A stretch of 64,000 bases of DNA from Rhizaria sp. SCN 62-66. Lineage: Eukaryota. The notes under the pieces were generated by a model, which made no database searches, was not told the DNA's origin, and was given only the letters and a program-made list of their open reading frames with translations. How positions within the stretch are numbered: position 1 is the first letter of the stretch; each line of letters starts with the position of its first letter. The stretch is from assembly GCA_001724265.1 (NCBI GenBank), contig MEDY01000318.1, positions 1 to 64,000 on the forward strand, in the 5' to 3' direction. A program made the position numbers and the translations under genes. Below, one piece after another: positions 1 through 64,000 of this stretch.

Positions 1-789
1 GCCGTAGATGCCGACAGCGGGGTCGTACTTGATGCCGAGGTCGATGTGCTCGTTGACGCCGAAGCCGAAGTTGCCGGTCTCGGAGAAGTTGGCCGCAGAC
101 AGAACGCCGTCCTTGGTGTTGAGGGCGGTGGCGAGGATGCGCTCGGCGTCGTCGCCACGGACGGTGACGTGGCAAGCGATCTTCTCGTTACGACGGATGT
201 TGAAGGTGCGGACGGTCAGGCGCGCTGTGAGAGGATACCAGAAGGCAAAGAGTGGGAGTGGGGGGAGTAGGAAAGGGGAAACATGGAGGGTGCGAGAAAG
301 AAGAAGTGAGCATCGTGCGGGTCAGCTTTCAAATGCAAATGCGAGCCTAAATGCGAGTGCCTCCAAATGCGCAAAAGCGCAAAGCAAATAACACTGGCGA
401 ATGCAGTGTGGTGGAAAGCGAGAACGTAGTAAGTGCGATGTAGAGAGCAGGACGTACCCTCAGAAAAGACGGGGGCCTGACCACCAGCAAGCTCCTCGAG
501 GACCTTAGCGGCACGGGTGAGACGGTCACCAGACTCGCCAACGCAGCAGTTAACGACGATCTTGGAGATCTTGATGTCCTTCATGGGATTCTCCGACTTG
601 GACGCCTGTGAACACGGATGGGAAAGTAGGGGGTGGACAGGCGAATGAGACGACGGTATGGAGAGCGGACAGAGCTTGCGGCAGTTGAAAAAAGAGGGTC
701 AAAGCCAGATAGTAACTCACTGTTCTGTTAATGCAATGAAATTATTCGATAGACGAAGCGCAAAGGTTTCTTAGTTATAAACGTACCAT
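1..789 (-). CDS. RPL11: 60S ribosomal protein L11 (uL5), 3' end runs off the window
   Basis: Exons 787-789 (ATG), 458-605 and <1-224 with GTACGT...CAG introns. Spliced product [98 protein letters not shown] carries the recognisable uL5 motifs. Confidence 0.97.
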
Positions 790-1324
790 TTGGGGTATGG
801 ATTATCACGTCAGTAGGGGTGATGCAAAATCTTGCTCGACTCGCACTCTTCGTCTCTTGAGCCAGCCAGCCAAACGATGTGCGCAGCCCAACCACAAACG
901 ATAGTAACACTGTATTTTTCAATACATAGACCCGCATTTTCGTCATCTGTAGTCGTTTGAAGAATATGTCTGGAGATAGCCATGTCACATAATATTGCAC
1001 CGGTAGTAGCTCATCCAAAGATAGATGTTTTGACGTACATATGCGTCGATTGTTCCTCGCTGCCAGCCAGATATCAGCTTAACAAATCATTGAAACAAAA
1101 GTTAGAGGGGGCATGAAAAGCACACTGATATAAATAGACAAAACTAGACCGTATTTCATACATATACTTTCTGTATAAACTAAGTATCATTCGATCTAGC
1201 AGCCATCATGCCGTCCAAATCACCTCTTTAATATCTCGTGAAAAAGCAAGCTATTAGTAGGTTGCCTTACGCTAGCAGGCAGTAGTAGACTTGTTTGATC
1301 GTGTTTGCTTTGTGCCTGCCTTAC

Positions 1325-4305
1325 TTACAGCACACACGCCGCAAGCGGGTCCGTCGGCCTCACCAACGCCTGCGTCACCGCTTCCGCACCAAGAGTATTC
1401 TGCAACCAGGTGATATTCGCTAATGACTCTGTGTGCAACACCTCTTCTTGACTCACACTAAGCAGCAGCGGACGGCTACTTACGCCGAAGCCGGGGGTGC
1501 TTAAACGCGCGCTGACAAGCGACTGTGAGCCGCTGGCGTGCACAGACACGTGTGGCAGAAGCCACTTGCAATGACCAGCAGCAGACACAGCATTGTCGCC
1601 CACAGCAGACGCAGCAGCGGCGGCCTTGGCAGCATCAGCCAGCCGTTGCTTATACAACTCGCTGTTCTGACCACTGCGCTTCTCCGTAGCAGCGACCTTA
1701 CGTTTCATCGTACGCACGGCCACATGTCCCGAAGCTGCTGACTCAGCAGATTCGGCCGCCGCAGAGGAACCCATGACTGACTGTGAGTCACGAGTCCTGT
1801 CGTTGTTGTTGTTGTGGTTTTTGATAGCTTGCTCCTGCGCCTCATACCATTGCGCCTTCGCAACAGTGACCGTGAGCGCGTCCCGATCGCGCCTCTCCTC
1901 AGCGCCCACGGTCCCGGTGACCGTGAGCGCGCAGTAGGACGTCACAGCACAGAGCAGCGCCTGGAGAGCGCGGGTGGCTTCGAGACGGATCCAGGGGTTG
2001 CGGCTTGCCATCGAGGCCTGGAAGTCTAAGGGGGTACTTAGACGGGCAGCAGTGGGAGCAGAGACAACAAGAGCGCCGTTCATGTCAGCGCTAGAGTTAC
2101 TATCGTCGTGGCCGTCATCGTTAGAGAGAGCAAAGACCTCAGAAACACTGGGATTCTTCGACTGGGTCACAGCAGCAGCAGCAGCAGTCTTCTGTTGTTT
2201 TTGCTTTTGTAAGTACGAAGTGACCGTGAGCATGCCTGGAGTAAACACGGCACTCTTGTCAGACGAAACAACCGTACCCACAACAAGACTATCATTATTG
2301 ACAGAAGCAGAAGCAGATGCAGAAGCAGAAACAGAAGCGGAGTTTGCATTAACAGCAGCCCCCTGAATCACACTGGCGTTGCTGTTAATAGCGATCGTGC
2401 TTGAAGAGGAAGAAGAAAGAAGCAAGAGTGCCTGCAGAGCTTTGATAAGCCGCGGCGCTGCTGGCACTACGATCGACTTGACAGCACGGGCACCGATCAA
2501 AGTTAAGCCGCGCACAGCACCGTATAACGTCGTCAATGGCGGCAACCGCACAACTTCACCCGCGGCGCCGGAACCCATGCCGCTCACAGTCATTTGGCCG
2601 CCGCGGGTACCTGCGGGAACACGTGGTGACGTGGCGGCGGGGAGAGTGATCGTAAGCCCCGCCCCTCCAGCCGCAGGCTCCGTCAGTGCGGCCCCGAGTG
2701 TCTCACAGGTCCGCGGCAGCAGAGTCGGATATTGCCCGCCCCAGCGCGCGACCGCGGCGGCGACTACTGCAGCGGCACGGTCGCGAACTGTCCAGTGGTC
2801 CTCTGAGGGCGCCAGCGCCAGTGCCGGGGCCAGCAGCGCTGCGAGAGCGGCGGGGAGAAGCGAGTCTAAGTAGGTGTCCAGCCCGGTGTAGGGGGCGGCC
2901 ACGAGCGCGCGTGCAAGCGCTAAAGGGGGCAGCAACGCAGCGGCACGCGTGTTGTGACTCGCGACTGATTGCGCAACGAAATGCACCAAATACGGCGTTA
3001 ACTGCGCCGTTGCATGTGCGTCAGTCCTCACTAAATGCAACGCGGCACGGGCACGGGATGGGTCACGGCTACTGAGAGCGGAGGTGAGACGAATCAACAG
3101 CTGTTGCTGCTCCTGCGAAAGAGTGTGGTCGCTGCTATGACGCAGGATCTGCGCGGAAGTCAAGCCGCTCGCCGCGGAAGTTAAACCGCCAGCGGCGACG
3201 ACCGCGGTACTCGTGCTGCCGCTCGCGGTGCCACTTGCTGCGGCGCCGGCATGAGTACCTGCAGAGTGACTGTGAGCACCAGTGGTGCCATGCGCACCGT
3301 GTGTGCTGCCCAGTGTGCGGCGTTTGTTACTCCCCGCCGCAATCACAGAGCTGTGGCCACCGCCACTGCCGCCTGTGTTGCTATCGACAGCAGAAGCAGT
3401 TGCGGTTGCGCTATTGTTGTTGTAGCTGTTATGAGCGCTTTGGTGGACGAGAGCGAGCGGGTTTGCGGTGCTATTTGCAGCGGAGACGGCCAGCGCCATT
3501 GCCGCCGCGTTCGCCGCTGCAAACACGGTCCCATTATACCCCGCATTCGCGGAACCACCAGTCGCGAGGTTACCGACACCGTGGCCGCCGCCAGTATGGT
3601 GAGGCGGGGGCTGGATCAACGCGGTGCCGGACATCACCGCGGCGCGCTCAGCGGGAGTCGGGTTCTGCGGAATCAACGGCTGGACGCCGGCGACCGAGAG
3701 CCAGTGCACCGCGAGCACAGGCTGTTTGGGAACGATCGAGAGCGCGGTCGCGGTGTGCGCGAGCATCATTTCGACCGAGACGACGGCGTCTTCCGCGTAA
3801 AACACGTCCTCGGCAGAGCTTGCGCTGCTGTTTGTTGCGTAATTGGCCGTTGCGATGGAGGCAGGGCGAGCGACCTTGAAGCTGCCACCGGAAGAAGCAG
3901 TGTAGCCAGTTAGAGGAGGGAGGTGTGCGGCGCGGATAGCGGTGTTGATGTCATCGCGGGTAAGGACGGAGCGGTTGCAGTGCTGCAGCATCGTTGACGC
4001 AGTCTATACAAAGACGCAAAACGCATTGACAAAAACACAAGAAAGAGTTCAGCAAGCATGGAAAGAAGAGCGATAACACGCGATGAACAAGGCGCGGAGA
4101 GAAATAACAAAGCGTGCAAGGGGATAAGGTATATATCAAACAGAATCTGAAACTATATTTGATTTTGTTAAGACTATGAGGTACGTACTTGAATAATGGA
4201 CATGAGACGCTCGTCAAGCCTGAATGCAATGTCTTGGGCAGCGTTGGGCGTGACCTTAATGCCCAAAGACGCTGCCATAGACTCCACAAACGCTGAGCGC
4301 ATCAT
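1325..4305 (-). CDS. TAF6: TFIID subunit 6 (histone fold plus HEAT-like domain) with long low-complexity insertions
   Basis: Exons 4189-4305 and 1325-4003. H4-like fold MMRSAFVESMAASLGI..IAFRLDERLMSIIQ|TASTMLQHCNRSVLTRDDINTAI, plus HWLSVAGVQPLIPQNP, HTLSQEQQ, QLTPYLVHFV, DHWTVRDRAA and TLYGAVRGL, all typical of TAF6. Stop TAA. Confidence 0.93.
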
Positions 4306-5108
4306 TGTGGGCAGCAGGTGAAGATGCGCAGAGGGGATGCAGGAGTGACAGACGCGAAAATGTGGCAGGCAGAGCGCGCGGCGACTACTGAAGTGATGGC
4401 CGCAGATCCAACTGCAAGTTTATCTCAAAGACCAACTGCACGTGACTATCAAGGATTCAATAGTGTTAGCTCAGTCAGTAGCTTGATAAAGTACTATCTC
4501 ACAGTCCCGAGCTACAGATGTGTCCTCTGGCGCTTGCTTTGTGATGCTGCAGCTGATTGAGGAGTCGGGAGATAGAGTCTTGGACGAGTGCAAAGAGGTG
4601 CGATTCATAAAGTCGGAATATACCCTTAGCAGAGGACCTAGAACATGAAAACAAAATATATCCTCGATACGTCATAACCATTTCAATAACCCATGCCAGA
4701 TGCTCGAAACATCGGATCCTAATCGAGATATACGCCTTGAGATATTAGCGCGGATCGGCTTGGCAGAGCGAGAGTGAGAGGCGGGGGCGAAGACTGAAGT
4801 GACGGTTCGCAAAAATGTGGATCGATTCGCGAAACAATCGCTGACGAAGCGTCAAATCCATAGACAAAAGAATCCCCGAACCTCCGTTACTAGATGTAAC
4901 ACTCGTGTATGATATATTACGTATGCTATTCTACACGAATTTGAATTTAGAATTTCTTAGGCGCTTACTTCTCGTGCGCTGCTATCATACTTCCTTATGG
5001 GCCTGAACCATGGCTCACCCCGTAACTCCTCTTTTCCCGCACGGCACCCCACGTCCTCATACTGTTACTCTCTGTTTTTCCACGTGAACCGCAGACCCAC
5101 CCCGGCCG

Positions 5109-5870
5109 ATGCGTTTCCACGCCGTCACCTTGGCTGTTCTCGCAACGGCCCTCCTCCTCGCATCTTTCCTCTCCGCTGCCGCCGCCGCCCCCGCCAAGGC
5201 TACGAAGGGCAGCAAGCTCAACAATGACGTCAAATGCGGTGTCTGCTCCACTTTGCTTAACGCTCTTGAGGACCGCGTTGCCTCCGCTGCCCGCGAGCAT
5301 CCCTACGACGTCCTCTCACGTTTCCGCCTTGACGAGAAGCGGAAGGTTCCCTACTCACGCTCTGAGACCTTCATCGAGTCGTTGCTAGACTCCCCGAGCT
5401 CGTTCTCATCTCTGTGGAACAAGCACGGCTTCCTCCGCGCCGCTGCGGCCCCCATGCGCCTTGTTCCCCGCGATGGCGCTGGCTCAGACCCGCGCGTCCA
5501 ACACTCGACCGCCATCCGTAACCAATTCGCTGCCATCGCGGCTGACATCTTCGATGACCACGTCGAGGCGCTGTCCCTCGCGCTCGCACGCGCACGCAGT
5601 CGGGATGCGGCCGTCAAGTCGTTCTGCGTCGAGAGCTATCGGGCGTGCACTGAGTGGCCTGCCGTGTGGGGCGAGGCCACGGACCCCATGCCGGAGCCTG
5701 AGAAGCCGAAGGAGGAGGAAGCTAAGCCGCAGCAGGAGGATGTGAAGCCGGCGGCTACTGACGCGGCTGCGGAGGCTGGGTCTGCCCCTGCCGATACCGC
5801 TGCAGCTACGGAGGCGGCGCCTGCTGCTGCTGCTGCCGCGGTTGCGACGGAGGCTAAGGATGAGCTTTGA
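5109..5870 (+). CDS. Canopy/CNPY-like (saposin-like, DUF3456) ER-luminal protein
   Basis: Single exon with an N-terminal signal peptide, KCGVC..RFRLDEKRKVPYSRSE and FC..C motifs, and C-terminal KDEL followed by TGA. Confidence 0.8.
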   Translation: MRFHAVTLAVLATALLLASFLSAAAAAPAKATKGSKLNNDVKCGVCSTLLNALEDRVASAAREHPYDVLSRFRLDEKRKVPYSRSETFIESLLDSPSSFSSLWNKHGFLRAAAAPMRLVPRDGAGSDPRVQHSTAIRNQFAAIAADIFDDHVEALSLALARARSRDAAVKSFCVESYRACTEWPAVWGEATDPMPEPEKPKEEEAKPQQEDVKPAATDAAAEAGSAPADTAAATEAAPAAAAAAVATEAKDEL

Positions 5871-6876
5871 AGTGAAAAGCGAGGAGTGAAATGGGCTGAC
5901 AAACGATGATAAGCTTGATTTAAACGTGGAAATGAGACATATATTGTGTAAACCAGTGTAGTTGACGTATTTGCAACACTGGGAAACATATAAGCTCAAG
6001 TTGTGTGCGTAAGAGCGATGATTTTAACGCAAATGACTCGCGTGTCCAGCAACGATCTGTGTAGTCAACTGACATCGATGATTTGCTTTGTGTTTTCAAT
6101 GGGTGGGGTACTTATATGAGTTGGGTCATGTGTGTTCGTGAATTTTGTTTTAATGTCATCACTACGCGGTGCGTCTAACGTACATGTGAGTGTGGCACTT
6201 ACTCTGGTCTAAGAAGCATTGCCTCGAATACTCACATAAACCTAGCAAACACAGAGTGAACGTTATATCAACTCAACTGCATCTGGACGTTTGAAGTTTA
6301 AATGTTATCTGTATTATCTGTATTTACGATGTTTTAGCTGGCAAGCAATTTACAACTGCTTGTGCTGCTTATGTTGCTTCGTTGTTATCTGAGCGTGATT
6401 TAGTTACACATGCATAATGACTCTAGGAAGTTATTGAAAGCATCAAATACTACAAACCACGTTCTCGTATCAACAACAGGCAATCACAAAATGTTTTAAA
6501 TACTCGCATAGACAGACAACCACACAAGCCGCAGTTACAACGCATTCGTACTCGTGCTACTAATGCGAGGCACAACAGCAACATTCGCCCAAAAAATGCG
6601 CCATCACAACTGCAACTTGTCACGTATTGATATCAATCACAGAATAAACAAGCCTCTGAGAACAATAAAAACAACTAACGCTACCCTCCTTCCTAACAAA
6701 ACTACTTACACACGTCGCACTTACATGTTGACTATGTAAGTGCAACCCATCTAAGTGATCAAACAATCACCATTGAAGTGTTTCGCAGCAGAACTGCGCG
6801 CATACTTAAGCCGCAGTGACTCACGAGTGCGTACCCCTGAGTACTGGCTGGGAGATTCTTACCTCGTTTTTCTTTT

Positions 6877-8423
6877 TTACGCCCACTTGGCGATAATGGC
6901 CATGCCGCAATAGCCAACAAGCAGGAGCAGCAGCTTGGGCACCTTGTCACGCTTGTGTGCAAACTCGGGCAGGATAACCTCCACAAGCGCGACGTAGAGG
7001 AAAGTACCGGACGCGAACGACGTGAGGATAGCAGAAATGATGGAATCGTGGGCAGCGTACGACTGCACAACGAGGCCGATCGCGATGCCGACAGGGGTCA
7101 TGAGTGAGAAAGCAACGCAGAAGCCAACCAGCTTGCCCGTGGTTGTCTTGGCACGGACGAGGGACGTGCCGAGAGCAAACGACTCGAGAGCCTTGTGCGC
7201 AACAACAGCGATGAAGATAGAGGTGAAGCTAGACTCACTGGCGCCCATAGCAATGCCTTCCATGACAGAGTGGAAACTCAGCGCGAACCAAAGGACGATA
7301 CTGGAGAAAAGCGAGCCGTCGCCGCTGGGGGGTGCATGTGCGTGGGCGTGGATCTCCCCTTCAGCACTCTCACTAACGGTGTGGGCGTGGCCGTGGTGGC
7401 CGTGACCGTGAGCAGAGTTATCAGCCTGTGAACGTGAACAAGCAAAACAAGATGAGAAAACATTAAACGTGAGAATTGAAGCATATGACAAATTCAAATG
7501 AAGTCAAGAACTAAAACAAAGAAATCACGAATATTACACATATATACAAACATTTCTAGATTGGATCGATACGCGTTGAGATACATGCGATAAAACTGAT
7601 TGTTTAGACGTACCTCAGCCAGGAGACCAGCACCGAGATCGTTGTTCCCGTTCTTGGAACCATTCTTGCGGCGCGCGAGCACGTTGGTGTGCTTATCGCC
7701 GCCAGTGGAAGCGACGAGAGCGGTCGACTTAGCGAGAATACTGTTGTAATGCGCCTCGAGGCTCGCGCGCGCAGAGGGGGTCAACTGCTCGAGAACAAGA
7801 GGGGGCAGAGAAAGTCCGGCCTCAGTGATCGCACCGTCGTCGTCGTCCTCGTCGGCGGCGGTGGCGCTGCTGTTGGCGTTGGGACCGCTGTTGAGGGAAG
7901 CGTCGTTGGGGCCGTGGCCGTGGCCGTGGGCGCCGTTGTTCTTGTTCTTCTTAGCCTGTTGGAGCATAGAAAAGATAGTATAAGGCGAGAAAAGGTTAGA
8001 TAAATGAGGCGAAACTAATGAGTATAATTCGGACGTAGTATTTACATGTTATGTTTCAAAATGAGGAAGATTAGATAAGACTAAAGTGGTCATATGTAGA
8101 GTTTAAAGATAAAGGCGGCTTACCTGGTTGTCGGTGATGACAGTGGCAAGTTGCTCAACCGTGAGGGTCATAAGCAGACCAAAGCCACACAGCGCAAACG
8201 CGGCAGGCTCAAAAAACTCAACACGGCCCTCCATGTGCTCAACAGCCTCATTGAAGAGGTGAACGAGTGCGGCGGCGAGGAGCACGCCGGCACCGAGCGA
8301 ATTGAGCAGGGACAGCAAGCGCGCGTTGCCCTGGATCTTGAGGGGCAGGAGTGACGCCACAAGAGCCTGCAGTAGGGTGATGAAGATCGAGAGGATCTTG
8401 AAGTTTTTGGTGGAGAGACCCAT
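6877..8423 (-). CDS. ZIP (Zrt/Irt, SLC39) zinc/iron transporter
   Basis: Exons 8124-8423, 7614-7955 and 6877-7425 (396 aa). Motifs GAGVLLAAALVHL, His-rich loop HGHGHHGHAH, ALSFHSVMEGIAMG, AHKALESFALG and ASGTFLYVALVE. Stop TAA. Confidence 0.95.
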
Positions 8424-9174
8424 GGTGTTCGTAGGAGTCTGGGAGAACGCAACGAAGGTTGTGAATGAGCTTAGTTAGGAAGCGGAGGGGAGGTGGACTG
8501 ACAACGAATCGCGGCAACGAAGGTGGCGTTGGAGCGAAAGATTGAAGAGGGAAACGGTCGATGCAGCGTTATACGACGTGCAAAAAGCGTTAGTTTGTCT
8601 GAAAATAAAACGTATTCGCAAGGAAGCAAGTTAAGCAAATGAATTTGTGAGTTGAGTGAAACGACGTGGCAGCTGCAAGGAGGGTCCACAATGGCGATTG
8701 GGAAACGAAATATATTACGCATCAAAACAACGACACAAGCCACGCGACAAAAAAGAAATACTGTTTAAGCCGTGACACACCCGCCATCAAATAATCATGC
8801 GCACACGACGCTCAAAAAACGCAGAATATAACGATTTGTCAACTGCCGCACTTCCTCTTCGGCCTTACAGTGAGGGCGACGCCTCTCGCGGCCTAACAGC
8901 ATGCGTCGCTCTCCGAATCACCGTTGCAGAGTGCAAAACACTCTTAATAACCACCTATGACGCTGAAATTAGGATGAACTCTTGTAAATGGCAATCAATA
9001 AACTATATTTCAAAATTGTTAATGTATAGTGATACTAAGATCGTTTTATTAGAAGTTTAAGTTTCTGATGACGTGATTACTGGCCGTTACTCCCCTGAAC
9101 CAGGGACCCACGCAGGCCATCCAGTGCCACACGACATCGCACAATTGCTATCACGGTGATATCCCGCTGCTCAC

Positions 9175-10906
9175 TCAGCAAGGCGTCGCGCCCGAGAGAT
9201 CGCCGATCGCCATTGCTGCCCGCAACGCTAGCATCGCCTTCACAGCCTCACTCTTCGCCGTGGAAGCAGCTGACTCAGCGGTTCCCGCGTTCGGAGCAGC
9301 GCTCCCGGTGTCGAGATTGAGCTCGCCGGGACTCCAACGGTAGCCTTTGCCGACGATGAAGTGCTCAGCGCTCCGGATGCGACTCGAAGACGGCTTCAAC
9401 ACCTGGAGCAGTAACAAACAAAACATCAATCAAAACATCATGAGAGACAACCAAGATAAGAGTCATGTCTAATAAATTTAAACGACAACTTGATAATACT
9501 CTTTTTGACATATTGGGTTGGTTTTGTCACAATGAATAAGGATTTTGGAGATATAAATGCGTTCTAGTGAAATGTAAGGACGGACCTCGACTGTGTCAAA
9601 AAGCAGGGCCATCTGGGCTTGCATCAGGTCAAGAGCATCACCTTTAAACAGCTTGGAGACAAAGCTGCCACCGCGCTCGAGGATGCGGGTCGAGATATGC
9701 AGCGCGGCAAACAACAGCTGGCTCTGTAAAAGAGCGTCATTGACAGCAAACGTGATAAAAAGGTCGAATTTAAGTTGAAAGAAACGAGTTTCACAGCATT
9801 TGAGCTTAAAAGAACGTGATAGATGAATAAATAACATATAAAACACCAATTTTAACCAGAAAAAAAATGACGCATTCAAAAACTAAAATGACACTAACGT
9901 GATGCAACTTAAGCTCAAAACTTGCGACAGTCATGCGTACCTGGAGGAACTCATCGATCTGGTGCAGCCCCGTAACATCAGGCGCACCGTCGCAGACGAC
10001 GAGTTGTGCCCGCGCTCCCCCCAAAGCAGAGATGATGTCATTCGCAGTCTCGACTGTGGTGATATCACCCTGGATGCAGCTGACGCCGGGAATCGGGGCC
10101 ATCTCTTGCAAGTCAACCGCAACCACGCGCACACTGCTCTCCACAACGGTAGGATTCGCAGCAGCAGTCGCAGTAGCGTTAGCAGTGGTAGCAGTAGCAG
10201 CGTTGTTCTTAAGCTCACGGGCGAGGAGCTGCGACCACGAACCTGAAAACATAGCAAGAGTTTTCACCATAAAGATGTTAGCGTATGCAAAATAAATTAA
10301 AGTTTCATTTCTTATAGTACGGATATCAAGTTATGGTGAAGATATATATTAAACGAATGCGAATTAGTTAAGAATTCGTATGTTTAGTGCATAACATACC
10401 GGGGGCAGCGCAGAGGTCGACAGCACGGGTGACGCCGCTAAAGATGCGTGTGACTTCGTCAACGTGGAGCAGCTTGTACGCGGAACGGGCACGAAACCCT
10501 TCAACCTTGGCGCTGCGGTAAAAAAAGTCCTGGATAAATGGGAGAGTTCGTTGTGTGACAAACGCGGGGGTGTTGTGTGAGAAAGCAAAGGGAAGTGTGT
10601 GAAGAGAAGCAACAGAAAAATGAGTCAACGTCAAGAATTATCGCACACGAATCAAAATTACCAAGGTTATTAAAGTAGTATGCAATTATGCGTGAGATAT
10701 ATTGATACCATCGCAATACGTAAAGATCTTGTCGGGTTTAAGTGAGTGATAGTGGGAAGTTGCGGGAGATCGAGGGGCAAGTGAAGAGAGGTGAAGGAGG
10801 AACGCACCTCGCGCGCGGGGATGTAGGGGGGCAGCTGTGCGCCAATGGGGCTCCAGGCGGCAGTGGTAGCCTCGTCAAAGCCACCGACAGGGGCGGTGGT
10901 GCTCAT
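9175..10906 (-). CDS. TRM7: tRNA (C32/N34) 2'-O-methyltransferase, FtsJ family
   Basis: Exons 10808-10906, 10400-10529, 9941-10242, 9586-9723 and 9175-9402. Motifs [78 protein letters not shown] and GDLS. Stop TGA. Confidence 0.92.
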
Positions 10907-11442
10907 TACGAAGGTGTGAAGGGAGCAGAGACGCGCTTTGTGTGCACTGGTGAAGGCTGTGGTTGGTGCGGGGAAGGCGGCGGTGCGTGATTAAACAGGG
11001 TTCGCTGTGGCGATAGTGACCGTTGTTAGCGACTGCGATATTGAAATGATACACAAGGTTCACGTGTGAGCTTTTTCTCTTTTTAACAATTCGTCTCTGG
11101 TCGCTCTTAATGCTTTGTTTCACCTTTCTCGTCCGGCATAGGACGAGACGGTCAGACCCCAACTCGCGCGCCGTCCACTCAGCTTAACTATCTTCATACC
11201 TCGCGAAAATGACTCTCCCAGGACGATCTGCTTTGTATTTTCATTTTCCACAATGCATTAATACTATTTCCTTTGATTGCATTTCACGATCTCAACTTTC
11301 TCGTCCTCTATCGCCCTCTTTGTTGCCCTCCGCTCAGATCCGTTAGTTACAGAGCTCAAACACAGCTCTCATTCCCGCAACCCACCAGCGTTCCACCCAC
11401 CTTTCTCTGACACGCACCGACTCGCGTGTATTGCTTCCGCGC

Positions 11443-14400
11443 ATGTCGCAGCCCTCCGACGGCGGCAACAACAACGCTGGCGGTCACAGTGGCAGCGGCA
11501 ACGCTGGCTACTCCCGCTCGACTTCGTCCACAGCTGACTGGATCTCGCGCCAGAAAAAGGTACATATCTCAACCAAATCTCTCCATATTGCAGTATACCT
11601 TCACTGTCAACAACAAAAACTCTAATTTTCATTATTTCCTTCTTTTTATTTCATTTTAGATTGTTGGTAATGACAATGGCAACATTGCTGCCGCGGCCTC
11701 AGCTGCCGCGAAGCTCCGCGCCGCCTCTGCCTCTGCCAGCGCTGTGAGTCAGCATCAACAACAACAGCATCAACAACAGCGCCCCGCTGCCAAGTACACC
11801 AGCAAGGACATGATTGGCATGAAAGTTGCCCACTCACTCTCCGACCTCGGCCTCAACAACAACCCCTATGGTGACGATGATGACGGCGATGGTGGCAGCG
11901 GCGCTGGAATGGGGCAAAAGGGGGTGATGTTGACGCTTAAGGACCGTGAGACAGGGGTTTTGACCAAGAAAACCGTCCGTGGCATCGACTCCTTCTTCGA
12001 CGACGACGACGGGACTGACTCAATCTTCAGCTCTTCGAAGCCTAAATCAAGCAAAAACACCGCTAACGCTCACGATGACGACGACGAGGATGAGCTTGTC
12101 TCCATCGACATCTTAACCCAGCAAAAGCAGGCCAAAACCAACGCTCTTCGCGCCACAGCGAAAAAGGACGTCTACAGCGCGTATAAGAGTACTGCTGACT
12201 CCGCCGCCAACGACACTCTGCTCGCCCACTACGATGACTACGACACCGCGAATTACGGCAGCTACAACGACAGCAACGGCTCCGAGCAGTCCTCCGGGAC
12301 TGGCGACAAGAAAGGCGGGTTCATTCGTGTCGGTGTGAAGGGCCACAGCGGTGACGAGGGGGATTTTACTGAGTCAGCAGAAATGCGTGACCGTGCCGAC
12401 CGGGCCCGCCGTGGAGGGGCGGAGGCCTTTGCAGTCGATATCACTCAGGGCGGCTTAACTTCCCGCGACTACGACACTGGTGATGGCGGTAGCGAGAACA
12501 ACACCAACAAGACGCATACGTATCAGTCTGATTTCGAGACTCAACATCACGCGAGTGCAAGCGTTGGCTTTAAGAAGAAGAATAAGAACAAAGCCAATAA
12601 CAACCACGGTGAGATTGGCAGTGATGCGAACGGTGGTGCCGTAGGTTCGAGCCGTGATATCATCACCTCGCTCACGAACGCAGCCGGCAGCGGCAACAAC
12701 AACAACAACACTGCTGCTGATGCTGTTGTTGGGGAGAGTGTAAGTGGTGGCAGTAGTGACCGTGGCAACCGTGGCAGTCGCCGTGCCCCTCTCAACCCTC
12801 TGTCCACGGGCATCACGAGTACTGGTATCACGAGTACCGGCGGCATGAGTACTGTCGCAGGGACTTCCTCGGGTGCGAGTGTTTTGGCAGGCGCAACTGC
12901 CGACGAGCTTATCGCTGCGAAAAAACAAGCGTTACGTGACTCTGCGTACATGAAGGCTCTCCGGTCTGCCGAAGAGCAAACTCGCTTACTCTTACTTCCC
13001 GCTGGCTCCTCTTCTTCTGCTGCTGCTCGCGGCAGTGGCGGCGGTGGAGTGACCGTGGGCACCGCGAGTACCAGGGCGGGGGGTGTTCCGAGTACTGGGA
13101 GTTATAGCGCCACTGTGGAGAGTGAAGAGGCTGACTACGCGGCTGCGCTCACAGTCACCAGTGCTCCTCCCCCGGGAGTAATCGTGAGCAGCACGGGTAC
13201 CCTCACGGGACCCACGGGTACCGGCGGGGTGAGTGAAGTTGCGAGGCGTGCTGCCTTAATGCGGCAACGTGACGCAGAAGCAGCTGCCAAGGTCAAGGCG
13301 GAGGCTGCGGCTACGGCTTTGGCGTCAGTTGTCACAGACAGCGGCGCCCAACTGACTGTGAGCAGCTCGGGTACTGTTGGGGTCATGGGTACCCCTGCTG
13401 CTACGGTGAAGCGTGAGTACTCGTCGTTTATGACCGATGACGATATCATCAAGCCCGAACCTCGATCTAATGCCGCAACGGCCACTGCCACTGCGACTGT
13501 AACGGTTACTGCAACTGCGATGACTGATAACGACGCAAAGCCTCTCTTGCCTTCAAGCAACTCGCACAACGCCACCACAAGCACAACCGTCAAGCCAGAG
13601 CCTGCTTCTGCTTCCACTTCTGTCTCGGCTTCTGCTGAGTCAGCAGCAGCAGCGGCAGCTGAGATGGAACTGCGCTCACTGCGCCCTGATGCCACTTCAG
13701 CTCGGGAGTCTGCAGCTTATGCCGCTGCCTCCGCCGCCGCTGACGCCGCCGCCGCTGACGCCGCCGCCGCCGCCGCCGCTGAGAGCGCCAAGACTCAGGT
13801 GGAGGCTGATGCTAGTGGGGAGACGGAGCCTGCGAGTGCTGAGTTCAATCCCCGGTCGATGGCGGCCGTCTTGGCGATGGCGCGGCAACGGGGCCTGCTC
13901 CAGAGTAGCGCCAGCGGCGCCGGACAAGCCGGTCGCCGGTTGGAAGGGCGGGCTAAGGACCGCCGGACGGGGAGTTACTACGACGACTCCGACTCGGACT
14001 CGGACACCGATGCTGCCAATGCGAGTAACGCACAGACTAACGCCAGCGCTCGTGGCGGCCGCGGAAACAACAACAGTAACAACAATAATAACAACCGTCG
14101 TGGTGGCGGTGGTGGTAATGCGAACAGTGGCGAGCTTGTCATCGATGGGGTCGTCGTCGACACAAACGTCCACAAAAAGTTCGGCAAGATTGATCTAAGG
14201 TATACTGACAGTGAGGGTCGTGAGTTGACGCAACGTGAAGCCTTCCGTCAGATGTCCCACGCGTTCCATGGCACTGATGCCGGCAAGCGCAGTCAGGAAA
14301 AGGCGTTGAAGCAAAGGCAGATGGAACTCAAGCAGCGTGCCGCTGCTGCTGCGGCGAGCTCGATCTTCACTTCCAGCAATAACAACAACAGCACCAATGG

Positions 14401-14860
14401 CGCTGCGAGTGCTGTGGGATCCAGCAGCCTTAACGTTACTGGTGCGGCGGCGGCGATGGGTGGATACGTTGAGCTTGAAGATGGCAAGACTGCGATGCAA
14501 CGCATGGTGCAACTGGCTCGCGCAGGCGGCCTAACTTCCGGAGGCGGCCTAACTTCAGCGCAGCAAAGCGTCAGTGCGGGCGTTAAGGCTGAGCCTAGCG
14601 CTGCTCCTGCTGTTGGCGATGTTGCTGCCGCCGCTCCTGTCTATGCATCAACTCAAAGCGTAACCACCCAGGCGAACACTATTTTTTCTCGCTCAAGCTC
14701 GAGTCTGACTGCTGCGTCTGCTGCGGCGCCTGTCGCTGCGGGTGCGCCGGCTGCTGCTGTGGGTGGGATTGGTAGTGGCGATGCGCTGGGTCGCCGTGTT
14801 GGCGGGAAGATTGCACTGTCTTTGGCGCAGCCGACTGCAAAGAAGCCTCGCCTTCCTTGA
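11443..14860 (+). CDS. SART1: U4/U6.U5 tri-snRNP protein SART1/Snu66
   Basis: Exons 11443-11559 and 11660-14860. Motifs GMKVAHSLSDL, VMLTLKD and the conserved C-terminal block IDLRYTDSEGRELTQREAFRQMSHAFHG..GKRSQEK. Stop TGA. Confidence 0.88.
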
Positions 14861-15362
14861 GTCGCCACGTTACTAATCACAAAAACAAAGATATATCGCC
14901 ACCCGCAGTTATAAGGAGGCTTAATTTAGTACATAATTATATTTTACGTTGCAATACATATTATAGCAAGATTTTAGTTCGTGATAATGTGATTGGCGCC
15001 TGCTCTCGCGTGCAACAAATATGATTGACTCGAATCTGGCGTGGGGTTCCGAAAAAAGCTGTGGCGAGTTGCAGCCTGAATGAACGGCGCGGGCCGACCA
15101 ATGACGAAGAAGGCATATTTCAAGGGCATAAAAGCCAATATTCCACTCGACAGCTTGGAATGCCGCGGGTGTCTTGGGCTGTATGCGCGTGTTATTAACC
15201 TCTCATTTAAGTTTTGCTTTAACCAGCACCTGTGAAGGTTTCCAATTCCGCTCCCGAGCTAGTCCCTCCAATCGTGCCGATGACGAACCCTTTCCGACTC
15301 ACGCTTCCCCGCTCCTCCCCCGTCCTAATCCTCTTGTTCCGACCCGCCACAGACCCCGCGCG

Positions 15363-17756
15363 ATGCGCTTCGCCGGATACCTTCTCTGCCTCGTGTTGGC
15401 CTCTTCGGCCTTCATCTTGGCCACCGCCGCAGCGGCCGCCGCGTCCCACTCCAAGTCAAGCTCCAGCAGCAACAGCAAGCACTCTGCCGCCGCCAAGGCT
15501 GCTGCTGTTGCTCTCTCCTCCTCCGCTCCCGCCGGTTTCAACACCAAGACGTACGCCGCCGACGCCAACATCCCCATCGTTCCCCCCGAGCACCTCAAGC
15601 TCGAGAGCGTCTTCATGTTCGGCCGCCACGGTAACCGCGCTCCCGACCCACTCGTGGCCACCGTCTGCCCCAACCGTGCCGTCCAATCGAAGTTGTACAA
15701 GAAGCAGGGCTGCGGCCCCGGCGCGATGACCAACGTCGGTCTCCAATCCATCTGGGACCTCGGCACCTTCACCCACGATCAGTACGTGAAGACGGGCTAC
15801 GTGCCGAGCATGTACAATCGCCAGTTCGTCAACGTCCGCGCCGCTGCGTCTGACCGCACGCTCATCTCCGCCTCGGCGTGGGGGCAGACGGCCTTCCCGT
15901 CCCCGCCGCCCGGCGCACCCGCGAGCGCCCCGTCGATCCCCGTCGCGACTTTTTCGGTCCCTCCGACGCAGGATAACGTCGCCGAGGTCCGCAAGGCACG
16001 CTGTGCCGCCCGTCTTGAAGAGGATCTGGCAGAGTTTGACGCTGAAGCGGCACCGAAGCTGCTCGCCCAGTTCCGCCCCCTCATCAACAAGGTGTCCGCG
16101 GCCTGCGGGTTTGACATGACCACGACGCCCGAGGTGACTCACGGGGAGTTCTCGGTGCTCCAGGCTGTCAAGGACATTGCCGATGCGCTTACTGGTGACT
16201 TCCTTGAGGGCTTCCCCCGCATGGAGGGACTCTCTCAGGTACGTTCATGTCTTTGTACTCAACAAAATGAAAATAGGTTATCAAACTTACTCGCGAAACT
16301 TGATCTATCTACTTGTGCTTTTCCAAAATATTATTATATTCCCTCATGATATCTCATGTTCTGTTCTCACCCCCATCCTCGGTCTTTCTCTTTCTCTTTG
16401 CTTGGCTTTGTTTCCTCACTCCAGGCTGATGTAGAGGAGTTCCTCGCGTTCGCCGAGCTCATGTTCCACAAGCGCCACTACGGCGGCCGTGCCCAGCCCG
16501 CCTACCTCGCCGGTGCCGCCCCCAACCGCGTCGTCAAGATGTTCGACCGCCGCGTCTCGTGGAACGCCAACGAGACAGCCCGCGCCCTCTCCCTCCCGTC
16601 GCACCACGCGGCTCTGGCCGCCGCCGCCGAAGCTGCGGCCGCCGAAGAAGGCTCCGTGCTGCCCGTCAAGGCCCCTCGCCGCGTCTTCGCCTTCCACTGC
16701 CACCGCGAGATCCTGTACGGCTTGATCAAGTTCCTCGGGCTCCGCGTCGATGTTGCGCGCCCCGGCCTCCCGCGCGGACTCGTCCACCCCGGCTCCGGCA
16801 TCTTCTTCGAGCTGTGGCGCGACCCCGCCGCCGCCGAGGCCGCGCAGCTGGCCAACGCTGAGGAGCCCGCGCTGGACCCGAACCGCGCCAACAAGCTCCG
16901 CTACGAGCCCTCCCCGGTCGACGCGGGATACTACGTCCGCGCCGTCGTCTGGGTCCCCTGCTGGCCCGGCGACGGGGTCTCCACCGCGGCCAACGATACC
17001 GCTCCCGCGTATTGCCCCGGCCGCGTCCGCGTTCTGCCTGGCTGTGGCGGGACGGAGTTCTGCCGTTACGACCGCTTCAAGCAGCTTCTGTCCGGGAACT
17101 TCAAGGCTGTCGGTGGTGACTTCCGTCGTCAGTGCCCGATGGAGCCGGAAGGCGCTGAGGTCGTCCTGGCTGCGGCCAAGCAGAAGGCTGCTACGGCCGC
17201 TAAGAAGGCCGCGACTGCTCACGGCCACAAGGGCAAGGGCAAGTCCGCTGCTCACGGTCACAAGGGTAAGCATGGTGCGGCGAGCCACAAGCTCATGATG
17301 CTCGAGTCCGCGGGTACCGCCGGTACCCATGCTGCTCACGGTCTCTCCGCCGCGGACGCCGACGATGACTCTGAGGCTGCGCTGCACGCTGCCGATGAGG
17401 ACGAGGACGTCGCTGACGCTTACGCCGCCCTTGCTGCGGCCTACGGTGCTCCCCCGATGGCTTCCGCCGCCGCCGTGCCACCCGCCTACAAGGGGATGAC
17501 CCACGCCTTCACCCCGTCCGTCGCCGCCGCTACCGGCGGCTACGGGGTCAGCGGCGCTGGCGTCGGCGCTGGTGTCGGGATGAAGGCCACCGGTCCTATG
17601 GGTACCTCCGCGGGCTTCGCGACGGGTGTCAACGGTGCCGGTGTGGGCTTCGGCGCCGGCGCCGGCGTCGGCATGCCCGGTGGCGCTGGCGCCGCTCCGG
17701 GGGGCGGTGTCGGCGTGGGCGCGTGGGTGCAGCGCGCTGCTGCGTTCATCAACTGA
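15363..17756 (+). CDS. Secreted histidine acid phosphatase (branch 2) with a Gly/Ala/His-rich tail
   Basis: Exons 15363-16238 and 16425-17756. Signal peptide, catalytic RHGNRAP, DRTLISA and a second motif CHREIL. Stop TGA. Confidence 0.88.
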
Positions 17757-18038
17757 TTGAGATGAGACCGGAAAACGAAGACAAACTCTCGACTATTCGT
17801 CTTTCTCTCTCTACAAAGACAACAACTGCTGTATATTTATATTGCGACGTATTTGTGTCGCATTTCAGTATGTTGTTGCTGATGCGTGTTTTTTCGTATG
17901 ACACGCGTTGTTGAATTATTTTCCCGTTCAAAGATTGTAATTTGTTGTTGTTAATTTGATTCCTTGTGCTCTTGTTCTGTTCTTGCTGTTTCGACTCTGG
18001 TATCGCTGCACACAAACTCGGTTTCTAAAAATCGACCT

Positions 18039-18069
<31 letters not shown>
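18039..18069. repeat. (GTT)n microsatellite, about 10 units
   Basis: Read directly: ttgttgttgttgttgttgttgttgttgttgt, intergenic/3' UTR. Confidence 0.9.
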
Positions 18070-18431
18070 CGATGGTACATACTGCTCTCCATATGCTTCT
18101 TAATCTATCTGTACGATTGACTGACTCCACATGCACTCAATACACTCCGATATATTGATTCTCACGCTTATCTTCGACCTGCCGACAACAATGCGCTCGC
18201 CATGTGTTATTACATGTACATGTACATGTGAAATGTGACCGGGATTTGAAGTGGTATTTGTATTATTTGTGAAAGAATAGATAGAAGATAGAAATCAGGC
18301 CCTAATCCTTCGCTCATATGACTATAGATTAGATACATTATTGTGATAAAGAACAAAGAGCACATGGTGTTATATACTCCGAGACTGCTGTCATTATTGA
18401 CTGACAGACTGACTGTAGAAAATCACACTGT

Positions 18432-20151
18432 TCACTTCTTACTCTCCTCCGTGTTTGTCTCACTGTTACCAAACGCGCTGCCGGTCCACGTCTCCCCACC
18501 CCCATTCTTCTCCAAATACGCGGCACGCACACTGCCCCCCACACGGTCAAGCTCACTCTCCATCCGCTCTAAGGGGGTACTTACACCGACACCACCAGTC
18601 GCCTTGACAGCAGCCGCCAGAGCCGCCGCCCCCGCCGCCGCATCGGCCATCGAACTCGTTGCTGAGTGGCCATGAGCAGCGGGAGAATATGCTGAGTCAG
18701 CAACAGACGGCACCACGGCCGCCACGGCCGCGGGCGGCAGAGTGTCCCGCGGGCCAAGCAGCACAAACTCACTCAACGCCGGGGACGCCGCAAGTGCCGC
18801 CCGCAAGCTCGGATCCGCCACCTCGGCCAGCAACGGCGCGATCCCAGCGGCGCGGGCACGGACAAGCTCCAGTTGCGCCAGCGACTGTGCACGGAGGGAG
18901 GCGCGGGCGGCGATGAGGGCCGCATGGGCAGTGACGCGCGCAGAGGCCACGGGGGCGGCGGCGAGGACGGAGACGGACTCGCAGGCGAAACCCATCGGGG
19001 ACAGCATCGCAGTCAGCGCTTCCTGTGGCCGCCGCGAAAACCGAGAGAAAAAAAATAAGGTAATGAGTGCAAAATGTGATAAAATGTGAGATTTTTTGAG
19101 AGTTTAGGGTTTTGTAGTGCAGTTTTGTGGATACAAGAGTGGTATAACAGTTAAGAGGTACATTTTGGCTTGTGGGATTGGTATCACAATGCCCCTTCAT
19201 TGCCATCCCAATTTGAAACATGAAAAACGATCATTAAAGAAATATCAGTATTTGGGAGATATATATATACGTGTTTTTTGTGAAACATGATGACATACCT
19301 GAGCGCGCGCGAGCGCCGGAGCGCCCAGCGTCGCAGCCTCCGCCTCCGTGGCGTTAGCAGCGGCACCAATGGCGGGGACGGCGACGGGCGAAGTAGACGC
19401 GGCCGCCGCCGCCGCGAGTGCAAGCGTCTCTTCCGTGGTCAACGGTGCCAGGGCAGCGCGGATAGCACGTGCCGCAAGTGCCGGGAACGTCGACTGGACA
19501 TTACTCGCCATCTCAAACGCAAGCGAAGGAGTGATGACACGGACTTGCACAGTTGCGACGAGAGACAGAGGACGGCCATCGAGTGCGGTGACGGTGGTGT
19601 CAGGCAACATGAAACGCATGGGGTACATGTACAGCAAGTGGACGGGATACGGGTCCACCGCACGCTTGAACACGCGCGCGATTAAGTTAGGCCGCGGCAG
19701 CCTAGAGCAGAGAAAAAGCAAAGAAGGAAAAAAAGAGAGATGTCAGATGGATACAAAAACAAGATAAATATGATCTAGATGCGTACTTATGAAGGTAAAA
19801 CAATGCATATACGTTGATAGCGTACAAATTAATAATACTGGGGTGTTTTGGATTCAAATGTGATTGTTATGGCGAGATAGATATTGTGGCGTACTTAAGG
19901 GTCTCGCGAGGGCCAGCTGAGACAACGGAACCGTCCCCCTTGCGGCAGAAAGCAAACGAGTCCGCCGGCACAGTGAGCGACGATACAGCGATCTCAGTGC
20001 GGAAGAACCGCTCGAGAGTGGCGATGTTGCGGCGAGTCAGATACACAACGGAGCTTGAACTAGCAGGAGCACCAGAAGTGACAGCGGCAGCGCTGATGCT
20101 AGTGGTGAGACGAGACACCGGGAGGCGCGTCAAAGAACGCACGGCGCGCAT
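18432..20151 (-). CDS. Divergent SPFH/Band-7 (stomatin-like) protein, possibly mitochondrial
   Basis: Exons 19895-20151, 19299-19701 and 18432-19022. The Arg/Ser-rich N-terminus resembles a presequence. DTTVTALDGRPLSLVATVQVRVITPSLAF..ARAIRAALAPLTTEETL..MGFACESVSV resembles the Band-7 core by eye. Stop TGA. Confidence 0.55.
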
Positions 20152-20983
20152 GTCGTGCTCTAAAAACCACAAAATAAAAACAGTGTGCAACGTGGATATG
20201 AGTGCATTATCCAGAAAATGAAATATGTTGCGATGTAATGAGATGTTTAGGTGTTTCGGCGTGGCCGGAGGCTTCAGGAAGCAAAATGCACCGGTGTCGG
20301 ACTAGCCCAGCGCAGTGTAGCAAGCAGTTGCAGCGGGATAACAGCGGCCCTCGCATAGCCAGCGTGATGGGACATGCACGTGTAGCGGAAATGAGTGCTA
20401 GATGGCCAGGCTTGGCAGTCTGTGGCAGCCCGGCGTTCGGGTTCCAGAGGCGTGGGCTCAGCCCCCAGAGAAGACAAACAAAGTGCTCTGTGGAAACTAA
20501 GATCGTCGAAAGGCGCCTTATAAAAAGCACAACTAATTATAGAAACACCATTACCCTTGGAAATCGTCATGGCTGCGTTATCTGTCGATGCCTTCCGGCC
20601 TTTTCCGGTAGGGCCCGAACGCTGATGGGGCCATCAAACCAAGCCACCACAAATCGCCTTGTGACTGTGAGCATCAGCTGACCGCCGAGACTGAGAGACG
20701 AGTTGCAGTCAGATAGGCGAAGACCAGGGGGTGTGAATCAGCATCTTAGCGCAACCCGGCGTGCTTTCTGTCCTAGTGGTTTTGCGGATCTGCTTTATGT
20801 CAGAGATGTTAACAACAATTTTCTATCTAGTCTCTATTTTGCATGCGTACTGACGAGCGTTCCAGCGCGCTGCATGTCTTCTCTCACTTCCCGCTCCCCG
20901 CCGTTGTCTCACTCCCCCTCTCGCCGCTCCCACCGACCACTTGCTCCGCTTCCCGAACTCCAGTCCACCAGCCCGCGCAGCCC

Positions 20984-22770
20984 ATGGTGTCCTTCCCGCC
21001 CGCGTCCTGCGTTGCGGCCTCGCGCTTTGTGTCGCCGCGGTCCCGCTCCTCTGGCGGCCTGATTTCCCTCCTCGCTCTTGTCGTGGTATGCGCGCTTGCT
21101 CTGTTCGTCACTCCCGCCGAGGCCGTGCGTCGCCGTCCTACCAAGATGTCCAACAACCCCGTCTCAACGCAGTACACGCCCGAGCCGCACCACTCGCTTC
21201 ACGCCCCCATGGACACGTCGCAGTCGTACTTCACTTTCGGCGGCTCCACTGTCGCGACGAAGAAGTACATGCGTCTTACTCCCTCCACCCAGGACCGTAA
21301 GGGATTCGTCTGGAATGAGTATCCCATGGAGTCGGACGACTTTGAGGTTGAGGTCAAGCTTGAGATTTTCTCTACGCCACACTTTGGTGGTGATGGTATG
21401 GGTATTTGGTTCCTGAATGCTGAGCAGGATCCCTCCGTTTCGTCCGAGCCTTCCGCTCTTCAGGTGCGTTCCTTACTTCTTCTTCCAACTCATATAGCTC
21501 CACGACATATACTCTCCTCCAGAAATGTCGCTGATGTTAAGTTATCATAACTTCTATTGTATTATATATTCGAAAATCATTTCTATCAGCTGAGGTATAC
21601 GCTCACTATCTTTTTTTTGTTTACATGGAAAACAGGGCAATATTTTCGGCATGCGTGAGGATTTCAAGGGTGTCGGCATCTTGCTCGACGTCTACGACAA
21701 CGACTCCAAGCGCAACAACCCGTCCATCTTTGTTGTCAAGAACGACAACGGCAAGTTCCAGTACTCCCACGACCAAGATTTCGAGGACGCAATGCTCCGC
21801 ACTGTCCCCTCCAGTCTTAAGATGGAAGGCGCTACACAGGACTCCTACCGCTGCGTCGCCGATATCCGTAACTTACACCGTCCTATCAAGTTACTCGCGA
21901 AATACCTCAACCGTGTGATGCACGTGTATCTTGATACCGAAGACGGTCAGGGCTACCGCCTCTGTCTTGCTGTCGAGATCCCCGGCCAGCATCCCACTGA
22001 TCCCACCAAGTCCACGCTGAGGGACTCGCACCTTGTCTTCACCGCCGCCACCGGCCAGGTACGTTCCTTTATCTGACGGTAAAACAAAACTATGTAATAT
22101 AATTTGTCATAATCTCTCTTACTCCTTGTTTTTAGAATAAGATTGTTCAATTCGTCGAGATTCCTTCCTAATCCGTTTCTGACTCCCACCCATATCTGTC
22201 TTTTTGGCTTAATTTTGTTTCCGTTCGACCCGACTGATTTAGGTTGCTGACAACATGGACCTCGTTGAGATCACCACTCGCTACCTCAAGAACACCGACT
22301 CCCGCCCTGACATGCGTGAAATCGGTTCTTTCGGCTCCTCCGGCACCGGCTCCCTCTTCGCACAGTTGTTTTGGTTCATTATCACACTCCTCGGCATTGG
22401 TTTCCTCGGACTCACGGCCTACGAGTACCAGGAGTACCGCGCCATGCTGCGTGACCACGTCGATGCCGTCGCCGTTGCCCACCGGTTGAACGCCTACACT
22501 CTCCCCCACTTTTACGCTCACTGCGGCGTCTCGCTGTGTCTCCTTCTCTCCATGTCCTGGATTGCGTTCGCCATCAACGCGCCTCTGCTCATTGTCCGCC
22601 TGGTTCTGCACAAGTACGGCGCGCTGATGCTCTCCTCGGCTCAGATTGCGCGCTTCTCTGCCCGTGGTAGCGGTATCCTCGGCATGAGCCCCGACTCACG
22701 GTACTTCCTTGCACTGGGTACCTATGGTATCGCGGCTCTGGTTTACTGCTACCAGCTCTTTGGCAACTGA
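20984..22770 (+). CDS. L-type lectin (VIP36/ERGIC-53-like) domain fused to a C-terminal cornichon/Erv14-like domain
   Basis: Exons 20984-21463, 21636-22058 and 22243-22770. Lectin motifs YMRLTPSTQDRKGFVW, GGDGMGIWF, GNIFG..FKGVGILLDVYDN and AATGQVADNMD, then RDHVDAVAVAHRLNAYTLPHFYAH..SWIAFAINAPLL (cornichon-like). Stop TGA. Confidence 0.85.
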
Positions 22771-23594
22771 GCGCGCTATATATATATGTATAACATATAC
22801 TCATAACGTCTTGATCCTTGCGTGAATCACGCTCCTGTGATGCTATGTGTGCAGGTGCGTTGAAACGCAACGCACGTCGCATTTTCACTGTTTATGAAGC
22901 ATCAAAAGTGTTGTATGCGTGGGGAGAACTGTGCCGGGAAGTCGCGGTATAGTGGCTCTGGTGTGGCTCTTTGTTGTATAAACAACAAGGATATGTTCAA
23001 TTGCACAGGGCCACTGTAATCGAATACAAAGTTACAATTTTCAACGTCACTGGGCGCCAGTTTCATGTTTGTAAGATCATAACACGCAGCATATGACACT
23101 CATGCAAAATCTACTGATATTTTCATCATCATTTGTATTTTATGTTTTATTTATTGTGATTTTTTACTCATTATATACTCAATTTGAGCTCCTTGTGTTG
23201 ATTCGAAGTATTTACATCGCACACTCGAGATTTTAACTGAAAGGTGCCATTTGGCAAACAAGATACAGCTAAAGAAGTCACTAAACATCTTTGCTTTTGT
23301 ACCTCAATGAAAGCTTGGAGTCTCTTGGACTTGGAAGATGATGCTTAACTCCTCTACCGCAGTTATGCGCATATGCTGGACGAAACAGCAACAAACGAGA
23401 GCATCGAAACGTGCAATTCTATGACATAAATCCTTACAAATTAACCCACAGCGCATGAAAAAATAGATTCAGTACTTAATACTTCTATATGTGTATTATA
23501 TGTCCATTAACCACATCAACAACACATGGTTACATCAAAACCCTCATCCTAACAACAAGTCAGCACAAACTTCGTTCCAGCAGTTTTTGTTTTC

Positions 23595-26130
23595 TTACTT
23601 CTGCTGCTGCTGCGCCTGCTGCTGCTTGGCCTGATAGTCGGCCACCCACTGGCGGAACATCCCCTGCGCCGCGGCCATCACCCTGGGATCCGCGCCGGCA
23701 GCGCCAGGCATCAACACGCCCGCAGGCGCGGCGCCGCCGGCCATGGCGGACGTCGACCACGACATCGCGTTTGCCTGCGCGGCGGCCTGGGCGGCTGCGA
23801 ACTCGGCCGCGGCGGAGGCGGTGGGGTTCAGCCGGCCCAGCGGACCGCGCTGCGCGTCAGTGAACGTGCCCGGCAGCGGGGCCGTGGCGGCAGAGACAAC
23901 CACAGGCACGGACGCGAAGCCGACAGGGGCGGCAGCACCGGTGCGTGGAGGCTCCGGGATCGCCTTGGTGACGTTGTTGGCGAGTGCGGTGGCTGCCGGC
24001 ATGGCAGCGGCGGCAGAGGCGGCACCTTGCGCGGCCTGAGCGGCGGCGAGCGCGGCTTGACTTTCCGCGGACGGGGGGTTAAGCCGCCCCATCGGCCCAC
24101 GGTCGGCGCCAGGGGTGAAGGCGGTCACGGCGGTGGGGGCCGGGGCAACGGGCGCGGGGACGGAAGTCAAGCCGCCCAGAAGAGGAGCAAGAGAGGGGAG
24201 AGCGATGGGGGCAGCAGCACCAGAGGCCGTCGGCGCAACGGGAGCAGAAGCGGCCACAGCGGTCGCAATCGACTCCTGATTAAAAAAAGCAAAGTCAAAC
24301 CCAATTTCAATGAATTAAGAGCATACATGTAAGGTTATTGCTGCAAAAACCAATAAAAATATAACCTACATGAATCGTTATCACATTAATTCACTTTTGG
24401 GTTTCTAGCAGTTGATATGCGTGAGGTATTGTTGAACAATGTGGTTTTGTGATTTCGATATTTTGTTACGCGTACCTGAAGGCGACCCATAGGCCCACGG
24501 TTGCCACCGGAGAACGGCGAACTGGTGCCCAGCACAGCGTCGAGGTTCACGGCCACGGGAGCGGGGGCCGCGACAGAGGCGAAGCCCGCACTGGCGTTAA
24601 CGGGGCCAGCAGCGAGGGAACTGGGAGGAGGGGGGAAAAGCGAGCGCAGAGACGCAGACAGCGCAGCCTACATTGACACACGCGGACACAATACAACAAA
24701 GAAACAGTAGCCCAGCACAGATGTAGCAGAAACAGACCATGGAGTGACACAAAAAAGCAAATCGGGAAATGAATACAGTGATATTGTGAGCATTTTCCAA
24801 TAAAGTGTTCCAATAACAGAGCCAGAAACACAATTAAATAGCGGAAAATTCAGTCTAAAAGCAAATAAACCGGTAATTATAGCAAGTTTATAGTCAAATA
24901 AAGCGATATAACTCGGTTTTGTAGGGGGGGCTTGGGACGTACCTGAGCAGCAGCGGCCTCAGCAGCAGCGGACGCCTGGGGGTTAAGCCGTCCCATCGGT
25001 CCGCGGTCAGCTCCCGGAGCAAACGCGGTCACGGCCGCGGGGGCCGGGACAGCGACGGGAGCGGATGCGAGACCCGAGAGCAGGGGAGCCAGGGACGGGA
25101 GCGCGATGGGGGCAGCGGCGCCTGACGCGGTGGAAGCAACGGCCGGCGCAGCCGCAGCACCCTGGGGAGGAACCTACGAAGAACGATAGAATAAACGCAA
25201 AATAAAACAAAAGTGGTTGATACATGTGAGAGTTATACAAATGTACATTTTTGACGAGTTTTGTTAAAATAAGAGTGCATATATGTCTTCAAAAGTGAGA
25301 ATCAGTGGTTTAGGGCTCGGGCGTACCTGAAGACGGCCCATGGGACCACGCTCACCGCCCGAAAACGGCGACGCAGTGCCCAGCACAGCGTCAAGATTCA
25401 CCGCAGCAGGAGCCGGAGCCGCGACTGATGCGAACCCACCGGTGGCGCCGATCGCGACAGGAGCAGCAGCACCAGAGCCGAGAACTAGCGGGGTCGTCAC
25501 CGGAGCAGCGGCGGCAGATGCAGCGTTCGCGACCATGCGGCCAACAGGTCCACGGTCAAGCGTGTCGAGATCGCGGACAGGCTCAGTGGGCACGCTCACG
25601 GGGACAGACGCGAAGCCACCGCCGCCGTTGACCGCGGCGCCGGGGTACGGCGCCGAGAGAGCGGGCTGACCGGGAACCACGAGGTTGGGCATCGGGGACG
25701 CGCGGGCGTCGGCGATTGCCTGCTGGAGAGCGGCAATTTCGCGGGCAAGGTGCTGCATGCCGTTGGACATCGTGGTCACGGCGGCAGCGCTGCTCTTGTC
25801 GGCGACTTCGGCCGCCAGAGACTGCGCGAGACCGGCTGCTGAGACAGTCGCGACAGCAGTAGTGGAGCCCGAGGCAGTCGCAGGAGTATCCTCAGAGTCG
25901 AGGTCAGCGTCAAGGTCCTGGGTCTGGCTCTCGGCAAGGGAGAGGAACGATGCGCTCTGCTTCGCGGGGGCATGCTCCTCAGCGGCGGGGAGCGGGGGCA
26001 AGGCGTCGGCGAGAGAGGGGAGATCCATGACCTCGCTCTCGAGCCTGAGCCCGACGAGCCGTACCTGTGCCGCCGCGAAGTGGGCGGACAGGCACGACAG
26101 CACCGTCACAAGAAGAACTAAACGAAGCAT
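23595..26130 (-). CDS. Secreted Ala/Pro-rich protein with six RGP(M/V/L)GR(L/M) repeats, function unknown
   Basis: Exons 25327-26130, 24943-25173, 24476-24667 and 23595-24275, all joined by phase-0 GTACG..AG introns (635 aa). Signal peptide MLRLVLLVTVLSCLSAHFAAA. Stop TAA. Confidence 0.8.
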
Positions 26131-26708
26131 TGCGGCTCCTATAGTCCTTCTCACTTGTGAGGTGGAAAAGCAGGAGCAGGGTGGGGCAGGCAGGGGCGGG
26201 GAAGGGAAGCGAGCAGAGGTGAGTTGGTGAGTGCAAGAGACGACACAGATTGAGCTACTTGAAAGTATAGATAGCGTCAAAAGAGAGTGTCTTCACAACA
26301 CGTTATTATCCATATCTGTTCATATTCATAACAATTTTCAAAAGTTATCTTCACGCTGTTAGTCGTTCACTGACCCCTCGACAAGTTGATCCCACTCCTC
26401 CTTTCTGGAGTTGGTAGCACGCCGATTTTTTCGGAACCATGACTAACCGACGGAAAACGCAAACAGGACGATATAGCAAGCCAGACCACAGCAGTTTTAG
26501 AAATATCTTTGTATGGCAGTTAGTAATACAACAGTCGACACGTCTTATAATAAATTCATTTCCTTTAACGCAGCCACCTTTCACCACAAAATATGATCCA
26601 AAACCGAAACCACCGGCCAGATTTGACTCAAACTCTTCTTGCTTGACTTTGATGTCATGTTGACCTTATCATTCCTTTCTTCCTCTTCTCATAAACTGCT
26701 TCTACAGC

Positions 26709-29700
26709 TCAGCCACGAACAATGTGCGAGGCGAGGTGCTGCAGCGACAATCCGCCAACAGCATCTTCGACAAGTGCGTTCTTGAACCAGGCGTCCTCGG
26801 GCTCATCCTCCTTGACAATATGCACCTGTAAACAAGCAATAACAAAAAAAGAAGAAGAATTAAACGTGAGATTTGAAGCACATAATAAGCTCAATCGAAG
26901 CAGAAAGCAATGAGAAAGATACCAAATCAAACATATCACACATAATGTGGAGCTAAATGCGAGACTTGTGGAATTTGGGGCGTACCTCCTGGTAGTAGGG
27001 CGAAAGCCGGCGCAGATAGTCAATCAGTGCGCGCAACCGTGCCGCGTGCGAGCGCGTGTCCTCCGCGGGCGGCGCACGCAGGCGGAGCACCTTGCCGGGG
27101 TACGCCGAGACGTCCGTCATGCCGAAAAGATCGTTGAGAATTGCAGGATTCACAGCGCGACCGATACGGAGGATGAAATCGATGCCGTTGTCGACCAAAT
27201 ACACGCCCTCAGGGGAAATGTGCTCGATCGACAGTCCAACCTCGGCCGGCAGCAACAGCTCGCCCGCGTTGGCGGCCGAGTCAGTGGACGTGTTGGCAGC
27301 GGCGGAGGCGGAGGAGATGACGCATTCGTCACCGGCGAACGCGTGGATGGGCAGAACACGTGGGCGCGCGTATGACTCGAGCTCGACGAGACCCATCGCC
27401 ATGACCTTGTACAGCGCCGCGCAACGGGGGTCTGGCCGGGACAGGTCCTACAGTGAATGCGACGGAAAAACAAAGCCAAACGAAGATATCAGCATGAGGC
27501 AACATCAAATACCGGTAGAAATATAGAAAATACATCACATTGGAGAATATATCTGCATGGAGGTGGTATTATCAAGATAGATAGAGTGAAAGACGTACTT
27601 GGCGGAAGGCATCGGACTTGAGCATACCAAGCAGCATGACCGACAGCGGCCCCAGAGTGCCATAATCATACGTATTCGCATTGCCGACCATCGTCCGATA
27701 TGCACGGAGGATGTTCACGACGCGGTGCAACAGCTGTGTGCGTGCCTTGACGACACCGAGAGCCAGCGCGTTGGCGACAGCCTGCTTGGACATGAGGTTC
27801 ATCGCCGCGTTGACGTTGGTCGCGTCCATCAAAGCTTTGACGGAGTGGATAACGGGCAGAGGGATGGTCAGAACGCGGATGCGACGCTCGCCGAACGCGG
27901 ACGTGTACAGAACACCAGCCTATATATCAATCGAGCCATTATTACAACATAATGAGACCAGAGATGAGTGGAGACAGTGAAATGAGAAGATCACAGAAAA
28001 AGTAGATATTGCGAGATATCATGACATTGCAATGAAACAAAAACATTAAATGAAGCTAGAAAATAAACAATTTTCTTTAGAGGTCGTAGGAATATAGAAA
28101 CGCGGATATTAAAAACGACGTACCTGGACGTAGGAAGCGCGGAAAGGCAGATCCGTATCATCGACACCGAGCTCCAGCGTCAGCGAATGGTCGCACGACA
28201 CGTGCGGCAACACGATGAGGTCGTTCGAGCGGAGCGAAAAGTTGCCATAGATGTCCGCGATCGCGACAAAACGGCTGGCGCGGACGCGGATGACGGTCTC
28301 CCAGCAAGAGGGGCGCTGCAGAGAGCGTTCGAGAGTTTTCGCCAATTTGACCGGCGCCGTGGGGGGGATGAAGTGCATCTCACCACCCGTGTAGATCGGG
28401 AGATCGTTCAGCGAGGACACGTCAGTGTACGTTTGCCCGGCCGATAAGTACACATCCACGCAGATCTGGGCGCGGGAGAAAGTCAGCGCGAGCCACTTGT
28501 ACCATGGGATCTGCGACCGGTACAAGGGAAGCTCGTCGTCAGCTGTCTTCCGGACAGTCGTCGTTTCGCGGTTGACCAGGCGGCCGGGCGGAAGCGTCGG
28601 CAGGCCTGAGAGGAACGAGACGATCTTTCCGCCGTATGTTGCCACGATCTTGGCCGCGACGCAAAGGGCGGCTCCGTACGCAGTCTCCATGTCTGCCGTG
28701 ACGCCGCTCGAGTGCATCGTCGGCAGCTCTTGCAAGAGGCACCGCGTGGCGTCGCGGCACGCGTCGAGCGAGACGCAGAGCCCGTCGGGCACCGGCAGCC
28801 TCGCCCCCGCCAGGAGCTGGGCGAGCGTCGGCGTCACGGGCTTCGCCCCCGCGCTGCCGCCCGCAGCGGCGGAGCCGGGGGCGGGGGGGGCAGGCTCCTT
28901 GAGGTGGAAGTCGTCAGTGTTGGCGATGACGTGCATGTGCGGGTACGCGGCGCCGGGCTGCATCTCGTACACGTGGACGGCGCTGTCGAAGGTCACGAAC
29001 GCGACGCGGGCGCGCTTGCTCTCACGGCCGTACAGCGAGTCCAGGCTCTCATTGATCGTCTTCGCGATGACGGCGAGAGTGCCCGAGCGCTGCGCACCCG
29101 CGGAGACGTCGATGACAAAGACGTACGTCGGAGGCATCGGAGGCCGGTTCTTGGCGGCGAAGTAGTCCTCGGGAGCGTCGACCTCGTACGCACCAGTCAC
29201 GAGCTCCGGCCGCGCCGCGAGGTCCGTCCGCACGCCGTTGGCGTCCAAGGGGGCAAAGTAAGTACTCGGGACTTCGTTGTTGCGTCCGCAGAAGTTACAC
29301 CGCCACGAAGCGCCGCCGTCGACGAACGTGACGTACGGGTTGATGTAGGCGCGGCAGCTCGTCGTGTTGCAGCGGATCACCGTGCCGCCGTAATTAACGA
29401 CGGGCAGCGGCCCCGCGCCGGGCGGCGGCTTGGCGAACGGCCGGACGACGAGGCCGAACGGAAGCTGGGAGCGGGCCTTGAGCGTCGCGTTGCCGGGGGC
29501 CGCGTTGACCGTGGCACACATGTACTTCGGGTGGCACGGGGACGCGTACGAGGGCAGGGGGGGCTCGTTGCAGGCTGGCGCGGTGGTGGGCAGCGGGCCG
29601 GCCAGGTCCTGCGGCCCTTGCGGCTGCATGGGGGGAAACTGCTGTTGCTGCGGCTGCTGCGGCTGTTGAGGTTGGCCGCCCATAGTGGGAGGTGGGGGAA

Positions 29701-30663
29701 AGCCGGGGCGGGCGGCGGGGGCGCCAGGGAGCGACTGCGCCGAGAAAGGGTTCGGCGCATTCAAACCAGGAGCAGCGGCAGCAGCGGCAGCGGCGGGGGC
29801 GGCGGGCATGCCCGGCATCGGGGGCATAACGTTGGCTGACGCGGGCATCGGGGGAAACGCGTTGCCGGCGGGGGCGGAGGCGGCTGAGGGGGCAGGAGCG
29901 AATGCGTTGAGGTTAGGCATCTGCGGCATGCCAGGAAGCTGAGAGGTGGCGGCCGGGGCGGCCGGGGGGGCGGCAAAAGGGTTAGCTCCAGCTGCGGGGG
30001 CGGGAGCGGCGAACGGGTTAGCAGCGGCAGCGGCAGCAGGGGCGGTGGCGGCAGCGGGTGCGGCAATAGGGGCGGGGGCAGCGAAGGGGGCTGGGGAGGG
30101 GCTGGGGCGGCGAAAGGGGCTGGGGCGGCTCCAAACGGCGCTGGGGCAGCGGCAAAGGGGGCCGGGGCAGCGAAGGGCTTCGGAGCGGCGGGGAGAGCGA
30201 AGGCGTTGGCAGGAGCGCCGAAAGGATTCGCAGCAGCAGCAGCAGCAGCAGGAGCAGCAGGAGCGGCGGGGGCGGGGGCTGCGAAGGGGGCGGCTGGGGC
30301 CGCGAACGCGCTAGGGGCAGAGGGAGCGCCGAAGGGGTTGGGTGCGGCGCCAAAGGGGGCCGGGGCCGCGAAAGGAGCGGGGGCAGCGCCGAAAGGAGCA
30401 GGAGCAGCGGCGGCAGCGGGGGCGGGGGCGCCGGGAAAAGCGCCGAAAGGGTTGCTGGCGGCAGGGGCGGGGGCAGCAGCGACAGGCGCGGCGAAAGGGA
30501 CAGCAGGAGCAGCAGCGGCAGCGCCGGGAAAAGGCGCGGCAAAGGGGTTAGGCGCGGCGGGGAAAGCGCCAGGAGCAGCACCGGGGACGGCGGCCGGGGG
30601 CGCGAAGGTCGCGAACGGGTTGCCCATGGCGCCGGGCGGGGGGACTCCGCCGATGCCAGACAT
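26709..30663 (-). CDS. SEC24: COPII cargo adaptor Sec24 (apparent frameshift near 30097 in the Pro/Ala-rich N-terminus)
   Basis: Exons 28124-30663 (with frameshift), 27599-27919, 26986-27447 and 26709-26825. Zn finger RC..SCRAYINPY..WRCNFCGRNNEVP, vWA YVFVIDVS, AGVLYTSAFGERRIRV, gelsolin-like GVYLVDNG and terminal LVED..LQHL. Stop TGA. Confidence 0.95.
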
Positions 30664-31329
30664 CTGCGGCAGCGAAGCAAGTGATGTAAGGGATTAATTT
30701 AGGATAGAAAGATATATAATAAACGGGGATGTCTAAAAATAGTGGGTGATTGACGGAGTAGTGATGTTGTGTTGTGGGACAGAGAAGAAGTGGTACGTGG
30801 GAGATTCGGGGTGTTGGGCAACGTCTTAGAGCGGATAAGAGACCAGATTTTGGGAAGATCTCGAACTCTGTTTGAAAACAAAAGATGAAGAATAAATAGA
30901 ACGCACACCGCTCTACCTGCTTATACCAAGACCAGGGATAAAGACGCGGTGTGCAGCGCATAACAGGACGAACGAGATCGGGGTCACGCCAGGTCCAGAG
31001 CAGACTGATGACCGAGCAGCAGGCAAAAACAATTTTTCGGAACCGCGCGAGTTTACCTGCCGAATCAGTCCTTCATGTTTCACGTACAACAACTCCGTTG
31101 TCGTATAATGACCGATATTATCGATTTTACAAGTTCTTAGGGAAATAACCCATGCCTGTCTATTGCTGACTTTATTAATATGTCTTGCCGCGTTTGTTGT
31201 GGGCGCCACTGCTACCTCCGGATTAGCACATTTCCGCTTGCCACCAACGTGCTCACTTCACAATCTTCCCAACTTACACAGCATCTTATCACTCTCTTTT
31301 TTTTTCTTCCCCGACAACCCAGAGTCTCC

Positions 31330-33267
31330 ATGGCGACCGCGTACGACGCTTCCGAGGTTCTCGCGACGCTTCTCACCAAGGTCACGACCGCGCCCCAGGT
31401 TAACTCCACCGCCGCCGACGGCAGCCGCAAAGAGTACTTGACTTCTCAAGCTGTTGCGACTATGCTCGACGAAGCTGACCCGCTTAAGAGGTTCCGCGGC
31501 GACTTCCACATCCCTCCCCGTGACCTTACTACCCCCAAGCCTGACAACACCACCGCTGATAACAACAACAATAACAACAACGCTGGCGCTGCCGCTTGCG
31601 CTGCTTCTGCTGATGATGCCAGTGCGGACTGCGTTTACCTCTGTGGCAACTCTCTCGGTCTCCAACCCCGCAACACGGAGCGCTATCTGGTTGAGGAGCT
31701 CAGCAAGTGGCGCACTATGGGCGTCGAGGTACGCCCACCACACAAAAATCCTAATAGCATATCTCACAACCTTAGCAAATCAAACTCTACAACGTCACGT
31801 GTGCACTTGCCTATTACATTATATTTAAACATTCATCTTACGACTTTGTGATATACCTTGTCAAATTTCTTATTTTGTGGCTTTATTTCAGGGTCATTTC
31901 CGCGGCTCCCGTCCCTGGGCGACCGTGGACGAGCTTGTCACCGGTCACTCTGCCGCCATCGTGGGCGCCGCCTCTTCCGACGAAGTTGCCGTCATGAACT
32001 CTCTCTCAGCCAACCTGCACTTGCTGCTGACGTCCTTCTACCGTCCCACTGCGGCTAAACATAAAATCCTCATCGAGCATGGTGCGTTCTGCAGTGACTA
32101 CCACGTTGTCAAGTCGCAAATCCAACTCCACGGTTACAACCCTGACACGGCATTGCTCACAGTCACCCCCCGTGCTGGGGAGACGTTTGTGCGCACAGAG
32201 GACGTGCTGCTGTTTCTGGAGACGCATGGCAGTGAGATCGCAACGGTTCTGCTTCCCGGCGTCCAGTTCTACACCGGCCAGGTACGCTTTTTAATGCTTT
32301 TTTAAAACATATATTAAAGTATATTATTTGATATAATATGCTAAAATATATCTTTATTGATCAAAATCATTGGACTTTGTGCTTATCTTCAACTATGACG
32401 CATTTCGTGTTCTTCTTTCTCTTCGTACTTCGATATCACAAATAGGCGTTCGACATCAAGACCATCACGGCCGCTGCCCACGCCCAGGGCGCTCTGGTGG
32501 GCTGGGACTTGGCCCACGCCGCCGGCAACCTTGAACTCCGTCTCCACGACTGGAACGTTGATTTCGCAGTCTGGTGTAGCTACAAGTACCTCAACTCTGG
32601 CCCCGGGTCCATTGCGGGCGCGTTTGTCCACGAGAAGCACCACGATACTCCGCCCCGCGAGCTGCCGCGTCTCGCCGGCTGGTGGGGGCAAGAGCTTAAG
32701 GACCGCTTCGGCATGTCCCCCGAGTGGGTGCCGAAGCGTGGCGCTCAGTCATGGCAGCTCTCCAACCCGCCCGTTGTCGCTGTGGTCTGTCTCCAGGCCG
32801 CGTTGGAGGTCCACGTCCGCGCCACGCAATCCGAGCTCCGCGAGAAGTCACGCCGCCTCACGGCGTACCTCGAGGCGCTGCTGAGCACTGAATGCGGTGT
32901 CTGGAGCAGTGAAGACAGCGCGGACTCGGACCCCAACGCCGCCGCTGCGTCCGCGTTTGACCTCACGGCAGTCATTTCTCCCGGCTACGATCAGGGCGAG
33001 AGTGAGCTTGCGCGGGCCAATCTCGCTCCGGGAGCGCCCGTGCGGATCCGCCAACTCACCCCGCGCAACCGTGAGCAGCGCGGATGCCAGATCTCGCTGC
33101 TCTTTTCGGTCCCCGTCAAGCCTATCGCGGATGCACTGGTGGCCGAAGGCATCGTGTGTGATGAGCGGAAGCCGAATGTGCTGCGTGTTTCGCCCACACC
33201 GCTGTATAACTCGTACTCGGATGTGCTGCGGTTTGTGCGCGCGCTGAAGCGGATTATCCGGGCGTGA
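31330..33267 (+). CDS. KYNU: Kynureninase (PLP-dependent)
   Basis: Exons 31330-31728, 31892-32281 and 32446-33267. Motifs YLCGNSLGLQP, EVAVMNSLSANLHLLL, PGVQFYTGQ, GWDLAHAAGN, WCSYKYLNSGPG, RLAGWWG and RVSPTPLYN. Stop TGA. Confidence 0.97.
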
Positions 33268-33522
33268 GTGGAAAAACACTCACTTTCACCTCTGTGACAC
33301 TGATGTCCATGTAACGATTTAGCGAGAGAGAATGCTCATGCTTTTATCGCATTGTGGAGAGGGCCAATGTGCGTTTGCATTAGTGATCCTATTTAAAACA
33401 ATCAATAGACAATTGTAACGATTTTAACGAGAAAGGAATTAGTCTATGTATTGATGTTAGATGCTATTTAATGTTATGATAAGGTAACCGTCAGTTTTGA
33501 TGTTGGGAAATCTATGTTTGGT

Positions 33523-36500
33523 TTATAGTAGTTTGCGGACGAGGTTCTTGTGCATGCGACGTAGTGTCTCATTTTCCTCAAGCAACATATCACGCTGTGC
33601 AGTCAGTGCCATCACTGGCGACGACTCGTGCGAGCGTTCATAGACAGCGGAGGAGCTGCGTTGTGGACTGACATGACTGTGTGTGTGTGAAGTGTTCGTG
33701 TTACTGTTGTTGTTGCTGTTGTTGCTCTTGGCAACGGCGCCAACACCACCGCGAAAACTCATGTGGTTTTGGCTCATATGACTGTGGTGCGCAGAGTGTC
33801 CGGCTCTAAAGCCTGATTGATACACTGCCTGTGCATGCGCATGTGCTGCAGCTGTAGCAGCAGCGGCTGCTGAGTTGTCGTCGTAGTCACTGTCCGCGAT
33901 GCCACTGGTGTTGTGTGCATTCACAGCACGGGAGCTGCTGCTGCTGTTGTTGTTGTTGTTATTGTTGTTGTGCATTTGACGCGTCGGCGTTTGTGGCACA
34001 GCGTACGCGCTGTGGCTGATGTTGCTATTGTTTACATTATTCGCGTGAACAGGGGTCGCAGCAGTGCGCAAGATAGGACTGACAGGCTCATATGCATAGG
34101 AAAACACGTCATGCTTGAACACACTGTTTCCCGAAGGTTGTGACTGGTGTAACGGTTGCTGTTGCTGCTGATGCTGCTGGTGATAGAGTGCAGTCACTTC
34201 GCGCATCGCACGTTCACGCGCCGCAGAAGCAATCTGGCTCTCAGTCGCCGAGGCCTCACTTTGAAGTGAGGCGGCTTGACTTTGAGCCGCAGCCAGCTCA
34301 GCCTTAACAGCGTCCACCGCAATCTTCGCAGTGGCAGCTTCAGTCTTAGCGGCGCTCGCTTCAGCCTTTGCAGCATCAGCTTCACTGCGGGCCAATGCGA
34401 GTGACTGGCGCTCGACAGTTAGCGCAATCCGCTCCGCCGTGAGCGCGTCTTGCGAGGTCCGCAGTAACGCGGCAAGCGCGGCGGCCTCGGTCTTGCCTTG
34501 GTCGGCGCGGGCGGCATCGCTGGACTGTGCCGTGGCAAGCTGTGCAGTGAGGGAAAGACACTTGGACTCTGAGGCTAAGTTCTTTGACTCGAGATCCAGG
34601 CACTTAGACTGCAACTGAGCACACTTTGCCTCAGCTGCCGCATATTTGGATTCAAGCGCTGAAAGCTTGAACACAGCGTCGTTGTACTTCGACTCAAGAG
34701 TAGAGCACTTAGCGTCAAGGAAAGAGTACTTAGATTCAAGTGCGGAGTACTTAGAGCGTAAATGCGCTTCCGTCTCTGCTGCTGCTTCTGCAATCTCAGT
34801 CGCACGCCCCTCGGCACGAGCCACCGCTGCCGCTGCTGCCGCTGCCGCAACTCCACTACGACCCGCCGCAGTGCGAAACTCATCATTCTCACCCCGCACA
34901 ACATCTAGCGTCGCCTTGGTCGCTGCGAGAGTTGCCGCAGTTGCGTTCAAGTTCGCAGTCGCTGTCTCGAGTTGAGCCATCGTATCGTCAAGATGAGCCT
35001 TTGTTTCATCAAGCTGCGCAGTCGCGTCGTCAAGCTCTGCCTTGGTCGCTTCGAACACATCCCTTGATGCCCGCAGCGCACTGATAGCAGCGGCAGCCTC
35101 AGCATCAGCGCGCTGCGCCTGCGCGCGCACTGCCGCGCTCTCACTCCCCGCGGCCGCCAGCGCAGTCCGCAGCTGCTGCAGTTGCGCGACCGCAGCCGCC
35201 AGCCTCTCGCGGGCCTCCTCAGCATCCGCAGTCGCTGCAGCGGCTGTGTCAGTCGCAGCGCCGGTCGCACCACGCGCCGCCACAGCAGTTGCCGCCGCGG
35301 TCTCTGCCTCCGTCACAGCTGCAGCGGCGGCAACAAAAGCCTCGGCGGCCGCAGCTTCGCTCTGACGCAACGCGGTCTGACTTTCAGCAAACGCAGCCTT
35401 GCTTTGCGTCAACGCGGCTTGACTTTCAGCCAGCGCGGCTTGACTTTGCGTCGCCCACGCCTCCGCGTCGACAGCGCGTGCCTCAGCCTCCGTGACCCTG
35501 GCGTTCGCCGCGGCCGCCGCTGCAGTCGCCGCGGAGGCCGCAGCAGTCGCATCCGCAACGCGCGCTTCTGCGCCTTCACGCCGCGCCTCTGCAGCCGCAC
35601 ATTGCGCCGCGCATTGCGCCACGCACGTAGCCAACGCTTCCTCCGCGGCCACAGCGCGCGCAGCGAGGACGTCGCACTCGCCGTCGCGGGCAGCGGTCAG
35701 CGCAACAAGACTCTCGTTAGCAGCGGTACGCGCGCTGTGGCCACGCAAGGACTCTTCTGCAAGCGCGGCTTGACTTCGCGCCAGAGCGGCCTGACTTTGA
35801 GACAAGTCGGCCTGCGTGCGGGAAAGTGCGGCTTCGGTCTGCGCGCTCAAGGCCTGGATTTGCGCAAGCGCAGCTTGACTTTGAGACAACGCGGTCTCGC
35901 ACTGAAACAAACGCGTGCGCGTCTCACTTAACGCCGCCTCAGACTGGGCGCACGCGGCCTGACTTTGTGCCACCGCAGCTTTGCTTTCAGCGAGTTCAAC
36001 CTCCTTTGCTTGAGCATGCTTCACAGCGTTCTTGAGCTCGCTTTGTGACTCTTGCAGCAGCGATTGAGCTCGGCAGAGCTCGCTCTCACGCTCAACACAC
36101 GTAGCCTCACTCTGCTTCAGAGCATCTTCAGCCCGCGACAACGTATCGCACAACTTTGCACACTCAGTCTTCGCAGCGGCGGCCTCGCCATGCGCTGCTG
36201 CAATTGCAGAGTCCGCTGCAGCGGCTGCAACGCCACCGGCGCGCCTGACCTCAGCCAGTTCCGCGAGCGCTGCCCGTGTCGCCGCTGATGCCGCGGACGC
36301 CTCGATACGCCCTTCGCGCGCGCCCGCCGCAGCCGTGTCAGCAGCAGCCTCCGCGGTGTTGCGCGCTGTCACAGCTGCGGCAAGCGCAGTCTCAACCTCG
36401 ACAAGCGTGGTCTCAGCAGCGAGCTTAGCGGACTCTGCAGTAGCTTTGCCGTCGATAGCGGCGTCGCGTGAGATCGCTAGCGCACTGCACCGTGCCTCCG

Positions 36501-39500
36501 CTGCGGCGCGTTCGCTTTCTGCAGCACGGAGCGCACGGAGACTCTGAGCAGCCTCTTGTAACGCAGTCGTAAGCTGGGTCTGTGCAGTTGCAACAGCAGC
36601 CTCAAGCTCAGCCACACGCAACCGCAGTGTCAAAAGCATCGACTCTGCATTCGCCTGCTGCGCCAGCGCAGCAGTTGTTTGCGATTGAGCCTCCGTCTTC
36701 GCGACAACAGCGTCATTGGCAGCAATGAGCGCATCCTTGAGCTTTGTGTGGAGTGCTGAGATTTCGCTGCGCACCGCGTCAGCCTCCGCGCGGAGTGCAA
36801 TAACATCGGCGCAAAGTGACTCGACGTGACCGCTTGTCGCACTGCGCCCGCCCTCAGCAGCAGCAGCGTCAAGCCGGGCAGCTGTGGCCTCATTCCGCGC
36901 GAGCACAGCCTCAGCGCGCGCAGCGGCCTCGCTCTCACGCGCCGCTGCAGCTTCACTGTGCGCCGTGTTGGCGTCATTGCGCGCTGCAGCTGCGTCCTCC
37001 CGCGCAGCGGTGACGGCACCGCGGGCCTCCGCGGTTTCAGTGCGCGCTTGCGCCAGCGCTGCCGCCGCGGTCTCGGCATCAGCCCGCGCGGCAGTCACAG
37101 ACGCGGCAAGCGCGCTTTGCAGCTCTGTAACGGCGTCACCAGCGGCAGAGAGTTCAAGCGCGAGCGCGGACTGCTCAGAACCCCATTGCGCGCGTTCAGC
37201 ATCTAGCTGCGCCTCTAAGTGCGCACGGCGCTGATCTAAGTGGTCCGCTAAGTACTGGAGGTTTGCAAGATCGGACTGCAGTTGCGCGCATTGCTGCTGA
37301 AGCTGAGAACGCTCAGTTACCCAGGAGAGCTCACGATCACGATCACGGTCACTGCGCTCACGCTCACGGTCATCACGGAGCATAGCCAAAGCGAGCTCTG
37401 TCGCAGATGAGTCGTTCTTCACCGTGTCACCCAAGTTCGCTGTCGTCGGTAACGCCGACGCAGAGGTTGCAAGTAAGAGAGCGTGCGCAGACCGGAGTGC
37501 GGTTAGCTCCGCAGTTGTGTCAGCGAGCTGTGCTACAGAGGCGCTATGATTGCTTTGTAAATTTGCAAGCGCGGCAGCAAGCTCAGCCTCCTTCTGCGCA
37601 GTGTTCCCGTTGTTGGTGGCAATGATGCTCTTAGCATTGTTAACCGCCTTAATGGCATCAAGCTCCTCAACGAGACTTGCGCGTTCAGCCTTGATCTCGT
37701 CAAGCGCAGTCTCTAGGGCAGTCCGCTCTGCTTTTGCAGCAGTCTCAGCAACAGTCAGCGTACTATCGCGCTCTTGTTGTACCTTGTCACAGACACTGCG
37801 AAGCAGCTCACAGTTGCGTTGAACTTGTTCGAGATCGGCAACAGCCTGCACACACTCCGTCTTGGCAACATCACGCTCGACGACAGCAGTATCACGTTCT
37901 TTCACTGCAGCATCGCGCTCTGTAAGTGCGCTGTCACGCTCAGCAGCGATCGTGTCACGTTCAGCAATAGCGGCGTCGCGCTCAGTCACTGCAGCGTCGC
38001 GGGAAGAGAGTGCAACAGCACAGTCTACATGAACGCTTTCGTTCTCAGCCACAGCAGCGTCACGCGCTGCAGTCGTCTCGCCGAGCAATGTAAGTAGCTC
38101 TTGGCACTTGGAGGTCGCCTCGTCGCGCTCTTGCTCTGCACTTGCACGCAAAGTTTCGCTATTTGCAAGACTCTTCTCTGTATCCAGACACTTCTTCTCG
38201 AATTCACTACACATCGATTGCAGAACTTCGCACTTTGAGCGCATCTCATCACACGTGGCTGCTAACTCGTCGTGCTTTGACTGCTACAACTCACTTTGAC
38301 TTTGAAGAGTCTTGTTCTCAGCCTGACACTCGGTTGCCTGAGCGAGCAGTGCATCGCGTTCTGACTTCAAACATGCGTTTTCGGATTGCAGAAAGTTGTA
38401 CTGCGCCTGTAGACTTTCGCATTCCGAGGAAACACCAGAGGCTGCCTGCAGTGCCAATTGCAATTTCTGCATCAGCGATGCAGCCTCAGCCACAGCTGCT
38501 TCCTTTTCAGCAGTGAGAACCGCTAAAGCTGCTGCCGATCGAGTGTCCGCCTTAAGAGCAGCCTCAGCCGCAGCCGCATTAGCGGTCACAACAGCTTCAG
38601 CGACCGCAGCAGCAACTGCGTTAGTGACAGCAACACCGTGGGCTTCGTCAGCCTCAGCTGCAGCTGTAATCGCAGCCGCAGCGGCGTCAGTTGCAGCCTG
38701 CAGGCGCACAGACTCGCTCTCCTCAAGCGCGGCCTGACTTTGCTTCAGCGCGGCTTGAGTCTCGCGAAGTGCAGCCTGACATTTCTGCGACTCATGAGCT
38801 TTCTCATGCGCCGCGGCTTGACTTTGCTGCAGCGCGTTGTCCTTCGCAGCAGCAACCTCTTCCCACTCAGCCTACGCAGCGGCATGACTCTCGCGCAACG
38901 CGGCTTGACTTTCGCGCCACTCAGCGATAACTTCACTCCACTGTGCCTCACGCTGCGCAGCCGCCTCCGCCGCCTCAGCCGCTGCTTCAGCAGCTGCTTG
39001 CACGGCGGCCTCGGCTGCTGCCTGCGCAGCAGCCTCGGTCTGTACCAACGCGGCTTCGTTGTCGTACAACGCCTCTTTGGTCTCTGCCAGCGACGCCTGG
39101 CACTGCGTCAGCGCGGCTTGGCTTTGCTCCAAGGCAACGTGAATGTTTTCCTGCTCAACGTGAGACTGGTCCAACACGGCTTGACTTTCCGCAAACGCGG
39201 CGTGACTTTCCTCCAGTGCAAATTGGGTGTCATCTAGTTGCGCGCGCATGCGTGCGAGTTCTGCCTCCGCGCCCTGCTTGGCAACCTGACATTCATCGAA
39301 CGCGGCTTGACTTTCCGTGACGGCCTGTTTCATCTGCGCATGCGCGGCCCGCATCACCCCATGCGCCTCAGTCAATGCGACATTCGCCCTCTCCATCTGC
39401 TCACAGTCGTTTTCCGCTTGCGCCATCCGCCGTTCCGCACGCACAGCCCTCGCATTCGCACGCCACGTTGCCATGGTGATCGCCAGTCGCGCGCGAGCCC

Positions 39501-42500
39501 GCGCCGCCGCCACAGCAGCGCCAGCCGCGCAGCTCGCCGCGCCAGCCGCCGCGCCAGCCCGCGCCGCGCGGACGACTGCAGTCTGCGCGCGCCAGCGACC
39601 GAGCAACCGCGCCGCCGCGGCCCGCGCCCGCCCACGCGCGCACACGTCGGCAATGGCGTCGTCGCGCGCTCGCGTTTCAGCACCGCGCGCGTTGTGGCGC
39701 CACCGCCGCAGCGCGTTGGCCACTGCGGCACGCTCCGCCTTAAGCGTGGCATTCGTCGCGATAACCGCAATTGCAGCGGCAGCGCGCTCTTTGCGCAGTG
39801 CATCCGTTGCAGCGGCGACGACTTGCGCGCCAGCGACTTCGCGCGATAACGCTTGCCACCGCAGCAACGTGCGCTGCTGCCGGCGCGCAACAGAGCGGGC
39901 CAGCGTGGCCGCTAGCGCACGCGCTCCCGCGGCTTGGCGCTGCTGTGCAGCAACCTCGGAGGCTTCGGCGGTCTCAGCGCTAGCGCCAGCAAGTGCGGAG
40001 AGAGATCGCCACTGCAGCAACGCACGGTGCGCCTGCCGCGTCTCACAGCGCCGCACAACAATGCTAACTGCCCGGATCAACGCAGCTACACCAGTATCAC
40101 GCGCACGCTGCTGCTGTTGCGCGCTCCGCTCCCGCTCGCTTGCCACAGCCGCTACCGCCGCTTTGGCGCGAATATGCTCGCGCCAACGCGCTAGCCCAGT
40201 AAGCAGTTGTTTCGCGCGCGACTTGTCAAGGATCCGCGCAAGAGTCGCGGTGCGGGCCACAGCAAGCACGTCACGCCGGGTCCGTTGCGCGGCCGCAGCG
40301 GCGCGCCAGAGCCGGAACCCGGTCACCCGCAGCGCAGCTTCACGCGCGCGCGCCAACCCCGTCGCGTGCGCGTCACGCACCGCGGCCAGCGCGGCCGTGT
40401 CGCGCGCAGCCGCTTCAGCGCGCACGCGCTCGGTGACCGCGCTCGCTGCGTGCGCGCGCCAACGGCGCAGTGCGGTTGCGAGTGCGCGCGCGCGACGAGC
40501 GCGTTGTAGTAGAGCAGCGGCGGTGGCTATGGCGCGGACACTGTGAGTGAGTTGCCGCCAGTGGCCGAGCGCGGTGACAGCAGAACAGCGCGTGCGGCGA
40601 GCGGCGGCGGCAGAGAGCGCGCGCGTGAGCGCAGTAACTGCACTGCTGCGGGCCGCTGCGGCAGTGGAAGCTTTTGCTTGTGCTGTAGTGCGGGTCTGTG
40701 TCACTGCACGCCAGTGTGCAAGGCCGCGCGAAAGAGATTTGACCTTGCTTGTGAGGGTGATCGCGGAGACGACTGTGAGAAGGGCGCGTGCAGACACCAG
40801 AGTGACTGGTGCCGGGAGTGAGACTACTACGGTCGACGGCGGGTAAGGGGCAAGAGCCGGGGCGCTTAGAACGTGAGGCGCGATAACCGTGAGCACGCTC
40901 GTAGTCGCAGCTGCAGCGCCATCGCCGTCGCCGTCGTCGTCTTTGTCACTGAAGTCACTGTAAGTGGCACGCGTTAGCGTCTTGATGTTGTTCGCGGGCA
41001 GAGCTACGGTGCGACTGCGAATCCCAGCGTCATCGTTGCTGTCTTCGTCACTACTGGAGTGGTGGACACCACGTGCACGCATCGATTTACGACCACTGCG
41101 AAATACCGCTTTAGACTGCAATTGAGGGCGGGCATCAGAGTCTGAGTCCGTCGGCAGTGTAGTGGAGACAAGAGGGCGGTGCAAAAGCGCACGCGCACGC
41201 ATCAGTGCACTGACAGCGTCCCCATCTCCGTTGCTCACAGTCGCACTGTCACTGCTCAGGGTCATCACGCCCCGCAAGTCGTTCTTTGCTGTAGCTCCGC
41301 GGTTGCTGTCGGTGTCACTGTCCGAGCTAGGACCGTCAGAGTGAGAGTGGCCGTGCGCAGGGTGTGGCTGCACTGTTCCAGTTACGCTGTCAAAGCTGCC
41401 CCCGGAGACCAGGTTGGCGGTGGGCAATGTAGGCATCGCGACAGTGCTGGCGGCAGGGCTTGGGGCAGTACGACTGCCAAAGCTTGCAGCAGCAGCAGCA
41501 CTGGTGCGGCCCAACTGTGTAGCCTGCTGATTTGGGGCAGCACTGTGTGTCTCAAGCTCTTCAACATTATTCTCGTCGTCATAGTCATCTTGATTATGAC
41601 CTGCGCCGTAACTAACGTGATCATTCGCGTCCATAGTGTTCGTGCTAGAGTCTCTCTTCGTTGGCAGATAGTTGAAGCTCGCTGCAGATGGACCGTGGCC
41701 GTGACTGTAAGCACCAGGAGCTGCGGCGTTCACAGCATTTGCGCTGATGACAGCAGGTGGGACCGAAAGAGGCCGCGGGGCTGTGAACGCATGCGACGCC
41801 ATGGTGCTTAGACTATGCAAGGGCTTGTTCCCAGCGCCAGCACCAAGGTTGCGCTTCTGAACAGTCGCTGCAGCAACATGGACTGAGGTGGTAGCCGCAA
41901 TGTTCGCTTTCGCTGCAGCACCTTTAGCTGTGTAGCTAGGCGGTGTGAGGGGCGTAGGCGAGGAGAAGTAAAGCTCCCGCACTGTCGGAGTTGCGCCGCC
42001 CACAGTCACTTCCCCCTTAGATGTCGGCGGCAACGCAGCGCGACGCTTATCGTCCACATCAAAGCGGCCAGGGGTACTTACATACAGGGCACTTACATCC
42101 TGTGGAGTAGAGTTAGAAGCAACGTCATATCCGTGGTCGTGGCAGTGGGCGGCGACTGTAGCAGCAACGGCACGGGCAGCGGCGGCGGTCTCTGCCGCTG
42201 CAGCTGCGACTTGGGCAGCAGCGGTCGCCTCGCCAGCGGCGGCGGCCTAACTTTCCTTTGCTGAGTCGGCAAGGTGATGGATAGCGTGCATTGCCTTCGC
42301 GAGCGCAGCGCTAGCAGCACGCGCGGTGCGATTGTCCCGCTGGTGACTATGAGCACTGCTGGTCGCGGTGGCGGTCGCGGTGGAGGTCATGTCACTCTCA
42401 CTATCGTTTGTCGCGTCAGTATGGGAGTCGTCAACGCTCTGTGTGTCCGCAGCGTTATTGCCGTTCCCACCACCGCGAGTGCGATTCGTAGCGTTGCTAT

Positions 42501-43407
42501 TGTTGCCGCCACGGCGACGACGCTCACGGCCAGCCCGCAGCGCGTGTACCTGTGAGCGAACCTGTGACTGCAAGTGTGACTGCAAACCAGAGGTACTCAT
42601 GAGTCGCGGTCGCGGCACTGTGGGGAGAGCGGGCGGCGGTGGCGGGAGCGGCGCGTAGATTGCAGCCGCTTCCGCCTCAAAGTCCTGCCGTGACGGTCCA
42701 AACTGCTGATGTTGCTGCTGTTGCGGGGGGAGTGGTAGTCCCGTTATCACACCTGTATTGTGGCCGTGAGCGTGACTTTGGCCGTTGCCGCGAGCGTGTA
42801 AAGATATGTCGCCAGTACTCACAGTAACGGCGCCAGGCGCAACAGTAAGCGTGATCCCGTCACCACGAGCACTGCTCGTTGGAGAAACAGATACTGCATG
42901 AGGAACAGTGGTTGAGGGCGCGGCAGGACCATACGTCACGCCGACAGCGCTATCACTCGCGCTGTCATCGCTCTGCAACGCCCCACGCTGCGCATCAGCG
43001 CTCCCGGCAGCCACAGCGGACGCGGAACGCGCAGCGGCAGACAACTGCGGACGCTTCGAGTGCACGCGCACGCGCACACGCGCTGCGTGCGCTGCGCCTG
43101 ATGCCAGTCCGAGGCGCGCGGCGTCAAGCACCGCAAGAGCGCCAGCGGCGGCGCGGGACGTGTCCGACTGTGCCGTCGAGGCCGTGGGAAGTGACGCAGC
43201 AATGCCGGGTGCAAGCGGGTTGAAGGGCACACTGGAGGCACAGGCAGTGATGGTGGCGGGCGGCGGACGCGCAGAGAGCAGTTGTGGTGGCGGGGGATCA
43301 AGGCCGAAGGGCGCGGGAGCCAGAATAGGGCTGGGGGTGAGGCCCGGGGCTGGGGTGGTCATTGCACGGGTGCTATACCTCGCGAAAAGCGCGTGCTGCG
43401 GGTGCAT
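33523..43407 (-). CDS. Giant (~3294 aa) protein with Sfi1-like LxxWR repeats and a long coiled coil, read through three in-frame TAG codons
   Basis: ORFs 42247-43407, 38872-42057, 38284-38709 and 33523-38244 share one frame. They are separated only by TAG at 42247-42249, 38872-38874 and 38284-38286, and the linking codons are open and of the same composition. Stop TAA at 33523. Confidence 0.8.
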
Positions 43408-45083
43408 TTAAGACCGAGTGCTGAACACACGGGGCAGGACGTGCGCGGAGGCAAATATTTGGACGTCTGAAAGAAGCTGGGAAAGGGGGATTTTGACCGA
43501 GAGACGGCCGAAGTTAGACGTTTGTTTCTGGTCAATTCAATAATAAAATTAAATGTAAATTAAAGAGGAAACTTTACTTTTCAAATTAATCGCTCATTGA
43601 CGATGGGTGTGTCTCATTCGACGAAATAAATGTTTGTCGCGCGTTCAATGCGCCTCATCAATCGCCACAACAACGCAGCGGCAGGTTCAGTATGCTAAAA
43701 TGTTTTTTGACTGCTTGTCCACACGATATGATTTGGCTCTGCATTGCTGGACTTTGATATATTGTTTGTCAGGTGTGTATCCACCTTGAAGCACTGAAAT
43801 GTTACTTAAAAGACTGATTGTACTGACGGAATATATGCAGTAGAATTCTAACATCTCACCCTCAGTCACATATTTGTGTTGCGCAGGAGCCGGACATGCT
43901 CCTCGAAGGTCTCTCTCGTCATCATAGCGCTGCTGTTCAACTCAAAAATACACTAGGCGGCGCATCCATGTATTTCGCCTTGTTTTGCGGAGCGTATGCG
44001 TGGTGCAACATATTCTACCTTGTTCATATCAGTTGTGTCTCTTCCCTTCTTCGAGTGTTTTCTGCATCGTCGTGTTCATCACCTGTGCTAAGACTGTTAT
44101 ATGCAACGAGCGAGTTGTGTTGGCATCAGCGCATGCGACTGCGGCCCCGGCGGCGAGTGCAAGAAGAGCAATCCGCTTCCTCGTTTTCCTCCTGGTCATT
44201 GTCGTCACGCGCGCTCTTCTTGCATATAATTGAGTTTGGCCGAGGATTAGCTCAATACATATGGATATGTATTTGTAAGACAGAAACAACATATAATATA
44301 CATCTGAGTTGCATCTTCCGTACACTGACTCTTTAAGTCATCGCTAGTGGCCACAATATGGAAATGTTTGCAGGATATGGGAGCAACGCCGATATATCGC
44401 ATCGACGTTGTCACAACACTATTTTTAAACAAAAACAACAGTAATATAAACTACGGCCACTGACACAAGTAACACATAAAGTGTGATACAGTGATGTTGA
44501 CGCGGAATGAGCATAAAATAACAAACTTACAGCACTGATCTGTAGCATTAATATCATCCGTGCAACTTGGCACGACACAGATAAGGAAACAAATATTCTT
44601 GGGACAGAAAAAACAACAACTAACAGCAACATAAACATGCTATCATATAGCAACACATTTAGCATGCGCAACGAAAGAAAACAATCAAATGACTCAATTA
44701 AGAATCGAAAGCAGACGAGCACACGTGCGTGTGCGCGCCTGTCGCTACTGCAAAGGGTCAGTCGACCAAGTGCGTCAACAACTATGTTGTACACACATTG
44801 CGATAATCGCAATGAAGCAATGATGTGTTGATTCGTAACCAATACTCACAGCTCACACTCGAGCGTTTCAATAAAATCTAATGAAAGGATAAGTTTGCTT
44901 GAAGTGGCAATAAAAAAAAAAAACTAACCTACTTTAAACTTTAACATGAAAAAAAAAAAAACTTATGGGGGAAAATACATTGTGACAATGTGTGTTTACA
45001 ACCAGCTATTGTTCAACCCACACTTGCCCAAACAAGGGACTCATACAAAAATTAGAATAATAGGTTGGATTCGATACATAGAC

Positions 45084-48000
45084 TTAAACATCGTAGCCGG
45101 TCCCGGTGGCAGTCATCTCAAGGTCGGCACTCTTGGCTTCCGTGCCTTCCTTAAAGCTAGAGTTCGAGAAGCACCAAAGCTTCTTGTAATACAAAAAGAT
45201 CACGATGCCAGCAATGATGAGGAAGCCGCCGACGCCAACGACAACGCCTGCAATTATGTCAGCGTCATTACTGCCACCAGTGCTGCTGTCCGTCTCCTCA
45301 CCAGAACTCGCCTCAACAGCACCAGTGCCAGTACTCGCGGGCAAGCCCTCGCAGGACGAGCCGCACGCGTCATCGGTGATGCCGACGTTGGTCGCGACAG
45401 CCGTACTCATCGTCGTGGTCGTGATCGCCTGGCCAGCACTCAACGCGTCCGTAATCGCCTTGAGGGCCGCGTACGTGTCAGCCATCTCGGCGGAAACTGC
45501 CTGCGCAGTGAAACGCGCGGCGGACGGAGGACGCAGGCGCGCGAGGTGCGAAGCAAAAGCGACGGGCAGCGCACCAGCCTGTTGGCTATCGTCGTTGCAG
45601 TCGGGGCCGGCGTTGATGAGAACATTGACAAAGTTCCCACTCTTGGTGGAGACGCTGCGCACGCTGGCGATGGAGTAAACAACAGTGGTTTTGCCACCGA
45701 GCGTCCTGGCATCTGCCTTGAGCGCGGCCGACCACAGGGCAAGCTGTGCGGCCTCAGTAGACGTGCCGAGGAAAGGCAGCGCAGACCTGGGGAACACGAG
45801 GTGCAGGTTAGCAAAACGGCAACCGCAGTTGTCGTCCTTGTAACCAGGCTTGCACTTGCACTTGCACTGGGACGAGATAGAGCCAGAAGTTCCCATCATC
45901 GAGCACGAGTTCTTGCACGTGTTGCAAGTATCACCGCCAAAGGGCGAACTCGTGGGGCAGGTGCACTTCTCAGCACACTTGACAGTACTAGTTGTCTCGT
46001 CATACACTGAGAGCGGAAGGCCGCCGTTGTAGCAAGTCAGAGTCGCGCAAGCACCGGTGTCAACAGCCTCGTTACACAGCGCGCCCTTGAAGAGCGCAGT
46101 CGTGCCGTCGGTACCGGTGCGGCAGTTGCACTTAGCCTGGTCGTCCTCGACCGTGCAGCTTGCGGTGTTGACGCTGTTGCACGCGGCGCCCGCGCACGGT
46201 GAGACGGAGCAGTCAGAACCGGACCACGCACCCTTGCACATACACTGGCCCGAAGTATTGTCGCACGTGCCGCCGTTGGCGCACGAGTGCGACAGACCTT
46301 CCGCGGGGTCACAAAGCGAGTAAACCGTGACGGAGGCCGACAATGTCACGGATGTCGAGTAGAACACAGCCACGGTGTACGTGCCGGGAGAGAGACTGTG
46401 CGTGGCGGCGCTGATTGAAGTGGAGAGAGCGCCGATGGCGATCTCTTCAATGAGAGAAGGAATCGAGTATCCAGGCAGTGTGAGGAGCACGGAAACCTTA
46501 GCGCCAGCGACGGCGGCCGCGTTAGTGGCCCAAGCAACGTCAATGGCGCGAGTGGTCTTGTTCCATGCGACAGTGAGCTCTGAAAGCTTGATGGAGCTGC
46601 TACACATTGCGCCAAAGTAACCGGCATTGCAAACGCACGTGGCGAGCACGTTGTCGTACGTCGTGTCGCCCACCTTGAACGACTGGTTGCCAGTACATGT
46701 ACCACCGTTAGTGGCGCAAGTCGCCTCAGGCGTGTCGCAAGTAACGTAGGCAGGAGGCTTGCTTGCTGTGTCACAGAGGTACGCCGCCGCAGCCACCTTG
46801 CTTCCAGACGCGTTCACGAAGGCGCAGTCCGAGGTCTGCGTGCGGATCGACTTGCACAGCGGCGCAGTCGAGGTGGCGCACGTGGCCGACTGCGTGATCC
46901 TCCAGCTTGCGGGCTTGGTGCAGTCAGTTGGGACATTGGCGCACGCTTGGGTGAGTGATAGCGAAGCATCCGTGCACAGAGCACTGTCAACAGTGGCGCT
47001 CGACGCGGTATCGTAACATACACCAGTGCGTGTGGCGGCACCGCACGTGACAACCTGGTTGTTGATGTAGCACTGGTCCTCAGTGTTGAACTTCATAGCG
47101 CACGTCTCGGTGTTTGATCCACACGCCTTCTTCAGCACAGGCGGGTTCTAAGAGACTAAAGAAGGGCAGAGGGCCCCGATGTCAGTGGTGCTCGTCGAGT
47201 CGGCAACGCACACAGCAATGCGCTCCACCGATGGGTTGGTGTGGCAACCGGAGGAGCTGGCGCAGGCGCTATACCCACCGTTGTTGACACAATCAACCGC
47301 GGTGTTTGTGGTGCCGGCTGCGTAGCACTTCCACATAGCATTCGGGCACGAATTGTCGGTGCAAGACAGCGTAAGCGTCGGCTTGGCAGTGGCGCACTTG
47401 GCAGTATCAGCGGTGGCCTTGTACGCGTTGTTGTTAAGACGCGAGCAGTAAGGTGCATTCAGGGGGCGAGTGCCTGTGCCGCAGTTGTTGCTGCAGGTAG
47501 TGCTGAACTGCGTGGCGTCTGAAGTCGAGCACACAAGGCCTTCGGCAGCAGCGCCGTTGGAAATGCCCGTGCAGCGCCAGTCGTAAATGCAGGCGAGGCC
47601 GGGGGTCTCGAGCGAGGAAAAGCCCGCAGCAAGATCCATTGTGATGGTGCCAACCTTGGCAGGCACAAGTGTGGCAGAGCGGTCGCAGTCGTCTGTCACA
47701 GCAAGCGTCAGCGAGAACTGCAGCGAGCCCTCGGCAGTGGGCAGCTTGTCACTCAGCGGGATCGTGATCACGCCACTCGCAATATGGCCGGTGATCGTAA
47801 TCGCGGTAAAGCTATGAGAACTCGCGGTGACACTGATGGGCAGCTCGGAGTTGTCGCTGTAAAGGGCAGCAATAGAGCTGGTAAGCGTAATCTTGCCTTC
47901 AGCCGCGCCTTGCTGGAAGGTGAAGTAAGAAAGCGCAAGAGTGAGGGCCGAAGTGGTGACAGAACTCTTGGTAACCTTAACGCCAGTCACTACAGTGCAC

Positions 48001-51000
48001 ACAGCCATGTTGAAATCGGCAGTGAACGCGCCATGCGAGGTCGCAGTCACCAGTGCAGCATTGGTGGAGAGCGCGAACGAGCTCACGGTCTCGCAAGCCA
48101 CGGCCGAGTCAAGCGTGGGTCGTACAACGAAGGAGCCTTCGGTAGGGAGCTCGGCGTTGCCCGAAAAGGTAAAAGACACGGTTATGGCACCAGTGGCATT
48201 ATTATACGCGAGGCCCGCAGTGACGCCGTCAACAATAGCGTAGTGTTCGTTCAATACTTGCACTTTGGTGATGGACAAGCCAGTGAAAGGGTTTGCGTGG
48301 CTCGTGTTGGCGCGCTCAATGGTGAAGACATTAGTGAGGGCCACCTTGTCCTTGTTAGAGTAGGTAAGCCAGGAGACGACAAAGCCGGAGTTGCCAGTGA
48401 GCTTCATTTCGTCGCTCTCAATCGCAAGCCCAGTGAAGACGGCAGGGCACTGCTTGGAAGTGTACGACGCCGACATCGAGCCCGCTGAAGCAGCGTGCAA
48501 AATCACCGACGAGTCGGAACCCGAAGAGAGAAGGAAGTGGGATGTGACACCGCAGGTTGCACCGGTGCTGAGCTTGAGAGACAGCGTAAGAAGGCCATTG
48601 ACGGGCATTGGGCTATCCGTCGTGGGGGCAAATGAAACGATGTAAGCACCGTCGTCGACAATGACGGTGGCAATGCCAGCAACAGAAGCGCCAGCGCTAG
48701 TGAGTGTGACAGTGGCGGGAGCTTCGAGATTGAAGGCGTCACTGCTGCCGTCCGAGGATGCAAAGGAGAAGCTCGACTTGAGCGATACACTCATCTTGTT
48801 AATAAACCCGGTCCATGTGAAGATGGCGTTGTAGTTATCGCCGTCAATCTCGCTCGTGACGCTGACGCCGCGAAACTCAGCAGGATCGGGGCATACTTCA
48901 GTGGACGCAGAGACGGTCAGATCAGAGCCGGAGAACCCGGAAACGTTGCTCTCATCGACACCAAGAGTGTACTCGCTCGCGAGGCCGCACTTCTGAGATT
49001 GAACGGCGTCGAACGAGAAGAAGCCCGGAGCGGGGATAGTGTTGGTTCCAGTGCCGCTGAACGCAAAGTGGAAGCCAGCGTTGCTAAACGTGACCGCGAC
49101 ATCAACGTTCGCACCGACATTAATGGGGGCTGTAGATCCAGAAAGCGCATTGAAAACTGCGGCAGTGCTGCCACTGAACAAGATCGAATAGTCGGAGAAG
49201 TCCTCCATGGGAATATTGTCAGTATTCTCAAAATCGGTCCAGGAAACGGTAAACGTACTCTCGACAAGCGTAAGTGACATACCGCTAACACTGGGACACG
49301 CCGCGGCGCGCGCCTCAGTGGCCACCAGAGTCGTATCAATCGAGTTGCTCACAGTGGCGATTGCAGTATTGGCCGAAGAAATGATATAAGAGCCCGTAAA
49401 GGTCTGACTGCACGAGTGAGCGGTTTCGTTGATCTTGGGGACGAAGACAAAATCAGCATCAGCAGGCATCGTGGCGCCGTTAACAATACTAAAGGTGATC
49501 GTAATCACACCGGCGATACTCTTGGCAGTGGCGCGAACGTCGCTGTTCAGCACCACAGTTTCGGGCCCCCACTCGCTGTCGTACACCTGGGTACCAGACT
49601 CGAGATTGATCTGCAGAGTCGGAGAGGCGGTGTTAAACGTGCTCACGGTGACGCCAGTCCAGCTCACGGCAAGCTTTGCCTTGCCTGCGTCCACAAACGC
49701 ACTGAGAGCCATGGTGTCAAACGAGATCGGGCAGTTGGCCCAGACGTACGTGGAGACAAGCGCGTCGTTGTCGCCGTCAATGGGCGCAAACGACGACGAG
49801 TCCATCTCGGCGACGAGGAACACTTCAGACGCGTCGCAGCTATGTGACTGCTGAGAGCGCGGGGGCTCGACGTCGACGTAAGCCGCAGTAGGGAACACAG
49901 CAGTTGCGTCAGCGCCGATGTAGACAAACGACAGCGTGATGGTAGAGTCAGCGACAACGGCAGTCACGGCCCAGTCGGCGTTGACCGTGCCCGTGGGGTT
50001 GTACAGCGCGGCGAGCGCAGAGGCCGCGTCATCAATGAGCGAGGAACTCATTGTGGCCACGTCAGCATAGGAGATCTTGACCATATTCTCAAATATGGTT
50101 GCGTCCGACTTAAAGCCGGTCCACGAGAAGCGGAAGCCGACGGAACCTTCGATTGCAGCCAGCGTGTTGTTGACGTCGTCATCGTAGGGCGCGGTGAGGC
50201 GCACGCCGGAAAACGCACTGATGCAGCGGGGTGTGCTGGCAATGAAGTTGACAGCGCCAGACACGACCGGATTGCTGTTATCGACGATGTACATGCCAAG
50301 GCCGGTGGTGTCCTCGGGGCTTAGCTTCTGTGCGGCATTGACAATGTCGCACTTTGCAACGAGCACTGTGTCAAATGAAACAGAGCCCGACGTCGGGAAG
50401 GAATCCTGGGTGCCCGTCTGACTAAACGTAATGTAAAGACCATTGTTGTCATGCGTCAGGTATGCGGCGAACGTGAGCTTGTTTTCTTCAATCAGCACAT
50501 AAGTTTCGGGGAACTTGGCAGCCTCGAAAACGACGACCCCCGTAGTTGTGGCAGGGGCAATCCTAAGACTCACCATGGTCTCCTTCAGGGTCAACGAGTC
50601 ATCGTTACGGTATCCCTGCCACTCAAGCCTGACGCCTGTGCTCGTCTGCGTGACCGTGACACCCGTCATTGTGGGGCAGGCAGGCGTGCGCACGTCAACC
50701 GACAGCAGGGCCATGTTAGTGTTGATGATCGTCGCAAAGTCAGTGTTACTCGACTCAAGCGTGATGCTTCCAGTGGAAACCGACGCGCACGTAATCAGAG
50801 AGTCGATGAATTCAAGGTTAAAAACCATGGTACCCGATAAAGGAAGCGCCGTGCCAGGGGCAGTTGAAAAGGATAGTGTCATAGGGCCGCCGTCGGTAAC
50901 GATTTTAGCAGTGGCAGGGTAGCTGGCGTTCGCATTAACAGTCAGATGGAGCGCTTGAGCCTTGAAGAGGCCATTGTTCATCGTCAAGACCAGCTCCGGC

Positions 51001-52973
51001 GACAGCGGGCTTTCGCTGGCCATCGTAAGTGACTCCCAACTCACAGTAACTGACGCCGCGCCATTGCTGTCAAGCTCAAACTCCACCTCGGCATTCTTAA
51101 AAGTGATAGGGCACCATGACCACACGAATTCCACTGAGAGTGACTCGGCAGACTTCTTCAACAAGAGATTGCTTGAGTCCGCGCTGGAAACATTGTGCAT
51201 GGCAAACGTGTTGCAGGGCATCTCCTGGGCATCAATACCCGTGATGCGCGTGGGGAAAATGTCAAAATAGCCAGACGCGGGAAAAGTGGCGCCCATTGAC
51301 TTGGTGACGCTTACAACAAAATTGCCGGAGTTAGAGTCAAAGCTTGCGGCTGCGGTGATCCCGGCGGCAGGAGTTTTGTCACTTGCGAAGATTGTCACGA
51401 TGTTGTCAACACCCGTAAAAAAACCGGGGTTATCCTCACCGGGAGAAATGACCATGACGTCGTCCCCGTTGAAACCAATGTTATCCTTGAAATTGAGCCA
51501 TTGTACGCGCAGAGACGCAGTGCCGGCAGCCGGATTAACGGTATCAGCGTTGACACTGAGCGAAACGGATGAAAATGTGTTGTACTGGCACATCTCCGCC
51601 TCGTAGACCGCGGAGGCACCGGCATTGTTGTTGGCGTCGGTCACAGAAAGGAACAAAGGATCGGCAGCCTCAAGGCGGTAGTTCGAAGTGGAATCGCAAG
51701 CCATTTCCTCCGCATAGCTGGCAAATGAGAAGCTACCGGATGTGGGAAAGGCGCCCACCTGAAGTTGTGTGAACGTGAGAATATACTCGCCATCGTCGTA
51801 CTCAAGCTTGACCACAGTATTTTGGTCGCCGTCAACTGTCTGATTTGGCGGATTATTCAGGATACCATACAGGGCCGCGTACTCACTCTCAGACGCAGTC
51901 TTAATCTTGAGCGGCGAAAGCCGCGTTACGGGCACGTTACTAGGATTGCTAAAGCCAGTCCACGCGACTGCAATAGAGAGGCCTTCGCCCATCTTAGCGC
52001 TGAAGCTCACGCCAGTGATTTGGGGGCACTCTGCGAGAGTGACAGTGACAGTGGGCTCGCTTGAGACGGCGGTAACATCTGAGTCGGACTCCAGCTTATA
52101 GTCACCAACAGTGCTCTTGGAGCACATGCCAATCGCTTTCACGGGAACGATGAAGGAGCCCGCTGTGGTGGTGGAGAGCGACTTGTCTTCAGGAATGTCG
52201 AACTCAATCATGATATTGTCATCGGAGATCTCCGCCCAAACGGTGACTCCATCGGAGCCGGTAACATCGGTAGACTCGCCCGTATCAGAATCAAAAATCT
52301 TGGCGCCGCCAGTGTTCTTGAGGATCAGCATCGGATTAAAGACCTTGTGTGTGTGCACTGACATTGACACGCCGGACCACCCGACGGTGACCTGAGGCAC
52401 GCCCTGCACCAACGCGGATGTCAACGTCACGTCAGCAAAGCTCACCGGGCACAGCTTACCGTGGAACGTAACAGACGAGGAATACAGAACGTCACCTTCA
52501 CCGCCCGAAACCGTGTACTGTGCGACGGTGTCGCAGGGCACGTCCTTGTTGAGCGTCATAACGAGGGTCACATAATTGGAGTCGCTCGGAAAAACCTCGC
52601 TACATTGGAAGGAAAGCGTGATTCCGCGGTCGCTACTGTCGAATTGCGCCGTAAATGTGCAGTCTTCGGAGGAGAAAGTGGCAGAGGTGATCCCGGTGAT
52701 CAAGAGAGGATCGTTGTGCGCGTCCCCAGTGTAGTCAAGGAAGAGTGAGTATTCAAAGTCGGAGCTACTGGTAGGGTCTGAGGTGGCGTCCCAACCGAGA
52801 ATGAATTTAGAAGAACCGGAAATGCTTCCGTCGTAATCGTCGGCGAAAGAGAATTCCTCGTATGTCAGACCTGCAGTGGCCGATACGAGACTTGAGAGCG
52901 AAAGAAGGACGCTTAACAGCACCACAAGGAGACCCAACGAGCACGCCCGCTGAGGACCCCGCCGTGAAGTCAT
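45084..52973 (-). CDS. Large (~2629 aa) type-I membrane surface protein: ~12 beta-rich repeats, Cys-rich TSP1-like and EGF-like modules, TM helix; one in-frame TAG
   Basis: ORFs 47148-52973 and 45084-47138 are in frame and joined by TAG AAC CCG CCT (CPSLVS*NPPVLKKAC). Signal peptide, EGF-like CANGGTCDNTSGQCMCKGAWSGSDC, TM IIAGVVVGVGGFLIIAGIVIFLYY and a short tail ending GYDV. Stop TAA. Confidence 0.85.
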
Positions 52974-54356
52974 CTATTATGTGGAGTAAGAAGGCAGTAG
53001 GAAAGAAAAGTGGCATAGGAAAAACGGAATAGCGTTTGTGGCATGTGTTAGCAAAGTGATGAAGTGCGGTTGAGAACAAAACTAAAGGCGCCCGAGCAAG
53101 TGAGGTGTGGGGCTGATGTTAGGAAGGTCATCTCTGAAGAGTCTCGACCAGAATTTGTGTTTTTGACGCCTTTTATATTATGCTGGAAAAAATATCGTTT
53201 TTGATTAATATTTTTACGCCCTTGATCTACACAAAGAAAAACAGATAAAAATCATTGGATCTCGGCAAACTAGCAACAATACCTCAAGAAGAAATCGGAC
53301 TCTTCGAAAACCCCTCGCCGACCGCTGGCCAGCCAGAGCTGCTTGACCAGCAATTGGGCCGCCTGTTCGCCTAAGTCGCCAGGCAGGTCAGCTTGGTTGA
53401 CTTGGTGTCCAATATAGTGTAGTGTATATTCATATAAAACAGTGACTTTGAAATATATTATTTAAACAGTTTGGATACACTTGAAAATATGTTGCTTGGA
53501 GCTACAACTCCTCATTCTCTGGAAATATCTGTCTTAATATGATGAACATCAAGGATATGGGTCGTAAGCCTAGGTAAATGCAAGCGTAATCAGAAGAAGA
53601 TGGCGGCTAATAGGACTGAGAGTGTGGCTTTAAGTTGTATTACAGTCTGTTCCTACCTGTGTGATACGTTTGACTCGGATCAATTGTAATCATTTGCGCG
53701 TTTTCACCGCAAAGAGCGCAACATCGACAGTACGAAACTCTCTTAACGGTGGATAACGGAGTGCAAATTGTTTAAATGTCAGCAACTGTATAGTATGTCA
53801 TTAATAATGCGTGTTGTCTCTTTTAAAATTGCGTTTATTTGCAAAGCGCTGTAGATCACACCTGCAATACGTGTGATCTTGCAATTCGAGACCACAAAAA
53901 ACGTTTGTGGCTGGCAGGGTTGCGGCAGCAGCTCCTGTCAGTGAAAAATCTGCGTTGCACGGTCAACAGAAACGTTGGGGCTACCTCAACCAGTTAACAC
54001 GCTCGCTGTTTTTGTGCGTATGCCTGACGCATATTATGACTTGTACGCTTAGATCTCTTTTAGTATTCGGCCACGCTCTTGTTCTGCGCCGGTATCATGT
54101 CATTCTCACAGAGACGGGAGAGGATTGGATATAACACGAGCCTCTTCACAAAGCCACATCTAGCGAGCACACACAGCCTTCAAGAAGTCCACCCTCTTAT
54201 ATTTTACCCTGTTTCATATTGCTCCCAACTCATATTTGCTTAACTTCCTTCCTTGAAGTGTGAAAACCCTTCAGACCGGTTCGAACTGCATACTGCACGT
54301 GACTCGCCCCCTCCTCTCTTCGGTTCTTTCCTGTGCGCCCCCGTCGCTCCCGCTCA

Positions 54357-55733
54357 ATGTCCTTTACCGCAGCGGGAGCCTCCCCGCACTCTGGCTCCGA
54401 TCGACTACCGCGCCAAGCCTTGGGGCCTTCGGTGCCGCCTCCAACAGCTTCCAGAACTGCGGTGAACGTCGAGCCCTCCACAACCACGTCATCCCGCGGC
54501 AACACCACCGCCGCCAAGAAAGACATCGGGCGCCACAGTGAGCATCACGACGATGACGATGACGACGACGACGACGACCATGATCACGACGACGACAATG
54601 ACCACGATGCAGCCCACGGCGGTGGCTTCAAGCGTCGCTCCAGCATGCTTTCCAACTGCTACACCATCACCACTGCTGCCTTTCTCACCACCCTCGTCGC
54701 CTTCGCGGTCCTCATCCTCGCCACCCTCGCGCCCTCGTCGGCAGACGACGCGCTCTCCGGCGCCGCCGCTACGTCCGCCTTGCCCGATATGGCCACCGCC
54801 TCTCTGACAGACGTTCTCTCCGCCTTCGCCGCACGCTTCGCCTCCACAGCCTCGGCCTCGCTGCCGGCGCCCGCCGCGCACGACCTTGCCGCGCTGGCGC
54901 TGCTGACTCACCTCGCCGTCGTCCCGCTGACGCACCTCATTGTCGGCCGCCGCCGCTACCGCTCTGCCTGGTCGTTCTGGCAACCGTTCGCCGGCGGTGC
55001 GCGTTTCGTGCTGCTGCAGGCGCTCGCGTGGACCGCCTACGGGCTGGTGTTCGCCGCCGTGCTGTTGGGGCTGTACCGCGGCGTCCAGACCGTGACCGTG
55101 GCCGCACTGCGCTCGCTGGGACTGGGCGGGGTGATTGCGCAGACGCTCGTGCTCGTGTCGATCCACTACTGGTACAATAAGGGCGAGCGGCACTTGTCGG
55201 ACTTCACGCAGAGGCAAACGGCCGCCGCGGTCAAGACGCGCGCCGTCGCCAGCAACGACCTCGTTAAGGGCAATCTCGCAAAGAGCAAGACCACTGCCAG
55301 CAGCAAGAGCACCGACTCCAGTCGGAGTGAGAGTGCCGCTCTCGGCAGCGGCGACCGCGCTCACGACAGCAAGCTCTCTGTCGGCGTCGCCGCTGCCGCT
55401 GTCCCTGAAGACGAGGGCGAGTCCGAGGGCCCGGTGACTGGTCGGGCACGTGGGGATAGCAAGGCCAAACGGCTACGTCGCCGCGCGCGCCGCGCCGCTG
55501 CTGTGGCCGCCGCCGCCGCACAGGCCGCCGACGCCGCCGCCGCCGCCGCGGCCACGCTCGCCGCTGTGGCCGAGGCTGGGACCGACGTCGCAGTTAGCAA
55601 CGACGCTGCCGAGTCTGGCGGTCAGACAGGCAAGAGCAGCAGCTTTGGCTCGCAAAGCATCATCACAAACGCCACTGACGCTCCCCACGCTGTGACTGCC
55701 GGTGCAGCCAGTGCTGCGAAAGCTGCTATTCCG

Positions 55734-55765
<32 letters not shown>

Positions 55766-58700
55766 GACGACACCGGCTGCGACGACACCGGCTGCGATGT
55801 GTGCGCGCCACAGCCTCGTCCGCTCACAGTCGCTCGTGCGCTCGCAGTCGCTCGCGCTCGGGCTCGCGCCGGCACAGCTGCGGTCAACAGGCTCCGGCGC
55901 TCGGATTGCTGCCGTGCAGCAAGGCGACGCCTCCGCCGCCGCCGCCGCAGCTGGTGAAGGCGGCGTTGCCCCGCCGACTGTGGCCGTGACCGTGGCCGGC
56001 GCCACCGCACGTGTCAGCGCCCGCCTCTCCCAGTCAGTCCACGCCGCAGCTGAGGCGGTACACGACGTCACCGAACGTATTCGCCGCGTAGTCGCGCACG
56101 CCAGCGCTGAAGGCGCTCTCGCGCGCTCACGGTCGCGCTCGCGCTCGCGCAACGATGCGGCACGGAGTGCGTCGCGCAGTGCGTCACGCACTTCGGAAGG
56201 TGCGTCACGCAGATCTGCCGCAGCTGGTGGTGGCGGCGTCGATAGCAAAGCACGCAAGGCCGCTTCTGCGGAGGACGATAAGGACGGGTTTACTACTGCA
56301 GCGAGACTAGTTGCTGCCGACGGCGACAGCGGCATCAACGAATACGACGCCGATGCAGACGCTGACGCCAATGATGATGATGAAACTGACGCTCAAGTCA
56401 AGGGAGACAAGTACTGTGACAACGCAGGTTGCCTGAGTCCCGACACCTCCAACGTCACACCCACCGGCCCTGATTCCGTGTCTGACGCTGCGCCTGCGAC
56501 TGGGACTGTGAGCCCTGTTGTCGCGACTGTTGGTGGTGTCCGCTCAGGCCGCAGCGCCCGTGGCAGCGACCCCAGCCGCGGCCACAGCCGCGGCCGCAGC
56601 CACGATCCCAGCCACAACGATGTCAACACACGACACACCACTCAGCACGGCGACACACACGCTCACGCGGGCAGTGCTGGGACTGGCGCTTATGTGACTG
56701 CGAGCAGCAAGCGTCGTCCGCCGTCCCCGCTTTACTCCCTCCGCTCAGCCCTCGAGCGCTCTGCCTCTGCGACCGCGTCGGCGTCGGCGTCCTCGTTCAC
56801 GTTCGCCACGATCGCACCAGCGTCTGCCGCTCTCGCCGCTGACGGCTTTGCTGCCACTAGCGGGGCCGAGCCGTGTAGCTCGTGCCCTGACTGTGTGGCC
56901 GAAGACAAGGCTCGTCTCGCGTCCAAGGCTGCCGCTGCGGCCGCCGCGGCCACCGCCGAAGCTGTAGCCGCCGCCGCTGCTAGCTCCCCTAGCTCCGGCA
57001 GCTCAGGCTCAGGCTGCGCGACGCCAACCTCTGCGAGCGCTGCAGCCAGTGCTGCGGATGCCCCGCTGCTGGGCTGGCGCGGCGTTGGCTGGGTCGGCAC
57101 CGCGCTCACCGTGCTATCCCTCGCCATTTCATCCGTGCTCGAGTCCATCCTGCTCTCCCCTGCGTCCGCCAGCCTCACCGTCACCGCGACTGCCGGCGCG
57201 GCCACCACCGCGCGCACTGCGGCGCCGCTCACGGTCGTTCTCGCGCTCATCGCGCTGGGCTCGGTGCTCGTGGCAGTACCGCTGACCCACGCGCTCGCCG
57301 GACACCGCCTCCACAATATCAACGGCGGCCGCGGCGGTCACCGTGTTATTCTCCCGGCCGCGCTCCCCGCCGCCGTCGCGGCCGCCGGCACGGACGCAGA
57401 CGCAGACGCGGCCGCTGCCGCTGCCGCCGCCGCCGCTGCCGTCGGCGGCGGATGGCGTGTGTTCCAGCCGTTCCGCGGTGGCCGCCGCTTCGTCCTCCTG
57501 CAGGCGCTGGGCTGGATGCTCTGGTCGTGCACGCTCGTCGCCGCAGTCTACCTGCTCTGCTTCGCTGACTTACCATCACTGCGCGCGATGGGTGCCGGTG
57601 TGGTGACCGTGCCCGGGCTGCTGGCCGTGATGTCGCAGGTCGCCGTCCTCGCGTCGCTGCGGCACTTCGACAAGTCGGTTGGCAACGTGCTGTGCCAGAC
57701 TGGACACCCCGGACACAGCAGCAACAGACACTATTACCGGAACGCCGGTGGCAGCGGTGCCTCCACGAGTGCGGCTGACTCTTGTGCTGCTGCTGCGACG
57801 ACTAAGATCGGGTTTTTGCTTCCGGCAGCGTCTAAGCTCCCGCATCTTCCTAAGCTGGGCAAGCTGCCACCGTTGCCAAAGGACAAGGATGTTTCGAGCC
57901 GGCTCGTGTCGTCGGTCGAGGTGTACTTGCGCCCGACGCGCTTCCAGCAGCACTTAGATCTGTTGTCGCCGTCGCCGTCGCCGCTGCCGTCGCCGTCACC
58001 GGGTGTTTCGCCTTCGCCGTCGTCGATGCAGAGCGAAAGCAAAGAGGCCACTCTGGCATCGCCTGAGAAGATCCGTGCTCACGGTCACTCCGCCCATGGT
58101 CACCACCATCATCATCACAGGTCCGTGGGCGACGATGAGGAGTCCGGTCATGACGACGGCTTCGACTCGGACTCCGGCTCCGGTTCAGACTCTGACAGCG
58201 ACAGTGACGATAACAAGACGGAGGCTTCTTCGCCGACTGCTGCGACGACTGCTGATGGCGGTGATGACACCGCGATCATCGGTGTGAGCCCGAGCCCCAC
58301 CCCATCCGTCTCCGAGCTTGCCCGATACCTGGTCGCGAGTGTCCGTACCTTTGACTGGCGTGTCATGCGTGAGCAACTCCAAGACATTGTTCTGCTCATG
58401 CTTATGTACCACACACCCGTTTTTGGTGCGTTCTTCACGTTCGCGCCCATCGCTGCTGGCTACATCTACGGCACGGCCTCTTGGCCCTTTATCGCCGTCA
58501 TCGTGATCCAGCTGTACTACTTCTCGGGCCACTTTTCCAACGCGCACCGCGACGGCTCGCGTGCGCGCGACTGGGCCCGCCAGCACAACGCCGTCTGGCA
58601 GGCATTTTATCGGTACTTCAACGCCACGCTTGTGCTGCCTAGTCGCGAAGAGCTCCAGGCCGCGTGGGATCTGCGCTATTTCGAGCCCGCTCACACGCTC

Positions 58701-59588
58701 CCCCACAGTGCTGACTCCAACGGCAACAACGGCGACGGCGGAGGCAATGGCGACGAGAGCAGTGAGAGCAAAAACCCGAGCAGCACTTCCGCGATCGAGT
58801 CCAGTCCCAGCTCCACTGAGTCAGGGTCTTCTCCTTCTCTGCCGCTGCCCAATACTGAGGCGGCCGCCGACCCTTCCCTGCTGCTGCCGTGGCGCTCTTA
58901 CCCCGGTGCGACTCTGGACCCCGGTCAGCCGTATCTCTTCTGCTTCCACCCGCACGGCATCTACCCGATGACGTCATTCTGGGCTACACGCCACGAAGTC
59001 TTCCGCTCTGCCGCGCCGGGCGTTGAGGTCGACGTGCTGGGCGCCAGTGTGCTCGCCTTCTCGCCCGGTTTGCGTGATGTTTTCCTCGCCACCGGCGGCC
59101 GGGACGTTAGCCGGGCGTCGATCCTCAACTGTTTCGCATCGCGACGCAGCTGCTTACTCATCCCCGGTGGCCAGCGCGAGATGAAGTACGCGGACTACTA
59201 CGACCGCAACTTCACGCTGTACGCACGCCACATGGGGTTTGTCCGGCTTGCGCTGCAGGCAGGTGTTCCACTGGTTCCCGTCTTCTCGTTCGGTGAGAAC
59301 CAGATCTTGCATAACCTGCGGCTGCCGCGCGTGCAGCTGCTGATTTACCGGCTACTGGGCGTCTTTGTGCCGATGTACCCACACGGGCGCTGGTTCTCGC
59401 TCATGCCGAACGCGACCAAGGTCACCGTGGTCTTTGGCGCACCGGTGTTTTTGCCGAAGATCGACAACCCCACGGCAGATGAAGTGGCTGCGTTCCACTT
59501 TGAGTACTACGGACGCGTGCACGAGCTGTTTGAGAAGCACAAGGCTGCCGCTGGCTTTGCGGACTCCACGCTCACGCTCGAGCTGTAA
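54357..59588 (+). CDS. DGAT2/MGAT-family acyltransferase with a long N-terminal extension containing a duplicated membrane module
   Basis: Single 1743-aa ORF from the first ATG. C-terminal YLFCFHPHGIYP, LIPGGQRE and RHMGFVRLALQAGVPLVPVFSFGEN are DGAT2-family signatures. Stop TAA. Confidence 0.9.
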
Positions 59589-61017
59589 TGGAGTCCCTGT
59601 TCTCACGTGCACGAGCGACAGTTCACGTGATACGATCCGTCAACTTTGCTGACTTAATACGATTGTGAATACTCTATATTCGATGTGTTCACGTTGAAGT
59701 GACATTTTACGACTTTGATTCGAGTCGTTTTCTCTTGTTTACATGTTTTTTTCTTGTGATTTTTTTCTTTTGTTCTATGAGTGAGCACCAAGTAGTTGTT
59801 TTTTTCCAACGTCAACGTCAGAAATGTTTGTTTGATGCCCTTTATCATCACGCTCTCACCTCAACACATAATGAGTTGTTCTCATGCAAAGGAGTGCAGT
59901 GTATTTTAAAAAAATGTCGTGTATATTATAGTGTAGATGTACTATGTAAATTTTTTTTTCGCATGTTTAATTTGACGAAGTTACTGGACATGTGACAGAA
60001 CTGCTGTCACAGGCCGCGTTACCGTGTATGTTGTTTGTTTCTTCGTTTCGAATTCAAATTACATCTTCTTTGAATGCGTATTGATATGCATACTGAAATA
60101 AAATGCCTATTAACTAACTCTCGTTAAGCTTGCAACAAAATGTTTCTCATCGTCACCGAGAACACTCAGCTTCTGTAAGTCACAGCTGTAAACTCGACAA
60201 AGCAACTGGATGGCAAATATGCCCCAAGTGTTTCGGGACTTTTAATCACCTACCGGGGCCTAGACAGTAGTCGGGACATACGGTCAACAACAACAATCTT
60301 TTCGTCGCACTTAGAACTGATGTGTAATCTCAAGATAAGCTTATTTTATTGGATTGCTTTTAGCTGTCAACGTGTGAAATAGCAGCAACAGTCACGGACA
60401 CAACTTTGGGGAAGAATCAACCAGCAAGGAAAGCGTCACAAACCACCGCAGAATTGAACTGACGCTGCGGCATGAACATGAAAATAAGGTGTTGCTGTAG
60501 GGGAATTCACAAACAAGAAATCAGTGACTCTCGTCGTATCGAAATCCTACAATAAGTATCGAGAAAAAAAAAAAAAAAGTTTGCGCATGCAACAACAGTG
60601 CGATACATAACTGTTGCAGTCAAACCACGCGCAGGCAATCGTTAAGAATGTCATGACAGCACATAAGATTCAGAGTTGCAAGATGATGTAGTCATCACCA
60701 AGTTGAAACGCGTCATTCAATTTGACTCAGCGTTGGGTTGTGAGCAAGCATGAAAACATTACGACGGTGCAATAAAAACAAATAAATAATCAGAAGCTAG
60801 GGCGAAACTAGTCGCAAGACGTTGCAACAACGCATACTATTGAAGTCAGAAATTAAAAGCCGACAACTTGGGCAATCAGCTAAGCAGGACACCTGTTGTA
60901 GAATCCCACGATGCGAGTAACATCACCCTCAAACTCAACAACCGGCCGCACGCGCGTGGATATGCTAAACCGCATCCTAATTGGCCCTTGAACAAGACCC
61001 ATGGCGGCCCTCACTGC

Positions 61018-62240
61018 ATGCCTGCTGTCAAATGCTGTTTCTGTCAATACTCATCGACCTATAACAGCTCGTCATGTCGCTTCTGCAACGGTCCCCCTAC
61101 CCTCGTCGATTTCTATCCTTTCCGCGCTTGTGCTGCCGCGTCTTTTGTGCTTCGTGCCACGTGTTTGATTGTAAGGCATTCGCTACCCCGCTCCGCAGCC
61201 AGGACCATTCACCGGGCGAGATGCATAGCCACGCCGCCAGCGCTATGTTCACGATGGCTAATGGCGAGCGCGCGCCCAGGGGTTACCTCGCGCAGTGTCC
61301 GCTGTGCTGCTCTACCGCGCCCGTGCTGCGTTCGACGGATCCGCAGCACTACAGCGCGCTCAACGACGGCAGCTACTTCGCCGACCACGACAGCGCGAGC
61401 TACTTTGCCGGCCACGACAGCGCGAGCGCGCGCGCTGACAATGGCGACGCGCAGCGCAACGCCAAGGCGGACAAGGCGCGCGAGAAGCGCTGGCCGCGTG
61501 CACGCGCGCAGATTAACGAGTAAACGCTTGGTGGCGACTATATGTGCGCGGCCAGCACGGTGATCCGCTTCCCAGTGACATCGGCGACGTCGCACCGCGG
61601 CGACTCAGATAACAGCGCTGCGGACGAGACCTTGCGCACAGTTACGGCTGAAAAGGCCGCCGCTGCGGTGGCAATATTAGGTCAGCTGTGCAAGCGCAAG
61701 CTGACACATTTCAGTCCTCAGTGCGCGTACTTAGACGCAGTAGACATCGTACCGTGTTCGTTTGTGTCAACCGAGGCTGGGTTTATGATGAGGATGCTGG
61801 GTTCTGCGAATATTACCCAAGAAGCCGGAATTGATACATATATCTCGTCTCGAGCGGCGGTGTTGAGTGGGAAATTTGGTAATAAGATTACCAAGTTTGA
61901 CCTTATGATGCGCCAAGGTTTTGAGTCACCAGACGCACTGACGGAAGGTGACGTTGTGGCCACAGATGCGAAGGCTGCAGGACGCACAAACAAGATGAGT
62001 TTCAAGACGCTGGCCAACGATCCATATCGCGACCATGAAGCCTCAAATCGCATATTGGCAACGATTTTGGTTGCAGCTAAAGCCGCTAAGACCGCAACAA
62101 TCAAAAACAAGGACTTGTCAATCATGCATGCGAAATCTGCCAGTACTGCCTCGCTCAATGTTGAGCAGAACAAAATTGACAAGAATCTAGCTGCACAATG
62201 GGCCTGCCGCACGATGCGCATGCCAGGTCTCAAAAGCTGA
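61018..62240 (+). pseudogene. Probable degenerate gene with a Cys-rich (Zn-finger-like) N-terminus
   Basis: Cys clusters are split across two frames (CCFC..CRFC, then CCRVFCASC..CPLCC). An in-frame TAA at 61521-61523 separates ORFs 61074-61523 and 61542-62240. Contains a short tandem duplication SYFADHDSA/SYFAGHDSA. Confidence 0.4.
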
Positions 62241-62785
62241 ATGACCTGCTTCACTTCAAAATCGTATGCAACAAGGTCAACCGCCACATGAGTGTCGATC
62301 CAGAATTAAACTCAATCAGATAAATTGTGATGTACATGTATTAAAGCAACAAAATACAAGCTGTGAATGTCGCTCTCGTCAATTAACTGCAAAACGTATG
62401 ATGGTGGTGGTCGTAAGTTTGTTCACGCATTTGTCTGGGTGAATCTGATTAATTTGTAGTGCTCTGATCAGCGGAGTCACGCCACTGCGGCATACATTAC
62501 GAGACAAACATAGACGTTTGTGCATGCTTAGTCAAAGATAAATCCTTTCGGGTGATTCGAGACCTAAGTGGCTGAAAGATAGCCCTAAGACCATGTCGGT
62601 GTTGCCAAATTGCAACAACAATACCATATTAGCATCAAAGAAGGCCATTAAGAAAACAAAGACAAAAACGTATGATAAAGCTTAATGTGAAAAAGTAAAA
62701 GAACACCAATAATAAAAGCATAATAATGTGAGGTGAAATGTTAAATGGTTCGAACAGACACAGCTGCACTGTCATGTTATGCAAG

Positions 62786-64000
62786 TTAGATAACATCAGA
62801 AATTGTGTCAAGCTGCTTGATGAGCTGCTTGAGAGTCGTATTATAATCTTCCCAGTTCTCCTCGATAACCTCCATGATCGGGCCGAATTTGCATAGTGTC
62901 TGCACTGGCTCCACAATGAAGTCCAGCAGCCACAGCTTCTGAAACTGGTTGAGCCCCGTAGCGCTCTTCTTCGGCAGCCAGGCAGACAGCGTCGGCGCCA
63001 GCATCGCCACCAACTTGCCGATCTCGCCCAGCGCTTCGACGTGCGTCACCAACGGCGCCAGCGCCGCAAGCGCCTGCAGCAGCCCCGCGCGCACGGCGAC
63101 ACCGCGCAGCTCCCACCCGGGCGCCATGAAGTCATTGGTGTCGCATTCGAACAGAATCTTGATGATGTACACTGTCCACGGCAGCGGGGTCGTCTTGTCA
63201 TTTGCACCGACGGCCTGCAGAAGCGCAAAGAGCGAACCAAGATGCGACTTGGACAAGTCAACACGTGCCTGCTCGCGCGTCGCCGGTATGGGGAACTTGT
63301 TGACGTCGCGCGGCGCGAAGACATCCTTCCACGCGGCGCCGGTGCGGTTCTGCTCCCACAATGTGCCGCGCAAGCAGCTGGAGATAATCGGGGAGTTGGC
63401 CAGATACGTCATATCTTCCAGCACAAGGCGTGCGCAGCGGTGGCCCGCGTCCCACAGCGTCGGTGACAACAGGTGGAGATAGGCGTTAGCGGCACCGCGG
63501 CGCACAAGAGGGTAGAGCAGCTCAAACGGCGGTGAACCACTGGTCTCATTGGGCGCTGCAAGTCGAGATAGCAGGTCAGACCACGTCCTGAAAGTCCTAG
63601 ACTCGAAAAAGAGTGAAGGCATGTATCGCACCAGGGGAAGCATGGAGAAGATGTTGGCTGCAAGTGCGTCACACATTAGCCAGACGATAGGCAGCCGCGG
63701 CATGTCAGCGTCGGCTTCAAGCTCATAAGTCTCGTCAGACTTCTTATCCTTCTTGTACGCCGCCACAGCCGCAACAAAAGAGCGAAGGTTTTTCTCTTCT
63801 GTTAGTGCAACAGCTGCAATTTGCGCAGCGACTTCGGGAACGACCGATTCGCGCACCGCCGCAATCGCGCGGTCCGCGGCGCTTTGCCAGGCGGCGGCCG
63901 CAACGCCGCCGTTCCGGTCCCAGAGCGCTGTGTCGAACTCCGTGGCCTTGAGAGATCCGTCCTCACGGGGGTCCTCGCACGGCAGCGTAAGGCCGAGATC
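62786..64000 (-). CDS. Hypothetical protein, 5' end outside the window
   Basis: The frame of ORF 62786-63856 stays open to the window edge (DLGLTLPCEDPREDG...AIAAVRES). Coding-like composition, no recognised motif. Stop TAA. Confidence 0.65.
   Translation of the reverse strand, partial: DLGLTLPCEDPREDGSLKATEFDTALWDRNGGVAAAAWQSAADRAIAAVRESVVPEVAAQIAAVALTEEKNLRSFVAAVAAYKKDKKSDETYELEADADMPRLPIVWLMCDALAANIFSMLPLVRYMPSLFFESRTFRTWSDLLSRLAAPNETSGSPPFELLYPLVRRGAANAYLHLLSPTLWDAGHRCARLVLEDMTYLANSPIISSCLRGTLWEQNRTGAAWKDVFAPRDVNKFPIPATREQARVDLSKSHLGSLFALLQAVGANDKTTPLPWTVYIIKILFECDTNDFMAPGWELRGVAVRAGLLQALAALAPLVTHVEALGEIGKLVAMLAPTLSAWLPKKSATGLNQFQKLWLLDFIVEPVQTLCKFGPIMEVIEENWEDYNTTLKQLIKQLDTISDVI

Follow-up and report, generated by a model that had tools for sequence, protein, structure and literature searches.

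Gene structure at the locus

The window, a stretch of 64,000 nucleotides (positions 1 to 64,000 of contig MEDY01000318.1, Rhizaria sp. SCN 62-66), carries on its + strand a gene of three exons (20984-21463, 21636-22058 and 22243-22770), whose product of 476 aa joins an L-type lectin to a cornichon/Erv14 module. The gene is built up as follows:

20984..21463, + strand: exon 1, 160 codons, from the start codon through the signal peptide into the N-terminal region of the lectin
21464..21635, + strand: intron 1, 172 nt, GT..AG, phase 0, AT-rich, starting with GTGCGTTC
21636..22058, + strand: exon 2, 141 codons, with the middle and C-terminal strands of the lectin and its Ca2+/sugar loops
22059..22242, + strand: intron 2, 184 nt, GT..AG, phase 0, starting with GTACGTTC
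22768..22770, + strand: stop codon TGA; the homologue P0001 stops at the same residues (...YCYQLFGN)

Translation starts at the ATG of 20984-20986 and the spliced frame of 476 codons contains no internal stop; left unspliced, intron 1 would bring an in-frame stop at 21548-21550 and intron 2 a TGA at 22074-22076. The GC content is about 0.5-0.69 in the exons vs about 0.39-0.44 in the introns. Compared with P0001, 324 of 428 residues are identical (76%), and the alignment is gap-free over both splice joints. The joint between exons 2 and 3 is straddled by AATGQ followed by VADNMDLVEITT. Since the last lectin strand lies at the start of exon 3 according to the P0001 model, exon 3 encodes both this strand and the whole cornichon module, and the junction of the two domains falls inside a single exon.

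Contigs of four RNA runs were also matched to the gene. From X1, a polyA metatranscriptome, one contig covers 20944-21208 (exon 1) and another 21731-21959 (exon 2), and the match of a contig from run X2 ends at 21464, where intron 1 starts, which is a weak hint only. Among the contigs of these four runs, none lies on exon 3 or on either intron and none bridges a junction, which leaves the exon 2-exon 3 joint uninformed either way. An Rfam scan of the window gave no matches.

The N-terminal lectin domain

Four features of the N-terminal part are relevant here:

20984..21124, + strand: predicted signal peptide, residues 1-47, with the core LISLLALVVVCALALFV, then TPAEA, then VRRR
21392..21394, + strand: Asp137 in a GGDG motif, counterpart of the ERGIC-53 mannose ligand Asp121 via the P0001 alignment
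21687..21704, + strand: D-V-Y-D-N-D motif, Asp178-Asp183
22243..22284, + strand: last lectin beta-strand VADNMDLVEITTRY, at the start of exon 3, equal to strand E276-288 in the P0001 model

A Kyte-Doolittle hydrophobic segment is located at residues 20-50 (score 2.8), and a hydrophobic N-terminal stretch is found in all full-length relatives; the cleavage site of the signal peptide was placed from the sequence. Pfam Lectin_leg-like (PF03388, cut-off 24) matches exon 1 with 51.1 bits (residues 69-148) and exon 2 with 46.1 bits (profile positions 93-195 of 230), while P0001 reaches 107.9 bits in a match that extends to residue 288. The family profile gave 1.6e-38 against ERGIC-53 and 1.2e-35 against VIP36. 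By Foldseek, the lectin fold matches VIP36 (2e6v_C; E 5.3e-22, target TM 0.84) and ERGIC-53 (E 3.4e-21).

According to PMC3912170, the mannose ligands of ERGIC-53 are Asp121, whose role is described there, Phe154, Asn156 and Gly251. In the alignment with ERGIC-53, FDSFDND stands against DVYDND, so that Tyr180 is the counterpart of Phe154 and Asn182 that of Asn156, and in the last strand TGGLADDHDV stands against TGQVADNMDL. No change occurs in any of the 36 family members at the counterparts of the four ligands (among them that of Asp137, P0001 D112), at two cysteines, or at D153, Y155, D156, N157 and D158 of P0001. Overall, these 36 sequences show complete or at least 90% conservation at the predicted mannose/Ca2+ ligand positions, the Ca2+ loops compared being ERGIC-53 155-161 and 176-185. 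Gly300, H205 and D208, which are predicted residues of the sugar/Ca2+ site, are also present in the window protein. Judged by HMM and fold, the part ahead of the linker contains a genuine L-type lectin domain like those of ERGIC-53 and VIP36, and all predicted ligand residues are intact.

The linker and the cornichon module

Behind the last lectin strand, exon 3 continues with these features:

22285..22353, + strand: linker LKNTDSRPDMREIGSFGSSGTGS, about 23 residues, predicted luminal
22354..22767, + strand: complete cornichon/Erv14 module, by Pfam, profile and fold matches
22582..22584, + strand: Pro in INAPLL, exon 3 residue 114, counterpart of the Erv14 TM3 kink proline P76

The linker varies in length and sequence across the family, and in the model of exon 3 it has a low pLDDT (67-80) and lacks long secondary-structure elements. 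No coiled-coil stalk was found between the last strand and TM1, where only these approximately 23 poorly ordered residues lie.

The module itself makes up the C-terminal third of the 476-aa protein and is not of the stand-alone type of 140-190 aa. In exon 3 numbering, its helices are TM1 (38-70), TM2 (75-102), TM3 (106-124) and TM4 (150-174). Pfam Cornichon (PF03311) scores 41.8 bits on exon 3 (cut-off 29.2), with residues 43-137 on profile positions 3-97 of 122. A profile built from 13 C-terminal domains of the fusion family matches CNIH1 over residues 4-138 of 142 (E 2.5e-16) and Erv14 over residues 5-127 of 146 (E 3e-13), while the window sequence alone reached only E 0.004 against Erv14. 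The AF2 model of the exon 3 product (pLDDT 89.4) has four long helices, and ranks 1-10 of its Foldseek matches are CNIH1/2/3 throughout (prob 0.93-1.0, E 0.045-1.5). By VIA, CNIH1 is at rank 1 (Z 12.4, rmsd 2.4, 132 of 142 residues), tied with generic helical bundles, and the ESM Atlas model has TM 0.67/0.81 to a cornichon cluster.

Several single positions of Erv14 also have counterparts in the module. Pro114 corresponds to P76, whose role in TM3 of Erv14 is given in PMC13640594, and Asn83 in the LN motif before TM2 aligns to Erv14 N45; conservation of both residues within the family is 90% or more. Alignments further place Arg81 at Erv14 K43, and Ile135 and Arg137 at I97 and R99. From sequence and model together, the C-terminal part is a complete four-helix cornichon/Erv14 module, and it ends in ...YCYQLFGN, a terminus predicted to be luminal, in which the KKxx/FF (di-lysine/di-phenylalanine) tail is absent. 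No retrieval signal could be recognised in the protein.

The earlier note had proposed two receptors in one polypeptide, and this is borne out by the HMM scores and the folds of both domains: Lectin_leg-like and Cornichon both lie above their curated cut-offs, and the multi-TM domain in which a cornichon pattern had been seen agrees with PF03311, with the profile matches to CNIH1 and Erv14 and with the four-helix cornichon fold of the AF2 model. The continuation of the final lectin strand into the cornichon exon is likewise matched by strand E276-288 of the P0001 model, and the open spliced frame and the protein terminus confirm that there is neither a stop between the domains nor a KKxx/FF tail.

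Topology, COPII motif and acidic patches

The N- and C-termini of Erv14 project into the ER lumen according to PMC13640594. The window protein fits such an Erv14-like topology with luminal termini, for a signal peptide and a luminal-type lectin lie upstream of TM1, and Arg/Lys residues are concentrated in the two loops predicted to be cytosolic, which follow TM1 and TM3. The join of lectin and cornichon is topologically natural because cornichon TM1, like the N-terminus of Erv14, starts in the lumen.

The COPII motif of Erv14 aligns to one stretch of the module:

22645..22659, + strand: I-A-R-F-S of the cytosolic loop between TM3 and TM4, facing I97-F98-R99-T100-L101 of Erv14 in the alignment

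Of the Erv14 motif IFRTL, the window protein (IARFS) retains I and R. In a comparison of 13 family members, all that is kept of this region beyond the closest relatives is its first hydrophobic residue, and Arg occurs in 3 of 13, so that Sec24 binding in the known mode is not assured. The CNIH1 stretch aligned there also lacks IFRTL, so the motif characterises Erv14 and not the cornichon family as a whole. A complex prediction of the exon 3 product with the Sec24 fragment of the window (28112-29413, - strand) gave a score of 0.00, which neither supports nor opposes binding.

Acidic Site 1 of Erv14 comprises D29, E31, D33, Y34 and E39 (PMC13640594), and in alignments with Erv14 only D33 has a counterpart here; D93 and E96 of Site 2 correspond to Ser and Gln. 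The acidic cytosolic patch is thus replaced by neutral/basic residues. As both sites are mostly unmatched, the cornichon module represents a divergent subfamily.

Lectin-cornichon fusions in other protists

Both domains were detected in 30 of the 49 representative relatives scanned, 24 of them above both cut-offs, and in 30 of 32 profile matches. Among candidate ORFs at related loci, 8 of 9 contain both domains (7 above both curated cut-offs). For example, L010 (3941-5305 of a 420-kb metagenome contig) encodes both Pfam domains in one uninterrupted ORF of 454 aa. In intron-bearing relatives the junction likewise lies within an exon, such as residues 91-448 of L011 and residues 235-324 of L022. 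The whole four-helix module is retained in relatives that are just 13-30% identical to the exon 3 product of the window.

Four long members of the 49 (P0012, P0031, P0042 and P0050) have no cornichon Pfam match and were judged spurious, probably low-complexity matches. P0008 contains an extra ADH_zinc_N domain and resembles a run-through gene call. In the ESM Atlas no listed cluster contains both Pfam families; its index covers large clusters only, so the lack of a fusion cluster there says nothing on novelty.

The lectin-cornichon fusion is real and belongs to a diverse family in uncultured protists. The members detected in these scans are all unnamed or called 'hypothetical protein', and a literature search found no published description of a lectin-cornichon fusion. 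The novelty suggested by the earlier note therefore stands for the literature and not for the sequences, since the architecture is widespread in environmental protist data.

Comparison with known receptors

L-type lectins and cornichons are two separate textbook solutions to ER export: the former serve soluble glycoproteins, with a receptor that spans the membrane once and carries its signals in the tail, and the latter are small multi-pass receptors that take up membrane proteins and bind Sec24. ERGIC-53 combines a long coiled-coil stalk for oligomerisation with a single transmembrane helix and a KKFF tail in the cytosol. The fusion belongs to the same luminal lectin family (PF03388) and fold as ERGIC-53/LMAN1 and yeast Emp46p/Emp47p, keeps the counterparts of Asp121, Phe154, Asn156 and Gly251 as well as both cysteines, and by analogy would share the role of capturing N-glycoproteins for ER export. 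However, it has no stalk, and anchor and tail are replaced by the four-helix cornichon module, with the C-terminus predicted to be luminal.

VIP36/LMAN2 is the best structural match of the lectin domain and, like the fusion, has just a short luminal segment ahead of the membrane. Where ERGIC-53 has Gly252, the fusion has a residue with a side chain (Gln301), as VIP36 would have with Asp261 to judge from PMC3912170. VIP36 and VIPL cross the membrane once, as type I proteins, and their cytosolic tails are short, whereas the fusion is multi-pass.

On the cornichon side, the C-terminal 138 residues match the family model and the CNIH1 and Erv14 chains end to end, and the four-helix fold, the TM3 proline, the LN motif and the basic positions K43 and R99 of Erv14/CNIH1-4 are kept. 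Known cornichons are stand-alone proteins of 140-190 aa, while the fusion has a luminal domain of about 290 aa ahead of TM1, which the luminal N-terminus of Erv14 (PMC13640594) permits. Known cornichons bind membrane clients via TM1/TM4 and the acidic cytosolic patch, which in the fusion is neutral/basic.

SURF4/Erv29 also crosses the membrane several times and acts as a COPII receptor, exporting soluble cargo from the lumen (cf. PMC11557686). It may be regarded as a functional analogue of the proposed receptor, though its fold is unrelated, it has no lectin domain, and it reads cargo by peptide motifs and not by glycans.

Proposed function and alternative explanations

We consider it fairly probable that the lectin-cornichon fusion works as a COPII cargo receptor which carries N-glycoproteins from the ER to the Golgi. 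In the ER lumen, the lectin would capture high-mannose glycans and need calcium for this, like ERGIC-53 and VIP36; the cornichon module would stand in for the one membrane helix of those receptors and for their di-phenylalanine/di-lysine tail in the cytosol. The module would anchor the lectin and offer its cytosolic TM3-TM4 loop to Sec24, and through this contact the receptor and its bound cargo would enter COPII vesicles. The client-binding acidic cytosolic patch of Erv14 is not kept, so cargo is probably selected mainly via the lectin.

A more far-reaching version, which we regard as rather doubtful, would make the fusion a coincidence detector, in which the lectin reads the N-glycan and TM1/TM4 of the cornichon module reads a transmembrane segment, so that only folded, glycosylated membrane proteins reach Sec24; the fusions would then form an old class of ER-export receptor, widespread among protists.

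It appears unlikely that the protein is an ER-resident, non-cycling lectin (VIPL-like or acting in quality control) whose cornichon module is a mere anchor or retention device, with the receptor and COPII roles lost. The unconserved Sites 1 and 2, the variable IFRTL region and a cytosolic tail without a recognisable export or retrieval motif would suit such a protein. However, anchoring needs one helix only, as in VIPL, and here the entire module is kept at 13-30% identity, together with its TM3 kink proline, its LN motif and the basic residues on either side of the TM3-TM4 loop, which is unexpected for a plain anchor.

Action beyond the ER (Golgi, endosomes, cell surface), as a VIP36-like sorting lectin or as a cornichon-type auxiliary subunit of a glycosylated membrane partner, seems quite improbable: the lectin has the residues of proteins that bind high-mannose glycans early in the secretory pathway and the sequence contains no post-Golgi signal, even though VIP36 has been reported from pathways both before and after the Golgi (PMC3912170) and animal CNIH2/CNIH3, whose PDB entries were matched, stay on surface AMPA receptors.

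That the fusion is an artefact of the gene model, in which one gene, for the lectin, would stop within intron 2 and another, for the cornichon, would begin at Met306 (22255), is highly improbable and was set aside: public catalogues call exon 3 alone as a 171-aa protein (P0002) and exon 1 as a separate 235-aa protein (P0080), and no RNA contig of the four runs bridges 22058/22243, but the lectin would lose its last beta-strand, encoded in exon 3, the phase-0 splice sites are canonical, the P0001 alignment is gap-free, and the same architecture occurs in uninterrupted ORFs elsewhere. We read the split catalogue entries as the expected outcome of intron-blind gene calling.

Implications

As a conserved natural fusion, the protein is evolutionary evidence, of an independent kind, that cornichon has its N-terminus in the lumen. 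If it acts as the proposed COPII cargo receptor, it suggests that the cornichon module alone can supply COPII entry to a foreign luminal binding domain, and the coat-coupling role would then be separable from the client-binding role. The intron-free homologues are ready constructs for yeast complementation and budding assays. Were the fusion a coincidence detector, it could replace ERGIC-53-type and part of Erv14-type sorting in these lineages, and cornichon would be shown to be a portable COPII-entry module. In summary, this receptor class seems to be frequent among uncultured protists and is missing from the organisms that serve the field as models.

Structure of the lectin-cornichon gene

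The window is eukaryotic DNA in which exons are rich in GC and introns and spacers in AT; the gene joining an L-type lectin to a cornichon/Erv14-like domain is organized as follows.

Lectin-cornichon gene
20984–22770, + strand, whole gene: ATG at 20984, TGA at 22768–22770, three exons
20984–21463, + strand, exon 1
21636–22058, + strand, exon 2
22243–22770, + strand, exon 3

The two introns (172 and 184 nt) are both in phase 0, start with GTGCGTTC and GTACGTTC, respectively, and end in AG. The spliced frame of 476 codons has no internal stop, and leaving either intron unspliced introduces one, with the ORF ending at 21550 and 22076, respectively. Pfam detects Lectin_leg-like in exons 1 and 2 (51.1 and 46.1 bits, respectively; cut-off 24) and Cornichon in exon 3 (41.8 bits; cut-off 29.2), where residues 43–137 correspond to profile positions 3–97 of 122. 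The first residues of exon 3, VADNMDLVEITTRY, correspond to the final strand of the lectin sandwich as modelled for the close homologue P0001 (E276–288), and this stretch pairs with TGGLADDHDV... of ERGIC-53 in the alignment. Pfam, the homologue model and the ERGIC-53 alignment agree that a lectin strand runs into the cornichon domain within one exon, as an earlier note had read from the sequence; the lack of a KKxx/FF tail is likewise confirmed, and that description of the gene is correct in all particulars.

The two domains

The family profile matches ERGIC-53 (1gv9, E 1.6e-38) and VIP36 (2duo, E 1.2e-35), and P0001, modelled with AF2 from 36 aligned sequences (pLDDT 83.6), resembles the carbohydrate-recognition domains of both (Foldseek E about 1e-20 to 5e-22, target TM 0.8–0.86). 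According to one ERGIC-53 study (PMC3912170), mannose is contacted by Asp121, Asn156, Gly251, Gly252, Leu253 and Phe154, and the Ca2+ loops are residues 155–161 and 176–185. In the alignment, the first three contacts correspond to Asp137, Asn182 and Gly300 of the target, and Gly252, Leu253 and Phe154 to Gln301, Val302 and Tyr180. Among 36 family members, the GGDG, D-x-Y-D-N-D, N-P and H-D-x-D motifs and two cysteines, which we take to be the equivalent of the ERGIC-53 disulfide, are invariant or at least 90% conserved. The ligand residues are intact, and because these motifs and cysteines are conserved, the lectin domain looks fully functional.

For the cornichon part, a profile built from 13 C-terminal domains (the window and 12 loci) matches residues 4–138 of 142 in human CNIH1 (E 2.5e-16) and residues 5–127 of 146 in yeast Erv14 (E 3e-13). 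In the exon 3 product, AF2 (46-sequence alignment, pLDDT 89.4) places helices at 38–70, 75–102, 106–124 and 150–174, so the modelled cornichon fold is complete. The model's ten best Foldseek matches in the PDB are all CNIH1/2/3 (probability 0.93–1.0, target TM 0.56–0.77), with weak E values of 0.045–1.5. In an exhaustive VIA search, CNIH1 takes first rank (Z 12.4, rmsd 2.4 A, 132 of 142 residues, 17% identity), yet generic four-helix bundles tie with it, so that the fold alone is indecisive for cornichon identity. The ESM Atlas model of P0001 compares with a cornichon cluster at TM 0.67/0.81. The cornichon match sought in exon 3 was obtained from an HMM above its cut-off, and the structural searches agree with a predicted cornichon fold.

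Landmarks of Erv14 from the Erv14-Qdr2 cryo-EM preprint (PMC13640594) were compared through sequence alignments. The TM3 kink proline P76 is kept as Pro114 of exon 3, N45 as Asn83, I97 as Ile135 and R99 as Arg137, and the counterpart of K43 is Arg81. In contrast, F18 pairs with Leu55 (adjoined by Phe54), the acidic Site 1 (D29, E31, D33, Y34, E39) is largely lost, with a counterpart for D33 only, and Site 2 (D93, E96) is Ser and Gln. The loop corresponding to Site 1 is basic in the family consensus. IFRTL is partly kept as IARFS; in the alignment of 13 members, a single position of this region, the first hydrophobic one, is kept throughout, and Arg occurs in 3. An ER-resident lectin for which a degenerate cornichon serves as no more than an anchor is an unlikely reading of such changes beside the retained landmarks.

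Predicted topology and proposed role

According to the same preprint, the TM1 N-terminus and TM4 C-terminus of Erv14 project into the ER lumen, so the order of signal peptide, luminal lectin and cornichon TM1 would be topologically seamless. Basic residues after TM1 and TM3 of the target fit cytosolic loops, and a cytosolic tail signal is absent because the C-terminus would be luminal. The protein has no stalk; in the models, about 23 poorly ordered residues connect the lectin to TM1.

We infer that the protein binds glycans, couples to COPII and cycles. In the ER, the lectin would capture high-mannose N-glycoproteins, dependent on Ca2+. ERGIC-53-type receptors have a single-pass anchor and an FF/KK tail, for which the cornichon module would stand in, coupling the receptor to Sec24 via the cytosolic TM3-TM4 loop. 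Since the target lacks Erv14's acidic client patch, the lectin would be the main determinant of cargo choice. We hold this whole reading to be rather probable. In a bolder and less probable variant, recognition would be bivalent, with the lectin and TM1/TM4 jointly reading glycosylated membrane cargo. A post-ER role seems quite improbable.

One gene and its relatives

Four lines of sequence evidence indicate that the two halves are a single gene. The domain boundary lies away from a splice site, with the last lectin strand, the linker and the four cornichon helices sharing one exon. The spliced protein is identical to P0001 (449 aa, other public assemblies) at 324 of 428 positions, gap-free over both joints. 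On a 420-kb metagenome contig, locus L010 encodes the same architecture in an uninterrupted ATG-to-stop ORF of 454 aa (3941–5305; Lectin_leg-like 129.2 bits, Cornichon 30.9 bits). Among 9 candidate ORFs scanned from 39 related loci fetched, 8 contain both domains (7 above both cut-offs), and the ORF of L012 contains the lectin only. In relatives with differently placed introns, the junction is still within an exon (residues 91–448 of L011; 235–324 of L022).

Public catalogues list exons 3 and 1 as separate proteins of 171 aa (P0002) and 235 aa (P0080), respectively, which we read as the result of intron-blind gene calling and as no evidence for two genes. Contigs of the polyA metatranscriptome X1 cover exons 1 and 2 at a minimum of 99% identity; in the RNA runs, no contig covers exon 3 or bridges either splice joint, and the match of one contig of run X2 ends precisely where exon 1 has its donor site, a weak hint at most. 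Beside the homologues, a gene-model artefact is scarcely credible.

A full HMMER scan with exon 3 (E up to 1e-3) returned 50 proteins, and Pfam was run on 49, excluding the window's own P0002. Both domains are found in 30 of the 49 (24 with both above curated cut-offs) and Cornichon alone in 15, several of which start in the last lectin strand or linker and look like fragments. The remaining 4 are long proteins judged spurious. Canonical cornichons rank last (P0049, one of these 15; E 1.8e-4; 146.9 bits in Pfam), in keeping with a separate, putatively single-origin subfamily of the fusion type. With a profile built from 11 full-length fusions, 32 proteins were retrieved (E up to 1e-10), 30 with both domains precomputed. 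Since identities to exon 3 fall as low as 13–30% and the GC of the loci ranges from 0.29 to 0.63, the family, across which the architecture is conserved, is diverse. Activated-sludge and wastewater runs from two studies contain contigs that match the window at no less than 99% identity, and locus L019 is 100% identical to it across 1,256 shared bases; the window itself may derive from one of these.

Other features of the window

Neighbouring genes
1328–4048, − strand, TAF6-like (TAF6_C 112.8 bits)
11411–14857, + strand, SART-1-like (91.7 bits)
15132–16346, + strand, His_Phos_2 (histidine-phosphatase), upstream of the fusion
28112–30547, − strand, Sec24-type COPII subunit (Sec23_trunk 169.2, zf-Sec23_Sec24 57.1, Sec23_BS 30.2 bits)
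33523–43407, − strand, frame open but for TAG, 3,294 codons
45084–52976, − strand, frame open but for TAG, 2,630 codons
54303–59585, + strand, 1,761-aa open frame, DAGAT domain (diacylglycerol acyltransferase) at residues 1536–1754 only
L010 5690–8461, − strand, His_Phos_2, adjoining the fusion on the 420-kb contig

The Sec24-type gene (zinc finger, trunk, beta-sandwich and a Pro/Ala/Gln-rich N-terminus) lies about 5.3 kb downstream of the fusion gene on the opposite strand; this closeness is probably coincidence and not evidence. A His_Phos_2 gene adjoins the fusion in both the window and L010, which may reflect conserved synteny between related protists; the L010 fusion protein shares 51% identity with P0001. 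The TAF6-like and SART-1-like genes both carry long low-complexity Ala/Ser/Asn-rich inserts, and the DAGAT frame, whose domain sits at the very C-terminus, either has an N-terminal extension of unusual length or includes introns or neighbouring exons that went unrecognised.

The two long minus-strand frames contain four internal in-frame TAGs (38284–38286, 38872–38874, 42247–42249, 47148–47150), set in what looks like ordinary coding sequence and not flanked by GT..AG; a fifth (52974–52976) is the first codon of its frame, just upstream of the likely start Met. The long frames checked all end in TAA or TGA, never TAG, and the lectin-cornichon gene ends in TGA with no in-frame TAG. This suggests that TAG may be reassigned as a sense codon, or read through, in the nuclear code of this GC-rich protist; among the conserved proteins of the window, none has a TAG. 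The first product (33526–43407), with three TAGs, is an alanine- and glutamine-rich coiled-coil protein of 3,294 aa. The second (45087–52976; 2,630 aa) begins like a signal peptide, continues with numerous Ser/Thr-rich repeat modules and also has an EGF-like, Cys-rich region and a transmembrane segment at its C-terminus; it is possibly a large glycoprotein of the cell surface. Neither has a Pfam match.

Novelty of the fusion

The novelty suggested in the earlier note holds in part: the architecture is not unique to this genome, and no description of it was found in a full-text literature search that covered journals other than subscription ones. Papers sharing the vocabulary, in the parts available, handle the two receptor classes separately or concern unrelated topics. 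The fusion proteins are already in public catalogues as unnamed predictions, with the retrieved members annotated "hypothetical protein" at most. In summary, the lectin-cornichon fusion is present beyond this genome, yet undescribed, and is experimentally tractable.

Follow-up and report, generated by a model that had tools for sequence, protein, structure and literature searches.

Two very long genes on the minus strand of the window (the whole 64-kb stretch of DNA analysed here) are interrupted by in-frame TAG codons. Under the standard code the region of gene 1 (33523-43407, minus strand) consists of four contiguous stop-to-stop ORFs in the same frame, 42247-43407, 38872-42246, 38284-38871 and 33523-38283, and that of gene 2 (45084-52973, minus strand) of two, 47148-52973 and 45084-47147. 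With TAG translated as X, these ORFs merge into frames of 3294 codons for gene 1 and 2629 codons for gene 2, each ending in TAA. The three TAGs of gene 1 lie at codon 387 (TAG 1, 42247-42249; AAG GAA AGT TAG GCC GCC), codon 1512 (TAG 2, 38872-38874; GCC GCT GCG TAG GCT GAG) and codon 1708 (TAG 3, 38284-38286; AGT GAG TTG TAG CAG TCA), all read on the minus strand. The single TAG of gene 2 is at 47148-47150 (minus strand) and is codon 1942 counted from the ATG, or X1943 in protein P0002. Four TAGs at these coordinates, and only TAGs, had been reported in the preliminary description, and counts of stops in each frame bear this out: the numbers of in-frame TAA, TAG and TGA are 0, 3 and 0 in gene 1 and 0, 1 and 0 in gene 2, against 39, 42 and 202, and 46, 22 and 145, in the two off frames. 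The off frames of the two genes thus hold 85 TAA and 347 TGA, and the reading frames, across 5,923 codons, hold no TAA, no TGA and no frameshift.

Gene 2 runs through its TAG as a single gene and offers the strongest case for a sense TAG. On inspection, its protein begins with a signal peptide and ends in a C-terminal membrane anchor, and it also contains repeated modules rich in beta structure and a Cys-rich region of TSP1/EGF-like character. All four homologues (P0007-P0010, 48-57% identity) read straight through the column of the TAG, and one of them, P0010 (2602 aa), matches gene 2 over its full length, so that an in-frame UAG stands here within homologue-supported coding sequence. The 687 codons downstream of the TAG, which include the membrane anchor, are the best-conserved part of the family. 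Columns invariant among the homologues are kept by the window protein at 221 of 263 positions downstream of the TAG, with all 45 invariant Cys, and at 181 of 207 positions upstream, with all 23. Per codon, the part upstream of the TAG has a coding score of 0.48 bits and the part downstream one of 0.39 bits. The TAG column itself is variable (S, S, T and K in the homologues), flanked by the invariant residues C1937 and P1938 on one side and P1946, K1950 and C1952 on the other. This is the sole alignable TAG, and because its column varies it does not reveal an amino acid. Wider searches of DNA with the gene 2 family alignment gave 14 distant EGF-like loci alone (23-35% identity) among JGI metagenome contigs, and no match among GTDB genome contigs or in IMG/VR.

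The product of gene 1 is a coiled-coil protein rich in Ala (26%), in which aa 896-1316 carry ten [LFM]xxW[RQ] motifs. It contains no Pfam family. A word-index search with residues 1380-1830, covering only proteins of 1811-5765 aa, found no homologues, and a full HMMER scan gave 19 matches, of which the best was the window's own fragment and the rest were weak coiled-coil matches, none spanning the TAGs. Without homologues of gene 1, three of the four TAG sites give no indication of the amino acid, and the claim that the same protein continues in the same frame beyond each TAG, which homologues bear out for gene 2, depends for gene 1 on frame and composition. The polyA-RNA contigs of run X6 map onto gene 1 and lie on both sides of the TAGs; among the contigs listed, none bridges a TAG. 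One X6 contig, of ambiguous orientation, covers position 42295, 43 nt from the contig end.

The TAGs are real DNA and are stable across assemblies. Contigs of run X3, from an independent study, cover all four with no differences (records 2, 3 and 6), record 3 being identical at TAG 1, record 2 at TAG 2 and record 6 at the gene 2 TAG. Run X4 represents a strain ~0.7-1% different that was sampled years later; its record 10 covers 38284-38286 and keeps the TAG, with all 12 of the record's differences elsewhere. The comparison with X4 drew on 40 of 163 differences, and the state of the TAG was read at 38284-38286 alone. That the TAGs are true letters is upheld in independently assembled contigs. 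It is scarcely credible that they are an artefact of assembly or sequencing, or that adjacent genes happen to share a frame by chance. In the N-terminal repeat of Sec24 the frame seems to change by 1 nt within C-runs near 30100-30145, and the assembly may therefore hold indel errors, but the agreement with X3 extends over every TAG. Adjacent genes would be expected to be separated by an AT-rich spacer (GC 0.33-0.43 is typical between genes here); there is none at any TAG, and the homologues bridge the one in gene 2.

Removal of the stop at the RNA level, either through very short in-frame introns or through A-to-I editing of UAG to UGG, would leave an mRNA without a stop. Editing of this kind occurs in filamentous ascomycetes and, if directed at UAG triplets, would account for the finding of TAG at every one of the four interruptions. 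The introns verified in the window are 160-185 nt long and AT-rich (GC 0.36-0.37), with GTACG donors. The GC content within 100 nt either side of the TAGs is 0.68 at TAG 1, 0.62 at TAG 2, 0.49 at TAG 3 and 0.56 in gene 2, and nothing intron-like is present there. The original statement that splice signals are lacking as well needs amending, since a GTGAGT resembling a donor is found 8 nt before TAG 3; paired with a TTAG or GCAG acceptor, it yields an in-frame GT..AG candidate of 33 or 36 nt. A second candidate, of 66 nt, ends exactly at the gene 2 TAG. Neither candidate resembles the verified introns, and the 66-nt one would delete C1923, V1924, A1925, S1927, S1929, D1932, C1937 and P1938, residues that are invariant in all five family members. 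Record 26 of run X8 (224 nt) spans TAG 2 unspliced and without a difference, although this library, labelled RNA-Seq cDNA, is rated as probably DNA. Neither splicing nor editing accounts for the lack of TAG at gene ends described below, and RNA-level removal is in our judgement very improbable. Joints in the read mapping were considered as introns and rejected; among the joints listed, these were low-complexity matches of 20-24 nt.

Eighteen gene ends could be traced in the window, ~12 of them with good support from Pfam, from homologues or from the coding score, and the other 6 only probable; nine are TAA, nine TGA and none TAG. An earlier tally had been 16 ends, with 7 TAA and 9 TGA; the count has changed, but the absence of TAG has not. 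With a TAG share of 20%, the chance of finding no TAG end is 0.023 for 17 ends or 0.069 for 12, and elsewhere in the codon usage G-ending codons outnumber A-ending ones 2.4- to 5.7-fold. One ORF picked by coding score (26953-27447, minus strand) appeared to end in TAG and was discarded: its TAG is within an intron of Sec24, the true end of which is the TGA at 26709-11.

The sequence context of stops was compared by means of a codon-score model trained without genes 1 and 2. In the whole window 110 stops (12 TAA, 26 TAG and 72 TGA) have 60 stop-free codons on both sides. Both flanks score above +10 bits at only three of these, and all three are TAGs of genes 1 and 2: TAG 1 (+22.8/+24.3 bits), TAG 2 (+12.8/+10.7) and the gene 2 TAG (+14.4/+16.4). 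The flanks of TAG 3 score weakly (+1.3/+2.3). None of the 12 TAA and none of the 72 TGA has coding-like flanks at this length, and with shorter flanks the figures for TAA and TGA are 0/89 and 0/261, then 0/45 and 0/165. With flanks of 30 and 40 codons the test also picks a site upstream of SART1 and, as the score lacks specificity in the Ala-rich gene 1, antisense frames of that gene; the 60-codon version was therefore relied on.

Outside the two interrupted genes, the remaining confident coding ORFs comprise 6,939 codons and hold no TAG, although a density equal to that in genes 1 and 2 would predict ~4.7 (P ~0.009). The window thus holds four in-frame UAGs in ~12,900 confident codons, confined to two of ~18 genes, and UAG is, as had been noted, rare and missing from the conserved housekeeping genes. 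The TAG-free genes include those for TAF6, SART1, Sec24, DGAT2, ZIP, kynureninase and a histidine phosphatase; TAGs that adjoin conserved ORFs lie in UTR- or intron-like sequence. In this small sample of 64 kb, UAG is not widespread at columns of conserved genes that have a consistent residue.

The presence of TAG in frame in two very long genes, together with its absence from gene ends, makes a sense reading probable. The explanation that we favour, at somewhat better than an even chance, is that UAG is decoded as a rarely used sense codon while UAA and UGA serve as stops. Under this reading UAG would not be a terminator and the ribosome would insert an amino acid there, presumably by way of a tRNA whose anticodon is CUA, or by strong reading of UAG by a near-cognate tRNA, and eRF1 would recognise UAG poorly. 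A reading of the pyrrolysine or selenocysteine kind was dropped, as nothing supports it. The rarity of UAG may reflect a young or inefficient reassignment, and it is conceivable, with the chances slightly against it, that we see an early or inefficient stage of the change from stop to sense, in which UAG has gone from gene ends and has re-entered a few weakly constrained coding sites. The reassignment put forward in the preliminary description is in this way partly supported: all tests run within the window agree with it, but they concern four codons in two fast-evolving genes, and 64 kb alone is insufficient to prove a sense UAG. No tRNA gene of any kind was found in the window with ARAGORN or Rfam, and no Rfam families were found in the 64 kb; the gene for eRF1 lies outside the window.

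Next in rank after the sense-codon reading comes the possibility, unlikely but one to be taken seriously, that the code is standard and that the four TAGs are tolerated premature stops. A clonal population persisting in treatment plants would then carry truncating or null alleles, or recently formed pseudogenes, of two genes that are very large, evolve fast and can be dispensed with. As with ordinary premature-stop alleles, the interruptions are in long, weakly constrained, lineage-specific genes; the two genes that hold all the TAGs are the longest and the least constrained, and there are no TAGs elsewhere. TAG is also the likeliest nonsense codon to arise here. Codons one step away from TAG number 130 per 1000, while those next to TAA number 56 and those next to TGA 41. 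In this codon usage TAG would make up ~57% of random nonsense products, and four out of four would be TAG with a chance of ~0.11. The strain variants of gene 1, which has no homologue, point the same way: among those listed, 5 are synonymous and 13 nonsynonymous. This is the neutral expectation (the chance of at most 5 of 18 being synonymous is 0.006 were 60% synonymous), and constraint on gene 1 is relaxed, with dN/dS near 1 between strains. In gene 2 constraint is not relaxed. The listed variants there comprise 15 synonymous and 7 nonsynonymous changes, 8 versus 1 upstream of the TAG and 7 versus 6 downstream, and the downstream excess of synonymous changes counts against tolerated stops, the chance of at least 7 of 13 under neutrality (0.27) being 0.037. 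A recent stop in gene 2 would, on the other hand, show no downstream decay yet, and contigs cannot reveal a second allele.

Other observations fit tolerated stops less well. Four nonsense changes without a frameshift in 5,923 codons would be unusual. Against strains X4 and X6, genes 1 and 2 together have only two indels, each of 3 nt, whereas the 1.7-kb spacer between them has five, of 3, 5, 2, 1 and 2 nt, four of which are not multiples of 3. The frameshifts and mixed stop types that accompany relaxed constraint in pseudogenes are thus not found, the relaxation being seen in gene 1 only. The TAG at 38284-38286 is common to strains ~1% apart, and the lack of TAG among the 18 gene ends is not predicted if these are ordinary alleles. 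Four null alleles in 64 kb would also imply thousands of them genome-wide, if the window is typical.

A dual or leaky UAG, nominally a stop but read through at high frequency because of weak recognition by eRF1 or a natural suppressor tRNA, is improbable, though less so than removal from the RNA. Isoforms of two lengths would result, such as a secreted and an anchored form of the gene 2 protein, as the TAG of gene 2 is upstream of the membrane anchor. A codon that terminates poorly would suitably be rare in frame and avoided at gene ends. TAG 3 is followed by CAG TCA, which fits CAR-YYA, the readthrough context of plant viruses. This is, however, the only one of the four contexts to fit; the bases following the TAGs are G, G, C and A, and there is no shared downstream signal of the kind expected of programmed readthrough. 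Furthermore, if translation of gene 1 had to pass three leaky stops one after another, hardly any full-length product would be made, yet its frame is kept.

The DNA comes from an uncultured eukaryote with introns and a GC-rich genome, which has been met in metagenomes of bioreactors and wastewater. A search with the window's Sec24 gave a relative at 71% identity from a metagenome, and named matches reach at most 38%, so that this Sec24 has no close named relative. We judge the window not to be ciliate-like, from its coding GC of 0.55-0.68, its introns of 160-185 nt and its use of TGA as half of the stops.

Nuclear codes that split UAG from UAA are described, in the two papers on which we draw for this comparison, for two non-ciliate lineages and some ciliates (PMC5304391, PMC11687900), precedents that the preliminary description had also named. 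In Rhizaria sp. exLh (Sainouroidea), UAG encodes Leu and UAA and UGA are stops (Panek et al. 2017, PMC5304391); 56 genes end in UAA, 15 in UGA and none in UAG, and 384 in-frame UAGs occur in 71 mostly conserved genes, the amino acid being taken from alignments (PMC5304391). The window is like exLh, as described there, in being non-ciliate, in having only UAG in frame and in its gene ends, and unlike it in having its few UAGs in two genes, neither of them conserved. In Iotanema spirale (Fornicata), UAG encodes Gln and UAA is the main stop; UAG is frequent, a UAG that is the first downstream stop was judged likelier to be sense in 81 of 81 cases checked, and eRF1 carries the change T32G (PMC5304391). 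On that account, Iotanema shares with the window a UAG decoupled from UAA and a UAA kept as a frequent terminator, and differs from it in the frequency of UAG. In phyllopharyngean ciliates (2024, PMC11687900), internal UAG occurs in 78-91% of genes, and in the TARA MAGs and H. sinica 92-98% of stops are UAA. Their reassignment concerns UAG alone, was discovered in metagenome-assembled genomes and has suppressor tRNA genes as its expected mechanism (PMC11687900), all of which would apply equally to the present case; the window differs in not being ciliate-like in our judgement and in its large share of TGA. As far as these accounts go, UAG is common in most genes of the published reassignments, conserved ones included (PMC5304391, PMC11687900), and in this the window stands apart.

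Should the sense reading be correct, the window would provide a further independent case in which recognition of UAG and UAA by eRF1 is separable, and a UAG that is nearly unused would offer a view of the transitional state assumed by theories of reassignment. If it is an early stage, codon capture would have been met at a natural intermediate step, UAG having been decoupled from UAA, and in a lineage of which no near relative has been sequenced. If the TAGs are null alleles, the finding is ordinary. Annotation with the standard code does fragment genes, as had been foreseen: public collections hold gene 2 as a piece of 1941 aa, and a piece of gene 1 in public protein collections ends exactly at TAG 2.

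Read with the standard code, minus-strand sequence at 33523-43407 (gene 1) falls into four contiguous ORFs in the same frame, with TAG as the sole separator (42247-42249, 38872-38874 and 38284-38286; codons 387, 1512 and 1708), and the minus strand at 45084-52973 (gene 2) into two, parted by the TAG at 47148-47150 (codon 1942). With TAG read through, the frames comprise 3294 and 2629 codons. The preliminary description of two long ORFs interrupted by four TAGs and by no other stop is borne out: the two frames together contain 0 TAA, 4 TAG and 0 TGA, and 85 TAA, 64 TAG and 347 TGA lie off-frame. A codon-usage model trained without genes 1 and 2 was used to score all 110 stops of the window that are flanked on both sides by 60 stop-free codons (12 TAA, 26 TAG and 72 TGA). 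Both flanks are coding-like (>+10 bits) at only three of these, the TAGs at 47150, 42249 and 38874; the flanks of the fourth, at 38286, score weakly (+1.3 and +2.3). Shortening the flanks makes the test less specific in gene 1, which is Ala-rich: antisense frames then pass too. A further TAG (52974-52976) stands immediately ahead of the gene 2 ATG; as a TAA or TGA precedes it, a sense TAG would extend the frame there by just one codon.

The four TAGs are real DNA and not errors, and the chance of an artefact is negligible. All four sites are covered without difference by contigs from a study distinct from the possible source (X3 records 2, 3 and 6). The strain in run X4 is ~0.7-1% different from the window, and its contig over 38284-38286 keeps the TAG, with all 12 of its differences elsewhere; among the 40 of 163 differences listed, this is the one TAG of the four at which the X4 state is visible.

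The TAG of gene 2 does not divide two genes: both sides belong to one. By inspection, the protein has a signal peptide at its N-terminus and a membrane anchor at its C-terminus. In metagenome protein sets, four homologues (P0007-P0010), 48-57% identical, continue straight across the TAG column, and P0010 (2602 aa) aligns over the whole length. The TAG falls between invariant C1937/P1938 and P1946/K1950/C1952; its column holds S, S, T and K in the homologues, so the site is variable and no amino acid can be read from it. The window protein keeps 181/207 homologue-invariant columns before the TAG, with 23/23 invariant cysteines, and 221/263 after it, with 45/45. Coding scores per codon are 0.48 bits upstream of the TAG and 0.39 bits downstream, in a part outside the training set. 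Removal of the TAGs at the RNA level is very improbable, neither introns nor editing having support. A 66-nt GT..AG candidate intron ends at the gene 2 TAG; it was rejected because eight invariant residues would be deleted. P0007 and P0009 begin in the middle of a conserved module and lack a signal peptide, despite contigs of 20.7 and 69.5 kb, and these relatives may have an in-frame stop or an intron upstream of their starts.

Strain variation was taken from the 40 listed differences that separate X4 or X6 (polyA-RNA) from the window. Among these, gene 2 has eight synonymous and one nonsynonymous upstream of the TAG, and seven and six downstream (P = 0.037 for at least 7 of 13 synonymous under neutrality); gene 1 has 5 and 13, which matches the neutral expectation. 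Only two indels, both of 3 nt, separate the strains within the two genes, and five (3, 5, 2, 1 and 2 nt) lie in the 1.7-kb spacer between them. Given these differences and the 3-nt-only indels, the reading frame is preserved in both genes, segments after the TAGs included; side-chain constraint on gene 1 is weak. Were the TAGs nonsense alleles that the organism tolerates, which is possible though unlikely, the neutral pattern in gene 1 would be accounted for, but the absence of frameshifts, the restriction of indels to 3 nt, the TAG common to diverged strains and the excess of synonymous changes downstream of the TAG in gene 2 would not.

No Pfam family and no homologue were found for gene 1, onto which polyA-RNA contigs map. 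It contains ten regularly spaced [LFM]xxW[RQ] motifs, 33-58 residues apart (39460-40720, aa 896-1316), which we take to resemble Sfi1-type centrin-binding repeats. At 37919-37920 (codon 1830), X4 differs at two adjacent bases, GAG (Glu) to TTG (Leu); the one-step intermediates are TAG or GTG, and the change may be a single tandem mutation.

The 18 gene ends traced in the window are nine TAA and nine TGA. The 16 ends counted previously (seven TAA, nine TGA) thus undergo revision in number, and the absence of TAG stands. If TAG made up 20% of stops, the chance of no TAG end would be 0.023 for 0/17 and 0.069 for 0/12. Nonsense alleles leave these missing terminators unexplained as well. G-ending codons are 2.4- to 5.7-fold commoner than their A-ending partners in this genome, yet half of the stops are TAA. 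Of the coding-like ORFs, only that at 26953-27447 (minus strand) ends in TAG, and this is not a true gene end: an intron follows and Sec24 continues to a TGA, its last residues aligning with the C-terminal end of a homologue.

Against plain reassignment, 6,939 codons of other confident coding ORFs contain no TAG, as had been claimed for the conserved genes of the window; the density in genes 1 and 2 predicts ~4.7 (P ~0.009). TAGs adjoining conserved ORFs sit in UTR- or intron-like sequence. By contrast, 71 genes of the rhizarian exLh hold 384 in-frame UAGs (PMC5304391), and 78-91% of phyllopharyngean ciliate genes contain one (PMC11687900). The concentration of TAGs in two dispensable genes is what nonsense alleles would produce. 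With this codon usage, moreover, nonsense mutation most likely yields TAG (codons one step from TAG, TAA and TGA number 130, 56 and 41 per 1000), so that random nonsense mutation would give four TAGs out of four with a chance near 0.11. A UAG that is leaky or of dual meaning is improbable, as readthrough signals are not common to the four contexts. The proposed reassignment gains from the reality of the TAGs, the continuity of gene 2 and the 0/18 TAG ends, and loses from the absence of in-frame TAGs in the other coding ORFs. Decoding of UAG as a rarely used sense codon is, on balance, slightly favoured, because nonsense alleles leave five observations unexplained and readthrough, introns and editing are poorly supported.

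A code with sense UAG that retains UAA and UGA as stops is already known from exLh and Iotanema spirale (PMC5304391) and from phyllopharyngean ciliates (PMC11687900); one ciliate is reported to use UAA and UAG for different amino acids (PMC10553269). If true, the present code would be a further case of the former kind, distinguished by very low UAG usage. Literature searches found no such code tied to wastewater eukaryotes; this one may have been reported already under a named taxon.

The window is 64 kb of eukaryotic nuclear DNA, with recognisable genes for TAF6, SART-1, histidine acid phosphatase, Sec24, a leguminous-type lectin, cornichon, a ZIP transporter, an FtsJ methyltransferase, kynureninase and DGAT2. 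The organism is uncultured, since nearly identical sequence recurs in metagenome runs from bioreactors and wastewater, spanning several studies and years. Spliceosomal introns are 160-185 nt long, with GTACG donors and a GC of 0.36-0.37; GC is 0.55-0.68 in coding sequence versus 0.33-0.43 in spacers. In an uninterrupted ORF of 1743 residues (54357-59588, plus strand), the DGAT2-type acyltransferase domain is confined to the last ~230; the long N-terminal extension ahead of it is of low complexity and includes hydrophobic stretches. The N-terminal Ala/Pro/Phe-rich repeat of Sec24 (30040-30220, minus strand) is in a single frame from an ATG at 30663, which shifts by one base to the main frame near 30100-30145, within C runs and with no GT..AG around; either an assembly indel in the repeat or a genuine frameshift may be the cause. 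Named proteins are at most 38% identical to this Sec24. Its one metagenome relative at 71% identity (P0013) is continuous over 742 aa and may come from a transcript or an intron-poor relative; the window gene (26712-29497, minus strand) is interrupted by three introns over the stretch that P0013 matches.

Follow-up and report, generated by a model that had tools for sequence, protein, structure and literature searches.

Gene content and gene ends

The window (the whole 64,000-nt stretch of DNA that was analysed) comes from the nuclear genome of an unplaced eukaryote, rich in GC and with introns, that is found in bioreactor and wastewater metagenomes, and the organism recurs in reactor and wastewater samples from 2015 to 2025. 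Thirteen gene ends could be fixed in the window, seven with TAA, six with TGA and none with TAG; this is a small sample, in which five of the 13 ends (Sec24, DUF3456-KDEL, KYNU, DGAT, and ZIP) were set by homology or motif. The ends outside the two giant genes described below are as follows.

1325..1327, minus strand: TAF6 stop codon, TAA
5868..5870, plus strand: stop codon of the DUF3456 protein, TGA, immediately past KDEL
6877..6879, minus strand: ZIP transporter stop codon, TAA
14858..14860, plus strand: SART-1 stop codon, TGA
17754..17756, plus strand: histidine phosphatase stop codon, TGA
22768..22770, plus strand: Cornichon stop codon, TGA
23595..23597, minus strand: stop codon in the last exon of the GPMGRL-repeat gene, TAA
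26709..26711, minus strand: Sec24 stop codon, TGA; the C-terminus agrees with that of the relative P0003
33265..33267, plus strand: kynureninase stop codon, TGA
59586..59588, plus strand: stop codon of the DGAT2-like protein, TAA
62786..62788, minus strand: stop codon of an ORF of 404+ aa at the right end of the window, TAA

A protein search with Sec24 gave 81 matches, one of which (P0003) is approximately 70-72% identical to the protein of the window; the rest reach 42% or less, and the nearest named Sec24 shows 39% identity at most. In a midpoint-rooted tree with 45 rows, of which 15 are named and 30 unnamed, drawn from these matches plus the cluster member P0084, the window and P0003 form a long branch of their own that falls within none of the groups of plants, diatoms, red algae, or fungi/choanoflagellates; this tree left out the remaining matches, mostly from plants, and contains no rhizarian, amoebozoan, or alveolate rows. 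In the Atlas, Sec24 falls only into generic Sec23/24 clusters. A scan of metagenome contigs with the Sec24 alignment returned 25 loci, the best of them 40% identical, and missed both the window's own record and the contig of P0003, and no relatives were found in the scans of genome contigs and viral contigs. Within the window there is no dispersed repeat, no tRNA according to ARAGORN and no Rfam match, and eRF1 is not among its genes.

Four in-frame TAG codons in two giant genes

The in-frame TAG codons lie in two giant genes, one encoding a coiled-coil protein and the other a surface protein, with the following features. In the residue strings, (TAG) marks the position of the codon.

33523..43407, minus strand: giant coiled-coil gene, 3294 codons with TAG read, stop codon TAA
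38194..38403, minus strand: heptad array in this gene, residues 1669-1738, core positions L, L, L, C, L, TAG, L, M, L, F
38284..38286, minus strand: in-frame TAG, site 1, codon 1708 of the coiled-coil gene, SQSEL(TAG)QSKHD, at a periodic Leu/Met heptad core position
38872..38874, minus strand: in-frame TAG, site 2, codon 1512 of the coiled-coil gene, SHAAA(TAG)AEWEE, at a heptad register shift
42247..42249, minus strand: in-frame TAG, site 3, codon 387 of the coiled-coil gene, SAKES(TAG)AAAAG, in Ala-rich low-complexity sequence
45084..52973, minus strand: giant surface-protein gene, 2630 codons, stop codon TAA
47148..47150, minus strand: in-frame TAG, site 4, codon 1942 of the surface-protein gene, PSLVS(TAG)NPPVL, in a loop insertion of a Cys-rich repeat

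If its TAGs are not read through, the coiled-coil gene falls into four pieces of 386, 1124, 195, and 1586 aa. Its frame 0 holds three TAGs and no internal TAA or TGA, while the other two frames hold 12-27 TAA, 21 TAG, and 44-158 TGA. The frame of the surface protein consists of two ORF pieces that are joined once TAG is read, and its layout comprises a signal peptide, repeated domains, a Cys-rich and EGF-like part, and a membrane anchor. Taken over both giant genes (5,924 codons), the internal in-frame stop codons are four TAG, no TAA, and no TGA, compared to 6-40 TAA and 44-158 TGA in the off-frames. The six nucleotides 3′ of TAG sites 1 to 4 are CAGTCA, GCTGAG, GCCGCC, and AACCCG, respectively. 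The initial annotation had quoted the four TAG contexts and the heptad series around 38284; all four contexts were found in the sequence, on the minus strand, and the heptad series was quoted exactly.

The other genes of the window, which amount to ~9,000 codons by summed ORF lengths with all conserved exons included, contain no TAG, and none lies in the Pfam-matched exons of the window. Because these ~9,000 codons are without TAG, a conserved column opposite a TAG could not be read. The density in the window is thus four UAGs per ~15,000 codons, or about 1 per 3,700. All four are confined to two giant, weakly constrained genes, for which the chance at an even rate is ~0.02 by our own arithmetic. 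It could be deduced from the four internal TAGs and from the lack of any gene end with TAG that this codon is probably read as an amino acid.

Recurrence in other samples, strains, and RNA

The TAGs are real, in frame, and stable across samples, and the gene ends are without TAG. A strain contig (X4, ~0.7% divergent), compared at 37183-38801, shows 12 differences from the window, none of them at 38284-38286, and another contig (X7), which covers site 2 at 38721-38944, is identical to the window. Three database proteins, derived from 1, 4, and 3 contigs (8 records; JGI, ENA, and Logan), all stop at ...RESHAAA directly before site 2, and the cluster members of the piece ending at site 2 are identical except for the chosen start. 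Across several studies, samples from 2015 to 2025 show the same TAG stops. No sense codon was seen at a TAG site among the strain contigs (sites 1 and 2), the database matches, or the cluster members; for the strain comparison, 40 of the 182 differences are listed, and TAG variants were checkable at sites 1 and 2.

Indels between strains measure 3, 3, and 30 nt within the coding sequence of the coiled-coil gene, as against 3, 5, 2, 1, and 2 nt in the neighbouring intergenic region. Among the 16 strain differences listed for this gene, 4 are synonymous and 12 non-synonymous. In the region downstream of site 4, which comprises the EGF-like part and the membrane anchor of the surface protein, synonymous changes account for 7 of the 13 SNPs listed, and a 670-aa piece from downstream of this site is present as a database record from 4 contigs (P0001). 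At codon 1830, X4 carries a GAG-to-TTG doublet that might be taken for a passage via TAG; it was given no weight because a route via GTG or a single event is equally possible. Contigs from polyA RNA (X6) flank the TAGs in both giant genes, with none in the intergenic bins at 43916-45217; of the contigs listed, which are assembled contigs rather than raw reads, none bridges a TAG.

Protein searches with stretches across the TAGs returned little beyond the window itself. The sole match in a word search with a 701-aa stretch across site 4 (against proteins of 385-1227 aa) was the window's own downstream piece, and that with a 501-aa stretch across sites 1 and 2 (proteins of 275-877 aa) was an unrelated ERD-repeat protein. 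A full HMMER search with the latter stretch gave 226 matches; a single one has E <= 1e-30, and it is the piece of the window that stops at site 2. Beyond this piece, inspection covered P0087 and P0083; P0087 is an ERD-type repeat protein and spans neither TAG.

Residue at the TAG positions

Site 1 lies in a regular heptad series, in which L1701 and L1715 are 14 residues apart only with the TAG at 38284 counted as one residue; this exact spacing across the site therefore indicates that TAG counts as one residue. Within 49 residues on either side, 11 of the 14 positions in the register of site 1 are core hydrophobic (upstream 7/7, downstream 4/7), and the same-register neighbours from -21 to +21 are L, C, L before and L, M, L after the codon. 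The placement of site 1 is more than chance, since only 31 of the 2200 positions of residues 901-3100 have hydrophobic residues at all four neighbouring positions (±7 and ±14); 17 of these 31 are Leu and one is Gln. A second count covered the 54 positions of the coiled-coil protein with at least three Leu/Met among the same four neighbours, and these are occupied by Leu (32), Ser (4), Ala (4), Cys (3), Phe (3), Met (1), and Gln (1), with no Glu, Lys, or Tyr. As a share of the protein's residues of each kind, 16% of Leu, 2.6% of Ser, and 0.7% of Gln stand in such a context, and these own-protein statistics favour Leu over Gln ~24-fold at site 1. In addition, Leu is the first residue in 10 of the 20 in-frame 21-mers nearest to the unit after the TAG of site 1, and Gln is the first in none of them. 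Leucine is probably the residue at site 1, as judged from the sequence of this one site.

At site 2, the core register upstream is that of the residue before TAG (4/7), with 0/7 in the register of TAG itself, whereas downstream the register of TAG is the core (4/7) and that of the residue before it scores 1/7. The core register thus switches at site 2, which places the TAG at a one-residue register shift, and the residue there may or may not be a heptad core. The echo between (TAG)AEW and IAEW, which had been put forward as a second hint, is real in so far as IAEW stands 14 residues upstream, but it occupies a different heptad position and carries no usable weight. Sites 3 and 4 had been judged uninformative, and the same view is taken here, the former lying in Ala-rich low-complexity sequence and the latter in a loop insertion that is missing from three sister Cys-rich repeats. 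Consequently, the earlier preference for Leu over Gln, which was drawn from two sites, is retained at 38284, where Leu fits best, and now refers to one informative site only.

Alternative explanations

The same codons could be explained if UAG were still a stop and the TAGs were tolerated nonsense alleles, or sites of low-level readthrough, in two dispensable giant genes at the onset of decay. Their distribution would fit this explanation: 4 of 4 TAGs lie in two non-conserved giant genes, with none in ~9,000 other codons, and the coiled-coil gene is near-neutral between strains by its listed 4:12 ratio of synonymous to non-synonymous differences. TAG is also the likeliest nonsense product in genes rich in GAG, CAG, and AAG, and a TTG-to-TAG change would likewise hit a Leu position. 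By a rough precursor count, about half of random nonsense changes in the giant genes give TAG, and the fact that all four are TAG is only modest evidence because the chance of four out of four is ~0.08. Against this explanation stand the lack of any frameshift, TAA, or TGA for 2,900 and 687 codons past the first TAG of the two genes, respectively, between-strain indels in the coding sequence that are all multiples of three, identical stops in several studies over a decade of samples (2015 to 2025), and the absence of TAG from all 13 gene ends. With regard to readthrough, CAR-YYA is the readthrough context of tobamoviruses, and site 1, which is followed by CAG TCA, fits it. Leaky stop contexts have a C after the stop codon, whereas the next base is G at sites 2 and 3 and A at site 4, and an mRNA in which three stops must each be read through would yield little protein. 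Programmed readthrough takes a single leaky stop per gene with a stimulating context 3′ of it, and UAG as a terminator elsewhere; here, three TAGs occur in one gene and no gene ends with TAG. A retained stop function is therefore regarded as unlikely. It is scarcely credible that the TAGs are artefacts or lie inside tiny in-frame introns. Other in-frame TAGs of the conserved window genes do all end GTACGT...TAG introns, GTGAGTTG precedes site 1, and GTGAGTTGTAG resembles a miniature intron, but the real introns of the window are ~100-250 nt long and AT-richer, and excision of 11 nt at site 1 would disrupt frame and heptad alike. Against artefacts, identical stops recur in independent runs and in 8 contig records. 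Collectively, real TAGs, gene ends without TAG (0/13), the lack of internal TAA and TGA, and an unbroken heptad lead us to conclude that TAG is very probably a sense codon in this eukaryote. The premise of the initial annotation that UAG is reassigned is accordingly upheld, by the gene ends, the four internal TAGs against no TAA or TGA, and the independent contigs, as well as by the continuity of the heptad over the codon and the exclusively in-frame strain indels.

A tRNA-Gln(CUA) might instead make UAG a sense codon for Gln, which is the situation in Iotanema and in some ciliates; Gln would then have replaced a core Leu at 38284, in a coiled coil under weak constraint. Among the codes covered by two published studies, Gln is the commonest UAG-only reassignment, ahead of Leu, as in Iotanema, Hartmannula, Trochilia, and Protocruzia (PMC11687900, PMC5304391). 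Moreover, CAG is the most frequent codon of the coiled-coil gene that a single transition turns into TAG (104 CAG vs 47 TTG), site 2, if it keeps the upstream register, would be the position after the core, where this stretch has polar residues such as R, Q, and E, and the gene tolerates residue changes (12 of its 16 listed strain differences). Against this stands the occupancy of comparable core positions, where Gln appears once in 54 (or once in 31) and Leu 32 (17) times, and Gln is considered quite unlikely. Sites 2-4 are compatible with Gln. Another residue, namely Ser, Glu, Tyr, or another hydrophobic one, would find some support in the Ser (4/54), Cys (3), Phe (3), and Met (1) at comparable positions, and Tyr, with 8 residues in the coiled-coil protein, is too rare for exclusion by counts. 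UAG is reported as Ser in Scotinosphaera and as Glu in a ciliate with UAA as Lys (PMC11687900). Glu, Lys, and Tyr are, however, each found at 0 of 54 positions in the Leu/Met-type register, and the portions of PMC5304391 and PMC11687900 considered here contain no precedent for UAG-only reassignment to Tyr, Phe, Met, or Cys. A residue other than Leu and Gln is considered very unlikely. The reading that we favour, with a probability of roughly 0.6, is that UAG is a rare sense codon, most likely for Leu, and that UAA and UGA remain stops.

Comparison with known codes

UAG as Leu with UAA and UGA as stops is already known in the part of the literature considered here, from Rhizaria sp. exLh and some ciliates. 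In Rhizaria sp. exLh (Sainouroidea), the nuclear code reads UAG as Leu, with 384 UAGs in 71 genes, and Leu accounts for 82 of 86 hyperconserved columns at UAG (Panek et al. 2017, PMC5304391). The window is similar in that UAG is the only in-frame stop codon, that UAA and UGA serve as terminators (56/15 of 71 there, 7/6 of 13 here), that Leu is the best fit, and that some gene classes contain fewer UAGs, a pattern interpreted there as less efficient decoding (PMC5304391). It differs from the 384 UAGs in 71 genes of exLh in having only four in ~15,000 codons, none of them in a conserved column. The comparison concerns code features only; the window contains no rRNA, and the Sec24 tree has no rhizarian row. 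Three uncultivated TARA phyllopharyngean ciliates also read UAG as Leu and possess suppressor tRNA genes (McGowan et al. 2024, PMC11687900). They share with the window the sense UAG, the kept UAA stop, and metagenome assemblies as the source; UAG is present in 78-91% of their genes, and UAA is nearly the sole stop (PMC11687900). Unlike these ciliates, the window has a GC content of 0.48-0.68, introns of 100-250 nt, and TGA as the terminator of 6 genes out of 13; its character is not that of a ciliate.

UAG as Gln with UAA as a stop is described for Iotanema spirale, Hartmannula sinica, Trochilia petrani, and Protocruzia (PMC5304391, PMC11687900). As in these codes, UAG is here decoupled from UAA, for which a tRNA with anticodon CUA is needed, and UAG is a minor codon both here and in Iotanema, where it makes up ~8% of Gln codons in the account considered. 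The difference lies in the residue, as the sole informative site favours Leu over Gln by ~24 to 1.

Amoeboaphelidium protococcarum is a parasite of algal cultures and thus of reactor-like habitats. Like the present organism, it is a non-ciliate eukaryote with a stop-codon reassignment, UAA and UAG both being Gln (cited in PMC5304391 and PMC11687900). TAA ends 7 of the 13 window genes, and therefore the code of the window is not that of Amoeboaphelidium protococcarum. In mitochondria, UAG is read as Leu in Sphaeropleales green algae and in Spizellomyces (PMC5304391); according to the same source, tRNA-Leu(CUA) decodes it there, and codon and residue are those proposed here. In contrast to these organelle genomes, the window carries the nuclear genes TAF6, SART-1, Sec24, and RPL11 with spliceosomal-type introns.

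Proposed mechanism and significance

In the favoured reading of UAG as Leu, termination at UAG would have been lost, and the codon would be decoded as a rare sense codon with UAA and UGA kept as terminators. Decoding would employ a tRNA with anticodon CUA that is charged by leucyl-tRNA synthetase, and the simplest source of this tRNA may be a copy of tRNA-Leu(CAA) that acquired a mutation. According to PMC5304391, the anticodon generally plays no part in recognition by leucyl-tRNA synthetases. The recognition of UAG by eRF1 would presumably be weakened. It is conceivable, although rather doubtful, that the window represents one more case of nuclear UAG-to-Leu reassignment that arose independently, in a lineage without a named relative and at an early stage of codon capture. 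UAG would then be gone from gene ends, its return as a sense codon being confined so far to two giant genes under weak constraint.

To our knowledge, the nuclear lineages in which UAG is read differently from UAA are few. In those covered by the considered parts of PMC5304391 and PMC11687900, UAG is already a common codon. The present organism seems to have lost UAG as a stop while UAG is still very rare as sense. Standard-code gene callers split its long genes, as the database entries P0001 and P0086 show. If the reading is true, the order of stop loss, gain of tRNA(CUA), and codon spread would be open to study in public data, and an early-stage UAG-to-Leu reassignment, if true, would provide a natural snapshot of the 'codon capture' route.

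In-Frame TAG Codons in the Two Giant Genes

The in-frame TAG codons are real, and they are carried by two giant genes on the minus strand:

33523..43407 (-): coiled-coil gene, ORF pieces of 386, 1124, 195, and 1586 aa in one frame, split solely by TAGs at 42247, 38872, and 38284
38284-38286 (-): site 1, coiled-coil gene
38872-38874 (-): site 2, coiled-coil gene
42247-42249 (-): site 3, coiled-coil gene
52973-45084 (-): surface-protein gene, 2630-codon ORF with a single TAG at 47148
47148-47150 (-): site 4, surface-protein gene

With TAG read through, the coiled-coil gene forms a 3294-codon ORF running from ATG to TAA. The four contexts quoted in the initial annotation match the sequence exactly. 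In frame, the two genes contain four TAGs and no internal TAA or TGA, and their other two frames contain 6-40 TAA, 2-21 TAG, and 44-158 TGA. In matching sequencing runs, a contig of run X4 (37183-38801) shows 12 differences from the window, all of them listed and none at 38284-38286, and a contig of run X7 (38721-38944), which spans site 2, is identical to the window. The piece ending just before site 2 (...RESHAAA) is found in three database entries, which derive from one, four, and three contigs (JGI, Logan/ENA, and ENA, respectively) and differ solely in the start chosen; the piece downstream of site 4 was recorded from four contigs. The strain comparison lists 40 of 182 differences, and sites 3 and 4 lie outside its reach. 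Strain X4 also carries two adjacent changes at 37919-37920, which convert coiled-coil codon 1830, the first residue of an ERDxxxx repeat, from GAG (Glu) to TTG (Leu); TAG is one of the two possible single-step intermediates.

TAG as a Probable Sense Codon

TAG terminates none of the 13 genes whose ends were fixed in the window (TAA, seven; TGA, six). For five of them, homology or a motif anchors the end; the FtsJ and lectin genes and small ORFs in which the final exon is not established were kept out of the count. Among the differences listed, strain indels within the coiled-coil coding sequence are 3, 3, and 30 nt long, and those in the adjoining spacer are 3, 5, 2, 1, and 2 nt long. Of the 22 strain differences listed for the surface-protein gene, 15 are synonymous; this number includes 7 of the 13 located beyond its TAG, in the downstream part where an EGF-like region and a membrane anchor are encoded. 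Moreover, polyA-RNA contigs lie on both giant genes and are absent from the spacer between them; none of those listed bridges a TAG, and RNA libraries can contain DNA.

The TAGs could instead be nonsense changes in two giant genes. The listed strain differences in the coiled-coil gene, 4 synonymous against 12 non-synonymous, speak against a sense reading. In addition, all four TAGs are confined to the two giant genes, with none in the ~9,000 codons of the other window genes (summed ORF lengths), a distribution with a chance of ~0.02 at an even rate. Judged by codon counts, roughly one in two random nonsense mutations in the giant genes would yield TAG, so that the chance of all four being TAG is near 0.08, which is weak by itself. 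Collectively, the combined evidence makes it very likely that TAG is read as a sense codon. The premise of the initial annotation, a reassigned TAG, is well supported by the absence of TAG from gene ends, the continuity of the heptads, and the in-frame indels.

Probable Identity of the Encoded Residue

The conserved exons of the window genes contain no TAG, and the other TAGs met in reading frames of conserved genes are without exception intron-final triplets; therefore, the residue assignment depends on context. At site 1, the heptad core reads L, L, L, C, L, TAG, L, M, L, F at every seventh residue. L1701 and L1715 are 14 residues apart only when TAG is counted as exactly one residue, which excludes an intron or codon skipping at this site. 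A comparison set was drawn from residues 901-3100 of the coiled-coil protein with at least three Leu/Met among the ±7/±14 neighbours. Its 54 positions hold Leu 32 times, Ser and Ala 4 each, Phe and Cys 3 each, Val and Gly 2 each, and Met, Gln, His, and Thr once each, with no Glu, Lys, or Tyr; in the set with all four neighbours hydrophobic (n = 31), Leu occurs 17 times and Gln once. The share of the protein's residues that stand in a site 1-type context is 16% for Leu, 0.7% for Gln, and 2.6% for Ser, giving odds for Leu of ~24:1 over Gln and ~6:1 over Ser. Judged by this context, site 1 provides strong evidence for Leu.

Site 2, where the motif *AEW had been taken as an echo of IAEW and as a second informative Leu site, does not serve as one. 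Its upstream hydrophobic register falls on the residue preceding the TAG (W, W, L, A, V) and the downstream register on that of the TAG itself (L1526, L1547, L1554, L1561), which implies a one-residue shift somewhere in 1504-1526, and the TAG may occupy either the core or the polar position following it. Site 3 sits in an Ala run, and site 4 falls in four extra loop residues that three sister repeats lack.

Priors for the residue were taken from the published UAG-only reassignments, among which Gln is the commonest, followed by Leu and then by Ser and Glu (PMC11687900). If TAG is a sense codon, it probably encodes Leu; the overall probability of TAG as Leu is about 0.6. The preference for Leu over Gln in the initial annotation is retained as the best fit, with one informative site rather than two, and Leu is the best reading on the basis of that site.

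Gene Content, Occurrence, and Relatives

The window DNA is eukaryotic nuclear. Its long ORFs have Pfam matches to TAF6, SART-1, branch-2 histidine phosphatase, Sec24, kynureninase, and a DGAT2-like acyltransferase. When TAG was masked as X, scans of the shorter ORFs (n = 264) added RPL11/uL5, a TAF histone-fold exon, a DUF3456 protein ending in KDEL, a ZIP transporter, an FtsJ methyltransferase, an ERGIC-53-like lectin, cornichon, and more Sec24 exons. Several genes are interrupted by introns of ~100-250 nt, which start with a GTACGT-like sequence (VR after an exon-final Q) and have TAG at the 3′ end. GC content is 0.48-0.68 across the window, the coding regions being GC-rich and the spacers lower. 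Searches of the window for tRNAs and against Rfam returned no match. Metagenome runs from bioreactors, wastewater, activated sludge, and fuel cells, with dates from 2015 to 2025, contain the same DNA; 9 of the 11 runs listed carry part of the window.

The DGAT2-like enzyme (54303-59585, +) has a largely low-complexity N-terminal extension of ~1,500 residues that contains a pair of similar membrane segments (...FQPFAGGARFVLLQALAWT... and ...FQPFRGGRRFVLLQALGWM...). A repeated-exon gene at 23598-26292 (-), which matches no Pfam family, has exons ending in ...GPMGRL(Q/N) followed at once by the GT intron start, and each following exon starts immediately 3′ of the TAG acceptor; exons 24470-24613 and 25321-25464 share 74% identity over 144 nt.

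For Sec24, one relative (P0003) shows 70-72% identity, all others are at or below 42%, and named species are at or below 39%. In a tree of 45 rows, a narrow sample with an arbitrary root, the window and P0003 form a separate pair that falls outside the plants, diatoms, red algae, and opisthokonts. P0003 (742 aa, 9.8-kb contig) is uninterrupted at three intron places of the window gene (26712-28110); either its source is intron-poorer than the window organism or its contig is RNA-derived. In the NPF/FG-rich N-terminal part (29760-30693, -), the open frame 29761-30693 differs from that of the main exon 28109-30310, and the copy of this gene on a 106,564-nt contig (P0084, 790 aa) shows a third frame upstream of ~30090, which suggests either a small intron or, given the low-complexity sequence, an indel or an assembly slip. 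A metagenome contig scan with Sec24 returned neither the window's record nor the contig of P0003, and no relative was found in genome and viral contig collections.

In word-indexed protein searches and a full HMMER search, neither a protein that continues across one of the TAG sites nor an alignable orthologue of either giant gene was found. The surface protein (2630 aa, 45084-52973, -) comprises a signal peptide, about ten repeats of a ~170-aa domain, four Cys-rich units, EGF-like modules, and a membrane anchor; the Cys-rich units give the impression of thrombospondin type-1 repeats, with no Pfam match. Among proteins of 385-1227 aa, the only homologue found is itself. Heptad repeats of the ERDAxxx type, as in the coiled-coil gene, recur in unrelated database proteins that look bacterial, among them P0083 and P0087. 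These were rejected as kin, being repeat look-alikes; the repeats explain the matches of P0083 and P0087 and, to judge from the query range matched (~residues 400-500), probably most full-HMMER matches as well.

Comparison with Known Codes

Variants with UAG as Gln, Ser, or Glu are on record (PMC11687900). In Amoeboaphelidium, UAA and UAG both encode Gln (PMC5304391); such a code was rejected because TAA terminates 7 of the 13 window genes. An unrelated organism is represented by two near-identical metagenome Sec24 genes (L008:499-1647 and L009:499-1647; GC 0.47), which share 34-36% identity with the window Sec24 and P0003. Their in-frame stops are two TAG and one TAA in L008 and three TAG and no TAA in L009, with no TGA in either. 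One L009 TAG stands opposite an L008 Gln, one L008 TAA opposite an L009 Gln, and the TAG common to both aligns to a conserved Gln of other Sec24s. Their code looks like UAR = Gln, and their source is probably a ciliate.

UAG as Leu has been described in Rhizaria sp. exLh, which retains UAA and UGA as stops and has 384 in-frame UAGs in 71 genes, with Leu in 82 of 86 hyperconserved columns at UAG (PMC5304391), and in three TARA phyllopharyngean ciliates (PMC11687900). UAG = Leu with UAA/UGA stops is therefore an already known code type. Compared with the known cases, the window organism differs in that the codon is extremely rare and the host has no named relative.
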